This document shows positions 1 through 64,000 of a DNA stretch of 64,000 bases, piece after piece. The notes beneath the pieces are model-generated. The model saw only the letters and a program-made list of their open reading frames with translations. It was not told the origin of the DNA and did not search any database. The stretch spans positions 49,392 through 113,391 of the forward strand of contig JBEKOB010000002.1 of NCBI GenBank assembly GCA_049522195.1. Direction: 5' to 3'. A program made the translations under genes and the position numbers. This stretch comes from Bacteroidota bacterium. GTDB lineage: Bacteria > Bacteroidota > Ignavibacteria > UBA10030. Each line of letters begins with the position of its first letter. Within the stretch, counting starts at the first letter, position 1.

Positions 1-83
1 TTGTGTCATTGTATTTCTCCTTTAGTCAAAAACGAGGGCCGCAGGACTTTTTGGCCACGGCCCCCGTGAATTCAACCTTGAGT

Positions 84-392
84 TTACAGGATGGGTATGA
101 TCCTCTGGACGGCGCTATAGTTGACAGCAACGCATACTGCAAAGATCCAGAGATCTACGCAGCATGTAACGTACACATCGCCATTCTCGGCCTTTGTCTG
201 GTAGCAACCGGTCAGCCCGTTTCCGACGGAGGCATTCATCTCCGCGGAACTCAGAACGTGCGGAGTCGTTTGTTGGGTGGCGCTGATCGCCACCGGATTG
301 TCAGGAATTGCCCCGGTGCTGGCAATCTGCATTGATTGCGGCCGCAGAAGCATACCAACCGCGAGGAGGGTTGTGAGTAGTGTTGTTTTCAT
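84..392 (-). CDS. Small secreted Cys-containing protein (hypothetical); last gene of a tlpA-C39-small protein co-directional trio
   Basis: 102-aa ORF with an N-terminal Sec-type signal (MKTTLLTTLLAVGMLLRP). AAGGAG lies about 7 nt upstream of the ATG. The mature part has 4 Cys (GCY, TCC, VCV). The overlapping plus-strand ORF 3..335 has no such signals. Confidence 0.4.
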   Translation of the reverse strand: MKTTLLTTLLAVGMLLRPQSMQIASTGAIPDNPVAISATQQTTPHVLSSAEMNASVGNGLTGCYQTKAENGDVYVTCCVDLWIFAVCVAVNYSAVQRIIPIL

Positions 393-559
393 GGCTAACT
401 CCTTCGGGTGAAAAAGTGATTTGATCTAACTGCTCGCTGCGGCCCGCCTGTTAAGCATGAACGCCGACGGTGTACCCGGGGGCCGGCCAGGCGCCTCATC
501 TTTGTTCACAATCAACAGACCAGCGAGCAACTCTGCTTCCATCTTTTTGCCAAATCGAA

Positions 560-1099
560 TCACCGGCTTGCGCGGGTGATCACAAGAGTCTCTCCTTTCC
601 ATATATCAATCGCCCTTCTGCGCGGGATCTTCAGCCTCCCAACAGCCGGATCCCGCACAAAGAGAATACCCTTTCCGTCAATACTGTCGACCACGACGAA
701 ATGATGGTTCTCAATGAAAAGAATCGCGGGGAGTTGAACCCTCCGAAGATCTTCGGGGCTCAGCATCCACCCTTCGGCACTGACGCCTGCCGCCTGTGCC
801 ATTTCTTTCAATGCAAATAAGCTTGCGCCGCCGAATTTGAGCCCTGCTTTCAGTTCCATGTTTCGCTGTGAGGCTTTTATGCCATAGTGGTCGAGAACCA
901 TTATGAGCGCAGCTACACCACAGTTGCTGCTCCGGTCCTGCAAAACCACTCCCGCCGAACCAAGGTACGTGACCTCTGCACTGTCGTCCGCTGTGCTCTT
1001 CAGGCTTTGCAACTTATTTTGATCGGTCACAATCCATGAAGCCGCAAAGGCCATTGCCAGAAAACTGACGACAACGCTTGTTGCTGTTCTTCTCTGCAA
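560..1099 (-). CDS. Peptidase C39-like (bacteriocin-processing-type cysteine peptidase) domain protein, membrane anchored
   Basis: 179 aa with an N-terminal hydrophobic anchor. The motif SSNCGVAALIMVLDHYG matches the C39 catalytic Cys context (Q/S-x-x-CG-x-A-x-L-x-M), and a downstream His sits in ENHHFVVV. Confidence 0.55.
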   Translation of the reverse strand: MQRRTATSVVVSFLAMAFAASWIVTDQNKLQSLKSTADDSAEVTYLGSAGVVLQDRSSNCGVAALIMVLDHYGIKASQRNMELKAGLKFGGASLFALKEMAQAAGVSAEGWMLSPEDLRRVQLPAILFIENHHFVVVDSIDGKGILFVRDPAVGRLKIPRRRAIDIWKGETLVITRASR

Positions 1100-1139
1100 G
1101 GGATTATTCTCTTCCGACTGAATTGCTCCTGCCAGATCA

Positions 1140-1739
1140 TCAGTTATGTATTGATCGAACCGAGTTCAGGAACTCTATCAGTAATTGCTCGCGTGCGGTA
1201 AACGGTTCTTCGCCTGAGCCGCTATACACGATTGTCTCGTCGTTGCCAATAAGAAACAGAGCCGGCACCACATCAACGCCAAATCTCTCCTGCCCAGTCC
1301 GTTCTTCATCCAATAGTGTTCTTACCTCAAGCCGATCCGAGTTGACGAGTTCTGCCGTGTTTTTCTTGCCGCTCAGCGAAATCGCGAGAAAGAGGATTCG
1401 TTCACCGAATCGCCTACTCAGCCGATCAAAGTTTGTTAACTCGCGTTGACAGTGGGGGCAGTCGGCACTGAAGAACAGAACGGCAGCAGGTGTGTCTTTG
1501 AAGCTGAACCGATAGATTTCATTCGAAGCGAGATCTCTTGCGGTTAACACCGGAACCGGATCACCGGGGCTAAGAAGATGCGGGTTTGTAGCCTGGTAAA
1601 GCCAAATTATGGAAATCGTCGGGAGACAGAGAAGGAGCGCGATGCCAATGGCGGCAGGCAATCTCCTTGGCGCCGGACGCGGCGAGCGTTGATCTGACGG
1701 TGCTATGTTCTGAGATGTGGGCACCGCGGACAACTCCAC
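1140..1739 (-). CDS. TlpA-like thiol:disulfide oxidoreductase (thioredoxin fold), membrane anchored
   Basis: 199 aa with an N-terminal TM segment (AAIGIALLLCLPTISIIWLY). The thioredoxin active site CPHC sits in the typical TlpA/ResA context (AVLFFSADCPHCQREL). Confidence 0.65.
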   Translation of the reverse strand: MELSAVPTSQNIAPSDQRSPRPAPRRLPAAIGIALLLCLPTISIIWLYQATNPHLLSPGDPVPVLTARDLASNEIYRFSFKDTPAAVLFFSADCPHCQRELTNFDRLSRRFGERILFLAISLSGKKNTAELVNSDRLEVRTLLDEERTGQERFGVDVVPALFLIGNDETIVYSGSGEEPFTAREQLLIEFLNSVRSIHN

Positions 1740-1913
1740 CTTTAAGTAATTTAACGAGAAGCTCTGGATGGAATGGAGCTGAGCGTCGGCGGCAATCTAA
1801 GAATTCCCGTAGCCACTGTCAAGGATTTTGGCGGAATAAATCGGAAATTACACGGAGAATGACTTGGCTGGAAAATTGGCCCAGCGGGGGGGATGACTCC
1901 GTTAAGAAGAGGG

Positions 1914-3722
1914 TTATTCGACCGGCTCGGCGCCAAGCTCACGGCGCAGAGCAAGTATAACGGGGTGCTCGTTGCCTCCACCATTCCCATCGCTTTGCGC
2001 GGGTATTGGTGAACTTGTTGGTGCCGAAGAGTTTGGTGTTGCGGTTTGTAATCCATGCCCGTTTCCTGAATTTATATTCAGCACGGGCTCGATGCGAAGC
2101 TTGAATCCGGTCACTTTATGAAAAGACTCAACGAGAAATTCTTTGTGCCGTTTGAGGGACGAGAAATGATAGTCGTCGGGACACCCGATGCGTAACGCAC
2201 CATCTTCTAAGTCGAGTATGCGGCTCTCACCCAGGATTGTTCCTATTCCAATTTTCGTCTTCCGGACTTCACCAACCCAATGAGGCCAATGCTTGAATGC
2301 CTCCTCAGCCGTGATCTTACGCATGGGCTCAAGTGATGGCGACGCGTCCCCCGGCAACTCCACAAAAGGTGGTTTGCTTTGAATCGTCGCGACGGGCGTC
2401 GCTGACGGTGCCGGGCTGTGGATGGAAAACTCTTTCGGCGTGTCCCCGTACGCGAACGATGAACCGTCACGCAATCTTCCCGCATTCACCTGTCCGACAA
2501 CTTTCAGCTCGGTCCCCGAGTCGTTGGGCTGTTGCGGGCGAACTCCCGTCGAATGCCCCTTCGTATTCGCCCCGCTCAAACTAAGTTTTTTTTTCAGCTG
2601 ATCGATCTGCCCCAGCAATGCATCGATCTGTACCGAGCGTTCGAGCTTGATCATCTGCAACAAGCCCGCTTCAAGCTTGAACCTCGGTTGCGGAGACCAG
2701 CGGATTGCCTGCTCGAGTTCGTTTACCAGTTTGAGCAAACGAAGGATGTCGTTTTGCCGAAAGTTCTTCGACTCTTCCTTGTATCGTTTCCGGTACGGCT
2801 CCGACGTCTCCACAAGCTCCGTCGCTTCTGTCGTCAGGACAACCAGGAGGTTTCGCAGGTGCTCAGATAATCCGCCAAGAAACTCCCGCAAATCATATCC
2901 CGCTTTCACAATTCCGTCGACCAGCTGAATCCCGCCCCGCGCATCCTGCGCTTTGATGAGGTCTGTAACCCGGAAATACAACTCCTGATCAACGACGTTC
3001 AATACCTTCAGGACATCCGCCACGGCAATCTGATTTCCGCAGAAGGAGCGGATCTGATCAAAAATACTTTGTGCGTCGCGCAGCGACCCATCCCCTTTTT
3101 TGGCTACGACCATGAGCGCTTCTTCGTCAATCGTCACCCCCTCGCCGCGCGCAACGCTCTGGAGGTTGCCTACAATTTCTTCTATAGAGATCCTCCGAAA
3201 GTCAAACCTCTGGCAACGCGAGAGGATCGTCATGGGGATCTTGTGGACTTCTGTGGTGGCAAAGATGAAGATCACATGTTCCGGCGGCTCTTCTAGTGTC
3301 TTGAGGAGGGCGTTGAACGCCTCCTTGGTCAACATATGCACTTCGTCGATGATATAGACCTTGTACTTACCACGCGCCGGCGTGTAGCGGACCGATTCCC
3401 GGAGATTCCGTATCTCCTCCACACCGCGGTTCGATGCACCATCGATCTCGATGACATCCAAGCTTCGCCCTGCTGTGATCTCTTTGCAGATCTCGCACTC
3501 GTTGTCCGGGTTTGAATCTTTCGGAGACTGACAGTTGATTGCTTTTGCAAGGATTCGGGCGGTCGTCGTCTTGCCGGTGCCTCTCACACCACTGAAAATG
3601 TAGGCGTGGGCAAGGCGGTTCGACGCAATCGCATTCCGCAGCGTGCTGGTCACATGCGACTGACCAACAACGTCTTCGAAAACTAACGGACGCCACTTAC
3701 GGGCTGTAACCTGGTAGGACAT
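1914..3722 (-). CDS. dnaX: DNA polymerase III subunit gamma/tau
   Basis: 602 aa. The N-terminus reads MSYQVTARKWRP...VVGQ. Walker A is GVRGTGKTTTARILAKAINC, the clamp-loader Zn-finger-like segment is CxxC (NECEICK), and a long variable tau C-terminus follows. Confidence 0.95.
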   Translation of the reverse strand: MSYQVTARKWRPLVFEDVVGQSHVTSTLRNAIASNRLAHAYIFSGVRGTGKTTTARILAKAINCQSPKDSNPDNECEICKEITAGRSLDVIEIDGASNRGVEEIRNLRESVRYTPARGKYKVYIIDEVHMLTKEAFNALLKTLEEPPEHVIFIFATTEVHKIPMTILSRCQRFDFRRISIEEIVGNLQSVARGEGVTIDEEALMVVAKKGDGSLRDAQSIFDQIRSFCGNQIAVADVLKVLNVVDQELYFRVTDLIKAQDARGGIQLVDGIVKAGYDLREFLGGLSEHLRNLLVVLTTEATELVETSEPYRKRYKEESKNFRQNDILRLLKLVNELEQAIRWSPQPRFKLEAGLLQMIKLERSVQIDALLGQIDQLKKKLSLSGANTKGHSTGVRPQQPNDSGTELKVVGQVNAGRLRDGSSFAYGDTPKEFSIHSPAPSATPVATIQSKPPFVELPGDASPSLEPMRKITAEEAFKHWPHWVGEVRKTKIGIGTILGESRILDLEDGALRIGCPDDYHFSSLKRHKEFLVESFHKVTGFKLRIEPVLNINSGNGHGLQTATPNSSAPTSSPIPAQSDGNGGGNEHPVILALRRELGAEPVE

Positions 3723-3787
3723 GCTGAACCGAAATTAAGAAGTAAAAACGAGAAAGGGAAACGCTCCTCACTGCTTTCAGTGTAACG

Positions 3788-6193
3788 TCAAGCTCGCCTT
3801 GGCTTTGCGGTGAATACAAGTTTCGCCGCTTCCTCGATTGTTTCAACGGGAATGATCTTCAATCCTTCTTTCACCTTGTCCTGAATCTCTGTGAGATCCT
3901 TCAGGTTTTCTTTAGGAATAATGACCGTTTTGATGCCGCTCCGTTGCGCCGCAAGAAGCTTTTCATTCAATCCGCCGATCGGCAGCACATTTCCACGCAG
4001 CGTGATCTCTCCGGTCATCGCAACATCGTTGCGAGCCGGCCGGTTGCTCGCCGCGGAGATGATTGCCATCGCCATTGTGATACCGGCTGATGGACCGTCT
4101 TTCGGGATCGCACCTTCCGGAAGGTGAATGTGAATTTCCTTCCCCTTGGTGAATTCAGGGTTGACACCAAACCGCCTTGCGTTCGAGCGGATGTAACTCA
4201 GCGCTGCCTGAGCCGATTCCTTCATTACCTCACCCAATTGCCCCGTCAGCGTTAGCTTCTGCGCTCCACTCATGATCGTCACATCGACATTCAGAATTTC
4301 TCCACCAACACTCGTCCACGCCAATCCGGTAACCGATCCGACACGGCGTTCGCGTTCAGCCTCCTTCTTGCGGAATTTCGGGACGCCCAGATAGTGCTCG
4401 ATCATCTCTCCTGTGACTGTAATACCCGCCGAGGCTTTCTTTTTCTTCTTCGTCGTGCCGTTCTTTCTCCTGCTCAGAACGATCTCCTTCGCTGCCTTCC
4501 TGCAAATCGACGCCAGCTCCCGCTCAACGTTTCGCACACCCGCTTCACGCGTATACTCGTTAATGATTTTGTCGATGGCTTCGTCTGTGAATTTCAACAA
4601 CTTCTCCGTCAGCCCATGCGCAGTAAGTTGTTTTGGGATGATATGTCGCTTGGCAATTTCGCGCTTATCGTAATCGAGATACCCGGGTAGCTCAATGATT
4701 TCCATGCGGTCCTGGAGCGGCAGTGGAATTGCATACCGCACGTTCGCCGTGGTGATGAACATGACTTTTGACAGATCGTAATCCACATCGAGATAGTGAT
4801 CGCTGAACGTATTGTTCTGTTCGGGATCCAACACTTCAAGCAATGCCGCAGAGGGATCACCGCGAAAATCCATGCTCATCTTGTCCACTTCGTCCATGAG
4901 CAGTACGGGGTTGGTTACACCCGCGCGTTTCATCGACTGAATAATCTTGCCCGGCATCGAGCCAATGTACGTCCGCCGATGGCCGCGGATCTCTGCTTCA
5001 TCACGCATACCGCCGAGCGAAATTCGTACGAACTTTCGCCCCAACCCCCGCGCAATAGACTTTGCCAGCGAGGTTTTGCCGACACCCGGAGGTCCCACGA
5101 AGCACAAAATCTGTCCCTTCATCTCCTTGACGAGATTGAGAACTGCAATGTGTTCCAAAATCCGTTCTTTCGGCTTTTCCAGCCCAAAATGGTCTTCGTC
5201 GAGAATGTGCTTGACGTGTTCTACATCCAGGTCGTCCTTCGTCCGCTTTGTCCAGGGAACAGCAATCAGCCAGTCGAGATAGTTTCTTGTCACGGTAAAC
5301 TCGGGCGACATTGGAGGCGTCTTCTTGAGCTTGTTGAACTCCTCCATCGCCTTTTCCTCTACCTCCTTCGGCATCTTCGCCTTCTGGAGTTGCTCTTTGA
5401 GCTTTGCCAGCTCTGGTGAGGCCTCATCGTCTCCAAGTTCGTCCTGCAGGATGCGGATTTGTTCCTGAATGAAGAATTTTCGTTGCGACTTCTGAATGTT
5501 GTCCTGAACCTTCGTATCGATTTCCCGTTCGATCTTCAGGATGTCGATTTCCGTCGTTAGGATCTTTGACAGTTCGTAAAGCTGCTCCCGGAGATGTTGT
5601 GTCTGAAGAATCCGCTGTTTTACGTCCACGCTTTGGACAAGGTTGGCCGCCATATAATAAAGCTTCCGGTGCGGCTCTTTGATACCCTCGAAGGCCATGA
5701 GAACTTCCGGCGGCACGTTTCGGCTGAGCTTCACGTACTCCTGGAACAGTGTCGATGCGTGTCTCACGAGCGCGTCGATATCGTGTCCCGTCGGGGTTTC
5801 TGACTTGTTGATGATGATTTCCGCTTCAAGGTACGCCGTGGTGGGCAGGAATCGCTTCACCGAGGCCTGAACAGCCCCATCCACGAGGATTTTCATCAGG
5901 CCGTTCGGGAGCTTGAGCATCTGTATAATTTTCGCGACCGTGCCGTGTTGATAGACATCCTCCGCTGTGGGTTCGTCAATAGAGGCGCTTTTCTGTGCAA
6001 CCAGAAAGATGTTTTTTCCCCGCTCCAGCGCCTCGTTTGCGGCGCGGAGAGAGCTCTCCCGGCCCACGAGAACCGGAAAGATCATGTATGGAAACAACAC
6101 GACATCACGCAGGGGTAATACCGGCAACGTCTTCGGAATGTTGTCAATTGTTTCTACGGTGGTGTCGCTGAATTTGATCGGCGTTTCGCTCAT
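3788..6193 (-). CDS. lon: ATP-dependent Lon protease
   Basis: LON N-domain motif [22 protein letters not shown]+ Walker [10 protein letters not shown], and C-terminal S16 catalytic Ser motif [12 protein letters not shown]. The ORF track starts at a TTG (6202); the ATG giving MSETPIK (6193) is preferred. Confidence 0.95.
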
Positions 6194-6220
6194 AATCCTC
6201 AATCACTTCGTTATCCGTCC

Positions 6221-6250
6221 CTAAAACAAAAAGAGTCCCGGGTGGCGGGA
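6221..6250 (-). terminator. Intrinsic-terminator-like GC hairpin plus T-run on the minus strand, about 20-30 nt upstream of the lon start
   Basis: Plus strand reads aaaacaaaaaga-gtcccg-ggtgg-cgggac: a 6-bp GC stem that on the minus strand is followed by TCTTTTTGTTTT. Coordinates are approximate (+/- 3 nt). Confidence 0.4.
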
Positions 6251-6464
6251 CATTATTCGGTAATTGAAATATACCCACAAATGGAGGGAGAATCAAGACG
6301 GTGTTCTCATGGGTTTGCTATCCTACGCACGCTTTGTCGTATTGACTCATCCTCCAAAATTACTTAGCGTTCGCGCACTGCGCTGACCTCCTCTCAGGAG
6401 AAGCTCTTTTCCATCGGATTTTCGCCCGGCTTTCCCTGGCGCGCCAGCATTTCGTTACACCCTT

Positions 6465-7184
6465 TTAGCTCATTGCTTCATTGAGGAATCGTACGAGAGG
6501 CGATGCCACTTCAAAAACCGCAGCGATCTCCGACACAAATTTCACCTTGAGACATTTTGATTCCGCCCATTCCACTCCCACAAAAAACTGTTTGTACTTG
6601 AGCCACTCTACCATCGGGTGGTCCGGCTCGTACCCTTTGGGTGCTCGCTGGAGTTTATCCCCCTCGAGCTTCCCAAAGCATTTTCTAAATCGCTGGTTTT
6701 GAATGATGGAAAGAAACTCGTTGGAATGATCTGCGATTGCGCGGCGGATTTTTTTCAGCTGATCATTATCCGGCATGTAGATGCCACCACCAAGAAAGAC
6801 CTCACCGGGTTCAATGTGTAAGTAGTAACCGGATCCTTCGACTCCCTTGGGCTTGCCGCGTAACACAAAGTGCGCTGCAACATGTGTTTTGTAAGGAGTT
6901 TTGTCTTTGCTGAAGCGGACGTCACGATAGATTCGGAAAAGTGAGCGTTTTGGATTGATGTCAAACTCCGGAGCAAACCGGTCGAAGTGTGGCTGGAGCG
7001 CCGAAATCAAAGATTGCATGGGGAGTTTTACTGAAGACTCGTACTCCTCCTTGTGCTTTTCAAACCAAGGGCGATTGTTATTTCGCTTCAGGCGTTTCAT
7101 GAAATCAATCCCCTCGCGCGGAAAACCGTCGAATGGGGGATAGAAATCTAGATCAGAAAGTGGTGGCTTGCCTGGTGGTGTCAT
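6465..7184 (-). CDS. DUF2461 / TIGR02453 family protein
   Basis: 239 aa. The motif pattern FYPPFDGFPREGIDFMKRLKRNNNRPWFEKHKEEYE is typical of the TIGR02453 family. Confidence 0.7.
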   Translation of the reverse strand: MTPPGKPPLSDLDFYPPFDGFPREGIDFMKRLKRNNNRPWFEKHKEEYESSVKLPMQSLISALQPHFDRFAPEFDINPKRSLFRIYRDVRFSKDKTPYKTHVAAHFVLRGKPKGVEGSGYYLHIEPGEVFLGGGIYMPDNDQLKKIRRAIADHSNEFLSIIQNQRFRKCFGKLEGDKLQRAPKGYEPDHPMVEWLKYKQFFVGVEWAESKCLKVKFVSEIAAVFEVASPLVRFLNEAMS

Positions 7185-7201
7185 CGTTTATTCCTCGATT
7201 T

Positions 7202-8161
7202 CTACAGTGCGTTGTATTCTTTCCCTTCAATAGCCGCCCTCACGAACCCATCCGCCCTCTCCAAGCGCTGTCTGGCCTCATCTTTCCCAACCCGGGCTTT
7301 GATCATGACAAGCGCCGTCTTCACATGTCCATCTGCCTTTTCAAGGTACTGGGCCGCCTCGTCGTAGCCGACTCCCGTGATGGTCATGACCACCCGTTTT
7401 GCCCGCTCCGTCAGTTTTAGGTTGGTCATCTGAAGGTCGATCATCATGTTCTCGTAGACCTTGCCGAGTCTAACCATTGCGGTTGTTGTAATCATATTCA
7501 GCACCAGTTTTTGCGCTGTCCCCGATTTCATTCTCGTCGAGCCCATAATGACTTCCGGCCCGACCTCGGGGCAAATCGCAACATCGAGCACTTTGGCTAC
7601 TTCCGCAAATTCCGGCGAATACATCTTGCTTCGCGGGTTAGTAGTCACGTAGAGCGTTTTCGCACCAAGCTCCTTTGCCCGCTTGACGGCGCCAATGACA
7701 TACGGTGTTCGCAGGCTTGCCGCAATTCCGCATACGACGTCTTTCGCTGTGACTTTCCTCTCGTCGATATCTCTGGCTCCGTTCTCCTCTTTGTCCTCCG
7801 CCCCCTCCTGGGCGCGAAACATCGCTTTCTCTCCTCCGGCGATCATGCCCTGAACCATCTCAAACGGCACACCGTACGTCGGTGGGCACTCAACAGCGTC
7901 AAGCACGCCAAGACGGCCGCTTGTCCCAGCCCCCGCATACAGCAGGCGTCCGCCATCCTTGAAAGCGCGCACCACGAGTTCCACGGCCTTCCCTATGTAC
8001 GCCAGCTCTCTCTCCACCGCCAAGGCGACCTTTTTATCCTCTGTGTTGATGATGCGCAGCACTTCTTCGACTGAACGCGCATCAATGTCCATACTGGCTG
8101 GATTGCGTTGTTCTGTGCTCAGCCGCGTGAGCTGCTCAAAAAGCTTCTTCTGATCGGTCAC
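7202..8161 (-). CDS. murQ: N-acetylmuramic acid 6-phosphate etherase
   Basis: 319 aa with a SIS domain. The N-terminus ...EQRNPASMDIDARSVEEVLRIIN and LLYAGAGTSGRLGVLDAVECPPTYG are MurQ-characteristic. Confidence 0.85.
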   Translation of the reverse strand: MTDQKKLFEQLTRLSTEQRNPASMDIDARSVEEVLRIINTEDKKVALAVERELAYIGKAVELVVRAFKDGGRLLYAGAGTSGRLGVLDAVECPPTYGVPFEMVQGMIAGGEKAMFRAQEGAEDKEENGARDIDERKVTAKDVVCGIAASLRTPYVIGAVKRAKELGAKTLYVTTNPRSKMYSPEFAEVAKVLDVAICPEVGPEVIMGSTRMKSGTAQKLVLNMITTTAMVRLGKVYENMMIDLQMTNLKLTERAKRVVMTITGVGYDEAAQYLEKADGHVKTALVMIKARVGKDEARQRLERADGFVRAAIEGKEYNAL

Positions 8162-8919
8162 TGGTCTTCTGCTTTCTGCTTTGGAGTCCGGGCAATTTCC
8201 ACCAGCACAATCTTCTTTTCTCCCCCCTCAAGTTGACTGGAGCCTCTTAGCGTTAGATCAAGAACGGTGATGTTTTTCACTTGAGCAAGATTTTGTATTT
8301 GTCCAATTTCCCCCTCAAGGTCACCCCCTTTAAGGGTGATAAGCGTGGGTCTCTCAATCAGTATCTTGCTTTCATCTCTGCCCTTGGCGATCGCCGACAC
8401 CGTTGTTCCGTTTGTTTTCAGAAACGGTTCCGACCAACGGACAAGATCCTTCAGCGAAGCAACGGCCCGGGCGAGGACAACGTCGTATCGATGATGATGC
8501 TCTTTCGCTTTGCCAACGTCCTCCGCCCTACCCCACACTGCGGTCACTCCATCCAGACGCAGTGTGCGTATAAGATCCTTCACAACATTTATTTTTTTCT
8601 GGGTAGAATCAAGAAGCGTGAAGGCGAGATCGGGTCGCGCGATCTTCAAAGGAAGACCCGGAAGCCCACCTCCGGTTCCTAGGTCCAAAATGCGACCTCC
8701 GGTCGGTAACTCGACTCTGAATAAAAGCGCGAGGCAATGAAGAAGATGACTGCTCCAAAAATTTTCTTCATCGCGCCTGGAGATCAAATTGATCTTTTGA
8801 TTCCACTCCAGCAGGCGAACCGCGAGCTCGTCCATCAGCGCAAGTTGTTCCTCGCTCAGCTTCAGTCCGTTGTAAGCACACGTTGTACCTAGCCAGGTTT
8901 TTCCCTTTGACCCCTCCAT
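8158..8919 (-). CDS. rsmG: 16S rRNA (guanine527-N7)-methyltransferase
   Basis: 253 aa. LLEWNQKINLISRRDEENFWSSHLLHCL and the SAM-binding segment ILDLGTGGGLPGLPLKIARP. The start overlaps the murQ stop by 4 nt. Confidence 0.85.
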   Translation of the reverse strand: MEGSKGKTWLGTTCAYNGLKLSEEQLALMDELAVRLLEWNQKINLISRRDEENFWSSHLLHCLALLFRVELPTGGRILDLGTGGGLPGLPLKIARPDLAFTLLDSTQKKINVVKDLIRTLRLDGVTAVWGRAEDVGKAKEHHHRYDVVLARAVASLKDLVRWSEPFLKTNGTTVSAIAKGRDESKILIERPTLITLKGGDLEGEIGQIQNLAQVKNITVLDLTLRGSSQLEGGEKKIVLVEIARTPKQKAEDQ

Positions 8920-8967
8920 AACCCCTTGTTTTATAATCGGTTACACGATTCGTTCCACGTGAAACGA

Positions 8968-10884
8968 CTACCCACGAAGAGACACCATCAATACCGAGAC
9001 ATCTGACGGTGTTACGCCACTGATGCGTGAGGCTTGGCCAATGGACTCGGGCTTCACCTTGCTTAGCTTCTCTCTACCTTCGGTTGAAAGCGATTTGATT
9101 TTTGAGTAATCGTAGTCTATTGGGATTTTCTGGTCTTCAAACTGGTCGAATTTTGCTATCTGCTCAATCTGTCGCTGTATGTATCCTTCGTACTTGAGAT
9201 CGATTTCTATTTGCTCAACGATCTCCCTTCGGAGTTTCGAATCGTTCAATGCTGATAACCTTTTGACGACCGGCTGATCCGACAGCGAATCCAAATCCAG
9301 AATCTCAGCCAGCTTGACCCCGGGACGCTTAAGGAGTTTGGACAAGCGTTCGTGTTCGTCGATACGTCCTTCCGAAGTTCTTTCAAGGTACGGGTTTGCT
9401 GTCTCCGGCGAAATGGACCGCTGCCTCGCCATGGCAATGAAGTCTGCGATGAGTAATTCCTTTTGCTCTAGCCTCTTCAGCATCGTGCTTTCTACCAATC
9501 CAAGGTCGAATCCTTTTTTCATCAGACGTCGATCAGCGTTATCCTGGCGCAGCACAAGTCTGTGTTCGGCCCTTGAGGTAAACATCCTATATGGCTCATC
9601 GGTGCTCTTGTTCACAAGGTCGTCTATTAAAACCCCGATGTATGCTTCAGATCGTTTAAGAATGAACGGGTCGCGATTTTTCACCTTCAGCGCTGCGTTG
9701 ATGCCAGCGACGAGGCCCTGTGCTGCCGCCTCCTCGTATCCCGATGTCCCGTTCACCTGGCCGGCAAAGAAGAGGCTTTCTACGATCTTCGTCTCGAGCG
9801 TGAGTTTCACCTGATGCGGAGGAAAGTAGTCATACTCGACTGCATATCCCGGCCTCAGCATGTTGACCCTCTCAAGCCCGGTGATCGATCGCAGGCCTTC
9901 GAGCTGTATTTCCTCGGGAAGGCTGGTTGAGAAGCCATTTACATAGACGACATTGGTATCATACCCCTCCGGTTCCAAGAAGATCTGATGGCGATCTTTG
10001 TCCGCGAATCGTACTACCTTGTCTTCGATGGAGGGGCAATACCGGGGACCAACCCCTTTGATTACTCCGGTGAACAGCGGAGAACGATCGAATCCCTTTC
10101 TCAAGATTCGGTGCGTCTCGGGGTTAGTATACGTGAGGTACATTGGTATAAGTCGGTTAGTAATCGCGGGGGTCGAATACGAGAAAGCGTGAGGGGGGTT
10201 GTCGCTGTGCTGTTCTTCAGTTTTCGAAAGGTCAATGCTCAAAAGGTCAATTCGCGGCGGTGTTCCTGTTTTCAACCTGCCACTCACTATCCCCAGGCTT
10301 ACAAGGTTCTCCGTGAGCCCCTTTGAGGCGGCCTCTCCGTACCGCCCCCCTTCCCGGTTCTTCATTCCAGTGTGCATCAATCCCCGAAGGAATGTGCCAG
10401 CACTGAGCACTACGCATCGGCAGCGGATCTTGGCGCCACCCGCGGTGACGACACCGACAACTTTCGGGTTTTTGCCGGAGGGGTCAACCTCAGTTTCGAC
10501 GCTTACAGTCGAGTCTTCAAGGACAGTCAAGCCGTCCTGCATTTCCAATCTACGCTGCGCTTCCCGAGAATACCATTCCCTATCATTTTGACAACGCGGG
10601 CTCCAGACGGCTGGACCCTTCGACCGATTCAAGAGTCGAAACTGGATGCCAGTCGCGTCTGCGATCTTTCCCATTTCACCTCCAAGAGCATCGATCTCCC
10701 GAACGAGATGTCCTTTTGCTGTCCCCCCGATAGCCGGGTTGCAGGACATCCTGCCAATAGCATCTTTGCTCATGGTGATCATGAGGACGCTACACCCAAT
10801 TCTGGAGGCTGCCAGCGAGGCCTCAATCCCGGCATGCCCTCCGCCGACCACCACAACATCTATATTTACTTCATTATCAGTCAT
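8968..10884 (-). CDS. mnmG: tRNA uridine 5-carboxymethylaminomethyl modification enzyme
   Basis: The FAD-binding N-terminus is [22 protein letters not shown]. The ORF-track start (11007) extends 41 codons upstream of this conserved ATG, so 10884 is preferred. The GidA core is conserved throughout. Confidence 0.93.
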
Positions 10885-10913
10885 TTCGGACAATGTTTCA
10901 CGTGAAACGGTGT

Positions 10914-12326
10914 CTATTTTCCTATGCAGAATCTGGAAAAGATTGCATTCAGTATGTCTTCCGTGGTGACGGCTCCAACTACTTCCCCAATAGCATCTAG
11001 GGCACATCTGAGGTCTACAGCTATGAACTCTCCGCTTTTCCCAGAGACCGTTGATTCCAGGGCAAGCTCAAGGCTTGTTTTTGCCCTTTGGAGGATGGAG
11101 AAATGGCGGGCATTTGTTATCATCACGCCGCTTTCTCCCGTAGCAATCGAACCACCGATTGCCAGCCTCACAAGCGCCGACTCAAGTTGCCCGAAGCCCT
11201 GAAGTGTTTTTGCTGATATCTCCAATACCAGATGCTTCGAAAGGATTTCCACGAGGTCTTGGAATGTGTACCTAGGGCTTGGCGCGACGTCAATCTTGTT
11301 CATCACCACAAGACACGATGCCCCGCGAGCCTCAATGTCTGAAACCAGCCTCAGGGTAGACGCTGCTTCGCCGGGTTGAAGGGGTCTTGTGCAATCCAAC
11401 ATCAGGAGCAGTATATCGCAGCTCATTTGTCTCTCCTCGGCTCTCCTGACCCCCTCCCGCTCGATTGGATCGGCGGTCTCCCTCAATCCTGCTGTATCGG
11501 TAATGTTAAAGAGAAGTCCCTCGAGGGTAATGGCCTCCTCGATGATGTCGCGGGTCGTCCCCGGAATGCTTGTCACAATTGCGCGCTCTTCCCGCAGAAA
11601 GGCATTGAGAAGGCTCGACTTCCCAACGTTCGGCGCACCAGCCAACGCTACCTTCACGCCATCCCGGTAGATTTTTCCGACTTTGTAGCTGGAGAGAAGC
11701 TCGCCTATTTGTGAGATCGCTTGACTCAGCTGGTTGGCCACCCGCTTCTTTTCGGTGAACTCATATCCGTCTTCGGCAAAGTCCAGCTCGAGCTCTAAAA
11801 GGCCGATGCTCCCTATAAGCTGATCCCGGAGTCCGGACATCTTTTCTGAAAGTGCGCCATTGAGTTGAGACAGTGATGAGCGATGAGCCCGATCGGAGCG
11901 GGAGTGGATCAGGTCTGCAACTGCTTCGGCCTGCGTCAGGTCAATCCGGCCTTTAAGAAAAGCCCTTTTGGTGAATTCACCCGCCTCTGCGGCCCTGGCA
12001 CCATACCGAAGGATGGTCTCCAGAATTCGTCTCACCAGAAACTGGCCCCCATGGCAGCTTAGCTCGACAGTGTCTTCTCCTGTATATGAATGCGGATTCC
12101 TGAAGACTACGGCAACAATATTGTCGATTGAGACCCCTTTCTCGTCGACAAAGCGCCCATAGTGAGCCGTGTGGCTTGGGGCCTTGGCAAGAGCTTCCTT
12201 CCCCCGAAAGCCGAGGTCGGCAATGCGAAAAGCATTCTCTCCACTGATGCGGATTACAGAGATCCCCCCCTCTCCAATGGGGGTAGCGACTGCAGCAATT
12301 GTATCGGTTTCACGAGCCAGCGACAT
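10914..12326 (-). CDS. mnmE: tRNA modification GTPase
   Basis: 470 aa. The N-terminus [21 protein letters not shown], the G-domain motifs ([18 protein letters not shown]) and the C-terminal CIGK tetrapeptide are typical of MnmE/TrmE. Confidence 0.95.
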
Positions 12327-12395
12327 ACTCTGTCTGAGAGTTGATGGAAGGGAAAAAGAATGTACAAAACCGCTGACCGACTTACAACCGCGCGT

Positions 12396-12436
12396 CCAGA
12401 AACAAAAAAGCCCCGGCGGATTTCCGACGGGGCTTC
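12396..12436 (-). terminator. Rho-independent terminator downstream of yidC (minus strand)
   Basis: An 8-bp stem aagccccg/cggggctt with a 12-nt loop. On the minus strand it is followed by TTTTTTGTTTCT. It lies between the yidC stop (12456) and the mnmE start (12326). Coordinates are approximate. Confidence 0.6.
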
Positions 12437-12455
12437 TGCGGTTCTTCTGCTCTGT

Positions 12456-14249
12456 TTACTTTTTCAGCCTGGGAAGATCCTTGCCGAGTTTAGCGAAAAT
12501 TCCACCCGCTTTTTTCTTTTTCGGTTCCACTTTCCTAAGAGGTTGATCATCAGCCTGGCGGTTGATCATCACCTGCTGCCCGATTGACAAGGCGTTGAAG
12601 ACAAAATAGTAGAGATTGAGTCCCGAGGGAAAACCGTTGAAGAGCAGCGTCATCATCACAGGCATCATCCAGACCATCGCTTTTTGCCGCGGATCTTTGA
12701 CTGTCTGCTTCTGCTGAATAAACATTGTGATACCCATCAGCAGGGCCAATCCACTGACATCATGGATACCGAAGAACGGTATTTCAAATGGAAGGGTGAA
12801 AATGCGATCCGGAATGGAGAGGTCGGTAATCCACCAGACGAAACTTCCCTGTCGCAATTCGATGGTTGCGCGGAAGACATTGTAGAGTGCAATCAAAATC
12901 GGAAACTGAAGCAAGACCGGCAGACACCCTCCCGCCGGGTTTACGCCGTACTCCTTGTACAAATTCAGAACCTGCTGGTTCATCTTCTGGGGATCGTCTT
13001 TATACTTTTCCTTGATCTCGTTCATCAGCGGCTGCAGGGCTTGCATCTTTTTCATCGAACGCATGCTGCTGCGCGTCAGAGGGTGCAAGACAATCTTGAT
13101 GATGATCGAGAAGACGATGATTACAAGACCCCAGTTGGGCACCAGGTAGTGAATAAAGCTCATTAGTGGCAACATCACGTATTCAGAAATTGGACGGATG
13201 AGCCAGGTCCAACCCAACCCGACAATTTTGTCCAGTCCCACCGAATACGATTTCAGCAAGCTAAGGTCTGCCGGACCGAAGAAAATTCTAAAGGAACCCC
13301 CCTCTTCCGCGCTACCCTTGAACGGCATTTTCACGGCAACGCTGTACGACTCGATGGCACCCTTGTCTGGTGCCTGCACCCGGGATCCTCCCAAGTAAGC
13401 TCCTTCGCTCGTTCCCTCTTTTGGGATGATCGCGAGGGCGAAATATTTCGTCCTCATGGCGACCCAGTCAACGGTTCCTGAAATGTTCTTCTCCGGACGG
13501 CTGTCAAAGCTCGTCGCGTCGACGTCGGTCAACTCTTTGCCGGCATATGCATATGCTGCCGAGAAACTCGACTCGTCCACGCTATTTGCTTCTGCGTATC
13601 GCAGCCCGCTTTCCCAAACAAGTTGATACTCAAAATTCGCCACTACATCGGGCGTCTTCTGAAACTTCACATCGACGCCGAGACCATATTCTCCGTTCTT
13701 GAATTTCAGCGTCTTGACGATCTGCCCGCCCCCGATAACCGGTAGCACCAGGTTCAGCGCGTATTCCTCTCCTGTGGCCACGATGTGTTGATCGAAGCCC
13801 TCGGCGGTTGCATCAAAGAATAGATCGTGTGTATTAATGAGTCGACCATCCGAGGTTGCGAACAACAAGCTCAGGTCGCCCCCTTTTTTGTAATCAACGA
13901 GCTGCACGGGATAGCCATCCCACGTCTTATATTTCTTCAGCTCCCATCGCTTGATCAATCCGCCCTTCAGGGAAATCTCTGCGATGTATAAGTCGGTCTC
14001 GATCGTAATAATCCGCTCAACGCCCTTATCCCGTCCCGCGAAGAACTTGCCAAGCGGATCAGCCTGAATGGTTTCCTTGGGTTGAACGCGCAGCGTATCG
14101 GCTCGTTTTGAAGAATCCTGGGGGATGGCTTGTGTTGCAACGGCCTTCGGCCCTTGAGACTGCGGCGTTTGCTTGGGGGAGTTCATCCACATCCAGACAA
14201 CTAGCAGGATGAAGATGAGAATGTAACCGAGTATTGATTGACGATCCAT
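12456..14249 (-). CDS. yidC: Membrane protein insertase YidC
   Basis: 597 aa. An N-terminal TM segment is followed by a large periplasmic domain and the conserved C-terminal 5-TM core (...PLMSFIHYLVPNWGLVIIVFSIIIK..., ...YKEYGVNPAGGCLPVLLQFPILIALY...). Confidence 0.9.
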   Translation of the reverse strand: MDRQSILGYILIFILLVVWMWMNSPKQTPQSQGPKAVATQAIPQDSSKRADTLRVQPKETIQADPLGKFFAGRDKGVERIITIETDLYIAEISLKGGLIKRWELKKYKTWDGYPVQLVDYKKGGDLSLLFATSDGRLINTHDLFFDATAEGFDQHIVATGEEYALNLVLPVIGGGQIVKTLKFKNGEYGLGVDVKFQKTPDVVANFEYQLVWESGLRYAEANSVDESSFSAAYAYAGKELTDVDATSFDSRPEKNISGTVDWVAMRTKYFALAIIPKEGTSEGAYLGGSRVQAPDKGAIESYSVAVKMPFKGSAEEGGSFRIFFGPADLSLLKSYSVGLDKIVGLGWTWLIRPISEYVMLPLMSFIHYLVPNWGLVIIVFSIIIKIVLHPLTRSSMRSMKKMQALQPLMNEIKEKYKDDPQKMNQQVLNLYKEYGVNPAGGCLPVLLQFPILIALYNVFRATIELRQGSFVWWITDLSIPDRIFTLPFEIPFFGIHDVSGLALLMGITMFIQQKQTVKDPRQKAMVWMMPVMMTLLFNGFPSGLNLYYFVFNALSIGQQVMINRQADDQPLRKVEPKKKKAGGIFAKLGKDLPRLKK

Positions 14250-14273
14250 TGAATATCCCTACAACAAAATGGA

Positions 14274-14489
14274 TTACGGCACCGGGTCGAAGCCCGCGTG
14301 TTTATGAAACGGATGACACTTTGCAATCCGTTTGAGAGCATACCACCCTCCCTTGCGAGCGCCATGTTTCCCAATGGCTTCTTCGGCGTACTGAGAACAG
14401 GAGGGGTAGAAGCGACAGTTGTTAAACGGAAGAAGCGGTGAGACAAGCAGCTGGTAAACTCGAATGAAGAAAATGAGCAGGCGTCTCAT
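14274..14489 (-). CDS. yidD: Membrane protein insertion efficiency factor YidD
   Basis: 71 aa. [39 protein letters not shown] is the canonical YidD (DUF37) motif. Confidence 0.9.
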
Positions 14490-14893
14490 GGTTTGTCAGA
14501 AAGGTGTTGGTGCAATTCCTTCAGGAGAGTAATCATTGCCTGATCAATTGCGGCGCGAGATCCGGGTGAGCGCGGTAGCCGTTCGCGAACGCGAGCCATG
14601 AACACAATATCAAGCGGTTCCAAGCTCACTCTCGACACACCGCCGAGGAGATGCTTATTCCTCCGGTAAGTTTCTTTCATCCACCGCCGAGCGCGGTTGC
14701 GATCCACGGCATTTCGCACGCTCCGGCTGACAGAAAATCCAACCCGCAACGTCCCCGTGCGCCCGGGTGTTGTTGCAAAGAAACAACGGACAGGGCCTTT
14801 TTGAAGAGACCGTCCCTCCGTAATAACGCGTGAAAATGTTTGATACCCTCGGAGGATCTCTTGTTTCTTTAACGATAGCCGGGGTGGTTTCAC
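14486..14893 (-). CDS. rnpA: Ribonuclease P protein component
   Basis: 135 aa, basic. It is positioned between rpmH and yidD as in the classical rpmH-rnpA-yidD-yidC arrangement. [20 protein letters not shown] is the RnpA RNR-like motif. A 4-nt overlap with yidD. Confidence 0.85.
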
Positions 14894-14908
14894 TGCTTTC
14901 CGTAGAGC

Positions 14909-15055
14909 TTACTTCTCGTCGCTTACGGTGAGCCGGCGGCGCCCCTTCGACCTGCGACGGGACAGCACTTTTCTCCCGTTTTTCGAGGCCATGCGCGCTC
15001 TGAATCCATGCTTGTTTGTCCGTTTGCGCCGATGTGGCTGGTAGGTTCGTTTCAC
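14909..15055 (-). CDS. rpmH: 50S ribosomal protein L34
   Basis: This ORF is not in the supplied track (it is below the size cutoff). I translated it by hand from the minus strand as [49 protein letters not shown]: 48 aa with a GTG start and GGAG 8 nt upstream. Coordinates are +/- a few nt. Confidence 0.8.
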
Positions 15056-15550
15056 GTCGATACTCCGCGAGATTTCGTTGAACTATTACAAAGCTTTGTA
15101 ATGTAAGACTTTCTTGCCCGCAATACAAGCATTTCCGCTTTCGTAAGAGTGCGTTCGTACAAGAGACGTTTTTCTTAGCTGATTTACCGAGCACAATCAG
15201 ACGATTTAACGAATTGTAATTTTTGCCCTTGCTCTCGAGGTTCTCTGGTATTATACTCTGTGGAAGACTTTCTTCGCTCCGTCCCGTTGACAACATGTGG
15301 ACAACTTCGGGAAGTCCTCAAGGTGTTGTTTTTCACGACGAAACAGCTCTTCTCTGTTTTTCTACAGCCCTGTTGATAACCATGTTCTTAACAATGAAAT
15401 CACCCTTGGTTTGAATGGGTTGTGGGCTTTGCATAATGTTTACAAGTCAAAAAAAACGATAAAATCAAAAAACTCGGGTCTTCACCCTCGTTGATTGTTT
15501 TGTTTGTTGTTTGTTAATAACTCTCGCACTTTCCTGCAGATGTCGCCATC
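15056..15550. promoter_or_regulatory. Divergent rpmH / dnaA promoter region with DnaA-box-like motifs (candidate oriC segment 1)
   Basis: TGTGGACAA (one mismatch from the TTATCCACA complement) near 15296. TGTTGATAA (one mismatch from TGTGGATAA) near 15372. A/T run aaaaaaaacgataaaatcaaaaaa near 15440-15470. Confidence 0.5.
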
Positions 15551-17038
15551 ATGGTTTCCCAGAATCCGATTGATACGTTCCAAGTCCAACCCGACGCACT
15601 GAAATCCGCAGATGAACTGTTGCCCGTGTGGGAGCGCTGTCTGGCAAAGATACAGGGGCGGGTTACAAGCCTTGGCTTCAAAACATGGTTTCAGCCGATC
15701 GTGCCGATCAAGTTGGCCGATAAAGAACTGACTGTTCAGGTGCCAAGCCAGTTTTTCTACGATTGGGTTGATCAACATTACAACTCGCTCATCCGTGAAA
15801 CGATCGCCGCTGTGCTTGGGGACGGGGCTAAGCTCTATTACTCGATTGCATCCGAAGATGGCGAACCGCAGGCAGGCCCTCAGCGGGTTGAAGTCCAACC
15901 CCCGCAATCGCCAACTACCGCGCGAGACGCTCAGTCTTCGCTTTCGCAGCCCCAGCTTTTTTTCCCGCCCCGGGCAGCATTCCGCCAGACCGAGCAGCCG
16001 ATAGCCCAAAGCAATCTCAACCCCCGATATACTTTTGAGAATTTCATCAAAGGGGACAGCAACCAACTTGCCCGCGCAGCAGCACTAGCTGTTGGTAACA
16101 ACCCGGGCGGGACTTCGTTCAACCCTCTGGTGATCTACGGCGGTACCGGTCTCGGAAAGACCCACCTTATGCATGCCCTTGGCAACCACGCCATAGGCCT
16201 GGGCAAGGCAAAGAGGGTTGTCTATGTTTCAAGCGAAAAGTTTACAATTGAATTCGTCGAGGCGATACAATCGGATCGGGTGAATGAGTTTTCCTACTTC
16301 TACCGCAGTGTTGATCTCCTCATCGTCGATGACATTCAGTTCTTCTCCGGCAAGGAGAAGACACAGGATAATTTTTTCCACACCTTCAACACCCTCTATC
16401 AGCTGGGGAAACAGATCGTTCTCTCCTCTGACGTACCTCCAAAGGAATTAAAGGGCCTTGACGAAAGGCTCATTTCTCGATTTCAGTCCGGACTGACGGC
16501 CGATATCCAACCCCCAGATCTGGAGACAAGAATTGCCATTCTGCGCAAGAAGAGTGAAGACAATAGCTTTGAATTAGGGCAGGATGTCGTGGATTTCATA
16601 GCTTCAAACGTCACAAGCAACATCCGTGAACTAGAGGGGTGTCTCATTAGCCTCATTGCCAGGGCTTCGCTCGACAACCGCGAGATTAATGTTGACCTTG
16701 CCAGAGAAGTTTTGAGAATGGTTGTGAACGAATCAAAATCCCCTATAAACATTGATCTAATTCAACGTACCGTCTGCGAGTTTTTTGATATCCCCGAAGA
16801 TTTGCTGCGGGCAAAGACCCGAAAACAAGAGGTTGTCAACGCCCGGCAGGTGGCAATGTATCTATCGAAAGAACTGACAAATTCTTCCCTCAAGACTATC
16901 GGCCTTCATTTCGGGGGAAGAGATCACAGCACGGTAATTCATTCTTGTCAGACTGTTCAGGACCGTCTTAGGAGCGATTCCGCTTTCAAGCAGAACGTCG
17001 ACCAATTGCGCCGACGCATTGACTTGTCCGGTCGTTAA
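15551..17038 (+). CDS. dnaA: Chromosomal replication initiator protein
   Basis: 495 aa. AAA+ Walker A GGTGLGKTHL, domain IV ...ARQVAMYLSKELTNSSLKTIGLHFGGRDHSTVIHSCQTV. A Q/P-rich variable domain II is present. Confidence 0.97.
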   Translation: MVSQNPIDTFQVQPDALKSADELLPVWERCLAKIQGRVTSLGFKTWFQPIVPIKLADKELTVQVPSQFFYDWVDQHYNSLIRETIAAVLGDGAKLYYSIASEDGEPQAGPQRVEVQPPQSPTTARDAQSSLSQPQLFFPPRAAFRQTEQPIAQSNLNPRYTFENFIKGDSNQLARAAALAVGNNPGGTSFNPLVIYGGTGLGKTHLMHALGNHAIGLGKAKRVVYVSSEKFTIEFVEAIQSDRVNEFSYFYRSVDLLIVDDIQFFSGKEKTQDNFFHTFNTLYQLGKQIVLSSDVPPKELKGLDERLISRFQSGLTADIQPPDLETRIAILRKKSEDNSFELGQDVVDFIASNVTSNIRELEGCLISLIARASLDNREINVDLAREVLRMVVNESKSPINIDLIQRTVCEFFDIPEDLLRAKTRKQEVVNARQVAMYLSKELTNSSLKTIGLHFGGRDHSTVIHSCQTVQDRLRSDSAFKQNVDQLRRRIDLSGR

Positions 17039-17486
17039 CTCTCCATCGGTATCCCGCAAATAGACGTTCATGTCCCCCCGGGGGTGTGGTCTGCCTTCTT
17101 GGCCGCACAGCCTTTGTTTATATCTCAACATATAACGCGTGGATAGATGTTCATGAACTGTTTACTCTCTGGATTATTTTCAGAGTTTTAGTCTTACTTC
17201 CCGAGACGGTGGAAACCCAGTATAGACGTCAACATATTACCAACACTTTTGAGCAGCCCTTTTACAAATAATGTTCCTGTCTTCAATCCTCTTTTTCTAT
17301 TTATCACTTTCTTATTAACACTATCAACACCCTTATTATAAGTATTATCTTTTTCTTTCTTAATATTATATTTATATAAGGTAACAACTTACCAAAACTC
17401 CATTCTCGGGTTGTAAATGCCCTAATTTTTTGGTATTTTGCAGTATCAATGCCCAATTGCCCATCTCGCCAAAGAAGGAGATAGGA
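17039..17486. promoter_or_regulatory. dnaA-dnaN intergenic region with a strongly AT-rich tract (candidate oriC DNA-unwinding element, segment 2)
   Basis: A ~130-nt stretch near 17270-17400 is about 75% AT in a 55-58% GC genome. Degenerate DnaA-box-like 9-mers are present (cGTGGATAg, TTTATCACt, CTATCAACA). AAGGAG sits in front of the dnaN ATG. Confidence 0.5.
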
Positions 17487-18602
17487 ATGAAATTCACAGT
17501 CTCAAGCAATGAATTACAAAAGGCACTGGCGAAAGTCAGCGGTGTCGTTCCATCCAAGTCGACTCTCCCTATTCTTGAAAATATACTTTTCAAGCTTTCC
17601 AAAAACGTGCTTCAACTTGCAGCCACAGACCTTGAAGTATCGATGTCTGCTTCCCTGGACGTCAAAGGAAATGAAGATGGATCGATTGCAGTACCGGCTA
17701 AGAGATTGATGGAGACCATCCGGGCATTACCGGATATTCAGTTGGTATTCAATGCAGATATGTCATCCAACAAGGTCAAGATGATAACCGAGATGGGTGA
17801 ATATATTCTGATGGGAGAATCGAGTGAGGAATTTCCAACAATTCCGCAGGTGAAAGGGGACGACAGAATCACGCTGAGCGGTGAAATGTTGAAGAGCATG
17901 ATACATCGCACTCTGTTTGCGGTGAGCACGGACGAACTAAGACCCGCTATGACCGGAGTCCTTTTACAGGTAAAGGATGGGGATCTCCGTGCCGTGTCAA
18001 CAGACGGGCACCGGCTCGTGCGCATCCAATATACCGGACTGAAGCAGCCAAAGTTGAAATGGGATATCATCGTTCCGGCAAAAGCCCTCAATCTTGTGTC
18101 GCGGTCCGTTGACAGCGAGACGAACACAGTCTCCGTTGACGCTACCCATGTCCAGTTTACTTTCGGCACAACGACATTGACTTCGCGCGTCATAGAGGAA
18201 AGTTATCCGAACTACGAGTCTGTTATTCCCCTCGACAACGATAAGAAGCTCGTCGTAGCAAGAGATTTGCTCCTTGCAGCGGTTCGACGTGTGGCACTCT
18301 ATTCAAGTTCAACGACACACCAGGTCCGCTGCTCGGTTCGCAAAAACGAATTGCGTGTCATGGCTGAGGACATTGATTTCGGCGGGGAAGCAAAGGAAAA
18401 AGTACCCTGTGACTACAATGGAGAGGAGTTGGAAATCGGTTTCAACTCGACGTATCTGATTGATATCCTTTCACACCTCGACGGCGAAGAAGCAGAGTTC
18501 AAGCTGGGCACATCCGTTCGGGCGGCAATCATTACGCCGGCACATCAGAAACCGAACGAAGATCTACTCATGCTCGTCATGCCCATGCGACTGAATACAT
18601 AA
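17487..18602 (+). CDS. dnaN: DNA polymerase III beta sliding clamp
   Basis: The N-terminus MKFTVSSNELQKALAKVSGVVPSKSTLPILENILF is preceded by AAGGAG. The ORF-track start (17430) is 19 codons upstream. Three-domain beta-clamp length (372 aa). Confidence 0.95.
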   Translation: MKFTVSSNELQKALAKVSGVVPSKSTLPILENILFKLSKNVLQLAATDLEVSMSASLDVKGNEDGSIAVPAKRLMETIRALPDIQLVFNADMSSNKVKMITEMGEYILMGESSEEFPTIPQVKGDDRITLSGEMLKSMIHRTLFAVSTDELRPAMTGVLLQVKDGDLRAVSTDGHRLVRIQYTGLKQPKLKWDIIVPAKALNLVSRSVDSETNTVSVDATHVQFTFGTTTLTSRVIEESYPNYESVIPLDNDKKLVVARDLLLAAVRRVALYSSSTTHQVRCSVRKNELRVMAEDIDFGGEAKEKVPCDYNGEELEIGFNSTYLIDILSHLDGEEAEFKLGTSVRAAIITPAHQKPNEDLLMLVMPMRLNT

Positions 18603-18693
18603 CAGCATGCTGTTGGGCGAGAGAATTTGTGAAGGTAGCCCCATCTCGCGAGCCGGGAGCGGGGCTATCGCATTGTAAGCGCCATCAGGGAAT

Positions 18694-19816
18694 GTGAAGA
18701 TCCGCGAACTCCACGTACAGAAATTCCGCAACCACGCTCATACCGACGCTGTCTTCGGAGGGGGGATTAATGCGGTTCTTGGCGAGAACGGCGAGGGCAA
18801 GACCAATCTCCTGGAAGCGATCTCGTATCTCTGTCTGACGAAGAGTTTTTTCGGCAGCGCGGATGGCATTGTTCTTCAGGTTGGAGAGCCGAGGTTTGAA
18901 GTCAGCGGCGATCTGGAAACAGATTCGGGACTGCGGTATCATGTGTCGGTCTCGTATGATCATGAAGCCGGGCATAAAGACTTCCTGATCAACAGAGCGC
19001 CGGTCGAAAAGTTTTCGGAGGTGGTCGGGCAGTTTCCGGTGGTAGTCTTGTCTCCGGAGTCAGGGGCCATCACGAGTGGTGGACCGGCAGATCGGAGGCG
19101 ATTTCTCGACTTCGTGATAGCGCAGGCAAGCAAGATGTATCTCGAAGACCTCCTCGAATACAGGCGGGTCTTGAGGCAGCGAAACCGGGTGTTGTTTGAC
19201 AACAAGGTTGGCCGGGTAGAGTACCCGGATCTGATTGAGCCGTGGGATCAGGAACTGATTGAGCGGGGTGCCCGGATCATACACCGGCGAAACGCATTTC
19301 TCAGGGAATTGCAGCCCATCGTTCACGAGTCATATGCCAAGATTGCAGGAAGAGCAGAGGAGCCGACGCTGCAGTACCTTCCATCAGTACCGCATGCCGA
19401 GCGGGCATCCGAGGAAGAAGTACGGGAGATCTTTCGACAGGAGTTGAAGCGGAAGGCGCCAGAGGAAAAGCGGTTAGGGTTGACCCTGGTTGGGCCGCAC
19501 CGCGACGAACTTGAGCTTGCGATCAACAAACTGAGCGTTCGCTCGCATGCATCGCAAGGCCAGCACAAAACGTTTCTGATAGCCCTGAAGGTGGCGGAGT
19601 TTCTCTACCTCCAGAACAAGCGCAACGAGCGGCCGATACTTCTGCTGGACGATATCTTTACAGAGCTTGATCATCACAGATCGGAGAGGCTCCTGGCGAT
19701 GACCGAAGCGGTCGGCCAGGCGTTCATCACAACGACGAACGACAGCGTTTTTCCTCCAGATTTCAACTGGAGCGGAACAAACAAGCGATTCTTTGTGCGC
19801 AAAGGAACGGTCGAGC

Positions 19817-19845
<29 letters not shown>
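18694..19845 (+). CDS. recF: DNA replication and repair protein RecF
   Basis: 383 aa with a GTG start. Walker A GENGEGKTNLLEAISYL, the ABC-like signature, and the Walker B LLLDDIFTELD. Confidence 0.93.
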
Positions 19846-22200
<2,355 letters not shown>

Positions 22201-22247
22201 AGTAACACAGATCGTAGAAACTCTATCAGCTCTCAGCGGAAATACGA

Positions 22248-24863
22248 ATGGCGAATGTGAACGAGAAGATTATACCGGTTGACATTGAAGAAGAAATGAA
22301 GGGTTCCTACATCGATTATTCGATGTCGGTTATCGTTGCGCGGGCGCTGCCCGATGTGCGCGACGGCTTGAAGCCGGTTCACCGTCGCGTGCTGTACGGC
22401 ATGCAGGACCTGGGACTTGCGAGTAACCGGGCGTATAAGAAAAGCGCCCGTATCGTTGGTGAAGTACTCGGCAAGTACCACCCGCATGGCGACTCGGCGG
22501 TATATGACAGCATGGTCCGCATGGTGCAGGATTTCTCCCTGCGCTACCCCCTGGTCGACGGGCAGGGCAATTTTGGATCCGTTGACGGCGACTCTCCGGC
22601 GGCAATGAGGTACACGGAAGCCCGCCTCTCTCGCATTGCCGAGGAAATGCTCAAGGACCTTGAAAAAAACACAGTTGATTTCACCCCCAACTTTGATGAT
22701 ACACTCAAAGAGCCATCGGTTCTCCCGGCGAGCTTTCCGAACCTTCTCTGCAACGGGGCGAGCGGAATTGCCGTCGGCATGGCAACAAACATCCCACCGC
22801 ACAACCTCAGAGAGGTCATAGACGGCTGCATCGCCTATATCAAGAACGAAGAGATCACGAACGACCAATTGATGAAACACATCGTTGCCCCGGATTTTCC
22901 GACCGGCGGCATCATCTACGGCTATGAAGGAGTCAAAGAGGCGTATGCGAACGGTCGCGGCCGAATTCTTGTCCGGGCACGAGCAAGCATCGAGACTGGC
23001 AAGGGGGATCGCCAGCGCATTGTCGTATCAGAGCTTCCCTATATGGTCAACAAGGCCTCGCTGATCGAAAAAATTGCAGATCTCGTCAATGACAAGAAAC
23101 TCGAGGATATTGCCGACGTGCGCGATGAATCCGACCGTGATGGCATGCGCATGGTCATTGAGTTAAGGCGTGATGCGAACGCAGAAGTTGTGCTCAACAA
23201 TCTGTACATGCACACGCAGATGCAGACGACCTTCGGGATTATCATGCTGTCGCTCGTGGAGGGGCGCCCCCGCGTGCTGACGCTGAGAGAAATGATCCAG
23301 AAGTTTGTCGAACACCGAAACGTCGTGATTGTCCGCAGGTCAAAGTACGAGCTCGATGAAGCTGAAAAGCGGGCGCATATCCTCGAGGGTTACATCATTG
23401 CTCTCGATAACATCGATGCGGTGATTAAACTCATCAAGCAGTCGAGGGATGTCGAGTCTGCGAAGCTTGGGCTGATGAAGAAATTCAAACTGTCCGAGAT
23501 CCAGGCGAAAACGATTCTGGACATGCGATTGCAGAAGCTGACGGGTCTCGAGCGGAAAAAAGTTGAGGACGAGTACCGGGAGACAATCAAGCTGATTGAG
23601 AAACTCAAGGCGATCCTGAAGAGCAAGCCGCTGCAGATGAAGATTATCGAGGATGGGCTGCTGGAGCTGAAGGAAAAATATGGCGATGATCGCAGGACCG
23701 AAATCGTTTATAAAGCCGAGGAATTCAGCATAGAGGACATGATTGCCGAGGAAGAGGTGGTTATTACGATCAGCCACCTGGGACTTATCAAGCGGTTCCC
23801 CGTGTCGGGATACCGGCGGCAATCGCGCGGAGGAAAGGGGGTAACGGGAGCGGCGACAAAAGAGGACGATTTTGTCGAACATATGTTTGTTGCCAGCAGC
23901 CACAACTATATCCTGTTCTTCACAAATACCGGCCGTTGTTACTGGTTGAAGGTATTCGAGATTCCCGAAGGGGGGCGCACGGCGAAAGGGAAACCAATCA
24001 ATTCCCTCCTGGCGAAGGGCCCGGAAGAAACCATCAGTGCTTTTATCACGGTAAAGGAATTTGACGATCAGCACTATGTTTTCATGGTTACGGAGTCAGG
24101 GCTTGTGAAAAAGGTGCTCCTTTCCGAGTTCAGCAACCCGCGGAAAAACGGCATCACAGCGACGACACTGAAAAAGGGGGACATCCTTAAGGATGCCAGG
24201 CTGACCGATGGAAAGCAAGACATCATTATCGGGACACGTGACGGAATCGCAATTCGATTCCACGAAGAGGAAGTCAGGCCGATGGGTCGAAGTGCCGTGG
24301 GCGTTCGCGGCATTCGCTTGGCAAAGAAGGACAAAGTCGTCGGTGTTGTGAATCTGAGGAGAAAGGGAACGACCATCCTGGTTGCGACTGAGAGCGGGTA
24401 CGGAAAACGGAGCGAGGAAGAGGAATATCGTGTGAGCCACCGTGGTGGCAAGGGCATCATTACCGTCAAGACGTCGGACAAGACGGGTATCATGGTTGCG
24501 ATCAAAGAGGCGGTCGATACGGATGATGTCGTTGTGGTGACGACAAACGGCATGGTGATCCGCCAGCACGCGTCGGATATCCGGGTGGCAGGGCGCAATA
24601 CACAGGGGGTTCGGCTCATCAGGCTTCACGAGGGGGACGCCGTTGCCGATGTTGCGATCGTCATGGCAGAGGAAGAAGAAGAGAAGCAGCTCGCAGAGAA
24701 GGAAGCTCAGAAGAAGACCAACGGGATGAAGGATGGAAAGTCCAGCCCGGCGCCGGAAAAGGCTGTCAAGAAAGAAACGAAACCCGAGAAAGAAGTCAAA
24801 GCGGAAGCAAAGATAGAGTCGGGCACCCTAAAAGCGCAGAAGAAAAAGAAGAAATCGAAGTAA
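22248..24863 (+). CDS. gyrA: DNA gyrase subunit A, with a Lys/Glu-rich C-terminal extension
   Basis: 871 aa. The N-terminal motif is [14 protein letters not shown], the active-site Tyr is in [10 protein letters not shown], and the C-terminus has a beta-pinwheel. The last ~70 aa are a low-complexity [15 protein letters not shown]...KKKKKSK tail. Confidence 0.97.
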
Positions 24864-24992
24864 GCCTCAAGGTGGGAAAGCCACCACGCGGCGTGTCGCT
24901 GCGACCGAATAAGGCGCTGTGAAACGGCGACACAACAATTCCCGTTGTGTCATCAACTCACCAACCCCATCGTCATCATCAAGGAGAAAGCA

Positions 24993-25982
24993 ATGGAGTT
25001 CGTTGCGGGTTTCGTTGTCCTGGTGCTCATTGCTGCCCTGTTCGAGTATCGCTTCAGGAACTCGGACTACCTCATCGTCTACGAGGACAAAACCGGCCTG
25101 GCGACGCGAAAGGGACGCCTCTATCCCCGTCATTTTAGCCTTCCGATCCGGCGAACAACACATTCGTTGCAGCTGATAGTCGAGGCCACCGCAAAGGGTA
25201 ACCTTGAACTACGGGTCAAGCTTGGACTCACCGTCGCTGCAAGCCCGGACAATCTGGCCACGCTCATCCGGGTCGGGGGATGGAACGCGGATGCTGTCGT
25301 ACGGGCGGCGAAAGATCTTGAAGCTTTCTTTCTGGGAATCGTGAAGGCGTATACGGAGCAGTTTGGAATCGAGGATCTTTCCTCGGAGAAGATCCATGAA
25401 CACCTGAATCAAAAAGTGCCTGCCTGCAAAACATCGTTTGGTCTGGACGTGATCTCGCTGACGCTTCTTTCCTTTGAGCCGGTCAATCCCCAGATCTCAG
25501 AGGCCCTGAGGCAGCAGGAGCATGCCCGCATACTGGAACAGACAGAACAGCTGAACCAGAAAGCCCGCGTTGCGGCGGCGAAGGCAAAGCTGAAGGCAGA
25601 TGAAGAAATCGCCCTTCTGGAAAACGAACTTGAGCTGAAGAAATACAACCTGAAGAAGAGCCAACTCGAGCGCGAGTCGTCCCTCTCCGACATTCGCGTT
25701 GACGAAGAGCTGAAGCAAAACCGCAAAAAACTTGAATTTGACAAAGAGGAGCTTGATGTTCTTAGAAGCAGCCCGGAGCTCCTCATGCTCACACCGCAAG
25801 CAGCGCGCCTGGCTGAGGCTAGCCAGGGGTTGAAAAACGCCCGCACCATCGTATCGCTTTCTCCACAGGACCTCTCACAGGGATCTGAATTGCTGGGGAC
25901 ACTACAGAAGATTCTGCTGAGCGCCATCGAATCCTATCGTACAGAAGCGAAAAAGGCGAAAACGAAACGCCCCGTCGAATAA
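24993..25982 (+). CDS. SPFH/band-7 (flotillin-like) membrane protein with a C-terminal coiled coil
   Basis: Start at MEFVAGFVVLVLIAALFEY with AAGGAG upstream. One TM segment is followed by a band-7-like core (...GLDVISLTLLSFEPVNPQISEALRQQEHARILEQ...) and a heptad-rich K/E/L tail. Confidence 0.55.
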   Translation: MEFVAGFVVLVLIAALFEYRFRNSDYLIVYEDKTGLATRKGRLYPRHFSLPIRRTTHSLQLIVEATAKGNLELRVKLGLTVAASPDNLATLIRVGGWNADAVVRAAKDLEAFFLGIVKAYTEQFGIEDLSSEKIHEHLNQKVPACKTSFGLDVISLTLLSFEPVNPQISEALRQQEHARILEQTEQLNQKARVAAAKAKLKADEEIALLENELELKKYNLKKSQLERESSLSDIRVDEELKQNRKKLEFDKEELDVLRSSPELLMLTPQAARLAEASQGLKNARTIVSLSPQDLSQGSELLGTLQKILLSAIESYRTEAKKAKTKRPVE

Positions 25983-26029
25983 ATCACTAACCGGGGGCCT
26001 TCTCTTTGCCGAGGGGTCACGCGCACTCC

Positions 26030-29000
26030 ATGCAAACACACGCCAAGGATCCACTTTCCTTGTTCCGGCTTAAGACGCTCAAGGCGGCCAGGGTTTCTGA
26101 AATCAGTGAAACCACAGCCTCCTCTGCCGCGGCACTGGAAGAGCGCGTCAATTTTCATATCGGCAATCCCGTTCAGGATGTAAGACTCGCATCTGCATAT
26201 CTGCGGATTGTCCTTGGCGTCGACATCCGTCGCGAGGATCTCTGTGACAGCGAAACCGACAATATTCTGAAGCATCTCGATTGGGATGCCCAGGACGAGC
26301 CGAAGCTGACGTTCCTCCGCAACCTGATCCACAAAAGCGCCCCCTACACGCCGCGTGGTGGATTCGCGCGCAACAATCCAAACAGTCTCGTTAAAGCGTT
26401 TGCCGACTGGCTTCAGAGCCAGCCGGAGCCCCTGTCGTATGATCTGGGTCAGACCTCAGGAAGGCGGGAGATTATCCTTGCGACTGGCGGAGTTGAGGAG
26501 TCTCTTCGGGTCCTCTTCCATGCCCTTTCGTCGTTTCTCGTGCAGCAGCCGGCACAGATTTTCCTGCATGGACCCGACGTCGCCATCGATAAAGAAGCAT
26601 ATAAGGGATTGAGGTTTGAGAAACTTCCGGATGACGAATCCCTTGCCCTGCGACAGCTCGGTGAGCACTTGGTCCGGTCTCCACAGGTTCCCACTATTCT
26701 CATCATGGGTTCAATTCTTGGCGAGGAGGCTCGACGATCGCTCCGCGAGACAAGTCTTGATTGCCCACTCTTTTTCGTCGAAGCCAACGATGCTCCGAAT
26801 CATCTGTCCCTTGCCCGCGAAGCAAAACTTACACAGCGTGTTATGCGTGTTCTTACTCCCGCCATCTTCAACAACAGGCTGCGTGATTTGGCCACAGTGT
26901 TTCTGACCGGCAATGCGGACATCCTTGGCATTTTCGAATCGACGCATTTTCAGCTGAAGGGAACCCCCTCGGCTTCCGAAATTGAGCTTCTCACGTATCT
27001 TCTGGAGAACGGAAGTCAGCCCAAGCCGATGGAAAGTCGCAGCAAGGAGATTGTGGTTGAGCCCTCCTATCAATCTCTTTTCCATGGAGTCCGACAGAGG
27101 AATGCGTTTCCCGTCTATGCGCGGCTATTGGATGAGCGTCTGGGTAACTATGTTGCGAGAGTCTCGGAGAACCTTGAAGGGCGAATCGAGCGGATTACCG
27201 GAAAGCTCCGCAGCATTGCTGAAAGGGTGGAGGAGTTTCGTTCACTTGCCCCGTTTGACGTGTTCGCCCAAACGGACACGAGAAGCTTTCTCGATGAGCT
27301 GCCGCGGCAGATTGATTCGCCAGAGTGGCAAGGCGAGCTGGAGCAAAGCCTTCTCCAAGCCTTCTTGAAACACCATCCAGAGTACGAGCTATCGCGAAGT
27401 GTTGTAGTAAGTGGGTCGTCGAGAAGCGCACTTGGCCTCCTTGGATTCCATTGTGGCATACGCGAAGTCGTGGTGTCGGACCTTAGCTGGAGTTATGAGC
27501 ACTGTTTCCCAACGGTCCATCCTGTCCCATTGACGCCAATGTTTGCTCTCGATGTGGACGCTATGATTGAGGCTGTACGGGATCGACTCGCATCGGATGA
27601 GGGGTGGCGGGAGTTTGGTGCTGTGGTGCTCAACAATCCGCACAACGCGACAGGACGTGTATTTGACGAAAGTGGACTAAAGAAACTCATAGCATGGCTT
27701 CTCGATCATGGCGTCTGGGTTATCGACGATCTTTCTTATCAGGAAGTAGCCCCCTCCGCCGTCCTGCCCCACATAAAGACGGTTCGCCAGCTTGCAGATG
27801 AAATCGTTGCCGGGGGACGGTTAACAAAGGAACAAACGGCCAGAGTTATTACTGTCCATTCAGTCTCAAAGACGGACTCGCTGGCAGGTGCCCGCCTGGC
27901 GATCGTGGAAATACGACACGAGAAGCTCTACCGCCAGTTTGTTCAGTCACACAAACACATCCGGCCGAATCTCGGCGCCATTGCACTGACATATTTGTTT
28001 TACCGCAACGAGCCGGAAATCGCCCAGGCCTATTGGCGTCTTCGAAATCAGATTCTTCGTGAACGGACAGATGCGCTCCTTGAAGCAGTCGCGAGCCTTC
28101 CGCGGGATCGCAATCCATTCGAAATCGACATTATTCCCCCAACAGGAAGCCTCTACCCGCTGCTGGTTGTTCATCGGTTGCCATCCGGGCTTTCGCTCGA
28201 TTGGCTGGCTTCGGGGCTGGCACGGCAGGGGATAGGGATGCTGCCACTTTCCACGTTTGCGCGCACGGAGGACGGATTTGACACGGGGCGCAAAACATTC
28301 CGACTTACGCTTGGCGGCTCGGACGGTGCGGAAACTCTCCTCAAGAAAACGCGCCGCGTACTCATAGATCTTAACCGGCTCATCGCGGAAGAATCGTCCC
28401 GATATAACCGCCTCTATTCCCCACTCCGGTCAAGGCGAGAAACTACAACAGAGGCCCAGGAGTTAGTACACACGGATCGTTGGAAACGCATTGAAGAGGG
28501 GGTTATCGCCGCATGTCGGAACGCCAGCCTAAGACACTACCGTCAATTCCGGTTCGGCAATTTGGAGCGGCGATTCTGTGATGAATATGTAGTGGATCGA
28601 CTTGCCGTTTTCAAGCAACGCAGCCTGGATAGGTATCGTCAGTGCGCTCAGCTCATCCAAGAGCCGCGAGCGGACGCTGGAAAATCGCTAACAGCGCGAC
28701 TCGAGCGGGAGCTCTATAAAGACTCACTCCCGCGTCGTGACATCACGTTCCGTCTGCGCACGAGCGATCGAACAGTCCATCCAACACAGATGTACTCGAT
28801 CCAAACGGAACGATGCTTCGAAAACATTATTGATAGACTTGTCCATGACGAATCCGTCACAGTGTCGAGCGTGGAGCGTGCCGCACAGTGTCTACTCGAG
28901 GAGTATCTTGGTCTAAACGTCGCAATCACGTCAAGCGAAGAGTCCGATGAACTTTTGCTCGACCTCGGATCGATGATCGCGGCAGAGAACTCGGCCCTCC

Positions 29001-31642
29001 TGCGGGCTGGCGATACGCGCGCCCACATGATGTCATTCTGGGGGGACTGGGATGGAAGCAATCGGCCGTCCGGTCAGGGTCACAGGCTGGTCGCTTCGAC
29101 GCTGATTGAGAATGTCAGTCACCTGGCGAAACTGCTCTCCGTTCTGCTGAACGCCGACAAGAGTATTCGAATTGCCCCGGAGCTCGCTGCTGAAGTTCAG
29201 ACATTATCAGAGAGCAATCGGCGGTTCACAAAACTGCTGAACAATATCACAGACCTGACGCACCAGCTTGAAAAGCGCTATCGCGGAATTTTGCCGTTCA
29301 GTGTAAAACCCGGAGCAGTACGAAATATCGGGATGAAGTTGCGCCTCGCGCGAGATCCACTCACGCTTCTCTGGCAGCACAATGACAGGCTGGAGCGGAA
29401 GATGGTGGATTTGCGTATCCAACGGAGAGAAACACTTGAGTACTATTTTGCGCTCAATAAGCGGCTAAGAAAACAACTCTTTGCCCTGATCCCAGTGATT
29501 CAGCAGAATATCAGCAACGAGCCGCTTTTGAGAGAGGCGTCCCTCTTCCGCGATTTACTGCAACGGATGGTGATCACCCCGCGCATCGATCAGGCGATGA
29601 TCACCACACAGGATTCGTTTGCGATCGATACCACCGTTTACAACATCTACGAAATCAACGAACTTGCTGCGAAATACGGGAACCCGGGGATCATCCTTGC
29701 CCTGCAGGTCAGCATGTCGACACAGGCGGAGGCACTGATCACGCTGGACCGCAAGTTGCGCTCACGCCGTGAGCAGGTGCTTCGAAACAATCCACAGCTC
29801 GAGCTGCCAATCATCCAGCTTATCCCGCTCTTTGAGGACCTCGATGCGGTCCGCTCGATCCCCTTGTATCTTACAAAAATCTGGGACTACGCTCTTCAAA
29901 GTCGCCGTGTTAATCAGGAGACAGCCGATCGGTTTGCGGAAATCGTCTCAGAGGTCTTCATTGCCGGTTCGGATTTGAGCCAGCAAGTTGGCCAAGCGGC
30001 GGGAGCGGCCCTGTATCGGCAGGCAAAACACGAAACGATGCTGTGGCTGGCGGAGCACCAAGTCATCGATCGGGTAAGGATGAAGATGGGAAGCGGTGAA
30101 CCAATGCAGCGGCAGGGAGGGTACTATGCGAGCATGTCCGGCGAACCCGCGTTTATGAAGACGCTCCCCGCGCAACAGCTCATTGCTTCACATCTTCATG
30201 CAGCAGCACGAAAAAGCACGCAATATGCAACAACGCCGCTCATGGGGATTTTTACGAGCGGCGACCTCCGGACACTTCAAAGCACCATCTCAGAGCAACT
30301 ACGCTATCTCCCCGTTCAGGAAATGGCGAACATTTTGTATCACCTGTGGGAGTCACAGCGAAGACATCGGAGCGACCTGATTCGCGCAGCAGAATCCCTC
30401 GTGGAAAGCCGCCTCCAGCAGAAGAAACGGGGTGAGCAAGAGCTCGAGCGACTGACGGTCGGAACAAAGGATTCTGTCTACGATCAGTTTACCACGTTGC
30501 TGACAGAAGATTTCCGGCAGATTCTTTATGGCAGGGAAGAAGATGTGGTTGGTATTCATATCATCTCTTATTTCATTGCCCGAACGATGCCTCAGTTGCG
30601 GGACCGGCCCACAATCCGCCCGACTGCCGGAGCCGGGAGCGAGCGTGGCCAGCGAATTCTCGAACAGATTGCCAAGATCATACCGCTCTCCAGACATGGA
30701 AGTCGCCTGCGCGCAATTGCTCACAACCAGGCGCAAACAGCTGTGCTGGGCTTCAACCAGCTCACAACAGGACTGTTTCGTGCCCTTGACCGATTTAGGC
30801 AACTTGAATTCAAAGAAGGGGATTCGCGATCGCTGATTGCGGATCGAGTGCTGCCTCATCTTCCGGTATACGAGATGCTTCACACACTCAGGATCTACCA
30901 TGATCCGGAGCTGACATTCCTGAAGCGGATTGAGCCGTCCTTCCCAGCCGGGACATCGGCATTTCTCGCGGTCAGAGAGGACAACGATAGCCTTCCACAC
31001 TATGTCCGACTTCTGCAACAGGAGTTGTTGCGCCGTCATGGACTCGATGTCAACGACTTCTTCGAGAACGGAACATTTACCAGAGAACTTCTTCCCTCGC
31101 TTCGGCCCGACCTGGCGGTGTTGCTCCAGGGAGATCTCTTTAACACAGATGTTGAAAAGTTGCTTGGCAACGCCCGTGGATCGATGGACGAGCGATGGCG
31201 AAAGGAAGTGAACCGCCTTCTTGCTGTGCCGGTGGAGATACGCTCATGGCGGAAAAGCATCTGGGAGTTGCTGGAGAATCCGATCACTCAACGCGTCCAA
31301 GGTTTTGTTGAGCTGGCGGTCGCATTGAATACGCTTTCGCGCAATCAGCCTTTGAAAAACGAATCCAGTCCGCTGCGAGCTATGAAGATGTCTTCCGAAC
31401 TTTCGCACTTCTTTACAGCCGCCAACTCGACAGATGACATGCGCCAATTCCTAGGCGCGGCACTGAGCTATCTTGGGGCAATTTCAGAAGGGATGGTTGA
31501 GGTTCCGGTTGCGATCGTGCGGTCGTTGAAGGAGGTGGAGAAAATCGCAAAGATTGAGGAGCAGGCGTTGTCTCCGGAAAAACAACAACTCCTTCGGTTC
31601 TATATGCTCCAGATAGCCAGACTTGCGGGAGAGAACGGATAA
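26030..31642 (+). CDS. Giant (~1870 aa) orphan multidomain protein: class-I/II PLP aminotransferase-like region fused to a divergent phosphoenolpyruvate-carboxylase-like C-terminal region
   Basis: Uninterrupted 5.6-kb ORF. The track start at 26006 is a TTG; the ATG at 26030 with GAGGGG upstream is preferred. Aminotransferase motifs: LNNPHNATG, IDDLSY about 28 aa later, SVSKTDSLAGARLA with a Lys, and a C-terminal FRLTLG Arg. PEPC-like collinear motifs: TVHPTQ, IPLFEDLDAV...IWDY, IAGSDLSQQVGQAAGAALYRQAK, MGSGEPMQRQGG, terminal Gly. Confidence 0.6.
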   Translation: MQTHAKDPLSLFRLKTLKAARVSEISETTASSAAALEERVNFHIGNPVQDVRLASAYLRIVLGVDIRREDLCDSETDNILKHLDWDAQDEPKLTFLRNLIHKSAPYTPRGGFARNNPNSLVKAFADWLQSQPEPLSYDLGQTSGRREIILATGGVEESLRVLFHALSSFLVQQPAQIFLHGPDVAIDKEAYKGLRFEKLPDDESLALRQLGEHLVRSPQVPTILIMGSILGEEARRSLRETSLDCPLFFVEANDAPNHLSLAREAKLTQRVMRVLTPAIFNNRLRDLATVFLTGNADILGIFESTHFQLKGTPSASEIELLTYLLENGSQPKPMESRSKEIVVEPSYQSLFHGVRQRNAFPVYARLLDERLGNYVARVSENLEGRIERITGKLRSIAERVEEFRSLAPFDVFAQTDTRSFLDELPRQIDSPEWQGELEQSLLQAFLKHHPEYELSRSVVVSGSSRSALGLLGFHCGIREVVVSDLSWSYEHCFPTVHPVPLTPMFALDVDAMIEAVRDRLASDEGWREFGAVVLNNPHNATGRVFDESGLKKLIAWLLDHGVWVIDDLSYQEVAPSAVLPHIKTVRQLADEIVAGGRLTKEQTARVITVHSVSKTDSLAGARLAIVEIRHEKLYRQFVQSHKHIRPNLGAIALTYLFYRNEPEIAQAYWRLRNQILRERTDALLEAVASLPRDRNPFEIDIIPPTGSLYPLLVVHRLPSGLSLDWLASGLARQGIGMLPLSTFARTEDGFDTGRKTFRLTLGGSDGAETLLKKTRRVLIDLNRLIAEESSRYNRLYSPLRSRRETTTEAQELVHTDRWKRIEEGVIAACRNASLRHYRQFRFGNLERRFCDEYVVDRLAVFKQRSLDRYRQCAQLIQEPRADAGKSLTARLERELYKDSLPRRDITFRLRTSDRTVHPTQMYSIQTERCFENIIDRLVHDESVTVSSVERAAQCLLEEYLGLNVAITSSEESDELLLDLGSMIAAENSALLRAGDTRAHMMSFWGDWDGSNRPSGQGHRLVASTLIENVSHLAKLLSVLLNADKSIRIAPELAAEVQTLSESNRRFTKLLNNITDLTHQLEKRYRGILPFSVKPGAVRNIGMKLRLARDPLTLLWQHNDRLERKMVDLRIQRRETLEYYFALNKRLRKQLFALIPVIQQNISNEPLLREASLFRDLLQRMVITPRIDQAMITTQDSFAIDTTVYNIYEINELAAKYGNPGIILALQVSMSTQAEALITLDRKLRSRREQVLRNNPQLELPIIQLIPLFEDLDAVRSIPLYLTKIWDYALQSRRVNQETADRFAEIVSEVFIAGSDLSQQVGQAAGAALYRQAKHETMLWLAEHQVIDRVRMKMGSGEPMQRQGGYYASMSGEPAFMKTLPAQQLIASHLHAAARKSTQYATTPLMGIFTSGDLRTLQSTISEQLRYLPVQEMANILYHLWESQRRHRSDLIRAAESLVESRLQQKKRGEQELERLTVGTKDSVYDQFTTLLTEDFRQILYGREEDVVGIHIISYFIARTMPQLRDRPTIRPTAGAGSERGQRILEQIAKIIPLSRHGSRLRAIAHNQAQTAVLGFNQLTTGLFRALDRFRQLEFKEGDSRSLIADRVLPHLPVYEMLHTLRIYHDPELTFLKRIEPSFPAGTSAFLAVREDNDSLPHYVRLLQQELLRRHGLDVNDFFENGTFTRELLPSLRPDLAVLLQGDLFNTDVEKLLGNARGSMDERWRKEVNRLLAVPVEIRSWRKSIWELLENPITQRVQGFVELAVALNTLSRNQPLKNESSPLRAMKMSSELSHFFTAANSTDDMRQFLGAALSYLGAISEGMVEVPVAIVRSLKEVEKIAKIEEQALSPEKQQLLRFYMLQIARLAGENG

Positions 31643-31674
31643 GGCAGAGGGTCGAAGCATCGGAATAAAATCAA

Positions 31675-31715
31675 TGAAAAACTCCAACCGGTACAGAGCC
31701 GATTGGGGTTTTTGA
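31675..31715. terminator. Possible bidirectional terminator hairpin between the convergent giant ORF and the ALDH gene
   Basis: aaaaactccaaccggtacagagccgattggggttttt: an 8-bp stem (one mismatch) flanked by an A-run on one side and a T-run on the other. Confidence 0.4.
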
Positions 31716-31739
31716 CTTTCTACGTCTTCAACGCGGCGG

Positions 31740-34163
31740 TTAGACTCCGTAGGGAACCCAGATATTCTTGACCTGAGTCGATTTAAGAAGAAGCTTTTCG
31801 CTCTTCATTCGGTACCAGTCAATCTGTCCGCCGTCGGGGACCCATGTCTGTTTCATATTACTGATGGAGGCCTCTTCAATCGCCCTTCCGCCTTCGGAAC
31901 CACCGAAGAACCAGACCGCATCGACATCTTCATGCTCAGCAAGGACTTTGGCAACGGCATCCGGGTTCTGTGCTGTGAGCATATTGATAACTCCGGAAGG
32001 GACATCGGAGTGTTGAATAATCTGGACCAGATCCATCGCTGTCATAGCATGCTTACCCGAGACTGCAACAACGGTGTTTGCCATGGCAATGGCCGGAGCG
32101 AGGATGGAGATAAGACCGAGCAACGGCGAATTGTCGGAAGCCCGCATTCCAATTACGCCAACCGGTTCGCGCAGCCCGACAACCAGCCTTCTGCCGAGCA
32201 CTGGTTGGACGGTTCCGCCAAATTTATCGGCGTACGCCCCGAATTCAAAAAGCTGACTAATCGCCTGGTCAACTTCGGCGAGCGCCTTTTCCGGGGCACA
32301 ACCCGTCTGGGCTGCGAGGCCGGCAGCGAAGCGTTCCTTCTCGGTTGCAAGATTCTCGGCCCAGAAGTAAAGGATTTGAGCCCGCAGATGAGCCGCGGAC
32401 TCAAACCAAGATGGGAATGCGGCGCGCGCAGCTTCAACAGCATTACGCACATCTTTTCTGTTCGCCTCGCCAACGACCGCAAGCAATTCACCAGAAGGCG
32501 ATGTAACCGAAAAACTCCCGGCCTGATCCGGGCGGGTAAGCTTGCCGCCGATCAGGAAACGGAAAGTGCGGTCAATGGTGGTACCGTTGCTGGTTAATTG
32601 GTGAGTGGTTGAGTGGAGAGAAGTTAATTGGTGATTGGTTAACTGGGAGGCGCTGGGTTCGGTTGGTTTCTCTTGACCGTGGTCCGTGTCTACCAGCACA
32701 TCGTACATTCCCTCGCGCCCGCCTTCGCGACCGTAGCCGCTCTCTTTATATCCTCCAAAGCCCGCAGCAGCATCGAAAAGGTTTGTTGAATTGATCCAGA
32801 TTGTTCCGGCTCTGAGCTTACGCGCAACATCCATCGCTGTGTCAATATCCTGTGACCAGATTGAAGCTGCGAGGCCATAACGAGTATTGTTGCCGAGCTG
32901 AACAGCTTCAGCCGGCGTCCGGAAGGTCAGAGTTACCAGGACTGGGCCGAATATTTCTTCCTGTGCAATCGTGTGAGAGGGTTCAACGTTGGTGAAAAGT
33001 GTCGGTGGAAGGAAAAAGCCCCCCTTCGGACAGACGACATTTTCCGGCTGCCACATCACAGCCCCTTCTTTTTTGCCAACATCCATCATCTCTGTTATTT
33101 TTTTGAGCTGTTCAGCGTTGTTGATCGCCCCCATATCGACGGCCTTGTCGAGAGGATTGCCAACCCGCAACTTGCTCATACGGCGCTTGAGACGCTTTAT
33201 GAAGTCGTCGCGAACCCCTTCCTGCACGAGAAGACGCGATCCGGCACAGCAAACCTGTCCTTCATTAAACCAGATTCCATTGACAACTCCCTCGATGGCA
33301 GAGTCCAGATCGGCGTTCTCAAACACGATAAACGGTGACTTTCCCCCCAACTCCATGGTGAGGTGCTTGTGGGATCCTGCCGTTCCCTTCCGGATGATGC
33401 GACCGACCTCTGTTGAACCCGTGAACGTCACCTTCCAGGGTGTTGGATGTTCGTAGAGCATGGTCCCGGTTTTCGAATCCCCGGTGAGGATGTTAACGAC
33501 ACCCGGAGGAAGCTTCACCTCATTCATCAGGATGTCAGCCAGCAGGAGGGCCGTCATCGGCGTCGATTTGGATGGCTTGAGGACTACCGTATTTCCAGCA
33601 GCGATTGCAGGAGCAATTTTCCAGGCAAGCATGAGGAACGGGAAATTCCAGGGAATGATTTGCGCGATCACTCCGCCGGGGCGATAGCCGGAAAATTCAT
33701 GCTCCATCGTCTGGGCCCAGCCGGCATGATAGTAGAAATGCCTGATGACGACGGGAACATCAATGTCCCTTGTTTCGCGTATTGGCTTGCCGTTGTCTAA
33801 TGATTCAAGAACCGCGAAGATGCGCGCGTGTTTTGCCACAGCGCGGGCGATCGCATACAGATAGCGGGCACGCTTGTGGCCGGAGAGAGCGCTCCACGCG
33901 GGAAACGCTGCCTTCGCCGCGTCGATAGCGGCATCAACATCTTCCTTTGTCCCCATCGCGATTTCGGCGAGCACCTCATCACTCTTTGCCGGATTGATCG
34001 TCTTGAAGTAACCGCCGTTCTTTGGCGGCTGCCACACACCGTTGATGGAATGGGAAAACTTGGAGCCGTGGGACTTGATCCATTCCCGCGTCTTGGCTTC
34101 GGATTCCGGTGCCGGACCGTAGTCAAGTTTGTCAATGAGCGAAGAGAGTTTATTGTTGTCCAT
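31740..34163 (-). CDS. Two-domain aldehyde dehydrogenase family protein (complete ALDH domain plus a C-terminal partial ALDH-like NAD-binding-type domain)
   Basis: 807 aa. Domain 1 has IPWNFPFLM, the catalytic Glu in ELGGKSP and the catalytic Cys in EGQVCCAGSRL. A low-complexity linker QLTNHQLTSLHSTTHQLTS follows. Domain 2 keeps ALDH-like Rossmann features (GVIGMRASDNSPL..., ANTVVAVSGKHA...) but has no EGQ-C catalytic half. Confidence 0.85.
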   Translation of the reverse strand: MDNNKLSSLIDKLDYGPAPESEAKTREWIKSHGSKFSHSINGVWQPPKNGGYFKTINPAKSDEVLAEIAMGTKEDVDAAIDAAKAAFPAWSALSGHKRARYLYAIARAVAKHARIFAVLESLDNGKPIRETRDIDVPVVIRHFYYHAGWAQTMEHEFSGYRPGGVIAQIIPWNFPFLMLAWKIAPAIAAGNTVVLKPSKSTPMTALLLADILMNEVKLPPGVVNILTGDSKTGTMLYEHPTPWKVTFTGSTEVGRIIRKGTAGSHKHLTMELGGKSPFIVFENADLDSAIEGVVNGIWFNEGQVCCAGSRLLVQEGVRDDFIKRLKRRMSKLRVGNPLDKAVDMGAINNAEQLKKITEMMDVGKKEGAVMWQPENVVCPKGGFFLPPTLFTNVEPSHTIAQEEIFGPVLVTLTFRTPAEAVQLGNNTRYGLAASIWSQDIDTAMDVARKLRAGTIWINSTNLFDAAAGFGGYKESGYGREGGREGMYDVLVDTDHGQEKPTEPSASQLTNHQLTSLHSTTHQLTSNGTTIDRTFRFLIGGKLTRPDQAGSFSVTSPSGELLAVVGEANRKDVRNAVEAARAAFPSWFESAAHLRAQILYFWAENLATEKERFAAGLAAQTGCAPEKALAEVDQAISQLFEFGAYADKFGGTVQPVLGRRLVVGLREPVGVIGMRASDNSPLLGLISILAPAIAMANTVVAVSGKHAMTAMDLVQIIQHSDVPSGVINMLTAQNPDAVAKVLAEHEDVDAVWFFGGSEGGRAIEEASISNMKQTWVPDGGQIDWYRMKSEKLLLKSTQVKNIWVPYGV

Positions 34164-34204
34164 TGTATTATCTCAAGTTATCGTGTAAATCAGTCTCCGA
34201 TAGT

Positions 34205-34340
34205 AAACTCGAAATCCGAAGCACGAAACAAATACCAAATGCGAAATCAGAAACAACAGACGAGGGTTCTCGATTCGAATTTGTCTTTCTCGGATTTGTT
34301 TAGGATTTCGTATTTAGGTTTTCGTATCTGGTTCGTCAAC
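34205..34340. repeat. Imperfect palindromic intergenic repeat element (copy A), homologous to copy B at 44918..45090
   Basis: The left arm cgaaatccgaagcacgaaacaaatacc... and right arm ...tcggatttgtttaggatttcgtatttaggttttcgtat are near reverse complements, built from short aaatcc/ggattt and cgaaa/tttcg units. It shares about 33/40 and 20/21 nt blocks with copy B. Confidence 0.5.
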
Positions 34341-35403
34341 CCATCGGGTGATACTGTGCGTTGGAGTAATGGCCGAACGCAAGATGCCTGAGCTGGCGTT
34401 CAATATCTGTAAGCAATCCACTTGCGCCAATCCGGAAAAGGTCCGGCCTGGTCCACTCAACGCCCAACTCTTCCAGCATGAGCGTCAACCAGAGCATGGA
34501 ATCTTTGGCTGAGCGGATTCCACCGGCGGGTTTGAAACCAACCTGCCGTCCATGTAACACTCCAAGATCCATGAATCGGCGTATTTGACGGACCATCACG
34601 AGACCACCTGGAATGGTTGCGTTCGTCGGTTCGAAGCCCGTTGACGTCTTGATGGTATCTGATCCCGCCATGATTGCAACAGCCGAAGCGGCAGCAATGT
34701 TTGTTAAGGTCTCAAGGTTCCCAACACCGAGAATGGTTTTGAGCTTTGCCCTGTTGCCACACGCTTCCCGGTAGGCCACAATCTCGTCGTACAGTGATTT
34801 CCATTTGCCGGTCAAAACCTTTTCCCGACTGATGACCACATCGATCTCCGTCGCCCCTGCCTTTATGGCCAGATCAATCTCCGTGAGTTTTACCTTCATA
34901 AACGTCTGTCCGGATGGAAAACCGGTTGCCACAGACGCGACGGGTAGGCGGCCGTTGAGACACTGAACCGCTGTCTTTACCTGCGCGGGGTACACGCAGA
35001 CGGCGGCTGTGGTGATTGACTGCTGGCCGAGGCCTAATGCGCTTATGGTCTCGTGTTCCAAGGGGGCGAGCGCTTTCGCGCAGAGGCGCGCTACCCTTCC
35101 GGGAGTATCATCACCAGCGAGCGTCGTCAGATCAATACACCGGATGGCCGCCAGGTAAGCGGCAACCTGAGCTTCGACCTTAAACGTGCGGCGGGTTCCG
35201 AGCTCCACAGCCCGGGCCTCGACTGCGCTCTTGTTTACGCGAATCGATTGAACGAGGCCGGGATCGAATGGCACCGGTGCATTGGTGTGAATTCCCACAT
35301 CGCGTGTAGAACGTGATGATGATCCGGATCGTCTCTGCACAGCGGGGCTGCCTGCCCGCCTTCTCGCCGATATGGATCGTCTTGCTGAACGTTTCTCTGG
35401 CAT
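34336..35403 (-). CDS. deoC: Deoxyribose-phosphate aldolase, long (eukaryote-like DERA) form
   Basis: The core has the Schiff-base Lys region characteristic of the class I aldolase DeoC (for example AAIRCIDLTTLAGDDTPGRVARLCAKA, AAVCVYPAQVKTAV). The first ~35 residues of the ORF are an Arg/Ser-rich run. The true start may be an internal GTG near 35298. Confidence 0.75.
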   Translation of the reverse strand: MPEKRSARRSISARRRAGSPAVQRRSGSSSRSTRDVGIHTNAPVPFDPGLVQSIRVNKSAVEARAVELGTRRTFKVEAQVAAYLAAIRCIDLTTLAGDDTPGRVARLCAKALAPLEHETISALGLGQQSITTAAVCVYPAQVKTAVQCLNGRLPVASVATGFPSGQTFMKVKLTEIDLAIKAGATEIDVVISREKVLTGKWKSLYDEIVAYREACGNRAKLKTILGVGNLETLTNIAAASAVAIMAGSDTIKTSTGFEPTNATIPGGLVMVRQIRRFMDLGVLHGRQVGFKPAGGIRSAKDSMLWLTLMLEELGVEWTRPDLFRIGASGLLTDIERQLRHLAFGHYSNAQYHPMG

Positions 35404-35763
35404 GGAAATCCTTGCTCTGGTGCTTCTACTCTGTCACAAATGAATTGATGGACTGGTGAGACTCAAGAACAAACCGAGCGTCTCTTGTATGGTACCGAAA
35501 TAGACAGAGAGTTTCAAATCAGACTCCTCCTTATGCGGTCACCTGCGACACAAACTGTTGCCTTTCAATTGGAACTGCAGTAGCTTTGAGATGCGGAGTC
35601 AGCGGATCCTCTCCCCGATGCACCGATCACATCACACGTTCGGTTCTGCTTCCTGCTCAGCGAGGCTTCCATGATCAGATAACGGACTTCGCCATTCCAC
35701 GGTTTCCAGCTGCCTAGCGCCACGGGGCAGGCCCAGACACCCGTAAATAAGGAGAACCCTGCG

Positions 35764-36882
35764 GTGACATCAAATCCATTTCTCGGCGTCTTCTTTCATT
35801 GGCTCGGCGGATTGGCTTCCGGAAGTTTCTACGTACCGTATCGCGGTGTAAAAAAGTGGGCATGGGAAGTGTACTGGCTCGTAGGGGGATTCTTCAGTTG
35901 GATCATCGCACCCTGGATACTTGCCTCCATCAACACGAACGACCTGCTGTCGGTGCTGAAGGAAGCACCATCGGACAGCATCTTGTGGGCGTATTTCTGG
36001 GGCACCATGTGGGGCCTGGGCGGGCTCACCTTCGGTTTGACCATGCGTTACCTCGGCCTGTCACTTGGAATGGGCGTTGCCCTCGGCTATTGTGCGGCGT
36101 TTGGCACGCTCATGCCGCCGATCTTTCATGGAGAATTTGCAAGCAAAGTGCTTGGCACGCAGTCGGGCCAGGTCATCCTTCTTGGTGTCGGTGTTTGTCT
36201 GCTTGGAATTGCAATTGCAGGCCTGGCTGGTCGCTCCAAGGAAAAGGAAATGACCGATGAGCAAAAGAAGGAGACGATCAAAGAGTTTAATTTCACAAAA
36301 GGCATTCTTGTCGCAACATTTTCGGGAGTGATGAGCGCGTGCTTTGCCTACGGTCTCGATGCCGCCACACCAATTGCAGAGCTTTCAGCGAAACACGGAA
36401 CGACAGCGCTCTGGGTCGGATTGCCAAAGCTGTGCGTGGTTCTTCTCGGAGGTTTTACGACGAACTTTATCTGGTGCGTCGCCCTGAATATCAAGAACCG
36501 GACCGGATATCAGTACTTCAACCGCATGATACGCGTTGAGTCCAAGGACAAGAACAGTGGGACCACGGTTGAGCTGTCCGCAGTGCGCGCCCCGATGTTG
36601 AACAACTATCTCTTCAGCGCTCTTGCCGGGGTGACCTGGTATATGCAGTTCTTCTTCTACACCATGGGCGAAACCCAAATGGGCAACTACAAATTTTCCA
36701 GCTGGACGATTCACATGGCCAGCATCATCATCTTCAGTTCGTTGTGGGGGATTGCGCTGCATGAATGGAAGGGGAGCAGCACATCGACAAAAACAAAGCT
36801 CGCTATCGGTCTCATCACGCTTGTTCTCTCCACTATCGTTGTTGGTTACGGAAACTATCTTGGGGTTGCTGCAAAACCATGA
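35764..36882 (+). CDS. rhaT: L-rhamnose-proton symporter family transporter
   Basis: 372 aa, 10 TM. The N-terminus FLGVFFHWLGGLASGSFYVPYRGVKKWAWEVYW matches RhaT family conservation (FWH..G...A.FY.P...VKKWSWE). GTG start with AAGGAG upstream. Confidence 0.85.
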   Translation: MTSNPFLGVFFHWLGGLASGSFYVPYRGVKKWAWEVYWLVGGFFSWIIAPWILASINTNDLLSVLKEAPSDSILWAYFWGTMWGLGGLTFGLTMRYLGLSLGMGVALGYCAAFGTLMPPIFHGEFASKVLGTQSGQVILLGVGVCLLGIAIAGLAGRSKEKEMTDEQKKETIKEFNFTKGILVATFSGVMSACFAYGLDAATPIAELSAKHGTTALWVGLPKLCVVLLGGFTTNFIWCVALNIKNRTGYQYFNRMIRVESKDKNSGTTVELSAVRAPMLNNYLFSALAGVTWYMQFFFYTMGETQMGNYKFSSWTIHMASIIIFSSLWGIALHEWKGSSTSTKTKLAIGLITLVLSTIVVGYGNYLGVAAKP

Positions 36883-38366
36883 AAAAGTGGGCACCCAGAG
36901 CGCTCGTCACCCTGCTGATTCTTTACGGTGCCATGCTTATCCCCGACCCGGAGCCAAACGTCTCATTTGATGACGTACGGGGAGGCTCAAAAAAGGCATT
37001 CGCCTGGAACCAGGATGCCTTCTGGACGCAGCTGGAAAAGCGGTACGTTGAATCAAAGACCGCCGGCTGCAACAGAGTGTACCATGCGGTTGACAGCCTC
37101 CTGGCATTGGCATGGAAAAACCTTGCATTCATTCATACGAGCCCTCTCGAACCCGGAAGCGTTATCTTCAGGCAACACGAAAACCTGATCTTCGGAATTG
37201 GCTCACTGGTAGCTCCATGCCCGGATGAATTCGGGGAGTTCAAGCGACTTGTGGAAGAATCGCGCAAAGCGATCAAACGACAGTCAGAACACTGGGATAT
37301 GAACAAAAGGGAAGCGCGGGAGACTCTCTACCGGCTTCTCTACGGCGGTCGCGGTGCCGTTGAGGAGATTATGCTGCAGCTCCCGGCGGATTCGACGAAG
37401 GATCCAATTACTCTTGGCACAGATGAACCATCACAGACTCCCGGTGCGAGCATTCTTGGAGCAACGATTCACAGCGGAGACATACTTGTCTCGCGTGGTG
37501 GTGCGCCGACCTCAGCTCTGATAGCTCGGGGAAACGACTTTCCGGGCAACTTCTCTCACATTGCACTTGCCTACGTCGAACCCAAGACACGGCTCGTGAG
37601 CCTCATTGAGGCGCACATAGAGCGTGGCGTCACTATCTCAACACCGGAGCAATATATCAGGGACACCAAATTGCGCGTGATGGTCCTGCGGCTCCGCAAC
37701 AATCTTGCACAAATTCAGGCAGATCCGATGCTGCCGCACCGGGCGGCCGAGTTCGCGCTCAAGAACGCAAGGGAAAAACATATTCCGTACGATTTCAGCA
37801 TGGATTTTCAAAACGCAGACAAGTGGTTTTGCTCTGAGGTCGCCTCCTTTGCATACAAAAACTTCGGTGTTCAACTCTGGATGGGACTCTCTCATGTTTC
37901 GTCTCCCGGATTGCGAAGATGGTTAGCTGGTTTCGGCGTGGAGCACTTTGAAACCCAGGAGCCGTCAGACCTTGAATACGACCCGCAGCTCTGCGTGGTG
38001 GCGGAGTGGCGTGACCCCGAACAGCTTCGGAAGGATCATTTCGATAATGCGGTAACAGAAGCAATGCTGGAAGGTGCAGAAACGGGTGATCGCCTGACCT
38101 ATGCGTGGTATATGCTTCCCGTCGCGCGAGGAGCGAAAGCATATAGTACGGTCCTAAACCTTTTCGGAGCGGAAGGACCAATACCAGAAGGGATGTCTGC
38201 CTCGGCGGCACTGAGGAACAGGTATTACTCCGGCGAGCACACCGCAATCAACGAGGAGCTTACCCGACTGGAAGCAGATTTTAGACGGCAAAAAGGATAT
38301 GCAGCCCCATTCTGGGGTCTCATGCAGATGGCGCGTACCGCTAAGCAAACGGTTGAATCCCGTTGA
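36879..38366 (+). CDS. Secreted/periplasmic protein with a YiiX/YaeF-like permuted papain-fold (C92-type) amidase-like region
   Basis: About 495 aa from MKKWAPRALVTLLILYGAMLIP (signal). The ATG overlaps the rhaT stop (ATGA). The segments GDILVSRGGAPTSALIARGNDFPGNFSHIALAY and DKWFCSEVASFAYKNFG fit the permuted His / Cys arrangement of YiiX-family amidases. Confidence 0.45.
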   Translation: MKKWAPRALVTLLILYGAMLIPDPEPNVSFDDVRGGSKKAFAWNQDAFWTQLEKRYVESKTAGCNRVYHAVDSLLALAWKNLAFIHTSPLEPGSVIFRQHENLIFGIGSLVAPCPDEFGEFKRLVEESRKAIKRQSEHWDMNKREARETLYRLLYGGRGAVEEIMLQLPADSTKDPITLGTDEPSQTPGASILGATIHSGDILVSRGGAPTSALIARGNDFPGNFSHIALAYVEPKTRLVSLIEAHIERGVTISTPEQYIRDTKLRVMVLRLRNNLAQIQADPMLPHRAAEFALKNAREKHIPYDFSMDFQNADKWFCSEVASFAYKNFGVQLWMGLSHVSSPGLRRWLAGFGVEHFETQEPSDLEYDPQLCVVAEWRDPEQLRKDHFDNAVTEAMLEGAETGDRLTYAWYMLPVARGAKAYSTVLNLFGAEGPIPEGMSASAALRNRYYSGEHTAINEELTRLEADFRRQKGYAAPFWGLMQMARTAKQTVESR

Positions 38367-38580
38367 ACGTTAGACACCCCTCTCAAAGACGAGAAGAACC
38401 CCCCATGAAGAAGACCTGGCAAACAAGCACCATGAAGGTATCTGAGACCCTGATGCAGGAAGACCTGAAAAAGAACGCCGTTATCATGGCCGCGTTTGCT
38501 TATCACGCGGCAATGAGCGATCAACGAATGCCGCGCAAACCAGTGAAGTAAGCAGAGCGCGGAAAATACCGGAGCTTGAA

Positions 38581-39288
38581 ATGAAAGGGATATCTCTGAC
38601 AGTAATGATGATGCCGACTATAATTTTTTTGTGTGTCGGCGTCGTTCGCGCTAGGCAGACCGAATCATTAGGAAAGGACACAGCCGTGGTTTCACAGCAA
38701 CGCGTTGTTGAATGGAAGCTCGAAGATTTCAACAATCCAAACGCCGAAGGAGTGACCAAGGCGGGAGATCCCCACACCGTCGACAGCCCGTACGGAAAAG
38801 CGGTGCACTTCGACGGCGTGAAGGATGGATTATTTCTGAATGCTCTTCCAATCGAGAAACTCACACAGTTCACCGTAGAAGCGTTCCTGCAGCCAGACGG
38901 AAAGGCACCGCACGAGCAGAGGTTCCTCCACATGGGTGAAGCGAACGGTAGCCGGCTACTCCTTGAAACACGGGTGACGGACGACGATCAATGGTACCTT
39001 GATGCCTTTATCAAGTCGGGTGACTCGTCCTGTACGCTGATAGACAAAACCAAACTTCACGCGACAGGGATATGGTATCACGTTGCTCTTGTCGTAGATA
39101 ACGGGAAGATGGATACCTACGTCAACGGCAAGCATGAGCTCAACGGGAACGTTGCGTTCTCGCCGTTCAAAGGAGGAACAACGTCGGTCGGTGTCCGGAT
39201 GAACCGGGTTTCCTGGTTCAAGGGAGCCATCTACAAGATCCGAATTACACCAAGGTGCCTTGTGCCCTCAGAATTCATGAAGCAATGA
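38581..39288 (+). CDS. Secreted LamG/concanavalin-A-like jellyroll domain protein
   Basis: 235 aa with a signal peptide. The beta-rich segment ...AVHFDGVKDGLFLNALPIEKLTQFTVEAFLQPDG...IWYHVALVVDNGKMDTYVNGK... matches the Laminin-G_3 pattern (reference observation, then W-HVA-v-d-g-y-NG). Confidence 0.6.
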   Translation: MKGISLTVMMMPTIIFLCVGVVRARQTESLGKDTAVVSQQRVVEWKLEDFNNPNAEGVTKAGDPHTVDSPYGKAVHFDGVKDGLFLNALPIEKLTQFTVEAFLQPDGKAPHEQRFLHMGEANGSRLLLETRVTDDDQWYLDAFIKSGDSSCTLIDKTKLHATGIWYHVALVVDNGKMDTYVNGKHELNGNVAFSPFKGGTTSVGVRMNRVSWFKGAIYKIRITPRCLVPSEFMKQ

Positions 39289-39326
39289 TTCCTGGTCCAC
39301 CATAAAAAACCAAGAAAGGAAACGTT

Positions 39327-39875
39327 ATGAGAGTTCTCCTCTTTGCGTTGACCTTCCTGGCGGTGACCGGTTTGTCGGTTGCCCAGGAAACCCGGACCGA
39401 GGTTACGAAGTCCACCACACCCGCAGATGACGCGAAAGCCAACAGCGATTCTGTTCCCGATGTCTATGCACTCAACGGTCAGTTCGAGCGCGTGGTGGTG
39501 CTTCGTTTTAAGTATCAGGCCGACCTGCTGGCTGGCATGGAAAAAATGGTCAGGGAGCAGAATATCCGCAACGCGGTTATTCTTGCCGGGGCTGGGTCCC
39601 TCACGGGTTACCACTTTCATCTTGTGAGCAACCGCACGTTTCCATCAAAGAATATGCTCATCAAGAACCCGAGCGCTCCAGCGGACCTCGTGAGTATGAA
39701 TGGATATATTATCGACGGCCGCATCCATGCCCACATGACTCTCACCAACGAAGACAAGGCCTTTGGCGGCCACCTCGAACCCGGAACTACGGTGTTCACG
39801 TTCGCGATCATAACGCTGGGAGTTTTTAAAGACGGAATCGACCTTCGTCGCATTGACGATAAAACATACCGCTAA
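39327..39875 (+). CDS. PPC (DUF296) domain protein, secreted
   Basis: 182 aa with a signal peptide MRVLLFALTFLAVTGLSVAQ. The core RVVVLRFKYQADLLAGMEKMVREQNIRNAVILAGAGSLTGYHFHL...GYIIDGRIHAHMTL matches the DUF296/PPC beta-sandwich consensus. Confidence 0.65.
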   Translation: MRVLLFALTFLAVTGLSVAQETRTEVTKSTTPADDAKANSDSVPDVYALNGQFERVVVLRFKYQADLLAGMEKMVREQNIRNAVILAGAGSLTGYHFHLVSNRTFPSKNMLIKNPSAPADLVSMNGYIIDGRIHAHMTLTNEDKAFGGHLEPGTTVFTFAIITLGVFKDGIDLRRIDDKTYR

Positions 39876-39984
39876 CAGATCGAGGAAAAGCAAACCACAA
39901 CGATTTTTGCTCAAAGGCAGTCAATCTTTTGCGAAGAAACATGATTTTCACAAGTTGACCCTCTTTCGGAAATGGGTTAAAACC

Positions 39985-40060
39985 CAGGAAGAGGTTGGTT
40001 AGGATTTATTGCCATGTCCTAAAGGGCGTGGCAATGGCCCCGACCTTCAGGTCGGGGAAT
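39985..40060 (+). promoter_or_regulatory. Two adjacent stable hairpins in the 5' leader of the 1572-aa secreted protein gene
   Basis: ttgccatg-tcctaaaggg-cgtggcaa (8-bp stem with one G.U) immediately followed by ccccgacc-ttca-ggtcgggg (8-bp GC stem, tetraloop). No downstream T-run, so this is not a canonical terminator. Coordinates are approximate. Confidence 0.3.
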
Positions 40061-40169
40061 AGAAGAAGAAGCAATCGGGCTTTAGCCCCATTTAAAGAAG
40101 CGGTCAACTTGAAATGATTCTTAAAGAACCACTCACATCCTCGCTCAGTAAAAAGAGAAGCATGAGATC

Positions 40170-43100
40170 ATGAGTCGCTCATCAGCGTATTGTATCGTTC
40201 TTCTTCTCCTCGCGCCTCTTGGCGCAGTCTCTCAAGCTCAATCGAAGATACCGACGAAGACCCCGGAACCAGGGCTGCTTTTCTATCTTTCCGGCGATCA
40301 CGGTTTCAATGCCGATTATTCCGCTGGGGGGACTCCCGCACCCAATTTTCTCCAAAACGTGAAAATCATTCCTGATGGAGCAAAAGGGCCCGGGTTCGCA
40401 TGCGAGGACAAACAGCTTATGTCATACTGGGCGCCTGGAAACATTTATGCGGAGAGAGGAACCCTCAGCTTCTTCTGGCGATCACGCGAGCCGGTCGGGA
40501 AGACCGAGTTCCCCATCTTTCGTGTTGGATATGCCGATCACTCCAGCTGGGATATGGTGTGGCTGCGCATCGATTACAATGGTCATGGCTTTGACGCGTT
40601 TGTGACGGATGTGAATTTGTCGCGGGTTCGAATATCATATTCACTCTCGCCGTTTCCGCGCCCAGAACAATGGATTCACCTTGCCTTGACGTGGGATGAA
40701 ACCGTTGGAATTCGCTTCTTCGTTGATGGGAAACAGATTGCCCAGAAAGACAGCGTGGTGGTGCTCTACGCGGGTCTCGACCAATTTGGGCCCCATTCAC
40801 GGATCATAAGCCCGGTCCAGGTGCAGAGTGCCTACAACTTCCAGCGGGGCGGCGACATCGATGAGGTTCGCATCTATGACCGCATGCTTTCGCCGGAGAA
40901 CATCGCCCGACTTGCCAAAGGCGGGACGGCCGGGGAGGTTCCCGTCCTGATAAGGAACCTTCAGGACGCCCGATGGAAATCGGAATGGCGATTGAGGTAT
41001 GGATGGAATCTGGATCTTCCTCCGTATCTGGATCAACCGTTTACGAGAGTGCGCAAGGTTGAAATTCAGAACGCGTACGATCTGAAACGCTGGTGGTGGA
41101 AGGGAATAGACGGAATCCGCGAGACGACATGGCCGGGCGTCTACAATCGATCGCGCCTCCCCGGGCGAAACGATTATTTTCAACTGCCCGACTGGGACTG
41201 CTATTCGCTGTCGGGAAAATCGATCACCTTCTTCATGCCCGACGAGACGTGGAACCACCTTGAAATCTCAGGCGGGGCATGGGGAACAATGACGCTGGCC
41301 GCATCGAATGAAAGCAAACAAGAACCTGACACTAGAGAGCTTTTCGCCCGACCAAAAGGGCAGGAAAAAACCGTCCATCGATTGTTGAAACCAGAGTTTG
41401 GGGGGCGACTGCAATTCAAGAATGAAGTGCAGGAGACACCTATTGGAGAGTTGTCCGCTTACAATGTTGAAGCCGGAAGCGAACCTCATGGTCTTTGCAC
41501 ACTTCGTTATTGCTTGAACGGCGGGTTAGAATCGACGAGCAATGAAGTGCAGCCCTTGATGAAATTCGTGAATGGCAGATTTCTGCCGGATGAACGGTCG
41601 GCAATGATTGCCTTGCCCGGAGCCTGGTTGCGGGAGGAACAGAGACGGGCCCCGGAGAAACATTTGCCGCTCGTACACATTTTCGTTCCCTACGATTCCC
41701 GCTCTGCAATGCCAGCGGATGTAAGCCCCGACTCCTCCTATGCGTGGGAAAAAATCAACGGTGGACTTGATGGCGTTGCCATAGATCTGCCGGCGTTGGA
41801 TCTAAAACCGATCGATGGTAATCTTATCCCTTTCAATATCCAGATAAAGGATCCTCTTTGGCCAAGTCGCACCATGCTCGATTTCTCTTTTTCTGTGAAG
41901 CCCGGCGAGGCGCGCACGTTGTGGCTTGACACGCGGGATCGAATCTTGCCAAAAGGCAAAAGTCTCTATCTGACAATTGCTTCAGCCTCTCCGGATTTTG
42001 GTCCAAACACACTCGAAGGGGCTCAAATCCGGCTTGTCTTTAAAGCGTGGAAAGAAGCATATCGTGAGCATGTTCAGGATCGGTTCAGTCAAGTTCGGGA
42101 TAACTACGCTTTTCTCGTCGAGGAGCGGCCGGATGATCCACGGTTCAATCTTTACAACCGGTTCGAGAGTGATGTCAACGATCTGCTGACTGTAGACCCG
42201 AAACACTATCCCGGTCAGAACTATTGGTACGATATCGACCATAATCATCGAAAACCACTCTTTGTGCAGCCCTCCGTGCCGGATGGAATTCCCGCCTGGG
42301 CCTTCCGCCAGATCGAAGACCTCCGGTATTTCAATCGATTTGTTCTCTGGTGGATCGATAACCGCCAGATCCAAGACGGAGAACTCGGCGGTGGGCTTTC
42401 AGATGATGACGATCTCACGAATTGCTGGCCCGGCGCCGCGCTGATGGGATGCGAACCGGAAAAGATCAGCAACGCCGTGCTCCGAATGCTGGATGCCATC
42501 TACGAAAACGGAATGTTCACAGGCGGGCTCTCAACAATCCAGACAGACGGACTGCATGCACACGAAGAGGGGATCGAAGCGCAAACGCAGGCAATGCTGG
42601 TGGACTATGGAAGCCCGAAACAGGTAGAGCGAATGATGGAAACCGTCCGCGCCCTGGACGAGAAATTGATATTGAAGAACAAAGCCGGTCACAGGCATTT
42701 TCGGTCGAGCTATTTCAGCGGCACAAAAATCGCAGACGAAGGAATCTGGGAATGGTCGCTCCAGCAACAGGAGTATTTGCTCATGGAGCCGGTTCTGACT
42801 CTGGCTGAATTCAACGGCAATCCGCGGGCGCGCCAGCTGGCGATCGATGTTGCAGACGGATTGCTGGCACATGCCAGGAAAGACAGCAAGGGGAAAATTG
42901 TTCTTGATTCAGAGATCAACTTCTCGAGCGACTCAACCAGACCGTCTCCGCTCGGAACAAAAGGAATGCTTGCTTCTAGCATGGGAGATGGTGCAACCAT
43001 CAGCACGTCGTCGGCAGCGCTTCAGCTTCTCTGGGGAGTCTATCGGATGACAGGTGAGAACATGTATCTTCAACCCCTGCTTGATCTTGGCGATGGCGTT

Positions 43101-44888
43101 CTGGGATTACTTAGTCACGATGCTCTCGACATGTTGAACCTGCGGGAATCCTGGGGAAAGCAAATCGCTGCAAGGACAACGCCGACGAAGGGAGCCGATC
43201 TGTACCGGCACATTGCCTGGCAGGTGACGGGAAACAAATCTTATCTTGAGCACTACTATGCAGACCAGGCAGAATCGTCGGCGCTCAGGGAATACATCAA
43301 CACCGAGGGATCGCTCTGGAGCGACCGGGTTTTCGCGGCGAACCGGGAATTGCAGCGCTCAAGGTTGGGAGGAGTCGCGCTTGTCCGTGGTGCCATTCAT
43401 TCTGGTCATGCCGTGAGCTGGAAGTTCAAAGCCCCCGCTACAGAACAGAGCGTTGCAATCCTCATTCCGGAAGCGACTCCTTCCGATATCAAAATTATCG
43501 CATACAACCTTGATCAGAAGCCGGTTGAAGCAACGATGACGCTCTGGAATACAGAGCCCGGTACGTGGGTGCTTGTGCAGGGGCTCGATTTGAATGGTGA
43601 TGAGGCAATCGACACGACGCTTTCAAAGCAGACAATCACCCTTGAGCGAAGCAAGAGTGTCCAGATCACCTTTGCTCCGCGCACAACAACCATCCTTGCG
43701 TTACGGCTACAATCGAAATCAACTCCCTACTCCATGCGCCCCGATCTTGGGATTGGAAGGGAAGACGTCGTCCTTGAGGGAAACACCGTGCGGGTCAAGG
43801 TGCACAGTCTTGGCTCTGTGGAAACATCGCCAACGACGGCCGCAGTCATTCATGACAGAAGGGTAATCGCTTCAGCCCGAGTGCCAGCCATCCCAGCGCC
43901 CATTGATCTCACGCCAAAATGTGTTGATGTCATCATTCCACTGCCTCCGGGGGTGAAAGCTGAAGACTGCAGTGTGGAGATCGATCCGGAAAACAGCATG
44001 AACGAAATCACACTCAATAACAACCGCGTTGATCTACAGAAGACAGATCCGACAAAGACCTTAGGCGCGCGAAGCGACCAGGTCGTCGGTCTTGCCAACA
44101 AGCCGCGCCCCGAGCATATTGCCTTCAATGTCTCGGATCCTGTCGCGGTGGCAAAGTGGTATTGCGATAACCTGGGGATGAAAATTCTTCGCAAGAGCGC
44201 CCCTCCCGCAACAACACACTTTATAGCCGACTCCGCTGGGACGATGACGCTTGAACTTTACAGAAATGAGAAAGGCCCAATCCCGGATTACTCATCGATC
44301 AGCCATATTTCAATGCACCTTGCTTTCACCGTTGATGATGTGAGCGAAGTGAAAACCCGATTTCTGGCGGTGGGCGCAAAGCTGGCAGAAGACATCGTCA
44401 CCACACCATCCGGTGACCGAATTCTCATGCTGCGCGATCCATGGGGTCTTCCTCTCCAGTTTACGGTGCGGGTGTCCCCCATGCTGAAGTCGGGGGGCCT
44501 TCGGTTCGAACATCTCGCGTTGAACGTCGCTGATCCGCAGAGCGTGGCAAACTGGTACGTTGAAAACCTGGGGATGAAGGTGGTCAGGCAAGGCGGCCCA
44601 CCTTCGTTCACGCATTTTACTGCAGATGATGGAACACATATGATGATCGAACTCTCAACCAACACGACGGCGCCCATCCTGGACTTGTCGAAGTTTAACA
44701 CCGTGTCACTCCACTTCGCGTTTATCGTAGAGGATGTCCGATCATTGCGGACGGGCTTGATTGAGGCGGGAGCAACGCTGGCGGAGGAGATTCGCGAAAC
44801 CAACGCAGGCGACCAAGTGCTCGTCTTGAGGGATCCGTGGGGTCTTCCGATTCAGTTCATCAAACGCACCGAAGCGCTGCTGAAGTAG
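40170..44888 (+). CDS. Giant (1572 aa) secreted multidomain protein: N-terminal LamG-like lectin domain, large central domain of unknown (possibly alpha-helical toroid) fold, two C-terminal VOC/glyoxalase-type domains
   Basis: Signal peptide MSRSSAYCIVLLLLAPLGAVSQAQS. LamG-like segment ...GTLSFFWRSREPVG...WIHLALTWDETVGIRFFVDGKQ. The C-terminus has two tandem ~125-aa units, each starting H(I/L)A(F/L)NV(S/A)DP..VA.WY..NLGMK(I/V)(L/V)R and ending RDPWGLP(L/I)QF, as in glyoxalase-I / bleomycin-resistance (VOC) folds. Confidence 0.7.
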   Translation: MSRSSAYCIVLLLLAPLGAVSQAQSKIPTKTPEPGLLFYLSGDHGFNADYSAGGTPAPNFLQNVKIIPDGAKGPGFACEDKQLMSYWAPGNIYAERGTLSFFWRSREPVGKTEFPIFRVGYADHSSWDMVWLRIDYNGHGFDAFVTDVNLSRVRISYSLSPFPRPEQWIHLALTWDETVGIRFFVDGKQIAQKDSVVVLYAGLDQFGPHSRIISPVQVQSAYNFQRGGDIDEVRIYDRMLSPENIARLAKGGTAGEVPVLIRNLQDARWKSEWRLRYGWNLDLPPYLDQPFTRVRKVEIQNAYDLKRWWWKGIDGIRETTWPGVYNRSRLPGRNDYFQLPDWDCYSLSGKSITFFMPDETWNHLEISGGAWGTMTLAASNESKQEPDTRELFARPKGQEKTVHRLLKPEFGGRLQFKNEVQETPIGELSAYNVEAGSEPHGLCTLRYCLNGGLESTSNEVQPLMKFVNGRFLPDERSAMIALPGAWLREEQRRAPEKHLPLVHIFVPYDSRSAMPADVSPDSSYAWEKINGGLDGVAIDLPALDLKPIDGNLIPFNIQIKDPLWPSRTMLDFSFSVKPGEARTLWLDTRDRILPKGKSLYLTIASASPDFGPNTLEGAQIRLVFKAWKEAYREHVQDRFSQVRDNYAFLVEERPDDPRFNLYNRFESDVNDLLTVDPKHYPGQNYWYDIDHNHRKPLFVQPSVPDGIPAWAFRQIEDLRYFNRFVLWWIDNRQIQDGELGGGLSDDDDLTNCWPGAALMGCEPEKISNAVLRMLDAIYENGMFTGGLSTIQTDGLHAHEEGIEAQTQAMLVDYGSPKQVERMMETVRALDEKLILKNKAGHRHFRSSYFSGTKIADEGIWEWSLQQQEYLLMEPVLTLAEFNGNPRARQLAIDVADGLLAHARKDSKGKIVLDSEINFSSDSTRPSPLGTKGMLASSMGDGATISTSSAALQLLWGVYRMTGENMYLQPLLDLGDGVLGLLSHDALDMLNLRESWGKQIAARTTPTKGADLYRHIAWQVTGNKSYLEHYYADQAESSALREYINTEGSLWSDRVFAANRELQRSRLGGVALVRGAIHSGHAVSWKFKAPATEQSVAILIPEATPSDIKIIAYNLDQKPVEATMTLWNTEPGTWVLVQGLDLNGDEAIDTTLSKQTITLERSKSVQITFAPRTTTILALRLQSKSTPYSMRPDLGIGREDVVLEGNTVRVKVHSLGSVETSPTTAAVIHDRRVIASARVPAIPAPIDLTPKCVDVIIPLPPGVKAEDCSVEIDPENSMNEITLNNNRVDLQKTDPTKTLGARSDQVVGLANKPRPEHIAFNVSDPVAVAKWYCDNLGMKILRKSAPPATTHFIADSAGTMTLELYRNEKGPIPDYSSISHISMHLAFTVDDVSEVKTRFLAVGAKLAEDIVTTPSGDRILMLRDPWGLPLQFTVRVSPMLKSGGLRFEHLALNVADPQSVANWYVENLGMKVVRQGGPPSFTHFTADDGTHMMIELSTNTTAPILDLSKFNTVSLHFAFIVEDVRSLRTGLIEAGATLAEEIRETNAGDQVLVLRDPWGLPIQFIKRTEALLK

Positions 44889-44917
44889 AACCCCCTGGTC
44901 GAAAAGCGGAATGCGCA

Positions 44918-45090
44918 GCGAGAAATCCGAAACACGAAATCCTAAATCCTAAACAAATCCCAAATATAAAATACGAAAATCCGAAGGAGACTCTATTTTT
45001 TGGTTTATGACTCTTCGGATTTGTTTCGAATTTCGAGATTAGGGTTTCGTATTTCCCTCGTATTTCGATATTAGGATTTCGGATTTAGAG
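44918..45090. repeat. Imperfect palindromic intergenic repeat element (copy B), homologous to copy A at 34205..34340; sits between the convergent ends of the 1572-aa gene and the DUF192 gene
   Basis: Left arm gaaatccgaaacacgaaatcctaaatcctaaacaaatccc, central stem-loop aatccgaag...cttcggatt, right arm ggatttgtttcgaatttcgagattagggtttcgtatttc...ggatttcggattt. Same unit repertoire and blocks as copy A. Confidence 0.5.
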
Positions 45091-45110
45091 CCAGTCTCGT
45101 ACAGCCGCTC

Positions 45111-45683
45111 TTAGAAACGGTTCCAGACGATGCGATCACCGACGGAGATTTTGTGCCGGTCCGTATAGCCCGCATTCACCTCAATGACGAACTGTGCAGG
45201 CTTTGACGACGCATAGGATTGTTCAGAGTACGGGGTCGTGTTCTTGTGAATGGTAACGATCTCATCTTTGCTGTTCACGAAAATCATGTCCAGCGGAAGC
45301 ACGGTATTCTTCATCCAGAAGGCCCTCGTCTCATCCGCCTCGAAGATAAACAGCATCCCTTGATTCTCCGTGAGCTTGTCGCGATACATCAGCCCAAGCT
45401 GGCGCTTTGACTCATCCTGCGCGAGTTCAACGTCGATTGCGGAGAGAAAATCCTGTTTTCCGGTCTGGAAACGAACTTCACCCTGTTTCACAAATTCGTA
45501 CACCCCCGTCTGCGTCGTTGTGGTTGATGGCTGTGTGATAGGTGCGGGCTTGTTGGATGGCTGATATGTCAGGACCGCGATCAGCGCAAGGATGAGAACA
45601 ACGGTGCCGGTGACGGCGGCGATGGATTTTGTATTCCTCTTCTGCGGGCGTGGAGCCTCAGCCGGCTTCTGTTTCTTACTCAT
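45111..45683 (-). CDS. DUF192 domain protein (secreted/anchored)
   Basis: 190 aa with an N-terminal TM/signal. The segment ...MLFIFEADETRAFWMKNTVLPLDMIFVNSKDEIV... is the characteristic DUF192 motif. Confidence 0.7.
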   Translation of the reverse strand: MSKKQKPAEAPRPQKRNTKSIAAVTGTVVLILALIAVLTYQPSNKPAPITQPSTTTTQTGVYEFVKQGEVRFQTGKQDFLSAIDVELAQDESKRQLGLMYRDKLTENQGMLFIFEADETRAFWMKNTVLPLDMIFVNSKDEIVTIHKNTTPYSEQSYASSKPAQFVIEVNAGYTDRHKISVGDRIVWNRF

Positions 45684-45717
45684 GAGGTTTGTTTCCTGTC
45701 GGAGAGTTATTGCGTTT

Positions 45718-47562
45718 CTAGTTCTTGAAGAGGCCCTTCAGGGCATCCTGGAGCCCCTTCTTCTTTGCCTGATCGATGCGGGCGTCGAGTTCCTTCTTTT
45801 TCCCGTCGAGCAAAGAAAGGTTTTGATTCACCAGAGACTCATAGGAACGCAGCGGCGACAGCGCGTCCTCCTTCTTCTGGTTAAAGATCTTGTCAAATTC
45901 CGCCCTCTTGTCCGCTATGACCTGGTTCACCTTCGCGCGGATATCGTTCTGCAGCCGGGCGAGTTCATCGCCGATGACCTTTTTTGTCCGGGCTGCCAGC
46001 TGGTCGTCAAGGTCGGTGCTGAGTGCCACATTGAGCGGGCCACCGGTGTTCCACATGCGAAGCCCCACATTGAAACCGGTAATTGAGGCGAGAACCTCGC
46101 GTGTGATTCGCTCAACATCATTTTGAGGCGCCCGGTCGAAGACGAGCGAAAGATCATGGAACACCAGCTTTAAATTTGCATCAAATTGGTCACCGGGCAC
46201 CGAGGCATCAGCGGAGACATTGATCCTTGTCTTTGTAATTCGGGAAGGGACAAAATCGGCCTGGCCGAAGGCGATGTCGGTCTCCGGGATGTCCGATGCG
46301 GTTACCTTATACTTGTCGATGGGGATGTCGGGCCTGCGGTCAAAGGATGCGTCGATCGTAAAGCTGCCGCCCCCCGCCTTTGAGCCGGCAAGCGCGATCG
46401 TGAGAGGAAGTCCGGTCAGGCGCTGGTTGGCGGAAACGTTCTTGACCTCCCCCTTCGCGTAGAAATATTCCGGGTTCTGATTCTTGTCCTCACCTCCCGA
46501 AATGGCGATCTTCTTTATCCACCACTTTGGGTAGGACTGCTCGACAGGAAACGATATGTCCTGTCCCTTGAAGCGGGGCGGCTTTTCGTTGGCTGGTTTT
46601 GAAGTATATTTTGGAATGTTCGTGCGTGCAAGATCAGCGTACGATATGTACGTGTTCACCTTCTGAAGAATCTCTCTTCCCAGCAAAAGCTTCGCGATTC
46701 CCTGAGTGCTGAGATCCGGAAGCCGGGCAAGCCGCTTCACTGTTTCATAATCAGCTTTCGCGAGGTCATCGATGGCGCCCGCAGAAGCGTAAAGACGATT
46801 GATTTGGTCGGTGACGGCTGTGCGGCGATTCTTGAAGGTCTCGTTGAGATCCATCAGCCCCTTGTATGCATTGTTCGCGTTGCCGAGAGCGGCCGTGATG
46901 CTTTCAACAGTCTTGAGTTCGTTGACATTGATGGCCACGATGTTCGATCGAATTTCAGATATCCGTTGCTTTGATTTCTCAATATCGTTCAATGTCGATT
47001 GCCATTGCTGGCTTGCCTCCTGCACCCGGCGTTTCAGCGTATCGATGTATTGAACGGATCGAAGATTCTGTACGTTCAGAAGGCTATCGATCTTTAGTTC
47101 CTTGCGAATCTTGCTGATATCGAACACCGGAGCTTTTTGAGGTTCGTTCGTCAGAGAGGCGGTTGCGCCCGAAAGGAGTGACGGTTCACTTGGCTTCGGT
47201 GGTGGTTTCGGCAGTGATCCGTCGGTGGAGCGCTTCGTCCCCAGCACGAGCCCATTCACCTCCATTGTTTCGATGATGTACTTTCCTCGCAGCAATTGCC
47301 CAAAGTTCAGAGCGAACCGGACATTGCCCGTCTCAAAAACGTTCTTCCATCGATCATGCGCATTTGCCACCTGAAGGCGTGAGAATTCAATCGCGATGGG
47401 TGACAAGGAAACCCTGAGATTATCGATCTCGACCTTTGCGCCCACAACGGCCTCGCCGGTCGATTCGAGACCGGACTCGACCCAGCGATCTATAAACAGA
47501 TAGACAACGAGGCAAAGAACAACAAGAGGAATGAATATGAAGTATACAAATTTCTTGCGCAT
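45718..47562 (-). CDS. AsmA-family (TamB-like) outer-membrane biogenesis protein
   Basis: 614 aa. An N-terminal TM anchor is followed by a long beta-rich region of the size and composition typical of AsmA-like proteins (N-term MRKKFVYFIFIPLVVLCLVVYLFIDRWVESGLE...VEIDNLRVSL). Confidence 0.55.
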   Translation of the reverse strand: MRKKFVYFIFIPLVVLCLVVYLFIDRWVESGLESTGEAVVGAKVEIDNLRVSLSPIAIEFSRLQVANAHDRWKNVFETGNVRFALNFGQLLRGKYIIETMEVNGLVLGTKRSTDGSLPKPPPKPSEPSLLSGATASLTNEPQKAPVFDISKIRKELKIDSLLNVQNLRSVQYIDTLKRRVQEASQQWQSTLNDIEKSKQRISEIRSNIVAINVNELKTVESITAALGNANNAYKGLMDLNETFKNRRTAVTDQINRLYASAGAIDDLAKADYETVKRLARLPDLSTQGIAKLLLGREILQKVNTYISYADLARTNIPKYTSKPANEKPPRFKGQDISFPVEQSYPKWWIKKIAISGGEDKNQNPEYFYAKGEVKNVSANQRLTGLPLTIALAGSKAGGGSFTIDASFDRRPDIPIDKYKVTASDIPETDIAFGQADFVPSRITKTRINVSADASVPGDQFDANLKLVFHDLSLVFDRAPQNDVERITREVLASITGFNVGLRMWNTGGPLNVALSTDLDDQLAARTKKVIGDELARLQNDIRAKVNQVIADKRAEFDKIFNQKKEDALSPLRSYESLVNQNLSLLDGKKKELDARIDQAKKKGLQDALKGLFKN

Positions 47563-47564
47563 GT

Positions 47565-48089
47565 CTATGATGCTAGATTTTTGATTCTGTCATACCACTG
47601 CACAAGGGTGCTCTTGCTGATCACCCGATAGATTTTCCACTTCTCGATTCTTGTATGGAGATGCGCTCGGTAGGCGAGCACAAATTGTCTCATGCCAAAA
47701 TAGACAGGAAGAAAGAAAACGAGACTGATCAGCAGGCTTCCTAAGACAACCGTGTTGTTGAAACGCGTCAATGGTACGATGGGGGCATTGTACAGGCTGG
47801 CCCAGAGTGCCCGCAACGCAGAAATGTCGGCGAGAAAGAAGTATCCGACCGCATGAATGAGTGGATCGAACAGATATGCGATGAGGGCAAAAAGCGTAGC
47901 CGAGAGAAGTGCCGCGCTGAGATTGACGTCAAGGACCAGGATAATCAGCCAGAGGATTAGACCCTGGAGAGTCAGGAACGGCATGAATCCGACCATCGAG
48001 CCAAGAGCAAAGCCCCCCGCAATCTGCCGTGGGGTTTGGCCCGCGCGGAGAATCTGGATAAAGTTTTTGACGATTTGGAGCCAGAACAT
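47565..48089 (-). CDS. DUF2062 membrane protein
   Basis: 174 aa. ...TPRQIAGGFALGSMVGFMPFLTLQGLILWLIILVLDVNLSAALLSA... is the DUF2062 signature. Confidence 0.7.
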   Translation of the reverse strand: MFWLQIVKNFIQILRAGQTPRQIAGGFALGSMVGFMPFLTLQGLILWLIILVLDVNLSAALLSATLFALIAYLFDPLIHAVGYFFLADISALRALWASLYNAPIVPLTRFNNTVVLGSLLISLVFFLPVYFGMRQFVLAYRAHLHTRIEKWKIYRVISKSTLVQWYDRIKNLAS

Positions 48090-48271
48090 GGCTAGGCGGA
48101 AACCGGAGGTTAATTGGTGAATGGTGACTCTGGTGAAAGATACGGGAAGGTGGGGAGGGATTCAAGACGTGCTGGTGGAGGAACGTTGAATTCTCAACAA
48201 GAGTAGACCGGTCGGGTATTGCGAGAAATGCAGAGGAAACTTGAGAGGTCTTACAAGCTTAGTAGAAAGAA

Positions 48272-49438
48272 TCAGGCTGAACGGAGAGCATTGACAATGT
48301 TCAGCCGTGCCGCGCGCACGGAGGGGAGAAATCCGCCGATGAGTCCCATCAAAAGGGAAAAAAGAAGGGAGGAGACGATAATTGTTGGGGAAAGGGCGAA
48401 GGAGAATGCAAGTTCTGAGAACGAGCTGAAATTGAGTGTCGAAATAGTGAAAAACTGAAGCGTGGACGCGAAAAGGAGGCCCACTCCGCCACCGATCAAC
48501 GACAGCAGAAGTGATTCGGTTAGGAACGCTGCCAGCACACTTCGACGGCGGAACCCGAGTGCGCGCAGTGTTCCCACCTCGACGGTCCGGTTCGCCACCG
48601 CCGCATACATGGTGATCATTGCTCCGATGGTCGCCCCTGCGCTGAAGATCACCGTGATGAAAATCCCGAGGATCCTGATGAATCCCGCCATGAGTTCCGA
48701 CTGTTCCTCGAAAAACCGCTTCTCCGTTTTCGCTTCGAACTGTTGCAGTCTCGGTTCTTTGTCGAATGCCGCGGTAAATTCCTTAAACGCCTCCGGCCGG
48801 TCAAGACGGAAGGTGAGCGTCGAATACGCGTTGCGATTGAATGCGTCGAGCAACTGATCTGTGTCGCCCCACATCTCGGAGTCAAAGCCACTTCCGTCTG
48901 AATCGAAAATGCCTACAACGGTCCAGTTGTCCCCCGCGAAGCGCACAATATCGCCGATCTTCGAACCGGCAAAATGCTTCTCGATCGCCGCTCCGGTGAT
49001 GAGTTCACGGGCTCCCCACTTGAACATACGCCCCTCTTTGAGGCGGACCTGCGGCCTGAGGGTGAATGCCTGAGCCGAAACCCCGCGTACCGTGACGTTG
49101 CTGAGACCTCCATCCACCTTGTTGAGATTGATGACGACAACCGGTTCGCCGGAAGCGATGGGTTTTCCATCGGCTGTTTTCGCAATGTGCGGAAGAGTTA
49201 GTATGACATTTGCCGTTTCCCTGTCGATGATGCTCGAGATCTCTCCATTGGCAGCCTTTCGTGCGACGAGAACATTCTCATCCGAACCGGTTGCAATGAG
49301 AGTTTTCTGAACTCCATACGCCATCATCAGCACGGCCGAGAAAACAAACACGACAAGAGCGATGCCAAGAACCGTAATACCGGTCGTCAATCGGCGGGTT
49401 CCCAGATTGCGGAGAGTATATTTGAGAGGGATCTTCAC
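48272..49438 (-). CDS. ABC transporter permease, FtsX/MacB-type (permease 2 of the operon)
   Basis: 388 aa. TM1 is followed by a large periplasmic domain and then a C-terminal 3-TM FtsX core (...LRALGFRRRSVLAAFLTESLLLSLIGGGVGLLF...). GTG start. Confidence 0.85.
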   Translation of the reverse strand: MKIPLKYTLRNLGTRRLTTGITVLGIALVVFVFSAVLMMAYGVQKTLIATGSDENVLVARKAANGEISSIIDRETANVILTLPHIAKTADGKPIASGEPVVVINLNKVDGGLSNVTVRGVSAQAFTLRPQVRLKEGRMFKWGARELITGAAIEKHFAGSKIGDIVRFAGDNWTVVGIFDSDGSGFDSEMWGDTDQLLDAFNRNAYSTLTFRLDRPEAFKEFTAAFDKEPRLQQFEAKTEKRFFEEQSELMAGFIRILGIFITVIFSAGATIGAMITMYAAVANRTVEVGTLRALGFRRRSVLAAFLTESLLLSLIGGGVGLLFASTLQFFTISTLNFSSFSELAFSFALSPTIIVSSLLFSLLMGLIGGFLPSVRAARLNIVNALRSA

Positions 49439-49468
49439 TTATTCTTTGCCCACCAAGAATGAGAGCGC

Positions 49469-50629
49469 TTAGCCAACATGTCGCAGCCCGTCAACGATTT
49501 TCGTTGTCAATGCCCGCTGGATGGGGAAAATCGACGCAACAACACCAACGACGAGAGCCGAAGAGGCAGCCAGAATCACCGTAATTGGCTCGATATTAAA
49601 GATCGGGAAAAACCCTTTTGGTACCGCGGCAGCAAACCCCGCGACAAAGGGGAAGGTGAAGAACAAACCAAGCCCGCCTCCGAGTACAGAGATGAGCATC
49701 GACTCCCCAAGGATCAATCCAACAAGATGTCCGGCTGAAAATCCGAGAGTCTTGAACACGGCGTACTCACGGGTCCGCTCACGGGCGGACATGATCATTG
49801 TGTTGCCGACCACGAGCATGATGATGCCGATGATGACGAAGGACATGAAATTCATTGCCGTGATGATGGCACTAGCCGCCGCAACGAATCCCTGCTGGAA
49901 AGCGCGTTCGGTCTCTGTTTTTGTTTCCGCGCGCGAATTCTTAAAGAGGCCATCAATCTGATCTGAGATAGTCGCCGACTGTGCCGGGTTGGCAATCCGG
50001 ACGACATACCATCCCACCTCCCCGGCACGACCTGGCGAATCTTTCTTCATCTGTTCGTCAAGATATTGCCAGTGGAAGAACATCTGCGTTGCATCGGTGG
50101 TCTTGTCGCGCGGCTTGTAGATACCACGAACGACAAACCGCCAAGTGCCGGGATAGATATCCCCCTCAATCTGGATGATATCGCCGAGCTTGAAGCCGTA
50201 CTGTTTCGCCAGATCAGCACCCACAACGCATGAATTGCGTTCGCGCTTGAAACTCTGAAGCTGTTCCGAGTCGAGCAGAAACTCTGGATAGACATCAAAG
50301 AGGGTCTCCGGGTCGACCGCCATCCGGGCGAAGAACTGGTTCTTGTCGATATAAACGCCCTGAAACCAATTCAAATACGTGACCTGTTCGACGCCGGGAA
50401 GTTTCGCGACTTGATCCCGGTATGAATAGGGAAGAGGAAAAATGAATGAAACAGCCTGCCGTGTAATAAGGCGGTTTGCGGCTGAGCCCTCCACGCCGGC
50501 ATACCATGCGGTGACCACCGTACGGAGTAAGCCAAAGGCCATTACGGCAATGGCAATCGCAAGGATTGTCAGTGTGCTCCGGAGCTTGTGGCGCAGAGCA
50601 TTTTTGAATATGAGTTTGAAGACTTTCAT
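49469..50629 (-). CDS. ABC transporter permease, FtsX/MacB-type (permease 1)
   Basis: 386 aa with the same architecture (...FKTLGFSAGHLVGLILGESMLISVLGGGLGLFF...). The start is adjacent to the ATPase stop. Confidence 0.85.
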   Translation of the reverse strand: MKVFKLIFKNALRHKLRSTLTILAIAIAVMAFGLLRTVVTAWYAGVEGSAANRLITRQAVSFIFPLPYSYRDQVAKLPGVEQVTYLNWFQGVYIDKNQFFARMAVDPETLFDVYPEFLLDSEQLQSFKRERNSCVVGADLAKQYGFKLGDIIQIEGDIYPGTWRFVVRGIYKPRDKTTDATQMFFHWQYLDEQMKKDSPGRAGEVGWYVVRIANPAQSATISDQIDGLFKNSRAETKTETERAFQQGFVAAASAIITAMNFMSFVIIGIIMLVVGNTMIMSARERTREYAVFKTLGFSAGHLVGLILGESMLISVLGGGLGLFFTFPFVAGFAAAVPKGFFPIFNIEPITVILAASSALVVGVVASIFPIQRALTTKIVDGLRHVG

Positions 50630-50632
50630 CGT

Positions 50633-51310
50633 CTAGTCTTGCCGGAACTCCCCTTTATCAAGATGCCGGATGATGTGTGCTTTTTCAGCCGCCCTGGGGT
50701 CGTGTGTTACCATCACAATCGTTTTCTTGAATTCCCTGTTCAGCCGGTCCAGCAGCGTGAGAATCTCGTCTGCCGATTGCTTATCGAGATCGCCCGTCGG
50801 TTCGTCGGCAACCAGGATTGTCGGATCGGTGGTAATGGCACGCGCAATTGCCACGCGCTGTTCCTGTCCGCCCGAAAGCTGTTTCGGGTAGTGGCGCATC
50901 CTGTCATTCAATCCCACAACCGTCAGCGCGGTTTCCACGTGTTGTCGCCGTTCCTGCTTTGAGAGTGACGTAAGCAACAGTGGCAGCTCGACGTTCTCAT
51001 ACGCCGTAAGGACAGGAATAAGATTGTAGAATTGAAAGATGAAGCCGACGTTTGAAGCACGCCATTTTGCGAGCCGCGATTCGTTCAACGTCGCAATATC
51101 CGTTCCGGAGACGTTGATGCTTCCTTTGTTCGGTCGATCGATGCCGGCGATGAGATTCAAAAGCGTTGTTTTGCCCGATCCGGACGGGCCCATCAGCGCG
51201 AGGAATTCACCAGAAGGCACATCGAAAGAGATGTTATTGAGAACGGGGATTTCGAAGCTATCCCGCCAATATGATTTTGAAACGCCCTGTACCCGAATAA
51301 TTGGATCCAT
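50633..51310 (-). CDS. ABC transporter ATP-binding protein, MacB/LolD-type
   Basis: 225 aa. Walker [11 protein letters not shown]-loop, signature [14 protein letters not shown], Walker [14 protein letters not shown]-loop VTHD. Confidence 0.92.
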
Positions 51311-51349
51311 ATTCTCTTTCCTGTCCGTCTGATTCTTTCGAACGTGGAG

Positions 51350-52543
51350 TTATCGAATTTTTATGCGAGAACCGTTGCCGATCTGCTCCGTCACATTGGT
51401 AATAACCTTGTCGCCTGAAGACACGCCCTGCGTCACCTCCACGAGTGCGCCAAATTCCCTGCCAACAACGATTGGTGTTTCGACAGCCTGGTTCTCGTGA
51501 ACAGCATACACCACCTTCTTGCCGCCCCGCGTCGCAACTGCCGTGAGCGGAACCGTCAACATCGGTTTCGCCGACAACGCAGCGACATCCGCGGCTTTCG
51601 TGAGAAACAGAACCTTGGCACTCATCTCGGGGAGCACTTTGCTGTCATATGATTCAAAACCAACCTTTACCATAACGGTCGCTTTCGCGCGGTCTGCTGT
51701 CGGGACAACTTTGGCGACATATCCCTGGTAGCGAACGGTGGGGTACGCGTCCAGCGTAATTTCGCATGGTTGATCGGGAACAATCCGCTCGATGTTGGAT
51801 TCCGAAACATCCGCCTCAACCTGGAGGGAACCCATGTCCGCAATCGTTACCACCGCCGACTTGGAGCTTGCGCTTGCGGCCATCGGGGCGACCATTTCAC
51901 CGACATCAGCATTCTTTGTGAGAACAGTACCATCAAAGGGTGCACGGATAAGCGTGTTTTCGAGGGCCACCTGAGCTCCGACAACGGTGGCTTTCGCCAT
52001 ATCGATGGACGCGAGGACCCGTTGGTACCGTGCTTCCGCCGCGTCATAATCTGACTGCATCGACACGCCGCTCTGCAGAAGTTTTTTCTGGCGATCGAGC
52101 CACTGTGTGGCATCTTTCAGATCGGCCTCGTTCACCTGGAGGTTGGCCCGCGCCTGTGCGAGAGAAGCCTTCATATCGGTGTCTTCAATGCGAGCGAGCA
52201 CCTGCCCCCTTTTCACCCGATCCCCCTCAACGACACTAAGGTACTCCAGTCGGCCGGTAGCCTTCGACGCAACAGCAGCTTTTCGTTGTGCGACGACGTA
52301 GCCGCTCGCGGTGAGGACTGCGTTTGCCTGGGAAGGGGATGAGAGCGAGGCTGCGGTGAGTTGAACCTCTATAGCAGACTCGAACGAACGTGATAAGAGG
52401 ATATAACCAAGAACAATTATCAGAATAGCAATGCTTGGAAAGACGATAACCCTGAGCGAGGAGCGTGGTCCACGCGACTGAGGCTCCTCATCTTGTGAGC
52501 GATTAATGCGTAAGCCGGAGAGGTCGGCGTTCTTATTTTCCAT
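51350..52543 (-). CDS. HlyD/MacA-family periplasmic adaptor (membrane fusion) protein
   Basis: Start taken at MENKNADLSGL... (track start 52657 is 38 codons upstream). An N-terminal TM anchor, a coiled-coil hairpin (...ARANLQVNEADLKDATQWLDRQKKLLQSGV...), and lipoyl/beta-barrel segments. Confidence 0.85.
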   Translation of the reverse strand: MENKNADLSGLRINRSQDEEPQSRGPRSSLRVIVFPSIAILIIVLGYILLSRSFESAIEVQLTAASLSSPSQANAVLTASGYVVAQRKAAVASKATGRLEYLSVVEGDRVKRGQVLARIEDTDMKASLAQARANLQVNEADLKDATQWLDRQKKLLQSGVSMQSDYDAAEARYQRVLASIDMAKATVVGAQVALENTLIRAPFDGTVLTKNADVGEMVAPMAASASSKSAVVTIADMGSLQVEADVSESNIERIVPDQPCEITLDAYPTVRYQGYVAKVVPTADRAKATVMVKVGFESYDSKVLPEMSAKVLFLTKAADVAALSAKPMLTVPLTAVATRGGKKVVYAVHENQAVETPIVVGREFGALVEVTQGVSSGDKVITNVTEQIGNGSRIKIR

Positions 52544-52902
52544 GATTTCGGATTCGAAGAATTGAAGGTGCTGGGTGCGCAGATGATACGGGAGAATCCT
52601 GTTACTTGTTTCAAAACAATATCCTGGCATACGTAGTTCCGGGAGTAGCGGACACAAATCCCGCTTCGCTCTGCAGGTCGGAACAGTCGTTGTCAGAGGG
52701 TGGTAGTGCTTAAAGGTGTTTGATTTTCCGGCCGAGCATCTCAGTGGTCTTCAGAATGCGCGCTCTCCGCGTCTCGTCTTTCTTCGCACTCTCGATCCAT
52801 CGCACGCACTCCTTCCGATGGGTGTACGAGAGCAATCCAAAGAACTCGCTTAACTTCTTGTTCCTGACAGGAGCCTGGACGTTTCAATCGGGGACTTTCC
52901 GA

Positions 52903-54030
52903 CTATTCTTTGTACATCCAAGCGGCGTCCGTCGACTGCATTGTATCCGTATATCCACCGAGAATCAAGACCGCGCCGTTGTTGAGTAACGAAGCAGTAC
53001 CATAGTAGTACGCTTCGTCCAAGTCAGCGATTGTCCGGAAATGTTTCATGAGAAAATCGAAAACCTCGACCGTCTTGCTGCCGCCGCAGATCAGGATATT
53101 GCCGCCGGCAAGCTGGACGACCGCAGAGGGAAACTTAAACCGCTGACTCTCCATAGACTGAATAGGAGTGAACTTCTCTGATTTCCAGTCATAGATTTCA
53201 GCGGTGCTATACTTTCCCTGCCAGTCATGCTCGTCAGATCCGCCAAGGATTAATGTGTGACCATCCTTGAGCAAGATTGCAGCATGCTTGTAGCGGGGGA
53301 GCTTCATTGCTCCGGCGGGAGTAAAGGTCCCGGTAGCTGGATCGTACACTTCCCCTGACGAGAGAACTGTGTGGGCGCTTGATCCTCCAAGCACAAGAAC
53401 CTTGCCGTCGGGTAGGAGCGTAGCCGTGTGCGCCAACCGCGGGGTGGTCATCGAACCCGTGGTGGAAAATTGATTCGTCGCCGGATGAAATAAATCGGCG
53501 GAGGCAGTCGCAACCACGTCCCCGCCGCCGACGATGAGCACATCACCGGTCGGTAGAAGCGTTGCGGTCGAACCACCACGCTCAACCGACATGTTTCCAA
53601 CCGCTATGAAAGTCTGTGAAGAGGGCTCATACAGTTCGGCGCTTGCAGTCATTCCCTTCTCAGTGAAGCCTCCGGCGATCAACACTCTGCCGTTGGGAAG
53701 CAGCGTTGCGGTGTGTCCGGCGCGGCGAGCGTTCATATCGCCAGTCCGCAAAAACGATTCCGTTTTTGGATCAAACAACTCCGCGGTGAGAGAATAAATC
53801 TGGCTGTGCCCATCGGGACCCTTCTTGAATCCTCCGGCAATGAGAACCCTGCCATCCCGAAGAACCGTTGCGCTGTGGCTTGCCCTGATCTCGTGCATCG
53901 CCTGTATTCTTGAGAGCACGTGGCTATGCTGACCCGCGGAAAGATTGCAGGACTGAAAGAAGCAAATAATCGGGAAGAGCATTGTGAAGGAAAGAGACAC
54001 AAACGCTCTGATGAAGAATGGAGTTTTCAT
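52903..54030 (-). CDS. Kelch-repeat beta-propeller lipoprotein
   Basis: Start at MKTPFFIRAFVSLSFTMLFPIICFFQSC (lipobox-like ...FFQSC). It has 6-7 Kelch units, each with the GG doublet, Tyr/Trp and R..(H/A) pattern (for example RRAGHTATLLPNGRVLIAGG, ERGGSTATLLPTGDVLIVGG). Confidence 0.75.
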   Translation of the reverse strand: MKTPFFIRAFVSLSFTMLFPIICFFQSCNLSAGQHSHVLSRIQAMHEIRASHSATVLRDGRVLIAGGFKKGPDGHSQIYSLTAELFDPKTESFLRTGDMNARRAGHTATLLPNGRVLIAGGFTEKGMTASAELYEPSSQTFIAVGNMSVERGGSTATLLPTGDVLIVGGGDVVATASADLFHPATNQFSTTGSMTTPRLAHTATLLPDGKVLVLGGSSAHTVLSSGEVYDPATGTFTPAGAMKLPRYKHAAILLKDGHTLILGGSDEHDWQGKYSTAEIYDWKSEKFTPIQSMESQRFKFPSAVVQLAGGNILICGGSKTVEVFDFLMKHFRTIADLDEAYYYGTASLLNNGAVLILGGYTDTMQSTDAAWMYKE

Positions 54031-54219
54031 ATACTGAAAGCTTTCAAAAGTACACTCATGCGGGAATATTGCCCGTCCGGCAAAAAAACTTCTTTGACAT
54101 CGTTTCCCGCACCATGAGTTTAACACCGCGAAGGGAGAGATTGATTCCCTGGGACAGCGCATCTGGTTTTACGACCTTCGCAGAAATGGCAAACCACCAA
54201 ACCAGCAAAACGAGTATTT

Positions 54220-54666
54220 TCAGGAGGCTTTTACCGATTCGGCGGAATTCTGCGCCCTTGTGCGCCTCTGTTCGTCCAGCGACCAGCGTCCGCCGCCGAC
54301 AAGAAAAAGGCAGATTAAGCCGAGAAGCATCGACCAATCAACACGGGCTTCATGAGCCATCTTCCAGAATCCCTCATGAAGCAACATGGGAATTTTCGTG
54401 GTTGCTATGGCGACGAGGATGTTGATGGTAAGCGGAACCGCGGCGAGACGTGTGAAGAGGCCGAAAAGAAGAAGCGCTCCGCATAGAATCTCAACAACTC
54501 CAACAAAGGGAGCCATAATCTCCGGTGCCGGGATGCCGATCTTGATAAACCGGCCTACGCCTAACGCATCCTGGAATAGAAATTTCTGAATCCCCTCCGC
54601 AAGAAAAACACTCCCGACCATCAGGCGCACGAGGAAAACGGGCGCAGTATCCCATGATGTTTTCAT
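54220..54666 (-). CDS. DoxX-family membrane protein
   Basis: Start at MKTSWDTAPVFLVRLMVGSVFLAEGIQKF. Four TM segments with the DoxX pattern (...FVGVVEILCGALLLFGLFTRLAA...). Confidence 0.7.
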   Translation of the reverse strand: MKTSWDTAPVFLVRLMVGSVFLAEGIQKFLFQDALGVGRFIKIGIPAPEIMAPFVGVVEILCGALLLFGLFTRLAAVPLTINILVAIATTKIPMLLHEGFWKMAHEARVDWSMLLGLICLFLVGGGRWSLDEQRRTRAQNSAESVKAS

Positions 54667-54831
54667 TTCATCTCCTTCATCTATGGCGTGAATAATCCGA
54701 GATCGTTGATGCCCCCCGGGAATCGACAAGCAACAAATTCATGACTCTTAGGGTGACTCGACCACAACAGCACATCTCCATCATCTGAAAACCACGCGTT
54801 GTGGCTGAGCGTTCCCCGGGCGGCGCTTAGC

Positions 54832-54890
54832 ATTCAGCTACCAGCCAAAAGCTGACCGCTGAAAGCTGAATGCTGACCGCTATTCCCAGC
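54832..54890. promoter_or_regulatory. Perfect 11-bp inverted repeat with internal direct repeats in the divergent DoxX / sensor-phosphatase promoter region
   Basis: agcattcagct-N24-agctgaatgct. The loop and flank contain gctgaccgct twice. It is located about 100-150 nt upstream of the PDZ-GAF-PP2C gene start. Coordinates are approximate. Confidence 0.35.
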
Positions 54891-54984
54891 CTCTCGTTGC
54901 ATCACTCCTGAAAAACAAACACCTTATACGGAACAATACTAAGCTGCGACTCGTATCCACAAAGAGTACCCTCACACCAAAACA

Positions 54985-57759
54985 ATGTCCTATTTTGACC
55001 GACACCCCAATCAATTTCGCCTTGCGTTCGGAATTTTCACAGGGTATCTCTGCGTCCTCGCCGCTATTACGTTCTACCAGATCGCGACCAGGCCAACCGA
55101 CGAGAATCTTTTTGCCAACCCGCAATCCAATCTCTACGTTACGAAAAACATTCCGGCAACCCTGGTAACAGGGAAGAGGGGTCCGACCGACAACGAAATA
55201 CGTCTTGGTGATCTGATCGTTGCGGTCGACAGGATGTCTGTTGCGGATCAGGACGTGCTGCAGAAGGAGCTTGCGCGGACGCCAGACTCCACAGCAGAGA
55301 TCACTGTCGTTCGGTTTAAGACAGGCGACAAGAGGGTGTATCGTGTTACCAAACATCAACTAACGGAAGGGATCGTTCGCGACCTCGGACCGACAGCCAG
55401 GGTCATCGATGTAACCGCTGGTGGTGCCTCTGATCGTGCCGGCATGAATGTCGGCGATCTGATACTCCGGATCAACGGCCAGAATTTCAAGAACTCCACC
55501 GACGCAGATCGTATCCTGGCCGAAGGGCAGATAGGCAAGGATCTCGTGTACGATGTGCTGCGGGACAACGAAGTGCTGTCGCTCCACGTGATAATTGCCG
55601 CGATCGGTGTCGCATTTCCAGTACTTGTCTCAACGCTGTCAGGCCTTGTGTTCTTTGCGATCGGAGTCTTTCTCGGGCTTGTCAGACCGCGGTATATTGC
55701 GGCGAGACTGATCAGCCTCGCCTTTGTAGCGTTCGGGTTCTTTATCATCGTGGTCCTGATCCGCCGCGGGTACATTCTATCGACGTTTGATGTCGTGCGA
55801 AACATCACGATGGTCGTTGTCCTCTACTTTGCAATCCCGCTCTTGATCCATGCGTCGCACTATTTCCCGAAGGAGCGCCCGGAGCTTCTTGCGCGCAAAT
55901 GGATACGGTGGGTTGCGTACGCACTTGCCTTGGTTTGCATCGCCGCCCCGATGGCTCTTGGAGATTCGGCATTCTTTGGAGGGCTCATCCTCCTCGTTGT
56001 TTATGCTCTCGTTATCAGGCTTGCATTTCGAAAACAGGCAAGCGATGAATATAAACGCCTCAACAGCGTTGTAAGGAATACTTCTCTTATCGCTGCCGGG
56101 GCATCCCTTCTCTGCGCGGTCTTCCTCGTGTATCGTTATCAGAGCTCGGACCTCGGGTACATTACGTTGCCCCTGATTCTCATTCCCCTCGGTCATCTCT
56201 ATGCCATTGGCCGATACCGTCTGATGGGGCTCGACCTGCGCATCCGGCGAAATGTACAATACATCCTCGTCACATCGCTCTGGATCGCCATCGTCGGTTT
56301 CGTGGCGTTCAGGATTTTGTTTTGGCTCCAGGGAACGCAGCTTCCCATTCCCAATATTCATCTGACAGCAACATCGGTGGAGGTGCTCGACGCACCGCTC
56401 CAGCCGGAGCAACGGATATGGCTGGAGAAGGGGATCCTCATGCTCCTGTCGGTTCTCGTCGTGTCCGCTGGCTGGAAAGTCGCCCGGCGCGGTCAAAACC
56501 TCATTGATACACTATACTTCCGCTCACGGTACGACTATCGGCGGGCTGCTAACGAGCTGGCAGAAGTGATGGCGACGAAGCTGAGCATGGTTGAACTTGC
56601 ACGGGGGATGGTCGAGAAACTCTCCGGATTGCTGCAGCTCAAACGCGTCGGCGTGTTGTTCTTCCGGGACGAATGTGCCTGCTGTTGCCAGGAAGTGCAC
56701 GGCTTCGACGGGACGGCATGGGCAGAATTCTGTGTCAAGCACGACCGGGAACTGACGAACGAACTCCTAAAGCTGGAAGGCGAATCAAGCGTCGGTGCTC
56801 TCCCCGAGGGACTTCGAAGCGAGTTTCGAAAGAACGGCTTCCTCTATGTCGCTACCATCCGGTCGAAGGAGAAGCTCGTCGGTGCATTGCTCGTCGGCGA
56901 AAAGCGATCAGAAGCAACGTTTCAACAAGAGGATCTCGATTTCCTGGAGGTAGTCGCAAAACAGGCCTCCGTTGCAATTGAAAACGCATTTCTGTATGAA
57001 GCGCTCGCCGAGCAGGAGCGGCTGAAGCATGAACTGGCCATTGCGCGAAAGATCCAGCTTGCATCCCTGCCGCAAATGACGCCGGAGATCAAAGGACTTG
57101 ATATTGCCGGAGCGTCTCATCCAGCGCTCGAGGTAGGAGGAGATTATTTCGATTATCTCAACGGGAAGGCGGATAAGATCACCATTATCGTCGGGGATGT
57201 CAGCGGAAAGGGAACGTCTGCCGCACTGTATATGTCGAAGGTCCAGGGTATCCTTCGATCCCTCAACGCCTTCGACCTCTCGCCGAAGGAACTGTTCGTT
57301 CGGACGAACAAGCTCCTCTGCCACGATCTCGAAAAAAGTTCATTTGTGACAGCAATTACCGGAGCATTCGAGCCGCAGGCGCGAAAACTTGTGTTGGCCC
57401 GTGCCGGCCATTTGCCGCTGTACCACTACGTTGCCCAAACACAGAAGGTTGAAGTTGTAACCCCGAAGGGGTTGGGCCTTGGACTTGAGTCCACAGATCT
57501 TTTTGCTTCCGAGCTGGAAGAACGAGTCATGTTCTATCAGCCCAATGATGTCTTCGTATTCGCCAGCGATGGCGTAACGGAGGCTGAAGATGAATCAGGC
57601 GGACAGCTTGGGGAGGAAGGCCTGGTACGCGTGATCGCGCAGCATGCCGGCGAGGATGCAAACAGTATTCTCAATCAAATTATGGAAGCAGTGAAGGATT
57701 TTTGCCACGGCGGGGAGCAACACGACGATCAAACGGTGGTTATCGTAAAAGCTCGTTGA
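54985..57759 (+). CDS. Membrane-bound sensor phosphatase: 2x PDZ, multi-TM, GAF, PP2C (SpoIIE/RsbU-type) domains
   Basis: 924 aa. PDZ-like segments (GDLIVAVDRMSV..., GMNVGDLILRINGQNF...). About 8 TM helices. A GAF-like region. A C-terminal PP2C phosphatase with metal-binding motifs GGDYFDY, IVGDVSGKG, FASDGVTEAEDESG and a terminal D in VVIVKAR. Confidence 0.8.
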   Translation: MSYFDRHPNQFRLAFGIFTGYLCVLAAITFYQIATRPTDENLFANPQSNLYVTKNIPATLVTGKRGPTDNEIRLGDLIVAVDRMSVADQDVLQKELARTPDSTAEITVVRFKTGDKRVYRVTKHQLTEGIVRDLGPTARVIDVTAGGASDRAGMNVGDLILRINGQNFKNSTDADRILAEGQIGKDLVYDVLRDNEVLSLHVIIAAIGVAFPVLVSTLSGLVFFAIGVFLGLVRPRYIAARLISLAFVAFGFFIIVVLIRRGYILSTFDVVRNITMVVVLYFAIPLLIHASHYFPKERPELLARKWIRWVAYALALVCIAAPMALGDSAFFGGLILLVVYALVIRLAFRKQASDEYKRLNSVVRNTSLIAAGASLLCAVFLVYRYQSSDLGYITLPLILIPLGHLYAIGRYRLMGLDLRIRRNVQYILVTSLWIAIVGFVAFRILFWLQGTQLPIPNIHLTATSVEVLDAPLQPEQRIWLEKGILMLLSVLVVSAGWKVARRGQNLIDTLYFRSRYDYRRAANELAEVMATKLSMVELARGMVEKLSGLLQLKRVGVLFFRDECACCCQEVHGFDGTAWAEFCVKHDRELTNELLKLEGESSVGALPEGLRSEFRKNGFLYVATIRSKEKLVGALLVGEKRSEATFQQEDLDFLEVVAKQASVAIENAFLYEALAEQERLKHELAIARKIQLASLPQMTPEIKGLDIAGASHPALEVGGDYFDYLNGKADKITIIVGDVSGKGTSAALYMSKVQGILRSLNAFDLSPKELFVRTNKLLCHDLEKSSFVTAITGAFEPQARKLVLARAGHLPLYHYVAQTQKVEVVTPKGLGLGLESTDLFASELEERVMFYQPNDVFVFASDGVTEAEDESGGQLGEEGLVRVIAQHAGEDANSILNQIMEAVKDFCHGGEQHDDQTVVIVKAR

Positions 57760-57776
57760 ACAATCCGGCAGCTGAG

Positions 57777-58541
57777 TCAGATCCGCTCGCACTCCTGTGA
57801 TCGTATCCATCCGACCTTTCCATCCGCAAGAACGATCTTCACCCAATCGCCCACTGAGTCACTCAGCTTTACCTTCAATCCCTCGTGGATGACAAACGCA
57901 TCCAGGCTTTGAGCGTCGGGAGATGTCTTTGCCGTAGCGACAGAGGTCGTGACGATTGCGTCGTTTCGTATGCGGGCATCGGCGATCTGCGTCACAAGAA
58001 GTACGCCGACGGGGATTAACCACACCAGCGCTGCGATCGTGAGCGTGCGGAGCAATCGCAGGATATTCGGGCTTGTAAGAATGTAGAGAGCTGCCAGGCT
58101 GGCGAACAGGATCAGCCACCCAAGAGCAAAGAGCCATGTCGTGGTATGTAGCGGCACGTACGACGAGACCGTACGCAGCCATTCGATGAAGAACAACTCC
58201 GGCAGCGGCTCGATCCTGTCGGCGGTCTTGAGGTTGACAAGATCAAGATTGTGCTTGATGTCGTGGTCGTTGGGGTGGAGGCGCAATGCCCGTTCGTATG
58301 CGAGGATAGCCGGTGCCGTTTTTCCCAGACGATAATACGAATTGCCGAGGTTGAAATAGATTGCGGGGCTGGCCATTCCCTGTTTCAGGATGCTCTCGTA
58401 CACCATCGCCGCCTGATCGAACTTCCCGTCGCGATAGAACGCATTCCCGCGTTCAAATTCATCCATTGCTGTTTGAGCTGCCGCAGACGCGCAGAGGCCA
58501 CCGAGAACAAGCATCAATATGAACAATTGTCGCAGCTTCAT
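57777..58541 (-). CDS. batE: BatE-like protein (TPR repeats, TM segment, C-terminal SH3b-like domain)
   Basis: Start at MKLRQLFILMLVLGGLCASAAAQ (signal). TPR-like YFNLGNSYYRLGKTAPAILAYERALRLHP. TM VPLHTTTWLFALGWLILFASLAALYIL. SH3b-like ...GDWVKIVLADGKVGWIRSQECE. Last gene of the bat operon. Confidence 0.6.
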   Translation of the reverse strand: MKLRQLFILMLVLGGLCASAAAQTAMDEFERGNAFYRDGKFDQAAMVYESILKQGMASPAIYFNLGNSYYRLGKTAPAILAYERALRLHPNDHDIKHNLDLVNLKTADRIEPLPELFFIEWLRTVSSYVPLHTTTWLFALGWLILFASLAALYILTSPNILRLLRTLTIAALVWLIPVGVLLVTQIADARIRNDAIVTTSVATAKTSPDAQSLDAFVIHEGLKVKLSDSVGDWVKIVLADGKVGWIRSQECERI

Positions 58542-60358
58542 ACTTTTCTGCTGAACGAGCGTTCTACGCTGTTGATAATTCCGGTGGCTGCATCGAGAAG
58601 CTCCGCTCTGGCTTCCTGTGTGTCGGAGGCAGGGGCAAAGCGTGCGAATTCGGCTCTGTCGATGCACGAACGGAGAGTCTGCACCGTCTCGGTTGGGACA
58701 TGATGTTGTTCAAGGAGCGTTGCCGCTTCGTCAATGGTCAGCGAGGCCTTGGGGATATGCAACTTGTCCTCGAGATACCCCATGAGCGCCTTCGACACTT
58801 CTGCGTGATAACTCTCGGTGTTTCCCTGCGAGAAAAGCTTCCGTGCCTGCTTCAACCGCTTCGTTACCTCACGTCCCGCTTTTGCGAAGCGCAGTTGATC
58901 GACTTTTCCAGAGAGCTTCTCCTGTCGCTTGCGATACGCGAATGCTCCGAGAAACGCGATTGGAGGAACAACAAAGAGAGCGACCAGCCAGTTGCTGGTA
59001 AAAAGAGATTCGCCGATTGGCTGCAGCTCGCCCAGAGTGAGATTGAGGAACCGGATATCCTCTCCCAGCAGCCGGACGTCCGACTTTGAAGCAATTGCCG
59101 CGCCGCCGCTGATGTCTCGCCCCTGTAGAACGGTGAAATTGAATCGTTGGGAACGCAGGGTATTGTAAGCGTTTCGATCGAGATCGAAATACGAGAACGA
59201 GATCGGCTCAACTGCCCGATCGCCTGCGTTGCGGGGAATGATGAGATACTCTGCGATTTTCTTCCCCCGTATCATGCCGCCATCGCGTGTGATCTCGTCG
59301 GTGATTTTAGGATCATATGCTTCAAAATCAGCCGGCAGGTTCGGTTTCGGAGGAGTCAGCAGCTTGATGTTCCCGGAGCCAGTGACCGTGAGCCGCAGTG
59401 TAATCGGGTCACCGGTTTTGACCTCTTTCTTGTCCGCCGTGGCTGTGAACGTAAACTGCCCTACTGCACCACCGAATCCTGCAGGCGGATTCCCCGGCAG
59501 GGGATCCACGGTGACATTGAGGGGATTCGACTTGAAATCCTGCTCGACGTTCTGCATACGCGAAAAAAACGGGTCGTTGAAGAACGAATCAAACGGGTCG
59601 TTGCTCTTCTTACGGGATTGAAGCTGATACGCGCAACGGACCTCGAGGGGCGATATGACAAGCTTGCCGCTCTGCGTCGGGAACAGCGCTGTCTTCCGGA
59701 TCACTGCCACCCGGTATTGCTTTCCCTCGTACGTTTCGTTGACGACCGTCGGCTGCTTGGGCTGATCAGTTTCTTCTGCCCAGAATCCCTGGTATACCGG
59801 CGCCTTGGCAATATCGTATCCGGAAACCTGGAGGCGGGTATATAGCTTGTACGTGACCGTGACGGGCTCACCCTGCTTGACTCGCTGCTTGTCGCTCAAG
59901 GCGCGAATGAAAAGATTATCCCCCACATTTTGAGAGGCATCGGCTTCTTTCTGCTGCGTCTGGGGTTTGCCCTGTACGACTTCAATCTGAATCGGCTGCG
60001 TTTGAAGCGTCGTTCCTCTGTAATCGACACTGGCCGCCCCGATGGAATACTTGCCGGTCTGGCGGGCGTACAAATAGTATGTATAGGTGACGGACCCGGA
60101 CATCTGGCCGTTGACAAACTGCATGTTCGTGGACTGGTTGGGTCCGCTGAGGACGACAAAGGGGCTGAAATTCGGCGCCTTGAAGTTTTTGACACCATTC
60201 ACGTCGGAGCCGGAGACGGTAAACGATACTTCAAACCGATCACCTGTGCCGACGGACGAACGGTCCACGCTGGCAACAAACGTCCCGTTTTGCGCCGTTG
60301 CGGTCAGGCTCAGCACCATGAGCAACACGATATGTCGCACAACGTTTCTCACTACCAA
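58538..60358 (-). CDS. batD: BatD-like protein
   Basis: 606 aa with a signal peptide (TTG/GTG start). Repeated beta-domain architecture. A C-terminal TM (WLVALFVVPPIAFLGAFAY) followed by a cytoplasmic tail. The size, position after batB/C and the motif pattern fit BatD. Confidence 0.7.
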   Translation of the reverse strand: MVVRNVVRHIVLLMVLSLTATAQNGTFVASVDRSSVGTGDRFEVSFTVSGSDVNGVKNFKAPNFSPFVVLSGPNQSTNMQFVNGQMSGSVTYTYYLYARQTGKYSIGAASVDYRGTTLQTQPIQIEVVQGKPQTQQKEADASQNVGDNLFIRALSDKQRVKQGEPVTVTYKLYTRLQVSGYDIAKAPVYQGFWAEETDQPKQPTVVNETYEGKQYRVAVIRKTALFPTQSGKLVISPLEVRCAYQLQSRKKSNDPFDSFFNDPFFSRMQNVEQDFKSNPLNVTVDPLPGNPPAGFGGAVGQFTFTATADKKEVKTGDPITLRLTVTGSGNIKLLTPPKPNLPADFEAYDPKITDEITRDGGMIRGKKIAEYLIIPRNAGDRAVEPISFSYFDLDRNAYNTLRSQRFNFTVLQGRDISGGAAIASKSDVRLLGEDIRFLNLTLGELQPIGESLFTSNWLVALFVVPPIAFLGAFAYRKRQEKLSGKVDQLRFAKAGREVTKRLKQARKLFSQGNTESYHAEVSKALMGYLEDKLHIPKASLTIDEAATLLEQHHVPTETVQTLRSCIDRAEFARFAPASDTQEARAELLDAATGIINSVERSFSRKV

Positions 60359-62103
60359 TCCTTCTCAATGATGATTTTCGACGCTGCGCGCTTTCGCAAC
60401 TGCTTCTGAATATCCTTCTCGTTGTTCCGGAGCGCATCGAGAATGCGCTCTGCCTGCTGCTTCGGCATCTGGTTCTTCTGCTGTTGCTGATTGGTCTGGT
60501 CCGGCTTCGCCTGTTGCTGTTGCGGAGGTTGCTGCTGCTTGTTCTGGTCCTGCTTGTCCTGGTTTTGCTGCTGATCCTGCTTGTTCTGCTGATTCTGGTC
60601 TTTTTTGTCCTGCTTGTTTTGCTTGTCCTGTTTCTTCTGATCCTGTTGCTTCTTCAGCCGATCCTTGGCGAACAGGTAATTGTACCGGGCGTCTTCATCT
60701 GAAGGGTCAAGACGCAACGACCGCTTGTAGGATTCGATACTCGAATCAAGCTGGTTTGATTTGAAGAATGTGTTGCCAAGGTTATAGTATGCCATTTCTT
60801 TGTCGCCGGGTGCTTTTGAGGCTGTGATACGATGCGAGTACATTCGCTGAGCCTCGTCCGACCTCTGCTGTTTGTAATAGGCATTCCCGAGGTTGAATTG
60901 AGCTTCTCGCGAGGATGTATCCTTCGCGAGGGCTTTCATATATTCAGCCTCGGCATCAGCATATTTGGCCTTTGCATAGGCTTCATTGCCGCTTGCGATA
61001 TGTGAGCGGAGAGTCTGGCTCGATGCGGAAGCAACGCACAGAACCAGAATGAGCGGAAGTGCTCGGGCGGCAGGGAGGACGCGCATCAAGCGCGTGAGGA
61101 ATCTGCCCCGTCGCTCTGAAAGCAGGAGCTCGACCACGAGCAGAAGAATGCCGAGGGTGAGCGGGTACTGGAACTGATCTTCAAATCCAGTCACCTGGAG
61201 ACTCCCCATTTCGGTCTTCTGAAGCGCTTCAAGCTCTTTGTGAATCTCGTCAATCTCGTTTCCTGCGTTTGTGGCCCGGCGGTAACTTCCACCGGTTGTC
61301 AAGGCAATCTGCTGGAGGGCTGACTCATCGAGTTTTGTCAGCACGATATTGCCGGCACGATCATGCTTGTAGTCTGTTCTCTCGCCATTCGCGCCATAGA
61401 TTGGTATTGGGCTTCCCTCCGGCGTTCCCATCCCGATGGCGAACACCCGGACCCCCTCCTTCCGCGCTTTTTCCACAGCTGCAGCAATGTCACCTTCGGT
61501 GTTTTCTCCATCGCTGACGACAACAATCGCCTTTTGGGTCGGAAGGTCTTTCGGGAACGACTTCAGCGCGACCTCGATTGCAGTCCCGATCATTGTCCCT
61601 GGCACCGGCACCGCCTCGACATCGACCGCGTTGATGAACAAGTCTGCTGCCGAGTAGTCGGCCGTCAAAGGAAATTGGACGAACGCTTCGCCGGCAAACA
61701 CAACAAGGCCAACGCGATCCCCCTGCAATGTACGCAACAAATCAGAAACATCTCGCTTTGCCTTCTCAAGCCGGCTTGGGCGTATATCTTCGGCTTTCAT
61801 GCTGAGGGAAACATCCAGTGCAACGAAAAGATCGATTCCCTCGCGTTTGACCTCTTCAAGCCGCGTTCCGACCTGCGGATTCGCCGCAGCAAGAATCAGG
61901 CATGCAAGCGAGAAGAGCAGGAGCCCCTGCTTGACGGTCCTCTTGGCTGTGCTGGCGTCGGGGGCCAGCTGCGCCACAAGGGGCTCAGAGACGAACTCGC
62001 GCATCAACTGCTTTCGCCTGTGGTGCAGAAGAAAGAAGGCGAGAGCAAGCGCCGGAATCGCCAGCAAAGCCCATAAATAGAGAGGATGTGCGAAACGAAG
62101 CAT
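60352..62103 (-). CDS. Fused BatB/BatC-like protein: N-terminal TM plus von Willebrand factor A domain, TPR repeats, Gln/Lys/Asp-rich low-complexity tail
   Basis: 583 aa. vWA MIDAS DVSLSM and ...VVVSDGENT... TPR-like YNLGNAYYKQQRSDEAQRMY and YYNLGNTFFKSNQLDSSIESYKRSLRLDP. The tail is (K/Q/D)-rich for about 75 aa. Confidence 0.75.
   Translation of the reverse strand: MLRFAHPLYLWALLAIPALALAFFLLHHRRKQLMREFVSEPLVAQLAPDASTAKRTVKQGLLLFSLACLILAAANPQVGTRLEEVKREGIDLFVALDVSLSMKAEDIRPSRLEKAKRDVSDLLRTLQGDRVGLVVFAGEAFVQFPLTADYSAADLFINAVDVEAVPVPGTMIGTAIEVALKSFPKDLPTQKAIVVVSDGENTEGDIAAAVEKARKEGVRVFAIGMGTPEGSPIPIYGANGERTDYKHDRAGNIVLTKLDESALQQIALTTGGSYRRATNAGNEIDEIHKELEALQKTEMGSLQVTGFEDQFQYPLTLGILLLVVELLLSERRGRFLTRLMRVLPAARALPLILVLCVASASSQTLRSHIASGNEAYAKAKYADAEAEYMKALAKDTSSREAQFNLGNAYYKQQRSDEAQRMYSHRITASKAPGDKEMAYYNLGNTFFKSNQLDSSIESYKRSLRLDPSDEDARYNYLFAKDRLKKQQDQKKQDKQNKQDKKDQNQQNKQDQQQNQDKQDQNKQQQPPQQQQAKPDQTNQQQQKNQMPKQQAERILDALRNNEKDIQKQLRKRAASKIIIEKDW
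60484..60702 (-). repeat. DNA-level low-complexity tandem repeat encoding the KQD-rich tail of the BatB/C-like protein
   Basis: The plus strand shows reiterated ctgctgttg / cttgtcctg / ctgattctg 9-mers. The antisense 72-aa ORF of pure L/V/I is a by-product. Confidence 0.6.
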
Positions 62104-62132
62104 AGAAGGTTTTAGCGATTAGCTGATAGCTG

Positions 62133-62492
62133 TTAGCTTTTGGTTGATAGTTTCTGGATAAAGCTATTAAGCATCTTCTTGATTTCTGTCAACTCCTGCT
62201 GGAGTGACTCGTACTCGGCGTCCGTCAGCAACGTAAGATTGTGCGAAAGCAGAAGGTGATACTCGAGTTCGGCACCAGAGCCGAGAGCTACAATCAAAAA
62301 ACGGCAAAAGTCCGCGTCTGTTTTTCGGCCACATCCCTCTGCAATGTTAGCGGCAATCGATGTGCTTGCCCTGCGCATCTGACTCGTCAATCCGTACATC
62401 TCCTCTTTGGGAAACTTTTTCGTCACTTTATAAATGTTTAGCGTGAGACTATGAGCTTTCTGCCAAACGCGCAATTGACGGAAGTCTTTCAT
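62133..62492 (-). CDS. Four-helix-bundle protein (TIGR02436 / 23S rRNA-intervening-sequence-type protein) inserted inside the bat operon
   Basis: About 119 aa from MKDFRQLRVWQKAHSLTLNIYKVTKKFPKEEMYGLTSQMRRASTSIAANIAEGCGR..., the hallmark motif of this family. Confidence 0.8.
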   Translation of the reverse strand: MKDFRQLRVWQKAHSLTLNIYKVTKKFPKEEMYGLTSQMRRASTSIAANIAEGCGRKTDADFCRFLIVALGSGAELEYHLLLSHNLTLLTDAEYESLQQELTEIKKMLNSFIQKLSTKS

Positions 62493-62568
62493 AGCATTGA
62501 TCTCATACGAAAAGCTCATGAGGACAATCAATTCTTCTGGCTAACAGCCAATCGCCAACAGCTAACCG

Positions 62569-63588
62569 CTACGGTATTTTCCTCAGCACCGTTCCCGCCA
62601 GCGTCACCTCGAGTAAGACCAGGAACAATCCGCCAAAGAGCCAACCGTAATACCTCTCAGAATATCGCTTGTACGCCGTGACCTCGATTCTCGAACGTTC
62701 GAGCTGGTCAATCTCTTTATAGATGGCTTTCAGCTTCCTGTTGTCGGTGGCGCGGTAGTATTTGCCGCCCGTCATCTCAGCCACGGCCGAGAGTGCTTTC
62801 TCATCGAGATCGACGGGGATAAGCCTTCGCTGTATGCCGAAAGGCGTCTCGACCGGGAATGGGGCTTCACCCTGAGCGCCAACACCAACGGTGTAGACGC
62901 GAATGCCGAAGGTTGCTGCAATCTTCGCAGCGGTGATTGGATCAATCTCGCCCCGATTGTTAACTCCGTCCGTCAGGAGGATCATCACACGGCTCTTTGC
63001 CTTGCTGTCCTTGAGCCGGTTCACGCCGTTTGCCAGAGCGAGGCCGATTGCCGTTCCATCGGCAATCATGCCATTCTTCACTTCCTTCAGAAGGGATTTC
63101 AGGACCGGATAATCCGTCGTCAGCGGGCACTGTGTAAAGCTCTCGGCAGAGAAAATGACGAGACCGATGCGATCGTTGGTCCGGCCGTCGATGAATTCTT
63201 CGGCTACCTGTTTCGCTGCCAGCATGCGATTCGGCGTAAAATCCTCCGCTTGCATGCTGCCGGAAATATCGAGGAGCAAAACAATATCAATGCCCTCGGT
63301 AGATACATTCTCCCTGCTGGACATCGCTTGTGGTCGCGCCAGCGCGATAATAAAGAGCGCCAGGGCGGCCAAGCGGAGCCAGAGCGGCGCCTGGTACAAT
63401 TTCTCACGCAGTGCGCGCGGCGTTTGTCCGAATGGTTGCAGGGAAGAGAAGGTCACCTCCGTGACCATCTTCCGCCGCCGTCTCCAGAAGATGAAACCGA
63501 GCACCGGGATCAGCAACAGTAACCAGAGCACCCAGGGGTATGCAAACCCGTCACCGAACACTTTCCACCTCCTGCTCTTCGGGTTCAA
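62569..63588 (-). CDS. batA: BatA-like protein (TM plus vWA domain)
   Basis: The N-terminus ...FAYPWVLWLLLLIPVLGFIFWRRRRK matches the BatA consensus. vWA MIDAS DISGSM. ...LLTDGVNN... The exact start is uncertain: it overlaps the upstream ORF by 11-38 nt depending on the start chosen. Confidence 0.8.
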   Translation of the reverse strand: MNPKSRRWKVFGDGFAYPWVLWLLLLIPVLGFIFWRRRRKMVTEVTFSSLQPFGQTPRALREKLYQAPLWLRLAALALFIIALARPQAMSSRENVSTEGIDIVLLLDISGSMQAEDFTPNRMLAAKQVAEEFIDGRTNDRIGLVIFSAESFTQCPLTTDYPVLKSLLKEVKNGMIADGTAIGLALANGVNRLKDSKAKSRVMILLTDGVNNRGEIDPITAAKIAATFGIRVYTVGVGAQGEAPFPVETPFGIQRRLIPVDLDEKALSAVAEMTGGKYYRATDNRKLKAIYKEIDQLERSRIEVTAYKRYSERYYGWLFGGLFLVLLEVTLAGTVLRKIP

Positions 63589-64000
63589 CTGTCGGTTTCG
63601 GGATCATGGCCCGGACAATTTCGTATGCCCAGCGAAGCTCATGATCATGCTCATCGGGAGCCGGGACGTACTTGGCGAACTTCACGAGGTCTGCCGTGGT
63701 GAAGAACGAACGGAATTCTTTCAGCAATGCCTGAGCCTCGGGGAGCTTCGACAGCTGGGCGAGGATTTCATCCGACGTCGATTCAAGCGCAAGAACACCA
63801 TACTGTTCCTCGATGAACCGTCGCACGATTTCAGTGACCTCGGAGTAATACTGCTTGACCTTTCCGTGTTGCCACAGGTGTTTGTCTTCGAGAAGGCGCA
63901 GGGCAGCGAGTGCCGCCTGGCCCGGTGGTATCGAAGGTTTCACCGGGACAAATCCCTCTTCGCGACGCTTCTTCCACCTACGGTAGTAATAATATCCGGC
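63551..64000 (-). CDS. DUF4381-like protein, 5'-truncated by the window edge
   Basis: The reading frame stays open to the window end (...AGYYYYRRWKKRREEGFVPVKPSIPPGQAALAALRLLE...). A Tyr/Arg/Lys-rich juxtamembrane segment and a position upstream of batA fit DUF4381. Confidence 0.4.
   Translation of the reverse strand, partial: AGYYYYRRWKKRREEGFVPVKPSIPPGQAALAALRLLEDKHLWQHGKVKQYYSEVTEIVRRFIEEQYGVLALESTSDEILAQLSKLPEAQALLKEFRSFFTTADLVKFAKYVPAPDEHDHELRWAYEIVRAMIPKPTVEPEEQEVESVR

Follow-up and report, generated by a model that had tools for sequence, protein, structure and literature searches.

PEP carboxylases (PEPCs) of the bacterial/plant type (Ppc; PF00311) and of the archaeal type (PepcA; PF14010) are the closest described relatives of the protein module studied here. 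PEPCs are tetramers with allosteric sites, and the archaeal-type subunit is compact, at 55-60 kDa (PMC8100219). They bind Mg2+ through a Glu and an Asp residue and hold CO2 in a hydrophobic pocket (PMC10176493). In the maize enzyme His177 (His138 in E. coli) is the catalytic base, Arg647 (R587) belongs to loop I and the C-terminal peptide has a catalytic role (PMC3894211); in the Flaveria enzyme Lys600 (K546) belongs to the bicarbonate site, where it is reported as one of four residues, and Arg450 and Arg767 (R396 and R713) are essential (PMC6363079).

Our study reports on a giant gene from a Bacteroidota bacterium, found in a 64,000-nucleotide stretch of contig JBEKOB010000002.1 (the window). 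From N- to C-terminus its product comprises a degenerate aminotransferase-like domain (N1), a class-I aminotransferase (N2) and a PEPC-like module. Judging by predicted structure and by profile alignment, this module, which takes up the last ~1,050 residues, is a far-diverged relative of PEP carboxylase that had not been annotated before, and it forms a lineage apart from both the bacterial/plant and the archaeal type.

Results

The mechanical open reading frame of the giant gene (26006..31642) opens with a TTG codon, and the N-termini of homologues favour the ATG at 26030, which we adopt in Table 1. The three-part layout is constant in all relatives examined, comprising 80 of 80 loci together with relatives at 33-40% identity. 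Members of the family occur in 345 of 185,579 species genomes, among the Ignavibacteria, Anaerolineae and Acidobacteriota.

Table 1. Positions in the window of the giant gene, its domains and motifs, and the partner gene.
Feature	Position	Strand	Basis and remarks
Partner gene, 330-aa protein	24990..25982	+	Translation; directly upstream of giant gene
Giant gene	26030..31642	+	ORF list and translation; ~1,870 aa from ATG
N1, degenerate fold-type-I (aminotransferase-like) domain	26030..27040	+	AF2 model; no PLP-lysine motif
PYxPRGG motif in N1, invariant	26342-26362		
N2, intact class-I/II aminotransferase domain	27335..28321	+	aa 444-772; PF00155
SVSKT motif with predicted PLP-binding lysine K622	27860..27874	+	S and K invariant in 28 aligned full-length relatives
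PEPC-like module	28550..31639	+	~aa 849-1878, to protein C-terminus; AF2, Foldseek, hhalign
RTVHPTQ, equivalent of PEPC LTAHPTE	28769..28789	+	hhalign; H925 = catalytic-base His138
FWGDWDGSNRP, equivalent of PEPC SWMGGDRDGNP	29036..29068	+	hhalign; W1015 = W248, R1020 = R253
VITPRI, third barrel strand in model	29570..29587	+	Model strand 368-375; holds invariant R1193
PLFED, equivalent of PEPC PLFET	29825..29839	+	hhalign; L1275 = L504, E1277 = metal ligand E506
FIAGSDLSQQ, equivalent of PEPC MIGYSDSAKD	29957..29986	+	hhalign register; D1323 = metal ligand D543
KMGSGEPMQRQGGYY, equivalent of PEPC mobile loop FHGRGGSIGRGGAP	30083..30127	+	hhalign; R1369 = R587
DLRTLQS, equivalent of PEPC LRVTEQG	30263..30283	+	hhalign sub-window and full path; T1423 = T611, Q1425 = Q613
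RDRPTIRP, start of PEPC loop II, GSRPAKRRP	30599..30622	+	hhalign path; R1534 = R699, R1538 = R703
LRAIAHNQ, equivalent of PEPC LRAIPWIF	30707..30730	+	hhalign; R1569 = R713 (31/31); W717 -> H1573
C-terminus ...LAGENG, then stop codon	31622..31639	+	Terminal Gly in 31/31 family members, 15/15 PEPCs

An AF2 model of the C-terminal 1,058 residues of the giant protein (pLDDT 77.7, pTM 0.77) has the PEPC fold, a predicted beta-barrel surrounded by helices. Searching the PDB with this model in Foldseek gave 51 matches at E <= 1e-3, and all 50 listed are PEPCs, the best being 8ojq (4e-9), 1jqn (9e-9) and 3odm (1.7e-6), with a probability of 1.00. The TM-scores over the whole module are just 0.3-0.4 (~0.5 when normalised to 3odm), and the residue mapping given below was therefore drawn from a profile alignment, a weak one, instead of a superposition.

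A curated PEPC family threshold was reached by no sequence method. Full-length searches of Pfam and NCBIfam, phmmer and hmmsearch against the PDB, blastp and hhalign against a single Ppc sequence returned nothing significant for PEPC likeness, and PF00311 was not matched in the full-length giant protein even at E <= 10. When a 171-residue core was searched by itself against 24,736 Pfam models, the sole match was PF00311 (E 0.0073; 14.7 bits, under the cut-off of 22.4). The same families recur among 31 relatives, with PF14010 matched by 16 (counted at E <= 1), PF00311 by 15 and any other family by at most two; the best scores, from core fragments, were E 3.7e-4 for PF14010 and E 1.3e-3 for PF00311, all below threshold. 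Alignment by hhalign to a profile of 15 canonical PEPCs gave E 0.0014 for the whole module, along a path from fragment positions 29-896 to E. coli Ppc 51-823, and E 5.8e-5 for the core, with a score of 43.7 against 16.9 ± 3.2 (maximum 33.1) in 120 column-shuffled controls, none of which reached the real score (z = 8.3).

The original prediction had singled out three motif strings, within 300 nt of this gene, as lying at the relative positions of PEPC barrel strands. They are indeed in frame within the one open reading frame (nt 29825-30127): PLFEDLDAVRSIPLYLTKIWDYAL begins at residue 1274 (nt 29825) and FIAGSDLSQQVGQ... at residue 1318 (nt 29957), and (M)KMGSGEPMQRQGGYY spans residues 1359-1374 (nt 30080-30127). 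Their start-to-start spacings of 44-46 and 40-41 residues compare with 37 and 38 in E. coli Ppc, in which PLFE starts at 503, GYSDS at 540 and FHGRGG at 578. Profile-profile alignment gives the register that had been proposed, in which PLFE falls on the strand of E506, GSD on that of D543 and G.G..QRQGG on the loop FHGRGGxxGRGG; no segment falls outside the active-site strands. The likeness extends well past the flagged 300 nt, with collinear equivalents of TAHPT, SWMGGDRD, ISMA, TEQGE, GSRPxKRRP, LRAIPW and the C-terminal Gly across ~1,000 residues. What had been proposed was a member of the PEPC superfamily in which catalytic residues are exchanged, either a pseudo-enzyme or an enzyme of altered chemistry; with a fold that matches PEPCs and motifs that sit on active-site strands, this proposal is supported.

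Column counts in the 31 relatives (down to ~35% identity) and the 15 canonical PEPCs separate the kept from the replaced active-site residues. Twelve PEPC-invariant positions and the C-terminal Gly are kept in every relative: H138, W248, R253, L504, E506, D543, R587, T611, Q613, R699, R703 and R713. The catalytic-base His is present in 31/31 family members and 15/15 PEPCs, and RTVHPTQ lies on model strand 101-103. L1275 and E1277 are likewise invariant both in the family and in PEPCs, and the predicted metal ligands E1277 and D1323 are found in all 31 relatives. Two candidates exist for the equivalent of Arg396 (DIRQES), namely R1193 on the third model strand (31/31) and R1155 by the hhalign pairing (28/31). 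R1534 and R1538 occur in all 31 members; ~25 extra residues separate RDRPTIRP from LRAI, and the loop II region (709-753) has a pLDDT below 50, as expected of a flexible loop. Canonical PEPC chains end in ...(Q/R)N(T/S)G and the module in ...GENG, with Asn at position -1 in 28 of 31 relatives and an uncertain register relative to N881 and T882; hhalign left the tail unaligned, and the C-termini are equated by their position and by the terminal Gly that they have in common.

The remaining substitutions fall in two rewritten segments. In FIAGSDLSQQ they are M538->F1318, Y541->G1321, K546->Q1326 and D547->Q1327. The exchange of Lys for Gln had been foreseen from the sequence, and the K546 column holds Gln in 31/31 relatives against Lys in 15/15 PEPCs. 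In the mobile loop they are F578->K1360, H579->M1361, R581->S1363, G583->E1365, G586->Q1368 and G588->Q1370. The accompanying proposal that His and Arg had become Lys and Ser holds for Arg581, which aligns with Ser1363; His579 pairs with Met1361 instead (Leu in 25/31 relatives), and Lys1360 stands one position away, at Phe578. K1360 and E1365 are present in all 31 relatives, and residue 1363 is Ser or Cys. The loop reads K(L/M)GSGEPMQRQGG, and of FHGRGGxxGRGG it keeps only R587 (R1369) and two glycines.

Between 543 and 553 the pLDDT is low, as a mobile loop would give, and the window conservation there is 0.94; the equivalents of loop I and loop II are both of low pLDDT, yet strongly conserved. 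Ranking 12-residue windows by conservation places active-site motif equivalents at 7 of the top 16, including all five highest, with scores of 0.81-0.96 against a mean of 0.55; FWGDWDGSNRP is the most conserved window (0.96). K773 of the aspartate allosteric site is matched by Ala/Pro, and R832 has no aligned residue.

The N2 domain passes the PF00155 model (E 5.1e-19; 69.1 bits, cut-off 19.7), and its Foldseek matches include ACC synthase 1b8g (2.8e-15), 2dou and the T. thermophilus aspartate aminotransferase 1bjw. It carries the PLP-Lys (SxSK), Asp/Tyr (DxxY), Asn (NPxN) and two Arg motifs of class-I/II aminotransferases, and NNPHNATG, DDLSY, SVSK, GARL and FRLTLGG are all invariant in the family. 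On these sequence and fold matches N2 is a bona fide class-I aminotransferase. Its closest relatives are DapC-like, ACC-synthase and mixed class-I enzymes and not specifically aspartate aminotransferases; the sequence gives no reading of substrate specificity, and the aspartate type is not clearly indicated. N1 had no match in a Pfam search. Its AF2 model (pLDDT 86) is of alpha/beta type, having a seven-stranded sheet at residues 148-293, and hhalign pairs it with N2 weakly (E 0.015) in the expected register. In our view N1 probably takes the place, within the same chain, of the other subunit in an aminotransferase dimer.

The protein encoded upstream has an N-terminal hydrophobic helix, visible in the sequence as FVAGFVVLVLIAALF, followed by a divergent SPFH/Band-7 domain and a coiled-coil-like region. 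It is 54% identical to the product of the gene abutting an Ignavibacteriales orthologue of the giant gene, and the partner gene immediately precedes the giant gene in 78 of 80 related loci; the remaining two have no upstream sequence (78/78 informative). The window copy scores 13.3 bits against PF01145 Band_7, under the 23.6 cut-off; 11 of 26 orthologues match this model at E <= 1, the best at E 3.4e-7. Among the neighbouring genes no conserved pathway clue was seen besides this partner.

Discussion

From the observed fold, residue mapping, conservation pattern, domain layout and gene linkage we infer a tentative account of substrates, activity, channelling and the role of the partner. In this account, to which we give a probability of about 0.4, the module, which is a true though very divergent member of the PEPC superfamily, would be catalytically active, and a 2-oxo acid derived from PEP would feed the fused aminotransferase. 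An active enzyme is the reading we favour: in 31 relatives, down to ~35% identity, retained and replaced active-site residues alike are invariant, and conservation within the module is highest in the windows that hold its active-site motifs.

We propose that Mg2+ or Mn2+ would be bound through E1277 and D1323, that the phosphate of PEP would be held by R1369, R1534, R1538, R1569 and either R1193 or R1155, that H925 would act as the base, and that the enolate would be shielded in a pocket formed by W1015, L1275 and F1318. The rewritten part would be the loops that follow strands 6 and 7 of the barrel (K546->Q, D547->Q, F578->K, H579->L/M, R581->S, G583->E), and either Lys1360 may do the work of the missing Lys or Arg, or else the second-substrate site may have changed. 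The 2-oxo acid would then be handed to the fused class-I aminotransferase, with PLP on K622, to yield an amino acid, N1 completing N2 as a built-in second subunit; the membrane-anchored SPFH-like partner would probably tether or scaffold the enzyme. In the simplest version, which is our leading guess, PEP and bicarbonate would give oxaloacetate and then aspartate, and the unstable oxaloacetate would be protected. Against a carboxylase stands the Gln at the bicarbonate-site K546. Moreover, the loss of R581 and H579 and the gain of an invariant Glu in the Gly-rich loop leave about two positive charges fewer, which would make the binding of PEP together with bicarbonate awkward.

These same substitutions lend some weight to a chemistry other than carboxylation, a reading that we judge less likely than the first, in which PEP and the metal-bound enolate are retained and the rewritten loops bind a different electrophile or phosphoryl acceptor. 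The product would be a 2-oxo acid other than oxaloacetate, and hence an amino acid other than aspartate. The exchanges K546->Q, D547->Q, R581->S, G583->E, G586->Q and G588->Q cluster in the loops linked to bicarbonate and phosphate and are fixed across the family (Ser or Cys at 1363), with the metal ligands, base, pocket and other Arg residues untouched; the net loss of positive charge would suit a neutral or cationic second substrate, and the fused aminotransferase is not plainly an aspartate-type enzyme. However, the putative hydrophobic CO2 pocket persists (W, L, M->F), Lys1360, invariant on the neighbouring strand, could substitute for the lost Lys or Arg, no conserved accessory biosynthetic genes lie nearby, and the data name no candidate substrate.

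Replacement of K546, H579 and R581, which have assigned roles in PEPC, and of the mobile-loop glycines could also mean that catalysis has been lost, and the failure of every sequence model to reach a curated threshold is in keeping with this. The module would then be a regulatory, ligand-sensing or oligomerisation scaffold, perhaps docking on the SPFH partner; since PEPCs are tetramers with allosteric sites (PMC8100219), such a fold could have been put to new use in assembly or sensing. We regard such a loss as improbable, because the metal ligands, catalytic His, five or six Arg residues, pocket residues and terminal Gly are invariant in the 31 relatives, the replacement residues are themselves almost all fixed, and conservation peaks at the active-site motifs. 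Dead domains usually drift at active-site positions. The aspartate allosteric site, with Ala/Pro at K773 and R832 unaligned, also counts against this reading. Lastly, mimicry of PEPC without common ancestry by three short motifs in a large helical protein, with which the lack of significant full-length and single-sequence matches would agree, is scarcely credible and was rejected on the Foldseek matches, which were all PEPCs among those listed, the recurrence of PEPC Pfam families in about half of the relatives, the shuffle control, and at least nine motifs collinear at similar spacing, C-terminal Gly included.

SPFH/Band-7 proteins are encoded in operon pairs such as stomatin-NfeD and HflK/C-FtsH, and include the flotillins. 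The partner protein shares with such scaffold proteins the order of N-terminal membrane helix, SPFH-like domain and coiled coil, and its gene shares their strict linkage to one partner gene. Unlike the protease partners of known SPFH pairs, the giant-gene product is a soluble, putative metabolic enzyme of 210 kDa; the SPFH likeness is weak, with the window copy below the Pfam threshold, and the pairing is one of linked genes.

The fold of class-I aminotransferases (1BJW; TTHA0342, 2DOU; 1B8G) and their PLP-Lys, Asp, Tyr, Asn and Arg motifs are common to N2. These enzymes are normally homodimers of ~400-residue subunits, whereas N2 lies between a degenerate copy without the Lys motif and the PEPC-like module.

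Archaeal PepcA (PF14010; 3ODM) resembles the module in being a divergent PEPC lineage missed by standard bacterial/plant models, and among core fragments of the family, matches to PF14010 are a little more frequent and score better than those to PF00311 (16/31, best E 3.7e-4). The archaeal enzyme is a demonstrated carboxylase, whereas the module family comprises putative enzymes; the module also differs in its size of ~115 kDa (~1,050 residues), its bacterial/plant-like extensions and its aminotransferase fusion.

With bacterial/plant Ppc (PF00311; 1JQN, 1FIY, 5VYJ, 8OJ9) the module shares overall fold, size class (~900-1,050 residues), near-full-length Foldseek alignments and an identical order of barrel-strand motifs. 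Also common to both are the catalytic His, the Glu/Asp metal ligands, the Trp/Leu pocket, R587, R699, R703, R713, the Thr and Gln of TEQGE, the terminal Gly and, in the predicted structure, two flexible loops over the barrel. Direct sequence similarity is not significant, and identity in structural alignments is 11-13%. The module departs from Ppc in K546->Q, D547->Q, Y541->G, F578->K, H579->L/M, R581->S/C and W717->H, in the Gly-rich loop (GRGGxxGRGG -> GSGEPMQRQGG), in ~140 extra residues after LRAI and ~25 inside loop II, and in the loss of the allosteric K773. Unlike Ppc, it is never free-standing, but always C-terminal to ~820 residues of aminotransferase-like domains and linked to an SPFH gene.

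A PEPC-like module at the C-terminus of the giant protein

The giant protein encoded in this window combines a degenerate aminotransferase-like domain and a class-I aminotransferase with a C-terminal module of about 1,050 residues that resembles phosphoenolpyruvate carboxylase (PEPC). The region 29820-30130, for which a block of PEPC motifs with substituted catalytic residues had been proposed, is enclosed by a single ORF of 1,878 codons counted from a TTG; the N-termini of homologues point to the ATG at 26030 as its true start, and residues are numbered here from the TTG. All three motif strings of the original prediction are found in frame in the translation, at spacings of 44-46 and 40-41 residues compared with 37 and 38 in the E. 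coli enzyme Ppc (PLFE 503, GYSDS 540, FHGRGG 578).

Coordinates of the motifs, of the giant gene and of other features in the window
Feature	Nucleotides	Strand	Residues	Basis or description
Replication-origin-type neighbourhood	8968-24863			mnmG, mnmE, yidC (-), then dnaA, dnaN, recF, gyrB, gyrA (+)
SPFH/Band-7-like partner gene	24990-25982	+
Giant-gene ORF	26006-31642	+	1-1878	from TTG
First aminotransferase-like domain	26030-27040	+		first ~340 aa
PLFED	29825-29839	+	1274-1278	in-frame translation
FIAGSDLSQQ	29957-29986	+	1318-1327	in-frame translation
KMGSGEPMQRQGGYY	30083-30127	+	1360-1374	in-frame translation
Aldehyde dehydrogenase gene	31740-34163	-	807 aa	PF00171 over aa 44-488; ~320 C-terminal residues without family
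Laminin_G_3/concanavalin-like protein gene	40170-44888	+	1,572 aa	named domain near N-terminus; two C-terminal glyoxalase/dioxygenase-superfamily domains; ~1,000 intervening residues without family
PDZ-phosphatase gene	54985-57759	+	924 aa	PDZ (aa 132-202), C-terminal SpoIIE/PP2C phosphatase domain; middle ~500 residues without family
BatD-like and VWA+TPR genes	58538-62103	-		resemble a Bat (Bacteroides aerotolerance)-type operon

Full-length searches of the giant protein recover its aminotransferase portion: Pfam returns Aminotran_1_2 alone (residues 444-772, E 5e-19), with PEPcase absent even at E ≤ 10, and an NCBIfam scan and phmmer against the PDB find aminotransferases only and no PEPC signal. 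Blastp of the C-terminal module against E. coli Ppc gives nothing below E 0.4, hmmsearch of a 22-sequence family profile against PDB sequences gives no match, and hhalign against E. coli Ppc alone is not significant. Its only pairing, of NRRFTKLLNNITDLTHQLE with the N-terminal FSQFLNLANTAEQYH motif of E. coli Ppc, is out of order and was judged spurious because it breaks collinearity. When a 171-residue core (residues 1215-1385) is scanned alone, a single model out of the 24,736 in Pfam is matched, the bacterial and plant PEPcase family PF00311 (E 0.0073; 14.7 bits, below the cut-off of 22.4; profile positions 481-621 of 919). Among 31 diverse relatives the same core matches PF00311 in 15 (best E 1.3e-3) and the archaeal-type PF14010 in 16 (best E 3.7e-4), while any other Pfam family is matched in two at most.

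A profile of the 31 family members was aligned by hhalign with a profile of 15 canonical PEPCs, comprising E. coli, maize, Arabidopsis and 12 diverse bacterial or haloarchaeal sequences taken from plasmid and chromid records. The whole module aligns at E 0.0014, with its core in the register ISMA / PLFE / GYSDS / FHGRGGxxGRGG; the core alone aligns at E 5.8e-5, and its score of 43.7 compares with 16.9 ± 3.2 (maximum 33.1) for 120 column-shuffled controls (z = 8.3). The motif segments thus fall in the PEPC active-site register, as had been predicted, and we regard a chance resemblance to PEPC as refuted, its remaining probability being negligible.

The C-terminal 1,058 residues were modelled with AlphaFold2 from a 22-sequence alignment (pLDDT 77.7, pTM 0.77), and the model was compared with the PDB using Foldseek. 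There are 51 matches at E ≤ 1e-3, and all 50 of those listed are PEPCs, including Arabidopsis PPC1 (8ojq, 4e-9), E. coli (1jqn, 9e-9) and maize (6v3o), all with probability 1.00; the archaeal-type 3odm is also matched (1.7e-6, probability 1.00). The alignments cover about 1,000 columns, and global TM-scores are low (0.3-0.4, or about 0.5 when normalised to 3odm). Strands of the model coincide with the motif equivalents TVH, FWGD, VITPRI, ALQVS, LIPLFE, VFIAG and RMKMGS, and its low-confidence segments, 543-553 and 709-753, are the counterparts of PEPC mobile loops I (Gly-rich) and II (GSRPxKRRP). We treat the assignment of the predicted fold to PEPC as solid, and consider homology of the module to the PEPC fold very likely.

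Retained and substituted active-site residues

Residue equivalences are taken from the profile alignment (for the terminal Gly, from its place at the chain end), not from superposition; the permissive hhalign path runs collinearly through every expected motif pair (fragment residues 29-896 to Ppc 51-823). Kept residues are invariant in both the 15 PEPCs and the 31 family members, and the substituted positions mostly hold another residue that is itself fixed across these 31 members.

Equivalent residues of E. coli Ppc and the giant protein
Ppc	Giant protein	Status
H138	H925	kept
W248	W1015	kept
R253	R1020	kept
L504	L1275	kept
E506	E1277	kept
D543	D1323	kept
R587	R1369	kept
T611	T1423	kept
Q613	Q1425	kept
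R699	R1534	kept
R703	R1538	kept
R713	R1569	kept
C-terminal Gly	G1878	kept
M538	F1318	replaced
Y541	G1321	replaced
K546	Q1326	replaced
D547	Q1327	replaced
F578	K1360	replaced
H579	L/M1361	replaced
R581	S/C1363	replaced
G583	E1365	replaced
G586	Q1368	replaced
G588	Q1370	replaced
W717	H1573	replaced

In PEPC the catalytic base is the His equivalent to H138, and R587 of loop I touches the C-terminal Gly of a catalytic C-terminal peptide (PMC3894211). The Mg2+ ligands are one Glu and one Asp, and a hydrophobic pocket holds CO2 (PMC10176493); the equivalents of R396 and R713 are essential, and the bicarbonate site includes the Lys equivalent to K546 (PMC6363079). The counterpart of R396 in the giant protein is ambiguous: hhalign gives R1155, and the other candidate, R1193, closes strand 3 of the model. 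The replacement of His by Lys in the original prediction was one position off: Lys1360 is the counterpart of Phe578, and it is Met or Leu that aligns with His579.

The fused aminotransferase domains

A model of the N-terminal 822 residues (AlphaFold2; pLDDT 86, pTM 0.83) matches class-I aminotransferases and ACC synthase (1b8g, 2.8e-15; 2dou; 1bjw). The domain recognised by Pfam has complete catalytic motifs (NNPHNATG, DDLSY, SVSK with K622, GARL and FRLTLGG). The first domain forms a fold-type-I-like sheet in the model without the Lys motif, carries an invariant PYxPRGG motif and aligns weakly in register with the second (hhalign E 0.015). This suggests that it is a built-in degenerate second "subunit", giving an intramolecular tandem pseudo-dimer with a single active site.

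Distribution of the family and its partner gene

Among 1.84 billion representative proteins, searching with a family profile gave 257 matches, to this family only and with no canonical PEPCs or bridging sequences; full-length sequences (1,700-1,950 aa) number about 40, all with the PEPC-like module at the extreme C-terminus. The family occurs in 345 of 185,579 genomes (one genome per species), among them Ignavibacteria (Melioribacter, Rosettibacter, Stygiobacter), members of the Anaerolineae/Chloroflexota and of the Acidobacteriota, and a single bin with the label Desulfobacterales; the closest relative of the window protein is from a "Bacteroidetes" MAG (82% identity). The source annotation of the giant protein is solely "PLP-dependent aminotransferase", and no NCBIfam assignment was found for the family. 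Database entries of 1,040-1,160 aa, some on long contigs, were considered as free-standing PEPC-like proteins; the N-terminal domains lie immediately upstream, fused to the module, in 80 of 80 fetched loci, so that these shorter entries must be gene fragments or calls disrupted by frameshifts. Several long-read MAGs (loci L071 and L073; matches P0021, P0022, P0027 and P0034) have the giant gene called at ~1,040-1,370 aa with a fragmentary N-terminal match, and these too look like the result of frameshifts in the assembly or the gene call rather than free-standing PEPC-like genes.

A homologue of the SPFH/Band-7-like gene lies immediately upstream in 78 of 80 loci, the remaining two having no upstream sequence (78 of 78 informative). 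Its product combines an N-terminal hydrophobic helix with a divergent SPFH/Band-7 domain (of 26 orthologues, 11 match PF01145, the best at E 3.4e-7; the copy in the window scores below threshold), retains 50-87% identity across phyla and shows hardly any variation in the C-terminal segment SPELLMLTPQAARLAEASQ..KNART. Our guess at its role is that it tethers the enzyme to the membrane or serves as a scaffold. No further neighbour is conserved, none occurring in over 12 of the 80 loci, and PADLOC found no defence-system matches.

In the window the gene pair comes right after the replication-origin-type neighbourhood, and in one Ignavibacteriales genome it also lies right behind dnaA. This linkage is not general: gyrA is present in only 3 of 80 loci, and adjacency to dnaA and gyrA is limited to close relatives. 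The aldehyde dehydrogenase gene is convergent to the giant gene; this adjacency is seen in 3 of 80 loci and is confined to the closest relatives. The Bat-type genes fit a Bacteroidota/Ignavibacteria-group host.

A model for the activity of the giant protein

When 12-residue windows of the module are ranked by conservation, the active-site motif equivalents lead (DWDGSNRPSGQG 0.96, GSGEPMQRQGGY 0.94, RTVHPTQ 0.92, FIAGSDLSQQ 0.91, VITPRI 0.88, LRAIAHNQ 0.87 and RDRPTxRP 0.81; module-wide mean 0.55). All motifs and the PLP-lysine motif are kept in relatives of only 33-40% identity. Our leading model, to which we give a probability of about 0.4, is that of an active, deeply divergent PEPC-fold enzyme: the C-terminal module would produce a 2-oxo acid from PEP, which would be passed to the aminotransferase of the same polypeptide. 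In its simplest version, PEP and bicarbonate would yield oxaloacetate and then aspartate. The substitutions take away about two positive charges by the bicarbonate/phosphate subsite, and Lys1360, invariant on the neighbouring strand, may compensate for these, or else the second substrate may not be bicarbonate.

Altered PEP chemistry in the module, which had been proposed from the substituted residues, is conceivable and in our judgement rather unlikely. Because the active-site loops are rewritten, a further-reaching proposal is that the protein is not a carboxylase but a PEP-dependent enzyme of new chemistry, in which the enolate would attack an electrophile other than CO2, or a new acceptor would take up the phosphoryl group. 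Amination of the resulting 2-oxo acid would occur within the same 210-kDa chain, the whole working at or within a membrane SPFH assembly, as an unrecognised amino-acid-forming metabolon shared horizontally by Ignavibacteria, Anaerolineae and Acidobacteriota; we consider this speculative and unlikely. A pseudo-enzyme role, which the same substitutions had also raised, or one as a scaffold we rank lower and find distinctly improbable, since the motif conservation matches selection on a working active site.

Comparison with known PEPCs

In the limited literature collection searched, nothing relevant turned up on PEPC-like domains, PEPC-aminotransferase fusions or PEPC in Ignavibacteria, and no published description of the family; the words carboxylase, carboxykinase and anaplerotic are absent from the I. 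album genome paper. Neither Pfam nor NCBIfam recognises the PEPC-like lineage, whose members bear no label other than "aminotransferase" in hundreds of genomes. The carriers, among them the cultured Melioribacter, Rosettibacter and Stygiobacter, are bacteria common in sediments, hot springs and wastewater. If the enzyme of our leading model carboxylates PEP, it would supply an anaplerotic, CO2-fixing step missing from metabolic reconstructions of these phyla; if it does not, a PEPC barrel would have been retuned via two rewritten loops with its metal/base/enolate core intact. The strict pairing with the SPFH gene offers a case in which the association of an SPFH scaffold with a metabolic enzyme, not a protease, can be tested.

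Some C4 plants run PEPC and then aspartate aminotransferase as two sequential steps, and a PEP-carboxylating giant protein would mirror these as a natural PEPC-aminotransferase fusion. A review of PEPCs describes four types in two structural classes, with an aminotransferase fusion in none (PMC8100219). The module falls outside both PF00311 and PF14010 in its score, its Lys546 feature and its Gly-rich-loop feature, while its fold, its metal ligands, its base and most of its Arg residues are those of PEPCs; we therefore class it as a third deep PEPC-fold lineage, a member of neither existing family, with a new architecture and a new gene partner.

Follow-up and report, generated by a model that had tools for sequence, protein, structure and literature searches.

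The metal sites of VOC proteins are built from two modules, and in some VOC enzymes, such as methylmalonyl-CoA epimerase, glutamine is among the residues that bind the metal. In glyoxalase I and the VOC proteins of the YaeR/SMU1112c type (PDB entries 2p25, 3l7t, 1f9z and 6bnn) the modules are paired beta-alpha-beta-beta-beta units with His, Glu and His as conserved ligands, and the fourth ligand of glyoxalase I is its catalytic Glu. The (alpha/alpha)6 carbohydrate-active enzymes, to which the six-hairpin glycosidases and the epimerases of the AGE superfamily belong, have a helical barrel that follows an N-terminal beta-sandwich and a long linker helix and precedes a C-terminal beta-sandwich. 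KdgF is a small cupin with a metal site that is encoded beside polysaccharide-degrading enzymes. Its substrates are the 4,5-unsaturated monouronates of pectin and alginate, which it linearises (PMC11381880). The gene described here, found in a window of 64,000 nucleotides (the whole stretch of DNA that was analysed), joins a barrel of the (alpha/alpha)6 type to a pair of VOC domains in one predicted secreted protein. A literature search for this architecture or for the family of its core gave nothing relevant.

Architecture of the 1572-residue protein

The open reading frame starts with ATG and encodes 1572 residues in the order signal peptide, LamG domain, beta-sandwiches, (alpha/alpha)6 barrel, beta-sandwich, CARDB-like Ig domain, linker and two VOC domains (Table 1). 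The gene is real, and the reading frame and the fusion of the core to the VOC pair are far beyond chance or artefact, since the same length and architecture recur in independent assemblies, both in an identical protein (P0001) and in 29 more clusters with 62–88% identity. That the frame is an assembly or frameshift artefact joining two genes is extremely improbable and largely refuted: it is continuous in all 30 fused clusters, which derive from JGI, ENA, NCBI and Logan assemblies. The observation in favour of an artefact comes from a relative with 70% identity and the same synteny (L093), in which the VOC pair is a separate ORF overlapping the stop codon of the core by 4 nt. The split is located at the core–VOC linker and, because the VOC frame still resembles the linker of the window ahead of its ATG, L093 itself looks like a frameshifted copy of an ancestrally fused gene. 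The original prediction had named a stop or frameshift in other assemblies as grounds for rejecting the fusion; such a break occurs in this one relative, whereas about 30 clusters keep the fusion.

Table 1. Features of the gene and its upstream neighbours, with positions in the window and the evidence for each.
Feature	Residues	Position	Strand	Evidence
RhaT L-rhamnose/H+ symporter, upstream, same strand (context only)		35764..36882	+	Pfam PF06379, 7.7e-73
Small secreted LamG protein, 235 aa		38581..39288	+	Pfam PF13385, 1.2e-16
Secreted PCC-domain protein, 182 aa		39327..39875	+	Pfam PF03479, 1.3e-16
Open reading frame, 1572 aa	1-1572	40170..44888	+	
Signal peptide, Sec type, MSRSSAYCIVLLLLAPLGAVSQA/QS	1-23	40170..40238	+	Read from sequence by eye
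LamG / concanavalin-A-like jelly roll	~36-246	40275..40907	+	Pfam PF13385 and AF2
Beta-sandwich region	~291-626	41040..42047	+	AF2 secondary structure, pLDDT, invariant columns
(alpha/alpha)6 barrel, presumed catalytic domain	~627-1069	42048..43376	+	AF2
C-terminal beta-sandwich	~1082-1183	43413..43718	+	AF2 strands 1058-1159 of model 1
Ig-like, CARDB-like domain	1199-1286	43764..44027	+	Weak Pfam CARDB match
Linker between core and VOC pair	1291-1312	44040..44105	+	Poorly conserved, alignment of 30 fused relatives
VOC repeat 1	1313-1435	44106..44474	+	Pfam PF00903; PDB sequence matches 2p25, 3l7t
VOC repeat 2	1445-1568	44502..44873	+	Pfam PF00903, PF18029

A comparable N-terminal signal was present in every relative examined, in all lineages, and was followed by the conserved mature start EPGLLFYLSGD; the proposal that the protein is secreted is supported by the predicted Sec signal and its counterparts. 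The 1572-residue protein contains no lipobox, and a search for a T9SS C-terminal signal yielded no Por_Secre_tail match in Pfam. Scans for promoters, terminators and Rfam families around the gene gave nothing above background.

The N-terminal domain is a LamG domain, as had been proposed: Laminin_G_3 (PF13385) matched residues 129–246 with an E-value of 6.5e-11 and 43 bits (cut-off 27.6), and in the AF2 model the domain is folded as a beta jelly roll (strands 12–212 of the model, corresponding to residues 36–236). This region is dense in invariant residues. The central ~900 residues had been taken for one domain, which proved incorrect, as the AF2 model (1176 residues, pLDDT 84.5) divides them into several. 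The beta-sandwich region behind LamG had no Pfam match; it includes a loop (residues 307–344, DGIRETTWPGVYNRSRLPGRNDYFQLPDWDCYS) that is highly conserved and of low AF2 confidence. The conserved core ends with the CARDB-like domain, and VOC-less relatives terminate there with the consensus ...NNRVxL. In the 1572-residue protein the Pfam match to CARDB (E 0.0094) was below cut-off; when 36 distant relatives were searched for a recurring weak Pfam family, LamG and CARDB alone were found, the latter in 24 of them with a best E-value of 3.2e-9.

A Foldseek search of the full model against the PDB matched only the LamG-like Hc domains of neurotoxins and was silent on the centre, and the barrel was therefore predicted again by itself (residues 610–1085, pLDDT 92.9, pTM 0.91). 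The top PDB matches of this model were all (alpha/alpha)6 enzymes, with a Foldseek probability of 1.0, namely glucose and cellobiose 2-epimerases, GH76, GH47, YihS and GH127; the matches were weak (E-values of at least 1.8e-4, TM-scores of 0.4–0.5 and rmsd of 7–10 Å). The suggestion that the helical centre is an (alpha/alpha)6 toroid was thereby borne out. The barrel is a twelve-helix toroid with the six-hairpin glycosidase-like fold, and judging from the model its relation to the known (alpha/alpha)6 enzymes is one of fold alone. As in those enzymes, a beta-sandwich, a long linker helix and a second beta-sandwich flank the barrel, and the core is secreted and located in glycan-utilisation loci. 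It differs from them in its N-terminal LamG domain, its much larger size (1270 residues) and its own motif set (WWIDNRQ, GGGLSDDDDL, LHAxEEG, GHRHFRS, TEGSLWxDR and LQRxRLGG), which is common to the whole family. No sequence or profile similarity to cellobiose/glucose 2-epimerase, YihS, GH76, GH47 or GH127 was detected. The barrel had no match in Pfam, NCBIfam or the PDB sequences and hence falls into no GH, PL or AGE family described there; a search of residues 260–1300 against the PDB sequences, by phmmer and with the family profile, returned nothing, and hhalign showed no relation of the family profile to a neighbouring GH88 protein or a heparinase II/III-like protein.

The VOC pair and its association with the core

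Both C-terminal repeats belong to the VOC superfamily, which confirms the tandem pair of the original prediction. PF00903 (Glyoxalase) matched the stretches 1315–1431 and ~1449–1562 (E 1.1e-26, 94 bits against a cut-off of 20.6), and PF18029 was above its cut-off in the same region. The repeats align with each other over ~124 residues, and each has the paired beta-alpha-beta-beta-beta modules. Repeat 2 can be aligned to E. coli GlxI and to the two-domain glyoxalase I of maize, whose entries were the best profile matches. The tandem thus mimics the glyoxalase dimer or the two-domain maize GLX1 monomer.

Among the 30 fused clusters the metal-site positions H1316, E1362, H1383 and Q1430 of repeat 1 are conserved in 29, 30, 30 and 30 sequences, and the equivalent H1448, E1494, H1515 and Q1562 of repeat 2 in 30, 30, 30 and 29 (one gap). 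Of the residues at the four canonical strand positions of the glyoxalase I metal site (beta1 His, beta4 Glu, beta5 His and beta8 Glu), His/Glu/His are present here, whereas Gln stands invariantly in place of the fourth, the catalytic Glu, throughout this VOC subfamily. This Gln aligns exactly with the position that differs (E/Q) between the maize GLX1 entries 6bnn and 6bnz; Glu is present in 6bnn and 5d7z and Gln in the best PDB match, 6bnz, which is presumably an engineered E-to-Q mutant. Besides His/Glu/His, the phyla have about 20 more polar residues (N, D, R, W) in common without exception. With this Gln in place of Glu, the domains do not count as canonical glyoxalases. The glyoxalase I models scored 26.8 against a cut-off of 120 (TIGR00068, glyox_I) and 19.1 against 246 (PRK10291), and the closest named family, the SMU1112c/YaeR metalloproteins (NF050075), reached 53 bits against 140 and does not include them. 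Every NCBIfam enzyme model was far below its cut-off, the weak matches to the 4HPPD and HpaD dioxygenases among them.

The VOC subfamily was found with the core in five arrangements, all sharing the signature RDPWGxPxQ: fused (30 clusters), as the overlapping separate ORF of L093, as a convergent neighbour (L097), as a lipoprotein with two VOC domains 3 kb away (L072), and directly upstream of the core in 11 Opitutales loci and L091. This signature sets these VOC domains apart from glyoxalase I and YaeR, and so does their export, either inside a giant protein or in the form of a lipoprotein. Most members of the subfamily stand alone, with ~129 residues and no signal peptide, in support of the view that fusion to a giant secreted protein is unusual. 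Part of the Opitutales adjacency is inherited synteny beside pyrH-frr, and L090 and L092 lack the core gene but still have the VOC gene next to that for the small LamG protein. A stand-alone VOC gene beside the core in L007/L008, considered as a Rosetta-stone partner, encodes a different, PhnB-like VOC protein and was not counted. Neither the unfused VOC proteins of Opitutales nor that of L097 carries a signal peptide, whereas the core is always exported, so that the VOC domains would act in different compartments depending on the lineage. The proposal of a detoxifying module displayed outside the cell is harder to hold on this account, as the unfused partners look cytoplasmic.

In nine acidobacterial loci the gene directly downstream of the core encodes a cupin of 114 residues. 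Its best PDB matches were KdgF structures (7zyb, 1e-15; 5fpz, 5fpx and 5fq0, ~6e-13), ahead of the 'cellulose oxidative enzyme' 9bwf (3.6e-11). The KdgF-like cupin thus stands in Acidobacteria where a VOC domain is the adjacent or fused partner elsewhere, and both are small proteins, with a metal site that is known for KdgF and predicted for VOC. The cupin fold is unrelated to VOC, and functional equivalence of the two is an analogy from gene position alone.

Spread of the core family and its genomic context

The ~1270-residue core was found without VOC domains in at least 552 species genomes from Acidobacteriota, Opitutales, Ignavibacteria and others, and the family comprises 1378 clusters at 50% identity. 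Identity across phyla is 50–60% over 1270 residues. Among 96 core sequences from several phyla 160 residues are invariant, clustered in LamG, the loop behind it and the barrel; from the alignment, this pattern appears enzyme-like. No current entry of Pfam, NCBIfam or the PDB describes the family. The core thus constitutes a huge, strongly conserved, uncharacterised family. Its association with VOC recurs, and the fusion is one form of this, specific to a lineage; the novelty lies not mainly in the fusion but in the core family itself.

Its most recurrent neighbour is the small LamG protein, present in 19 of 90 clustered loci (including the window, and with some duplicate contigs) from four lineages; the closest solved structure is the carbohydrate-binding module of an extracellular arabinanase (5hon, 9e-7). 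An ortholog of the PCC-domain protein adjoins the core in the Ignavibacteria relatives and in L007/L008, and RhaT is also found near core orthologs in L001–L003 and L013. The nearby sugar-related genes of the window are only those for RhaT, an aldolase and an aldehyde dehydrogenase, with no recognisable pectinase beside the gene. Clusters for pectin or uronate catabolism surround the core in L004, L072, L094, L095, L054/L075 and the nine cupin loci. The neighbours are GH43, GH2, GH95 and GH28 in L004; KduI (427 bits, cut-off 250), a KduD-like SDR, a GH140-like apiosidase, a carboxylesterase and a heparinase II/III-like protein in L072; pectinesterase, Pec_lyase, GH88, GH43 and a TonB-dependent receptor in L094; and KduI, an SDR in the KduD position (by Pfam only), apiosidase and GH28 in L095. 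GH78 is found near the core in two loci, and genes for carboxylesterases or BD-FAE (feruloyl-esterase-like) proteins recur. This context is not universal, as many acidobacterial and some other loci lie among housekeeping genes with no CAZymes. Overall, the recurrent pectin and uronate genes fit the carbohydrate-related role first suggested for the protein.

Proposed function and alternatives

Architecture, fold, conservation, fusion, VOC–core association and the pectin/uronate neighbourhood are supported directly by the data. Their best reading, to which we give a little under an even chance, is a secreted carbohydrate-active enzyme of a new family that acts on pectin-type glycans, with a VOC pseudo-dimer that processes the released sugar acid. 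Substrate, catalytic barrel, VOC action and overall mechanism are what we infer here. The LamG domain and the separately encoded small LamG protein would hold a pectin-type plant polysaccharide containing uronic acid and rhamnose, and the (alpha/alpha)6 barrel would cleave it as a hydrolase or lyase. The VOC domains would form a covalent pseudo-dimer, comparable to the two-domain glyoxalase I of plants, whose His/Glu/His (+Gln) metal site may act on a small sugar-acid product of the core; the reaction could, for example, open the ring of an unsaturated or keto-uronate or isomerise the compound, which is the job of KdgF. A more specific version, which we consider possible but doubtful, holds jointly that the core is a new GH or PL family acting on a pectin linkage and that the VOC pair is the first VOC-fold enzyme of glycan catabolism. 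The core would then attack linkages of the RG-I or RG-II type in dominant phyla of soil and peat, and the VOC pair, with the help of a metal, would open the ring of a sugar acid of the unsaturated or keto type or isomerise it. The pair would then be a non-homologous analogue of KdgF, exported as a covalent pseudo-dimer in fusion with the enzyme that makes its substrate.

With Gln at the position of the catalytic Glu, the VOC domains could, as far as sequence can tell, be devoid of catalytic activity, and the pair would bind or sequester a metal or ligand, as do VOC proteins of the bleomycin-resistance type, or serve structure or oligomerisation, with all chemistry left to the core. The invariance of this Gln in all members, its presence in the probable mutant 6bnz and the low scores of the NCBIfam enzyme models agree with a non-catalytic pair, which we nevertheless judge unlikely: His/Glu/His and the other invariant polar residues suggest a specific site for catalysis or ligand binding, Gln serves as metal ligand in methylmalonyl-CoA epimerase, and the cupin that Acidobacteria have beside the core is a relative of KdgF, a true enzyme. 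An oxidative or aromatic-ring-cleaving reaction of the VOC pair (and of the cupin elsewhere), on pectin-esterified phenolics such as ferulates or on the polysaccharide, has its models in the extradiol dioxygenases and the cupin 'cellulose oxidative enzyme'. The recurrent esterase genes, the 9bwf match of the cupin and the weak dioxygenase matches of the VOC domains would suit it. We hold it to be very unlikely, as the 2-His-1-carboxylate triad of extradiol enzymes has a carboxylate where Gln stands here, the scores of the dioxygenase models fall far short of their cut-offs, 9bwf is a poorer match to the cupin than KdgF, and KduI and KduD occur in the same loci.

The core itself may not be an enzyme, and could instead be a scaffold or a glycan-binding protein of the cell surface (similar to a lectin-like adhesin or an SGBP) that presents glycans or partner enzymes. 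Its LamG and Ig-like domains, the recurrent small LamG partner and the failure to detect a homologue among the GH and PL families are compatible with this, and the finding would then be much less important. Such a role is quite unlikely in our estimation, given the 50–60% identity with invariant Asp/Glu/His/Arg clusters in the barrel, which are typical of catalytic domains and not of binding proteins, and the order beta-sandwich, helical linker, barrel and beta-sandwich, which many glycoside hydrolases and lyases share at fold level.

The core family is among the larger conserved protein blocks found without annotation, with ~900 residues outside any Pfam model. The phyla in which it occurs (Acidobacteriota, Opitutales, Ignavibacteria) dominate the turnover of plant litter in soils and peat, and the VOC and cupin partners offer a concrete handle on the product of the core. 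Should the VOC pair take part in the breakdown of glycans, the chemistry known for the superfamily would be widened, and pectin-degrading activity of the core, if true, would fill a gap in how these phyla degrade complex pectins.

Domain architecture and predicted fold

The big gene of the window is a single long ORF, the product of which starts with a putative Sec signal peptide that lacks a lipobox (MSRSSAYCIVLLLLAPLGAVSQA/QS, read from the sequence by eye). Pfam recognised a LamG domain, two C-terminal VOC stretches and, weakly, a CARDB domain. The original prediction of a signal-peptide protein combining LamG with a tandem C-terminal VOC pair was correct: both repeats match PF00903, and they align with each other across about 124 residues. 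Judged by profile score, the protein is a member of the VOC superfamily and the LamG family. In NCBIfam all VOC matches were sub-threshold, the best being the SMU1112c/YaeR family (53 bits versus a cut-off of 140). It is no member of the glyoxalase I or YaeR family: it scores under the cut-offs, and another residue stands in place of the catalytic Glu.

The ~1270 residues that precede the VOC pair are referred to as the core. An AlphaFold2 model of residues 25–1200, built with 96 aligned relatives (pLDDT 84.5, pTM 0.85), comprises a LamG jelly roll, a beta-rich region, an all-helical domain and a beta-sandwich, to which a CARDB-like Ig domain is C-terminal. The centre had been described as one helical domain of ~900 aa; the helical part held, but the single domain gave way to the last three of the modelled regions and the Ig domain. 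Modelled alone (residues 610–1085), the helical domain reached a pLDDT of 92.9 and a pTM of 0.91. Foldseek against the PDB returned (alpha/alpha)6 enzymes only (glucose and cellobiose 2-epimerases, GH76, GH47, YihS and GH127), all of them weak matches (E ≥ 1.8e-4, TM 0.4–0.5, rmsd 7–10 Å), and no close relative among solved structures. The guess of an (alpha/alpha)6 toroid was thus right at the level of the fold, which the barrel has in common with six-hairpin glycosidases; Pfam, NCBIfam and the PDB placed it in no GH, PL or AGE family.

Coordinates of features in the window (nt), in the big protein (residues) and at related loci in other genomes (L-numbers, nt)
Feature	Position	Strand	Remarks
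Replication-origin region	14250-17430 (flanks 8968-25000)		mnmG, mnmE, yidC (-); dnaA, dnaN, recF, gyrB, gyrA (+)
dnaA	15551-17038	+	
1878-aa protein	26006-31642	+	sole recognisable domain: class I/II aminotransferase, residues 444-772
Aldehyde dehydrogenase, 807 aa	31740-34163	-	unassigned ~320-aa C-terminal extension
DeoC-type aldolase	34336-35403	-	
533-aa ORF	36765-38366	+	between RhaT and small LamG genes; overlaps RhaT end as called
Small LamG protein, ~235 aa	38581-39288	+	secreted
PCC-domain protein	39327-39875	+	secreted
Structured spacer, 294 nt	39876-40169		
Big gene, 1572 codons	40170-44888	+	start ATG
LamG jelly roll	residues ~36-246		AlphaFold2
Laminin_G_3	residues 129-246		Pfam, E 6.5e-11
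Beta-rich region	residues ~291-626		AlphaFold2
Loop in beta-rich region	residues 307-344		strongly conserved, low confidence
All-helical domain	residues ~627-1069		AlphaFold2; entered via long linker helix
Beta-sandwich	residues ~1082-1183		AlphaFold2
CARDB	residues 1199-1286		Pfam, weak
Glyoxalase/VOC, two stretches	residues 1315-1431, about 1449-1562		PF00903 E 1.1e-26; PF18029 6.5e-21
VOC-small LamG pair	L090 7001-8159; L092 7001-8104		
PhnB-like VOC	L007 14673-15149		
HbpS-like/GlcG (PF03928)	L001 8113-8598; L072 13074-13703		
1878-aa protein ortholog	L001 21359 onwards		67% identity
Tandem big-protein paralogues	L009 10001-21193; L083 6896-14509; L095 10001-17860		

Conservation of the fusion and of the core family

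A large protein database holds the identical protein and 29 further clusters (62–88% identity), all with the LamG + 2xVOC architecture and 1536–1606 aa long (single exception, 1497 aa). The assemblies come from JGI, ENA, NCBI and Logan; named members are Ignavibacteriales/Bacteroidota MAGs. Four predicted metal-site positions are kept in both VOC repeats, each in 29–30 of the 30 fused proteins. The next matches, thousands of ~1250–1300-aa proteins lacking the VOC pair, cover the first 80% of the query at 52–60% identity and terminate at ...NNRVxL, the start of the window's linker. A stop or frameshift in other assemblies, named beforehand as a sign that the ORF is an assembly artefact, does occur in one relative (L093; 70% identity, DUF192/MacB genes downstream as in the window), where the VOC pair is a separate ORF overlapping the core stop codon by 4 nt. 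Since similarity to the window's linker extends there 5' of the VOC ATG, in the VOC frame, the simplest reading of this sequence is a fused gene with a frameshift, real or due to sequencing error. The fused frame is kept in 30 clusters, and the fusion of VOC to core is real and conserved.

With one genome scanned per species, relatives of the core turned up in at least 552 genomes, including Terracidiphilus, Granulicella paludicola DSM 22464, Telmatobacter bradus DSM 23630, Edaphobacter, Pyrinomonadaceae, Bryobacteraceae, Opitutaceae/Nibricoccus/Lacunisphaera, Ignavibacteria, Rikenellaceae and Latescibacterota. When 1.84 billion representatives were searched exhaustively with HMMER, the yield was 1378 clusters at E ≤ 1e-3 and 379 at E ≤ 1e-30, a set that takes in paralogous ~1250-aa families (28–34% identity). 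Across 96 core sequences 160 positions are invariant, densest in the LamG domain, the post-LamG loop and the barrel (motifs WWIDNRQ, GGGLSDDDDL, LHAxEEG, GHRHFRS, TEGSLWxDR and LQRxRLGG), and every lineage has the signal peptide followed by EPGLLFYLSGD. This pattern is what would be expected of an exported enzyme. No description of the family or architecture was found in the literature searched. At three loci two or three ~1150–1290-aa LamG/CARDB paralogues (24–30% identity) lie adjacent; the L009 array is preceded by a T9SS-tail protein and followed by a two-domain cupin.

VOC partners and genomic neighbourhood

The window's neighbours were compared with 89 related loci by tblastn and clustering of crude ORF calls (n = 90 with the window itself). 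In 11 Opitutales loci and in L091 the core is immediately preceded by a stand-alone VOC of ~129 aa with 37–45% identity to the window repeats; L097 has a single VOC convergent with the core, 82 nt downstream, and L072 a 2xVOC lipoprotein 3 kb downstream. In L090 and L092 the VOC adjoins the small LamG gene, beside pyrH-frr, and the core gene, which relatives have between the two, is absent; this could be loss or relocation. Part of the Opitutales signal is thus inherited synteny. The signature EH...E...H...RDPWGxPxQ...R is invariant in fused and unfused partners. The VOC profile aligns with glyoxalase I in the PDB, its invariant Gln falling exactly on the last metal ligand/catalytic Glu. The top match, maize GLX1 entry 6bnz, is presumably an E->Q mutant, as it has Gln where 6bnn and 5d7z have Glu. 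Export signals are present in the fusion and in the L072 lipoprotein but not in the unfused VOCs of Opitutales and L097, a difference easier to reconcile with a small diffusible substrate than with a polymer. In L007/L008 a VOC-type protein again occupies this position, after the big and PCC genes; it is PhnB-like, of a different subfamily and probably unrelated.

The commonest neighbour is the small LamG protein, found near the core in 19 of the compared loci (some duplicate contigs) from Ignavibacteria, Opitutales, Pyrinomonadaceae and other Acidobacteria; among solved structures the nearest to it is an extracellular-arabinanase CBM (5hon, 9e-7). The PCC-domain gene accompanies the core in Ignavibacteria and L007/L008. 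HbpS-like/GlcG genes recur beside small LamG, PCC and VOC genes in Ignavibacteria (7 loci in total, some duplicate contigs). In 9 acidobacterial loci a 114-aa cupin lies directly 3' of the core; its best PDB matches are KdgF proteins (7zyb, 1e-15; 5fpz/5fpx/5fq0, about 6e-13), enzymes that open the ring of the 4,5-unsaturated monouronates set free from pectin and alginate (PMC11381880).

Catabolic clusters that contain the core gene are pectin- or uronate-related. KduI of L072 scored 427 bits (cut-off 250) and its KduD-like SDR 352 (cut-off 369). GH78 rhamnosidases and FGGY kinases occur in two loci each. Many other loci (e.g. Terracidiphilus type, L096) lie among housekeeping genes and are uninformative.

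Genes at catabolic loci carrying the core
Locus	Taxon	Genes
L004-L006	Pyrinomonadaceae	GH43-esterase, GH2, small LamG, DUF6298, core, GH95, GH28
L072	Ignavibacteriales	KduI, KduD-like SDR, GH140-like apiosidase, carboxylesterase, heparinase II/III-like with DUF4962, core, lactonase, HbpS-like, 2xVOC, GFO/MocA oxidoreductase, small LamG
L054/L075	Acidobacteriaceae	KduD-like SDR, core, cupin, heparinase-like, TonB-dependent receptor, small LamG
L094		TonB-dependent receptor, GH43-esterase, Pec_lyase, small LamG, core, carboxylesterase, pectinesterase, GH88
L095		KduI, SDR in KduD position (Pfam only), apiosidase, carboxylesterase, heparinase-like, core, core paralogue, GH28

Both the window and its closest relatives encode an L-rhamnose symporter, RhaT, near the big gene; the window also has the aldolase and aldehyde dehydrogenase there, both divergent from RhaT, and the three may form a rhamnose or deoxy-sugar catabolic module. 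The 533-aa ORF had no Pfam/NCBIfam match and no homolog across the 89 loci; its true start is likely the MKKWAPRALVTLLILYGAMLIP membrane anchor at codon 39. The spacer between the PCC and big genes shows strong predicted structure (MFE −93.3 kcal/mol, z −4.2 versus shuffles), with two perfect hairpins, UUGCCAUGUCCU...GGCGUGGCAA and CCCCGACC-UUCA-GGUCGGGG, and no Rfam match; the orthologous L001 spacer is just ~94 nt. It may act as an attenuator or have arisen as a REP-like insertion. Further upstream, ~1500 aa of the 1878-aa protein, conserved near the big-gene ortholog of a related Ignavibacteria genome, lack annotation, and the chromosomal origin region coincides with a G+C dip (to 0.457 at 16–18 kb) and the cumulative GC skew minimum.

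Proposed function

We propose that the LamG domain and the small LamG partner would bind a pectin-type glycan, that the barrel would cut it, and that the VOC pair would convert a released sugar acid. As it takes two modules to make a VOC metal site, and two-domain glyoxalase I enzymes are the nearest structures, the repeats may form an intramolecular pseudo-dimer. For the VOC reaction the most economical guess would be that an unsaturated or keto-uronate is ring-opened or isomerised, because a KdgF-like cupin holds the neighbouring position in Acidobacteria and KduI/KduD occur in the same clusters.

A role in the use of pectin-type glycans is probable for the big protein, and catalysis by the barrel is slightly favoured. 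The rival, a non-enzymatic lectin or scaffold, would suit the LamG and Ig-like domains, the recurrent small LamG partner and the lack of recognisable GH or PL homology; the invariant positions in the barrel and its fold-level matches to enzymes point to an enzyme. That the VOC pair acts on a sugar-derived small molecule is a tentative suggestion, and a specifically KdgF-like reaction seems unlikely. A non-catalytic VOC pair would be consistent with the replaced catalytic Glu, and an oxidative or ring-cleaving one with the carboxylesterase genes that recur nearby; the His/Glu/His positions kept in both repeats point to a specific active or ligand site, and the KdgF-like and KduI/KduD neighbours to uronate chemistry.

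Overall, the protein is probably of a multi-domain, secreted (alpha/alpha)6 carbohydrate-active kind, and its conserved VOC partner or fusion is unprecedented. More interesting than the fusion itself is the very large, unannotated and strongly conserved core family, which sits in the main plant-polymer-degrading soil phyla and into which the small predicted metalloprotein partner offers an experimental way.
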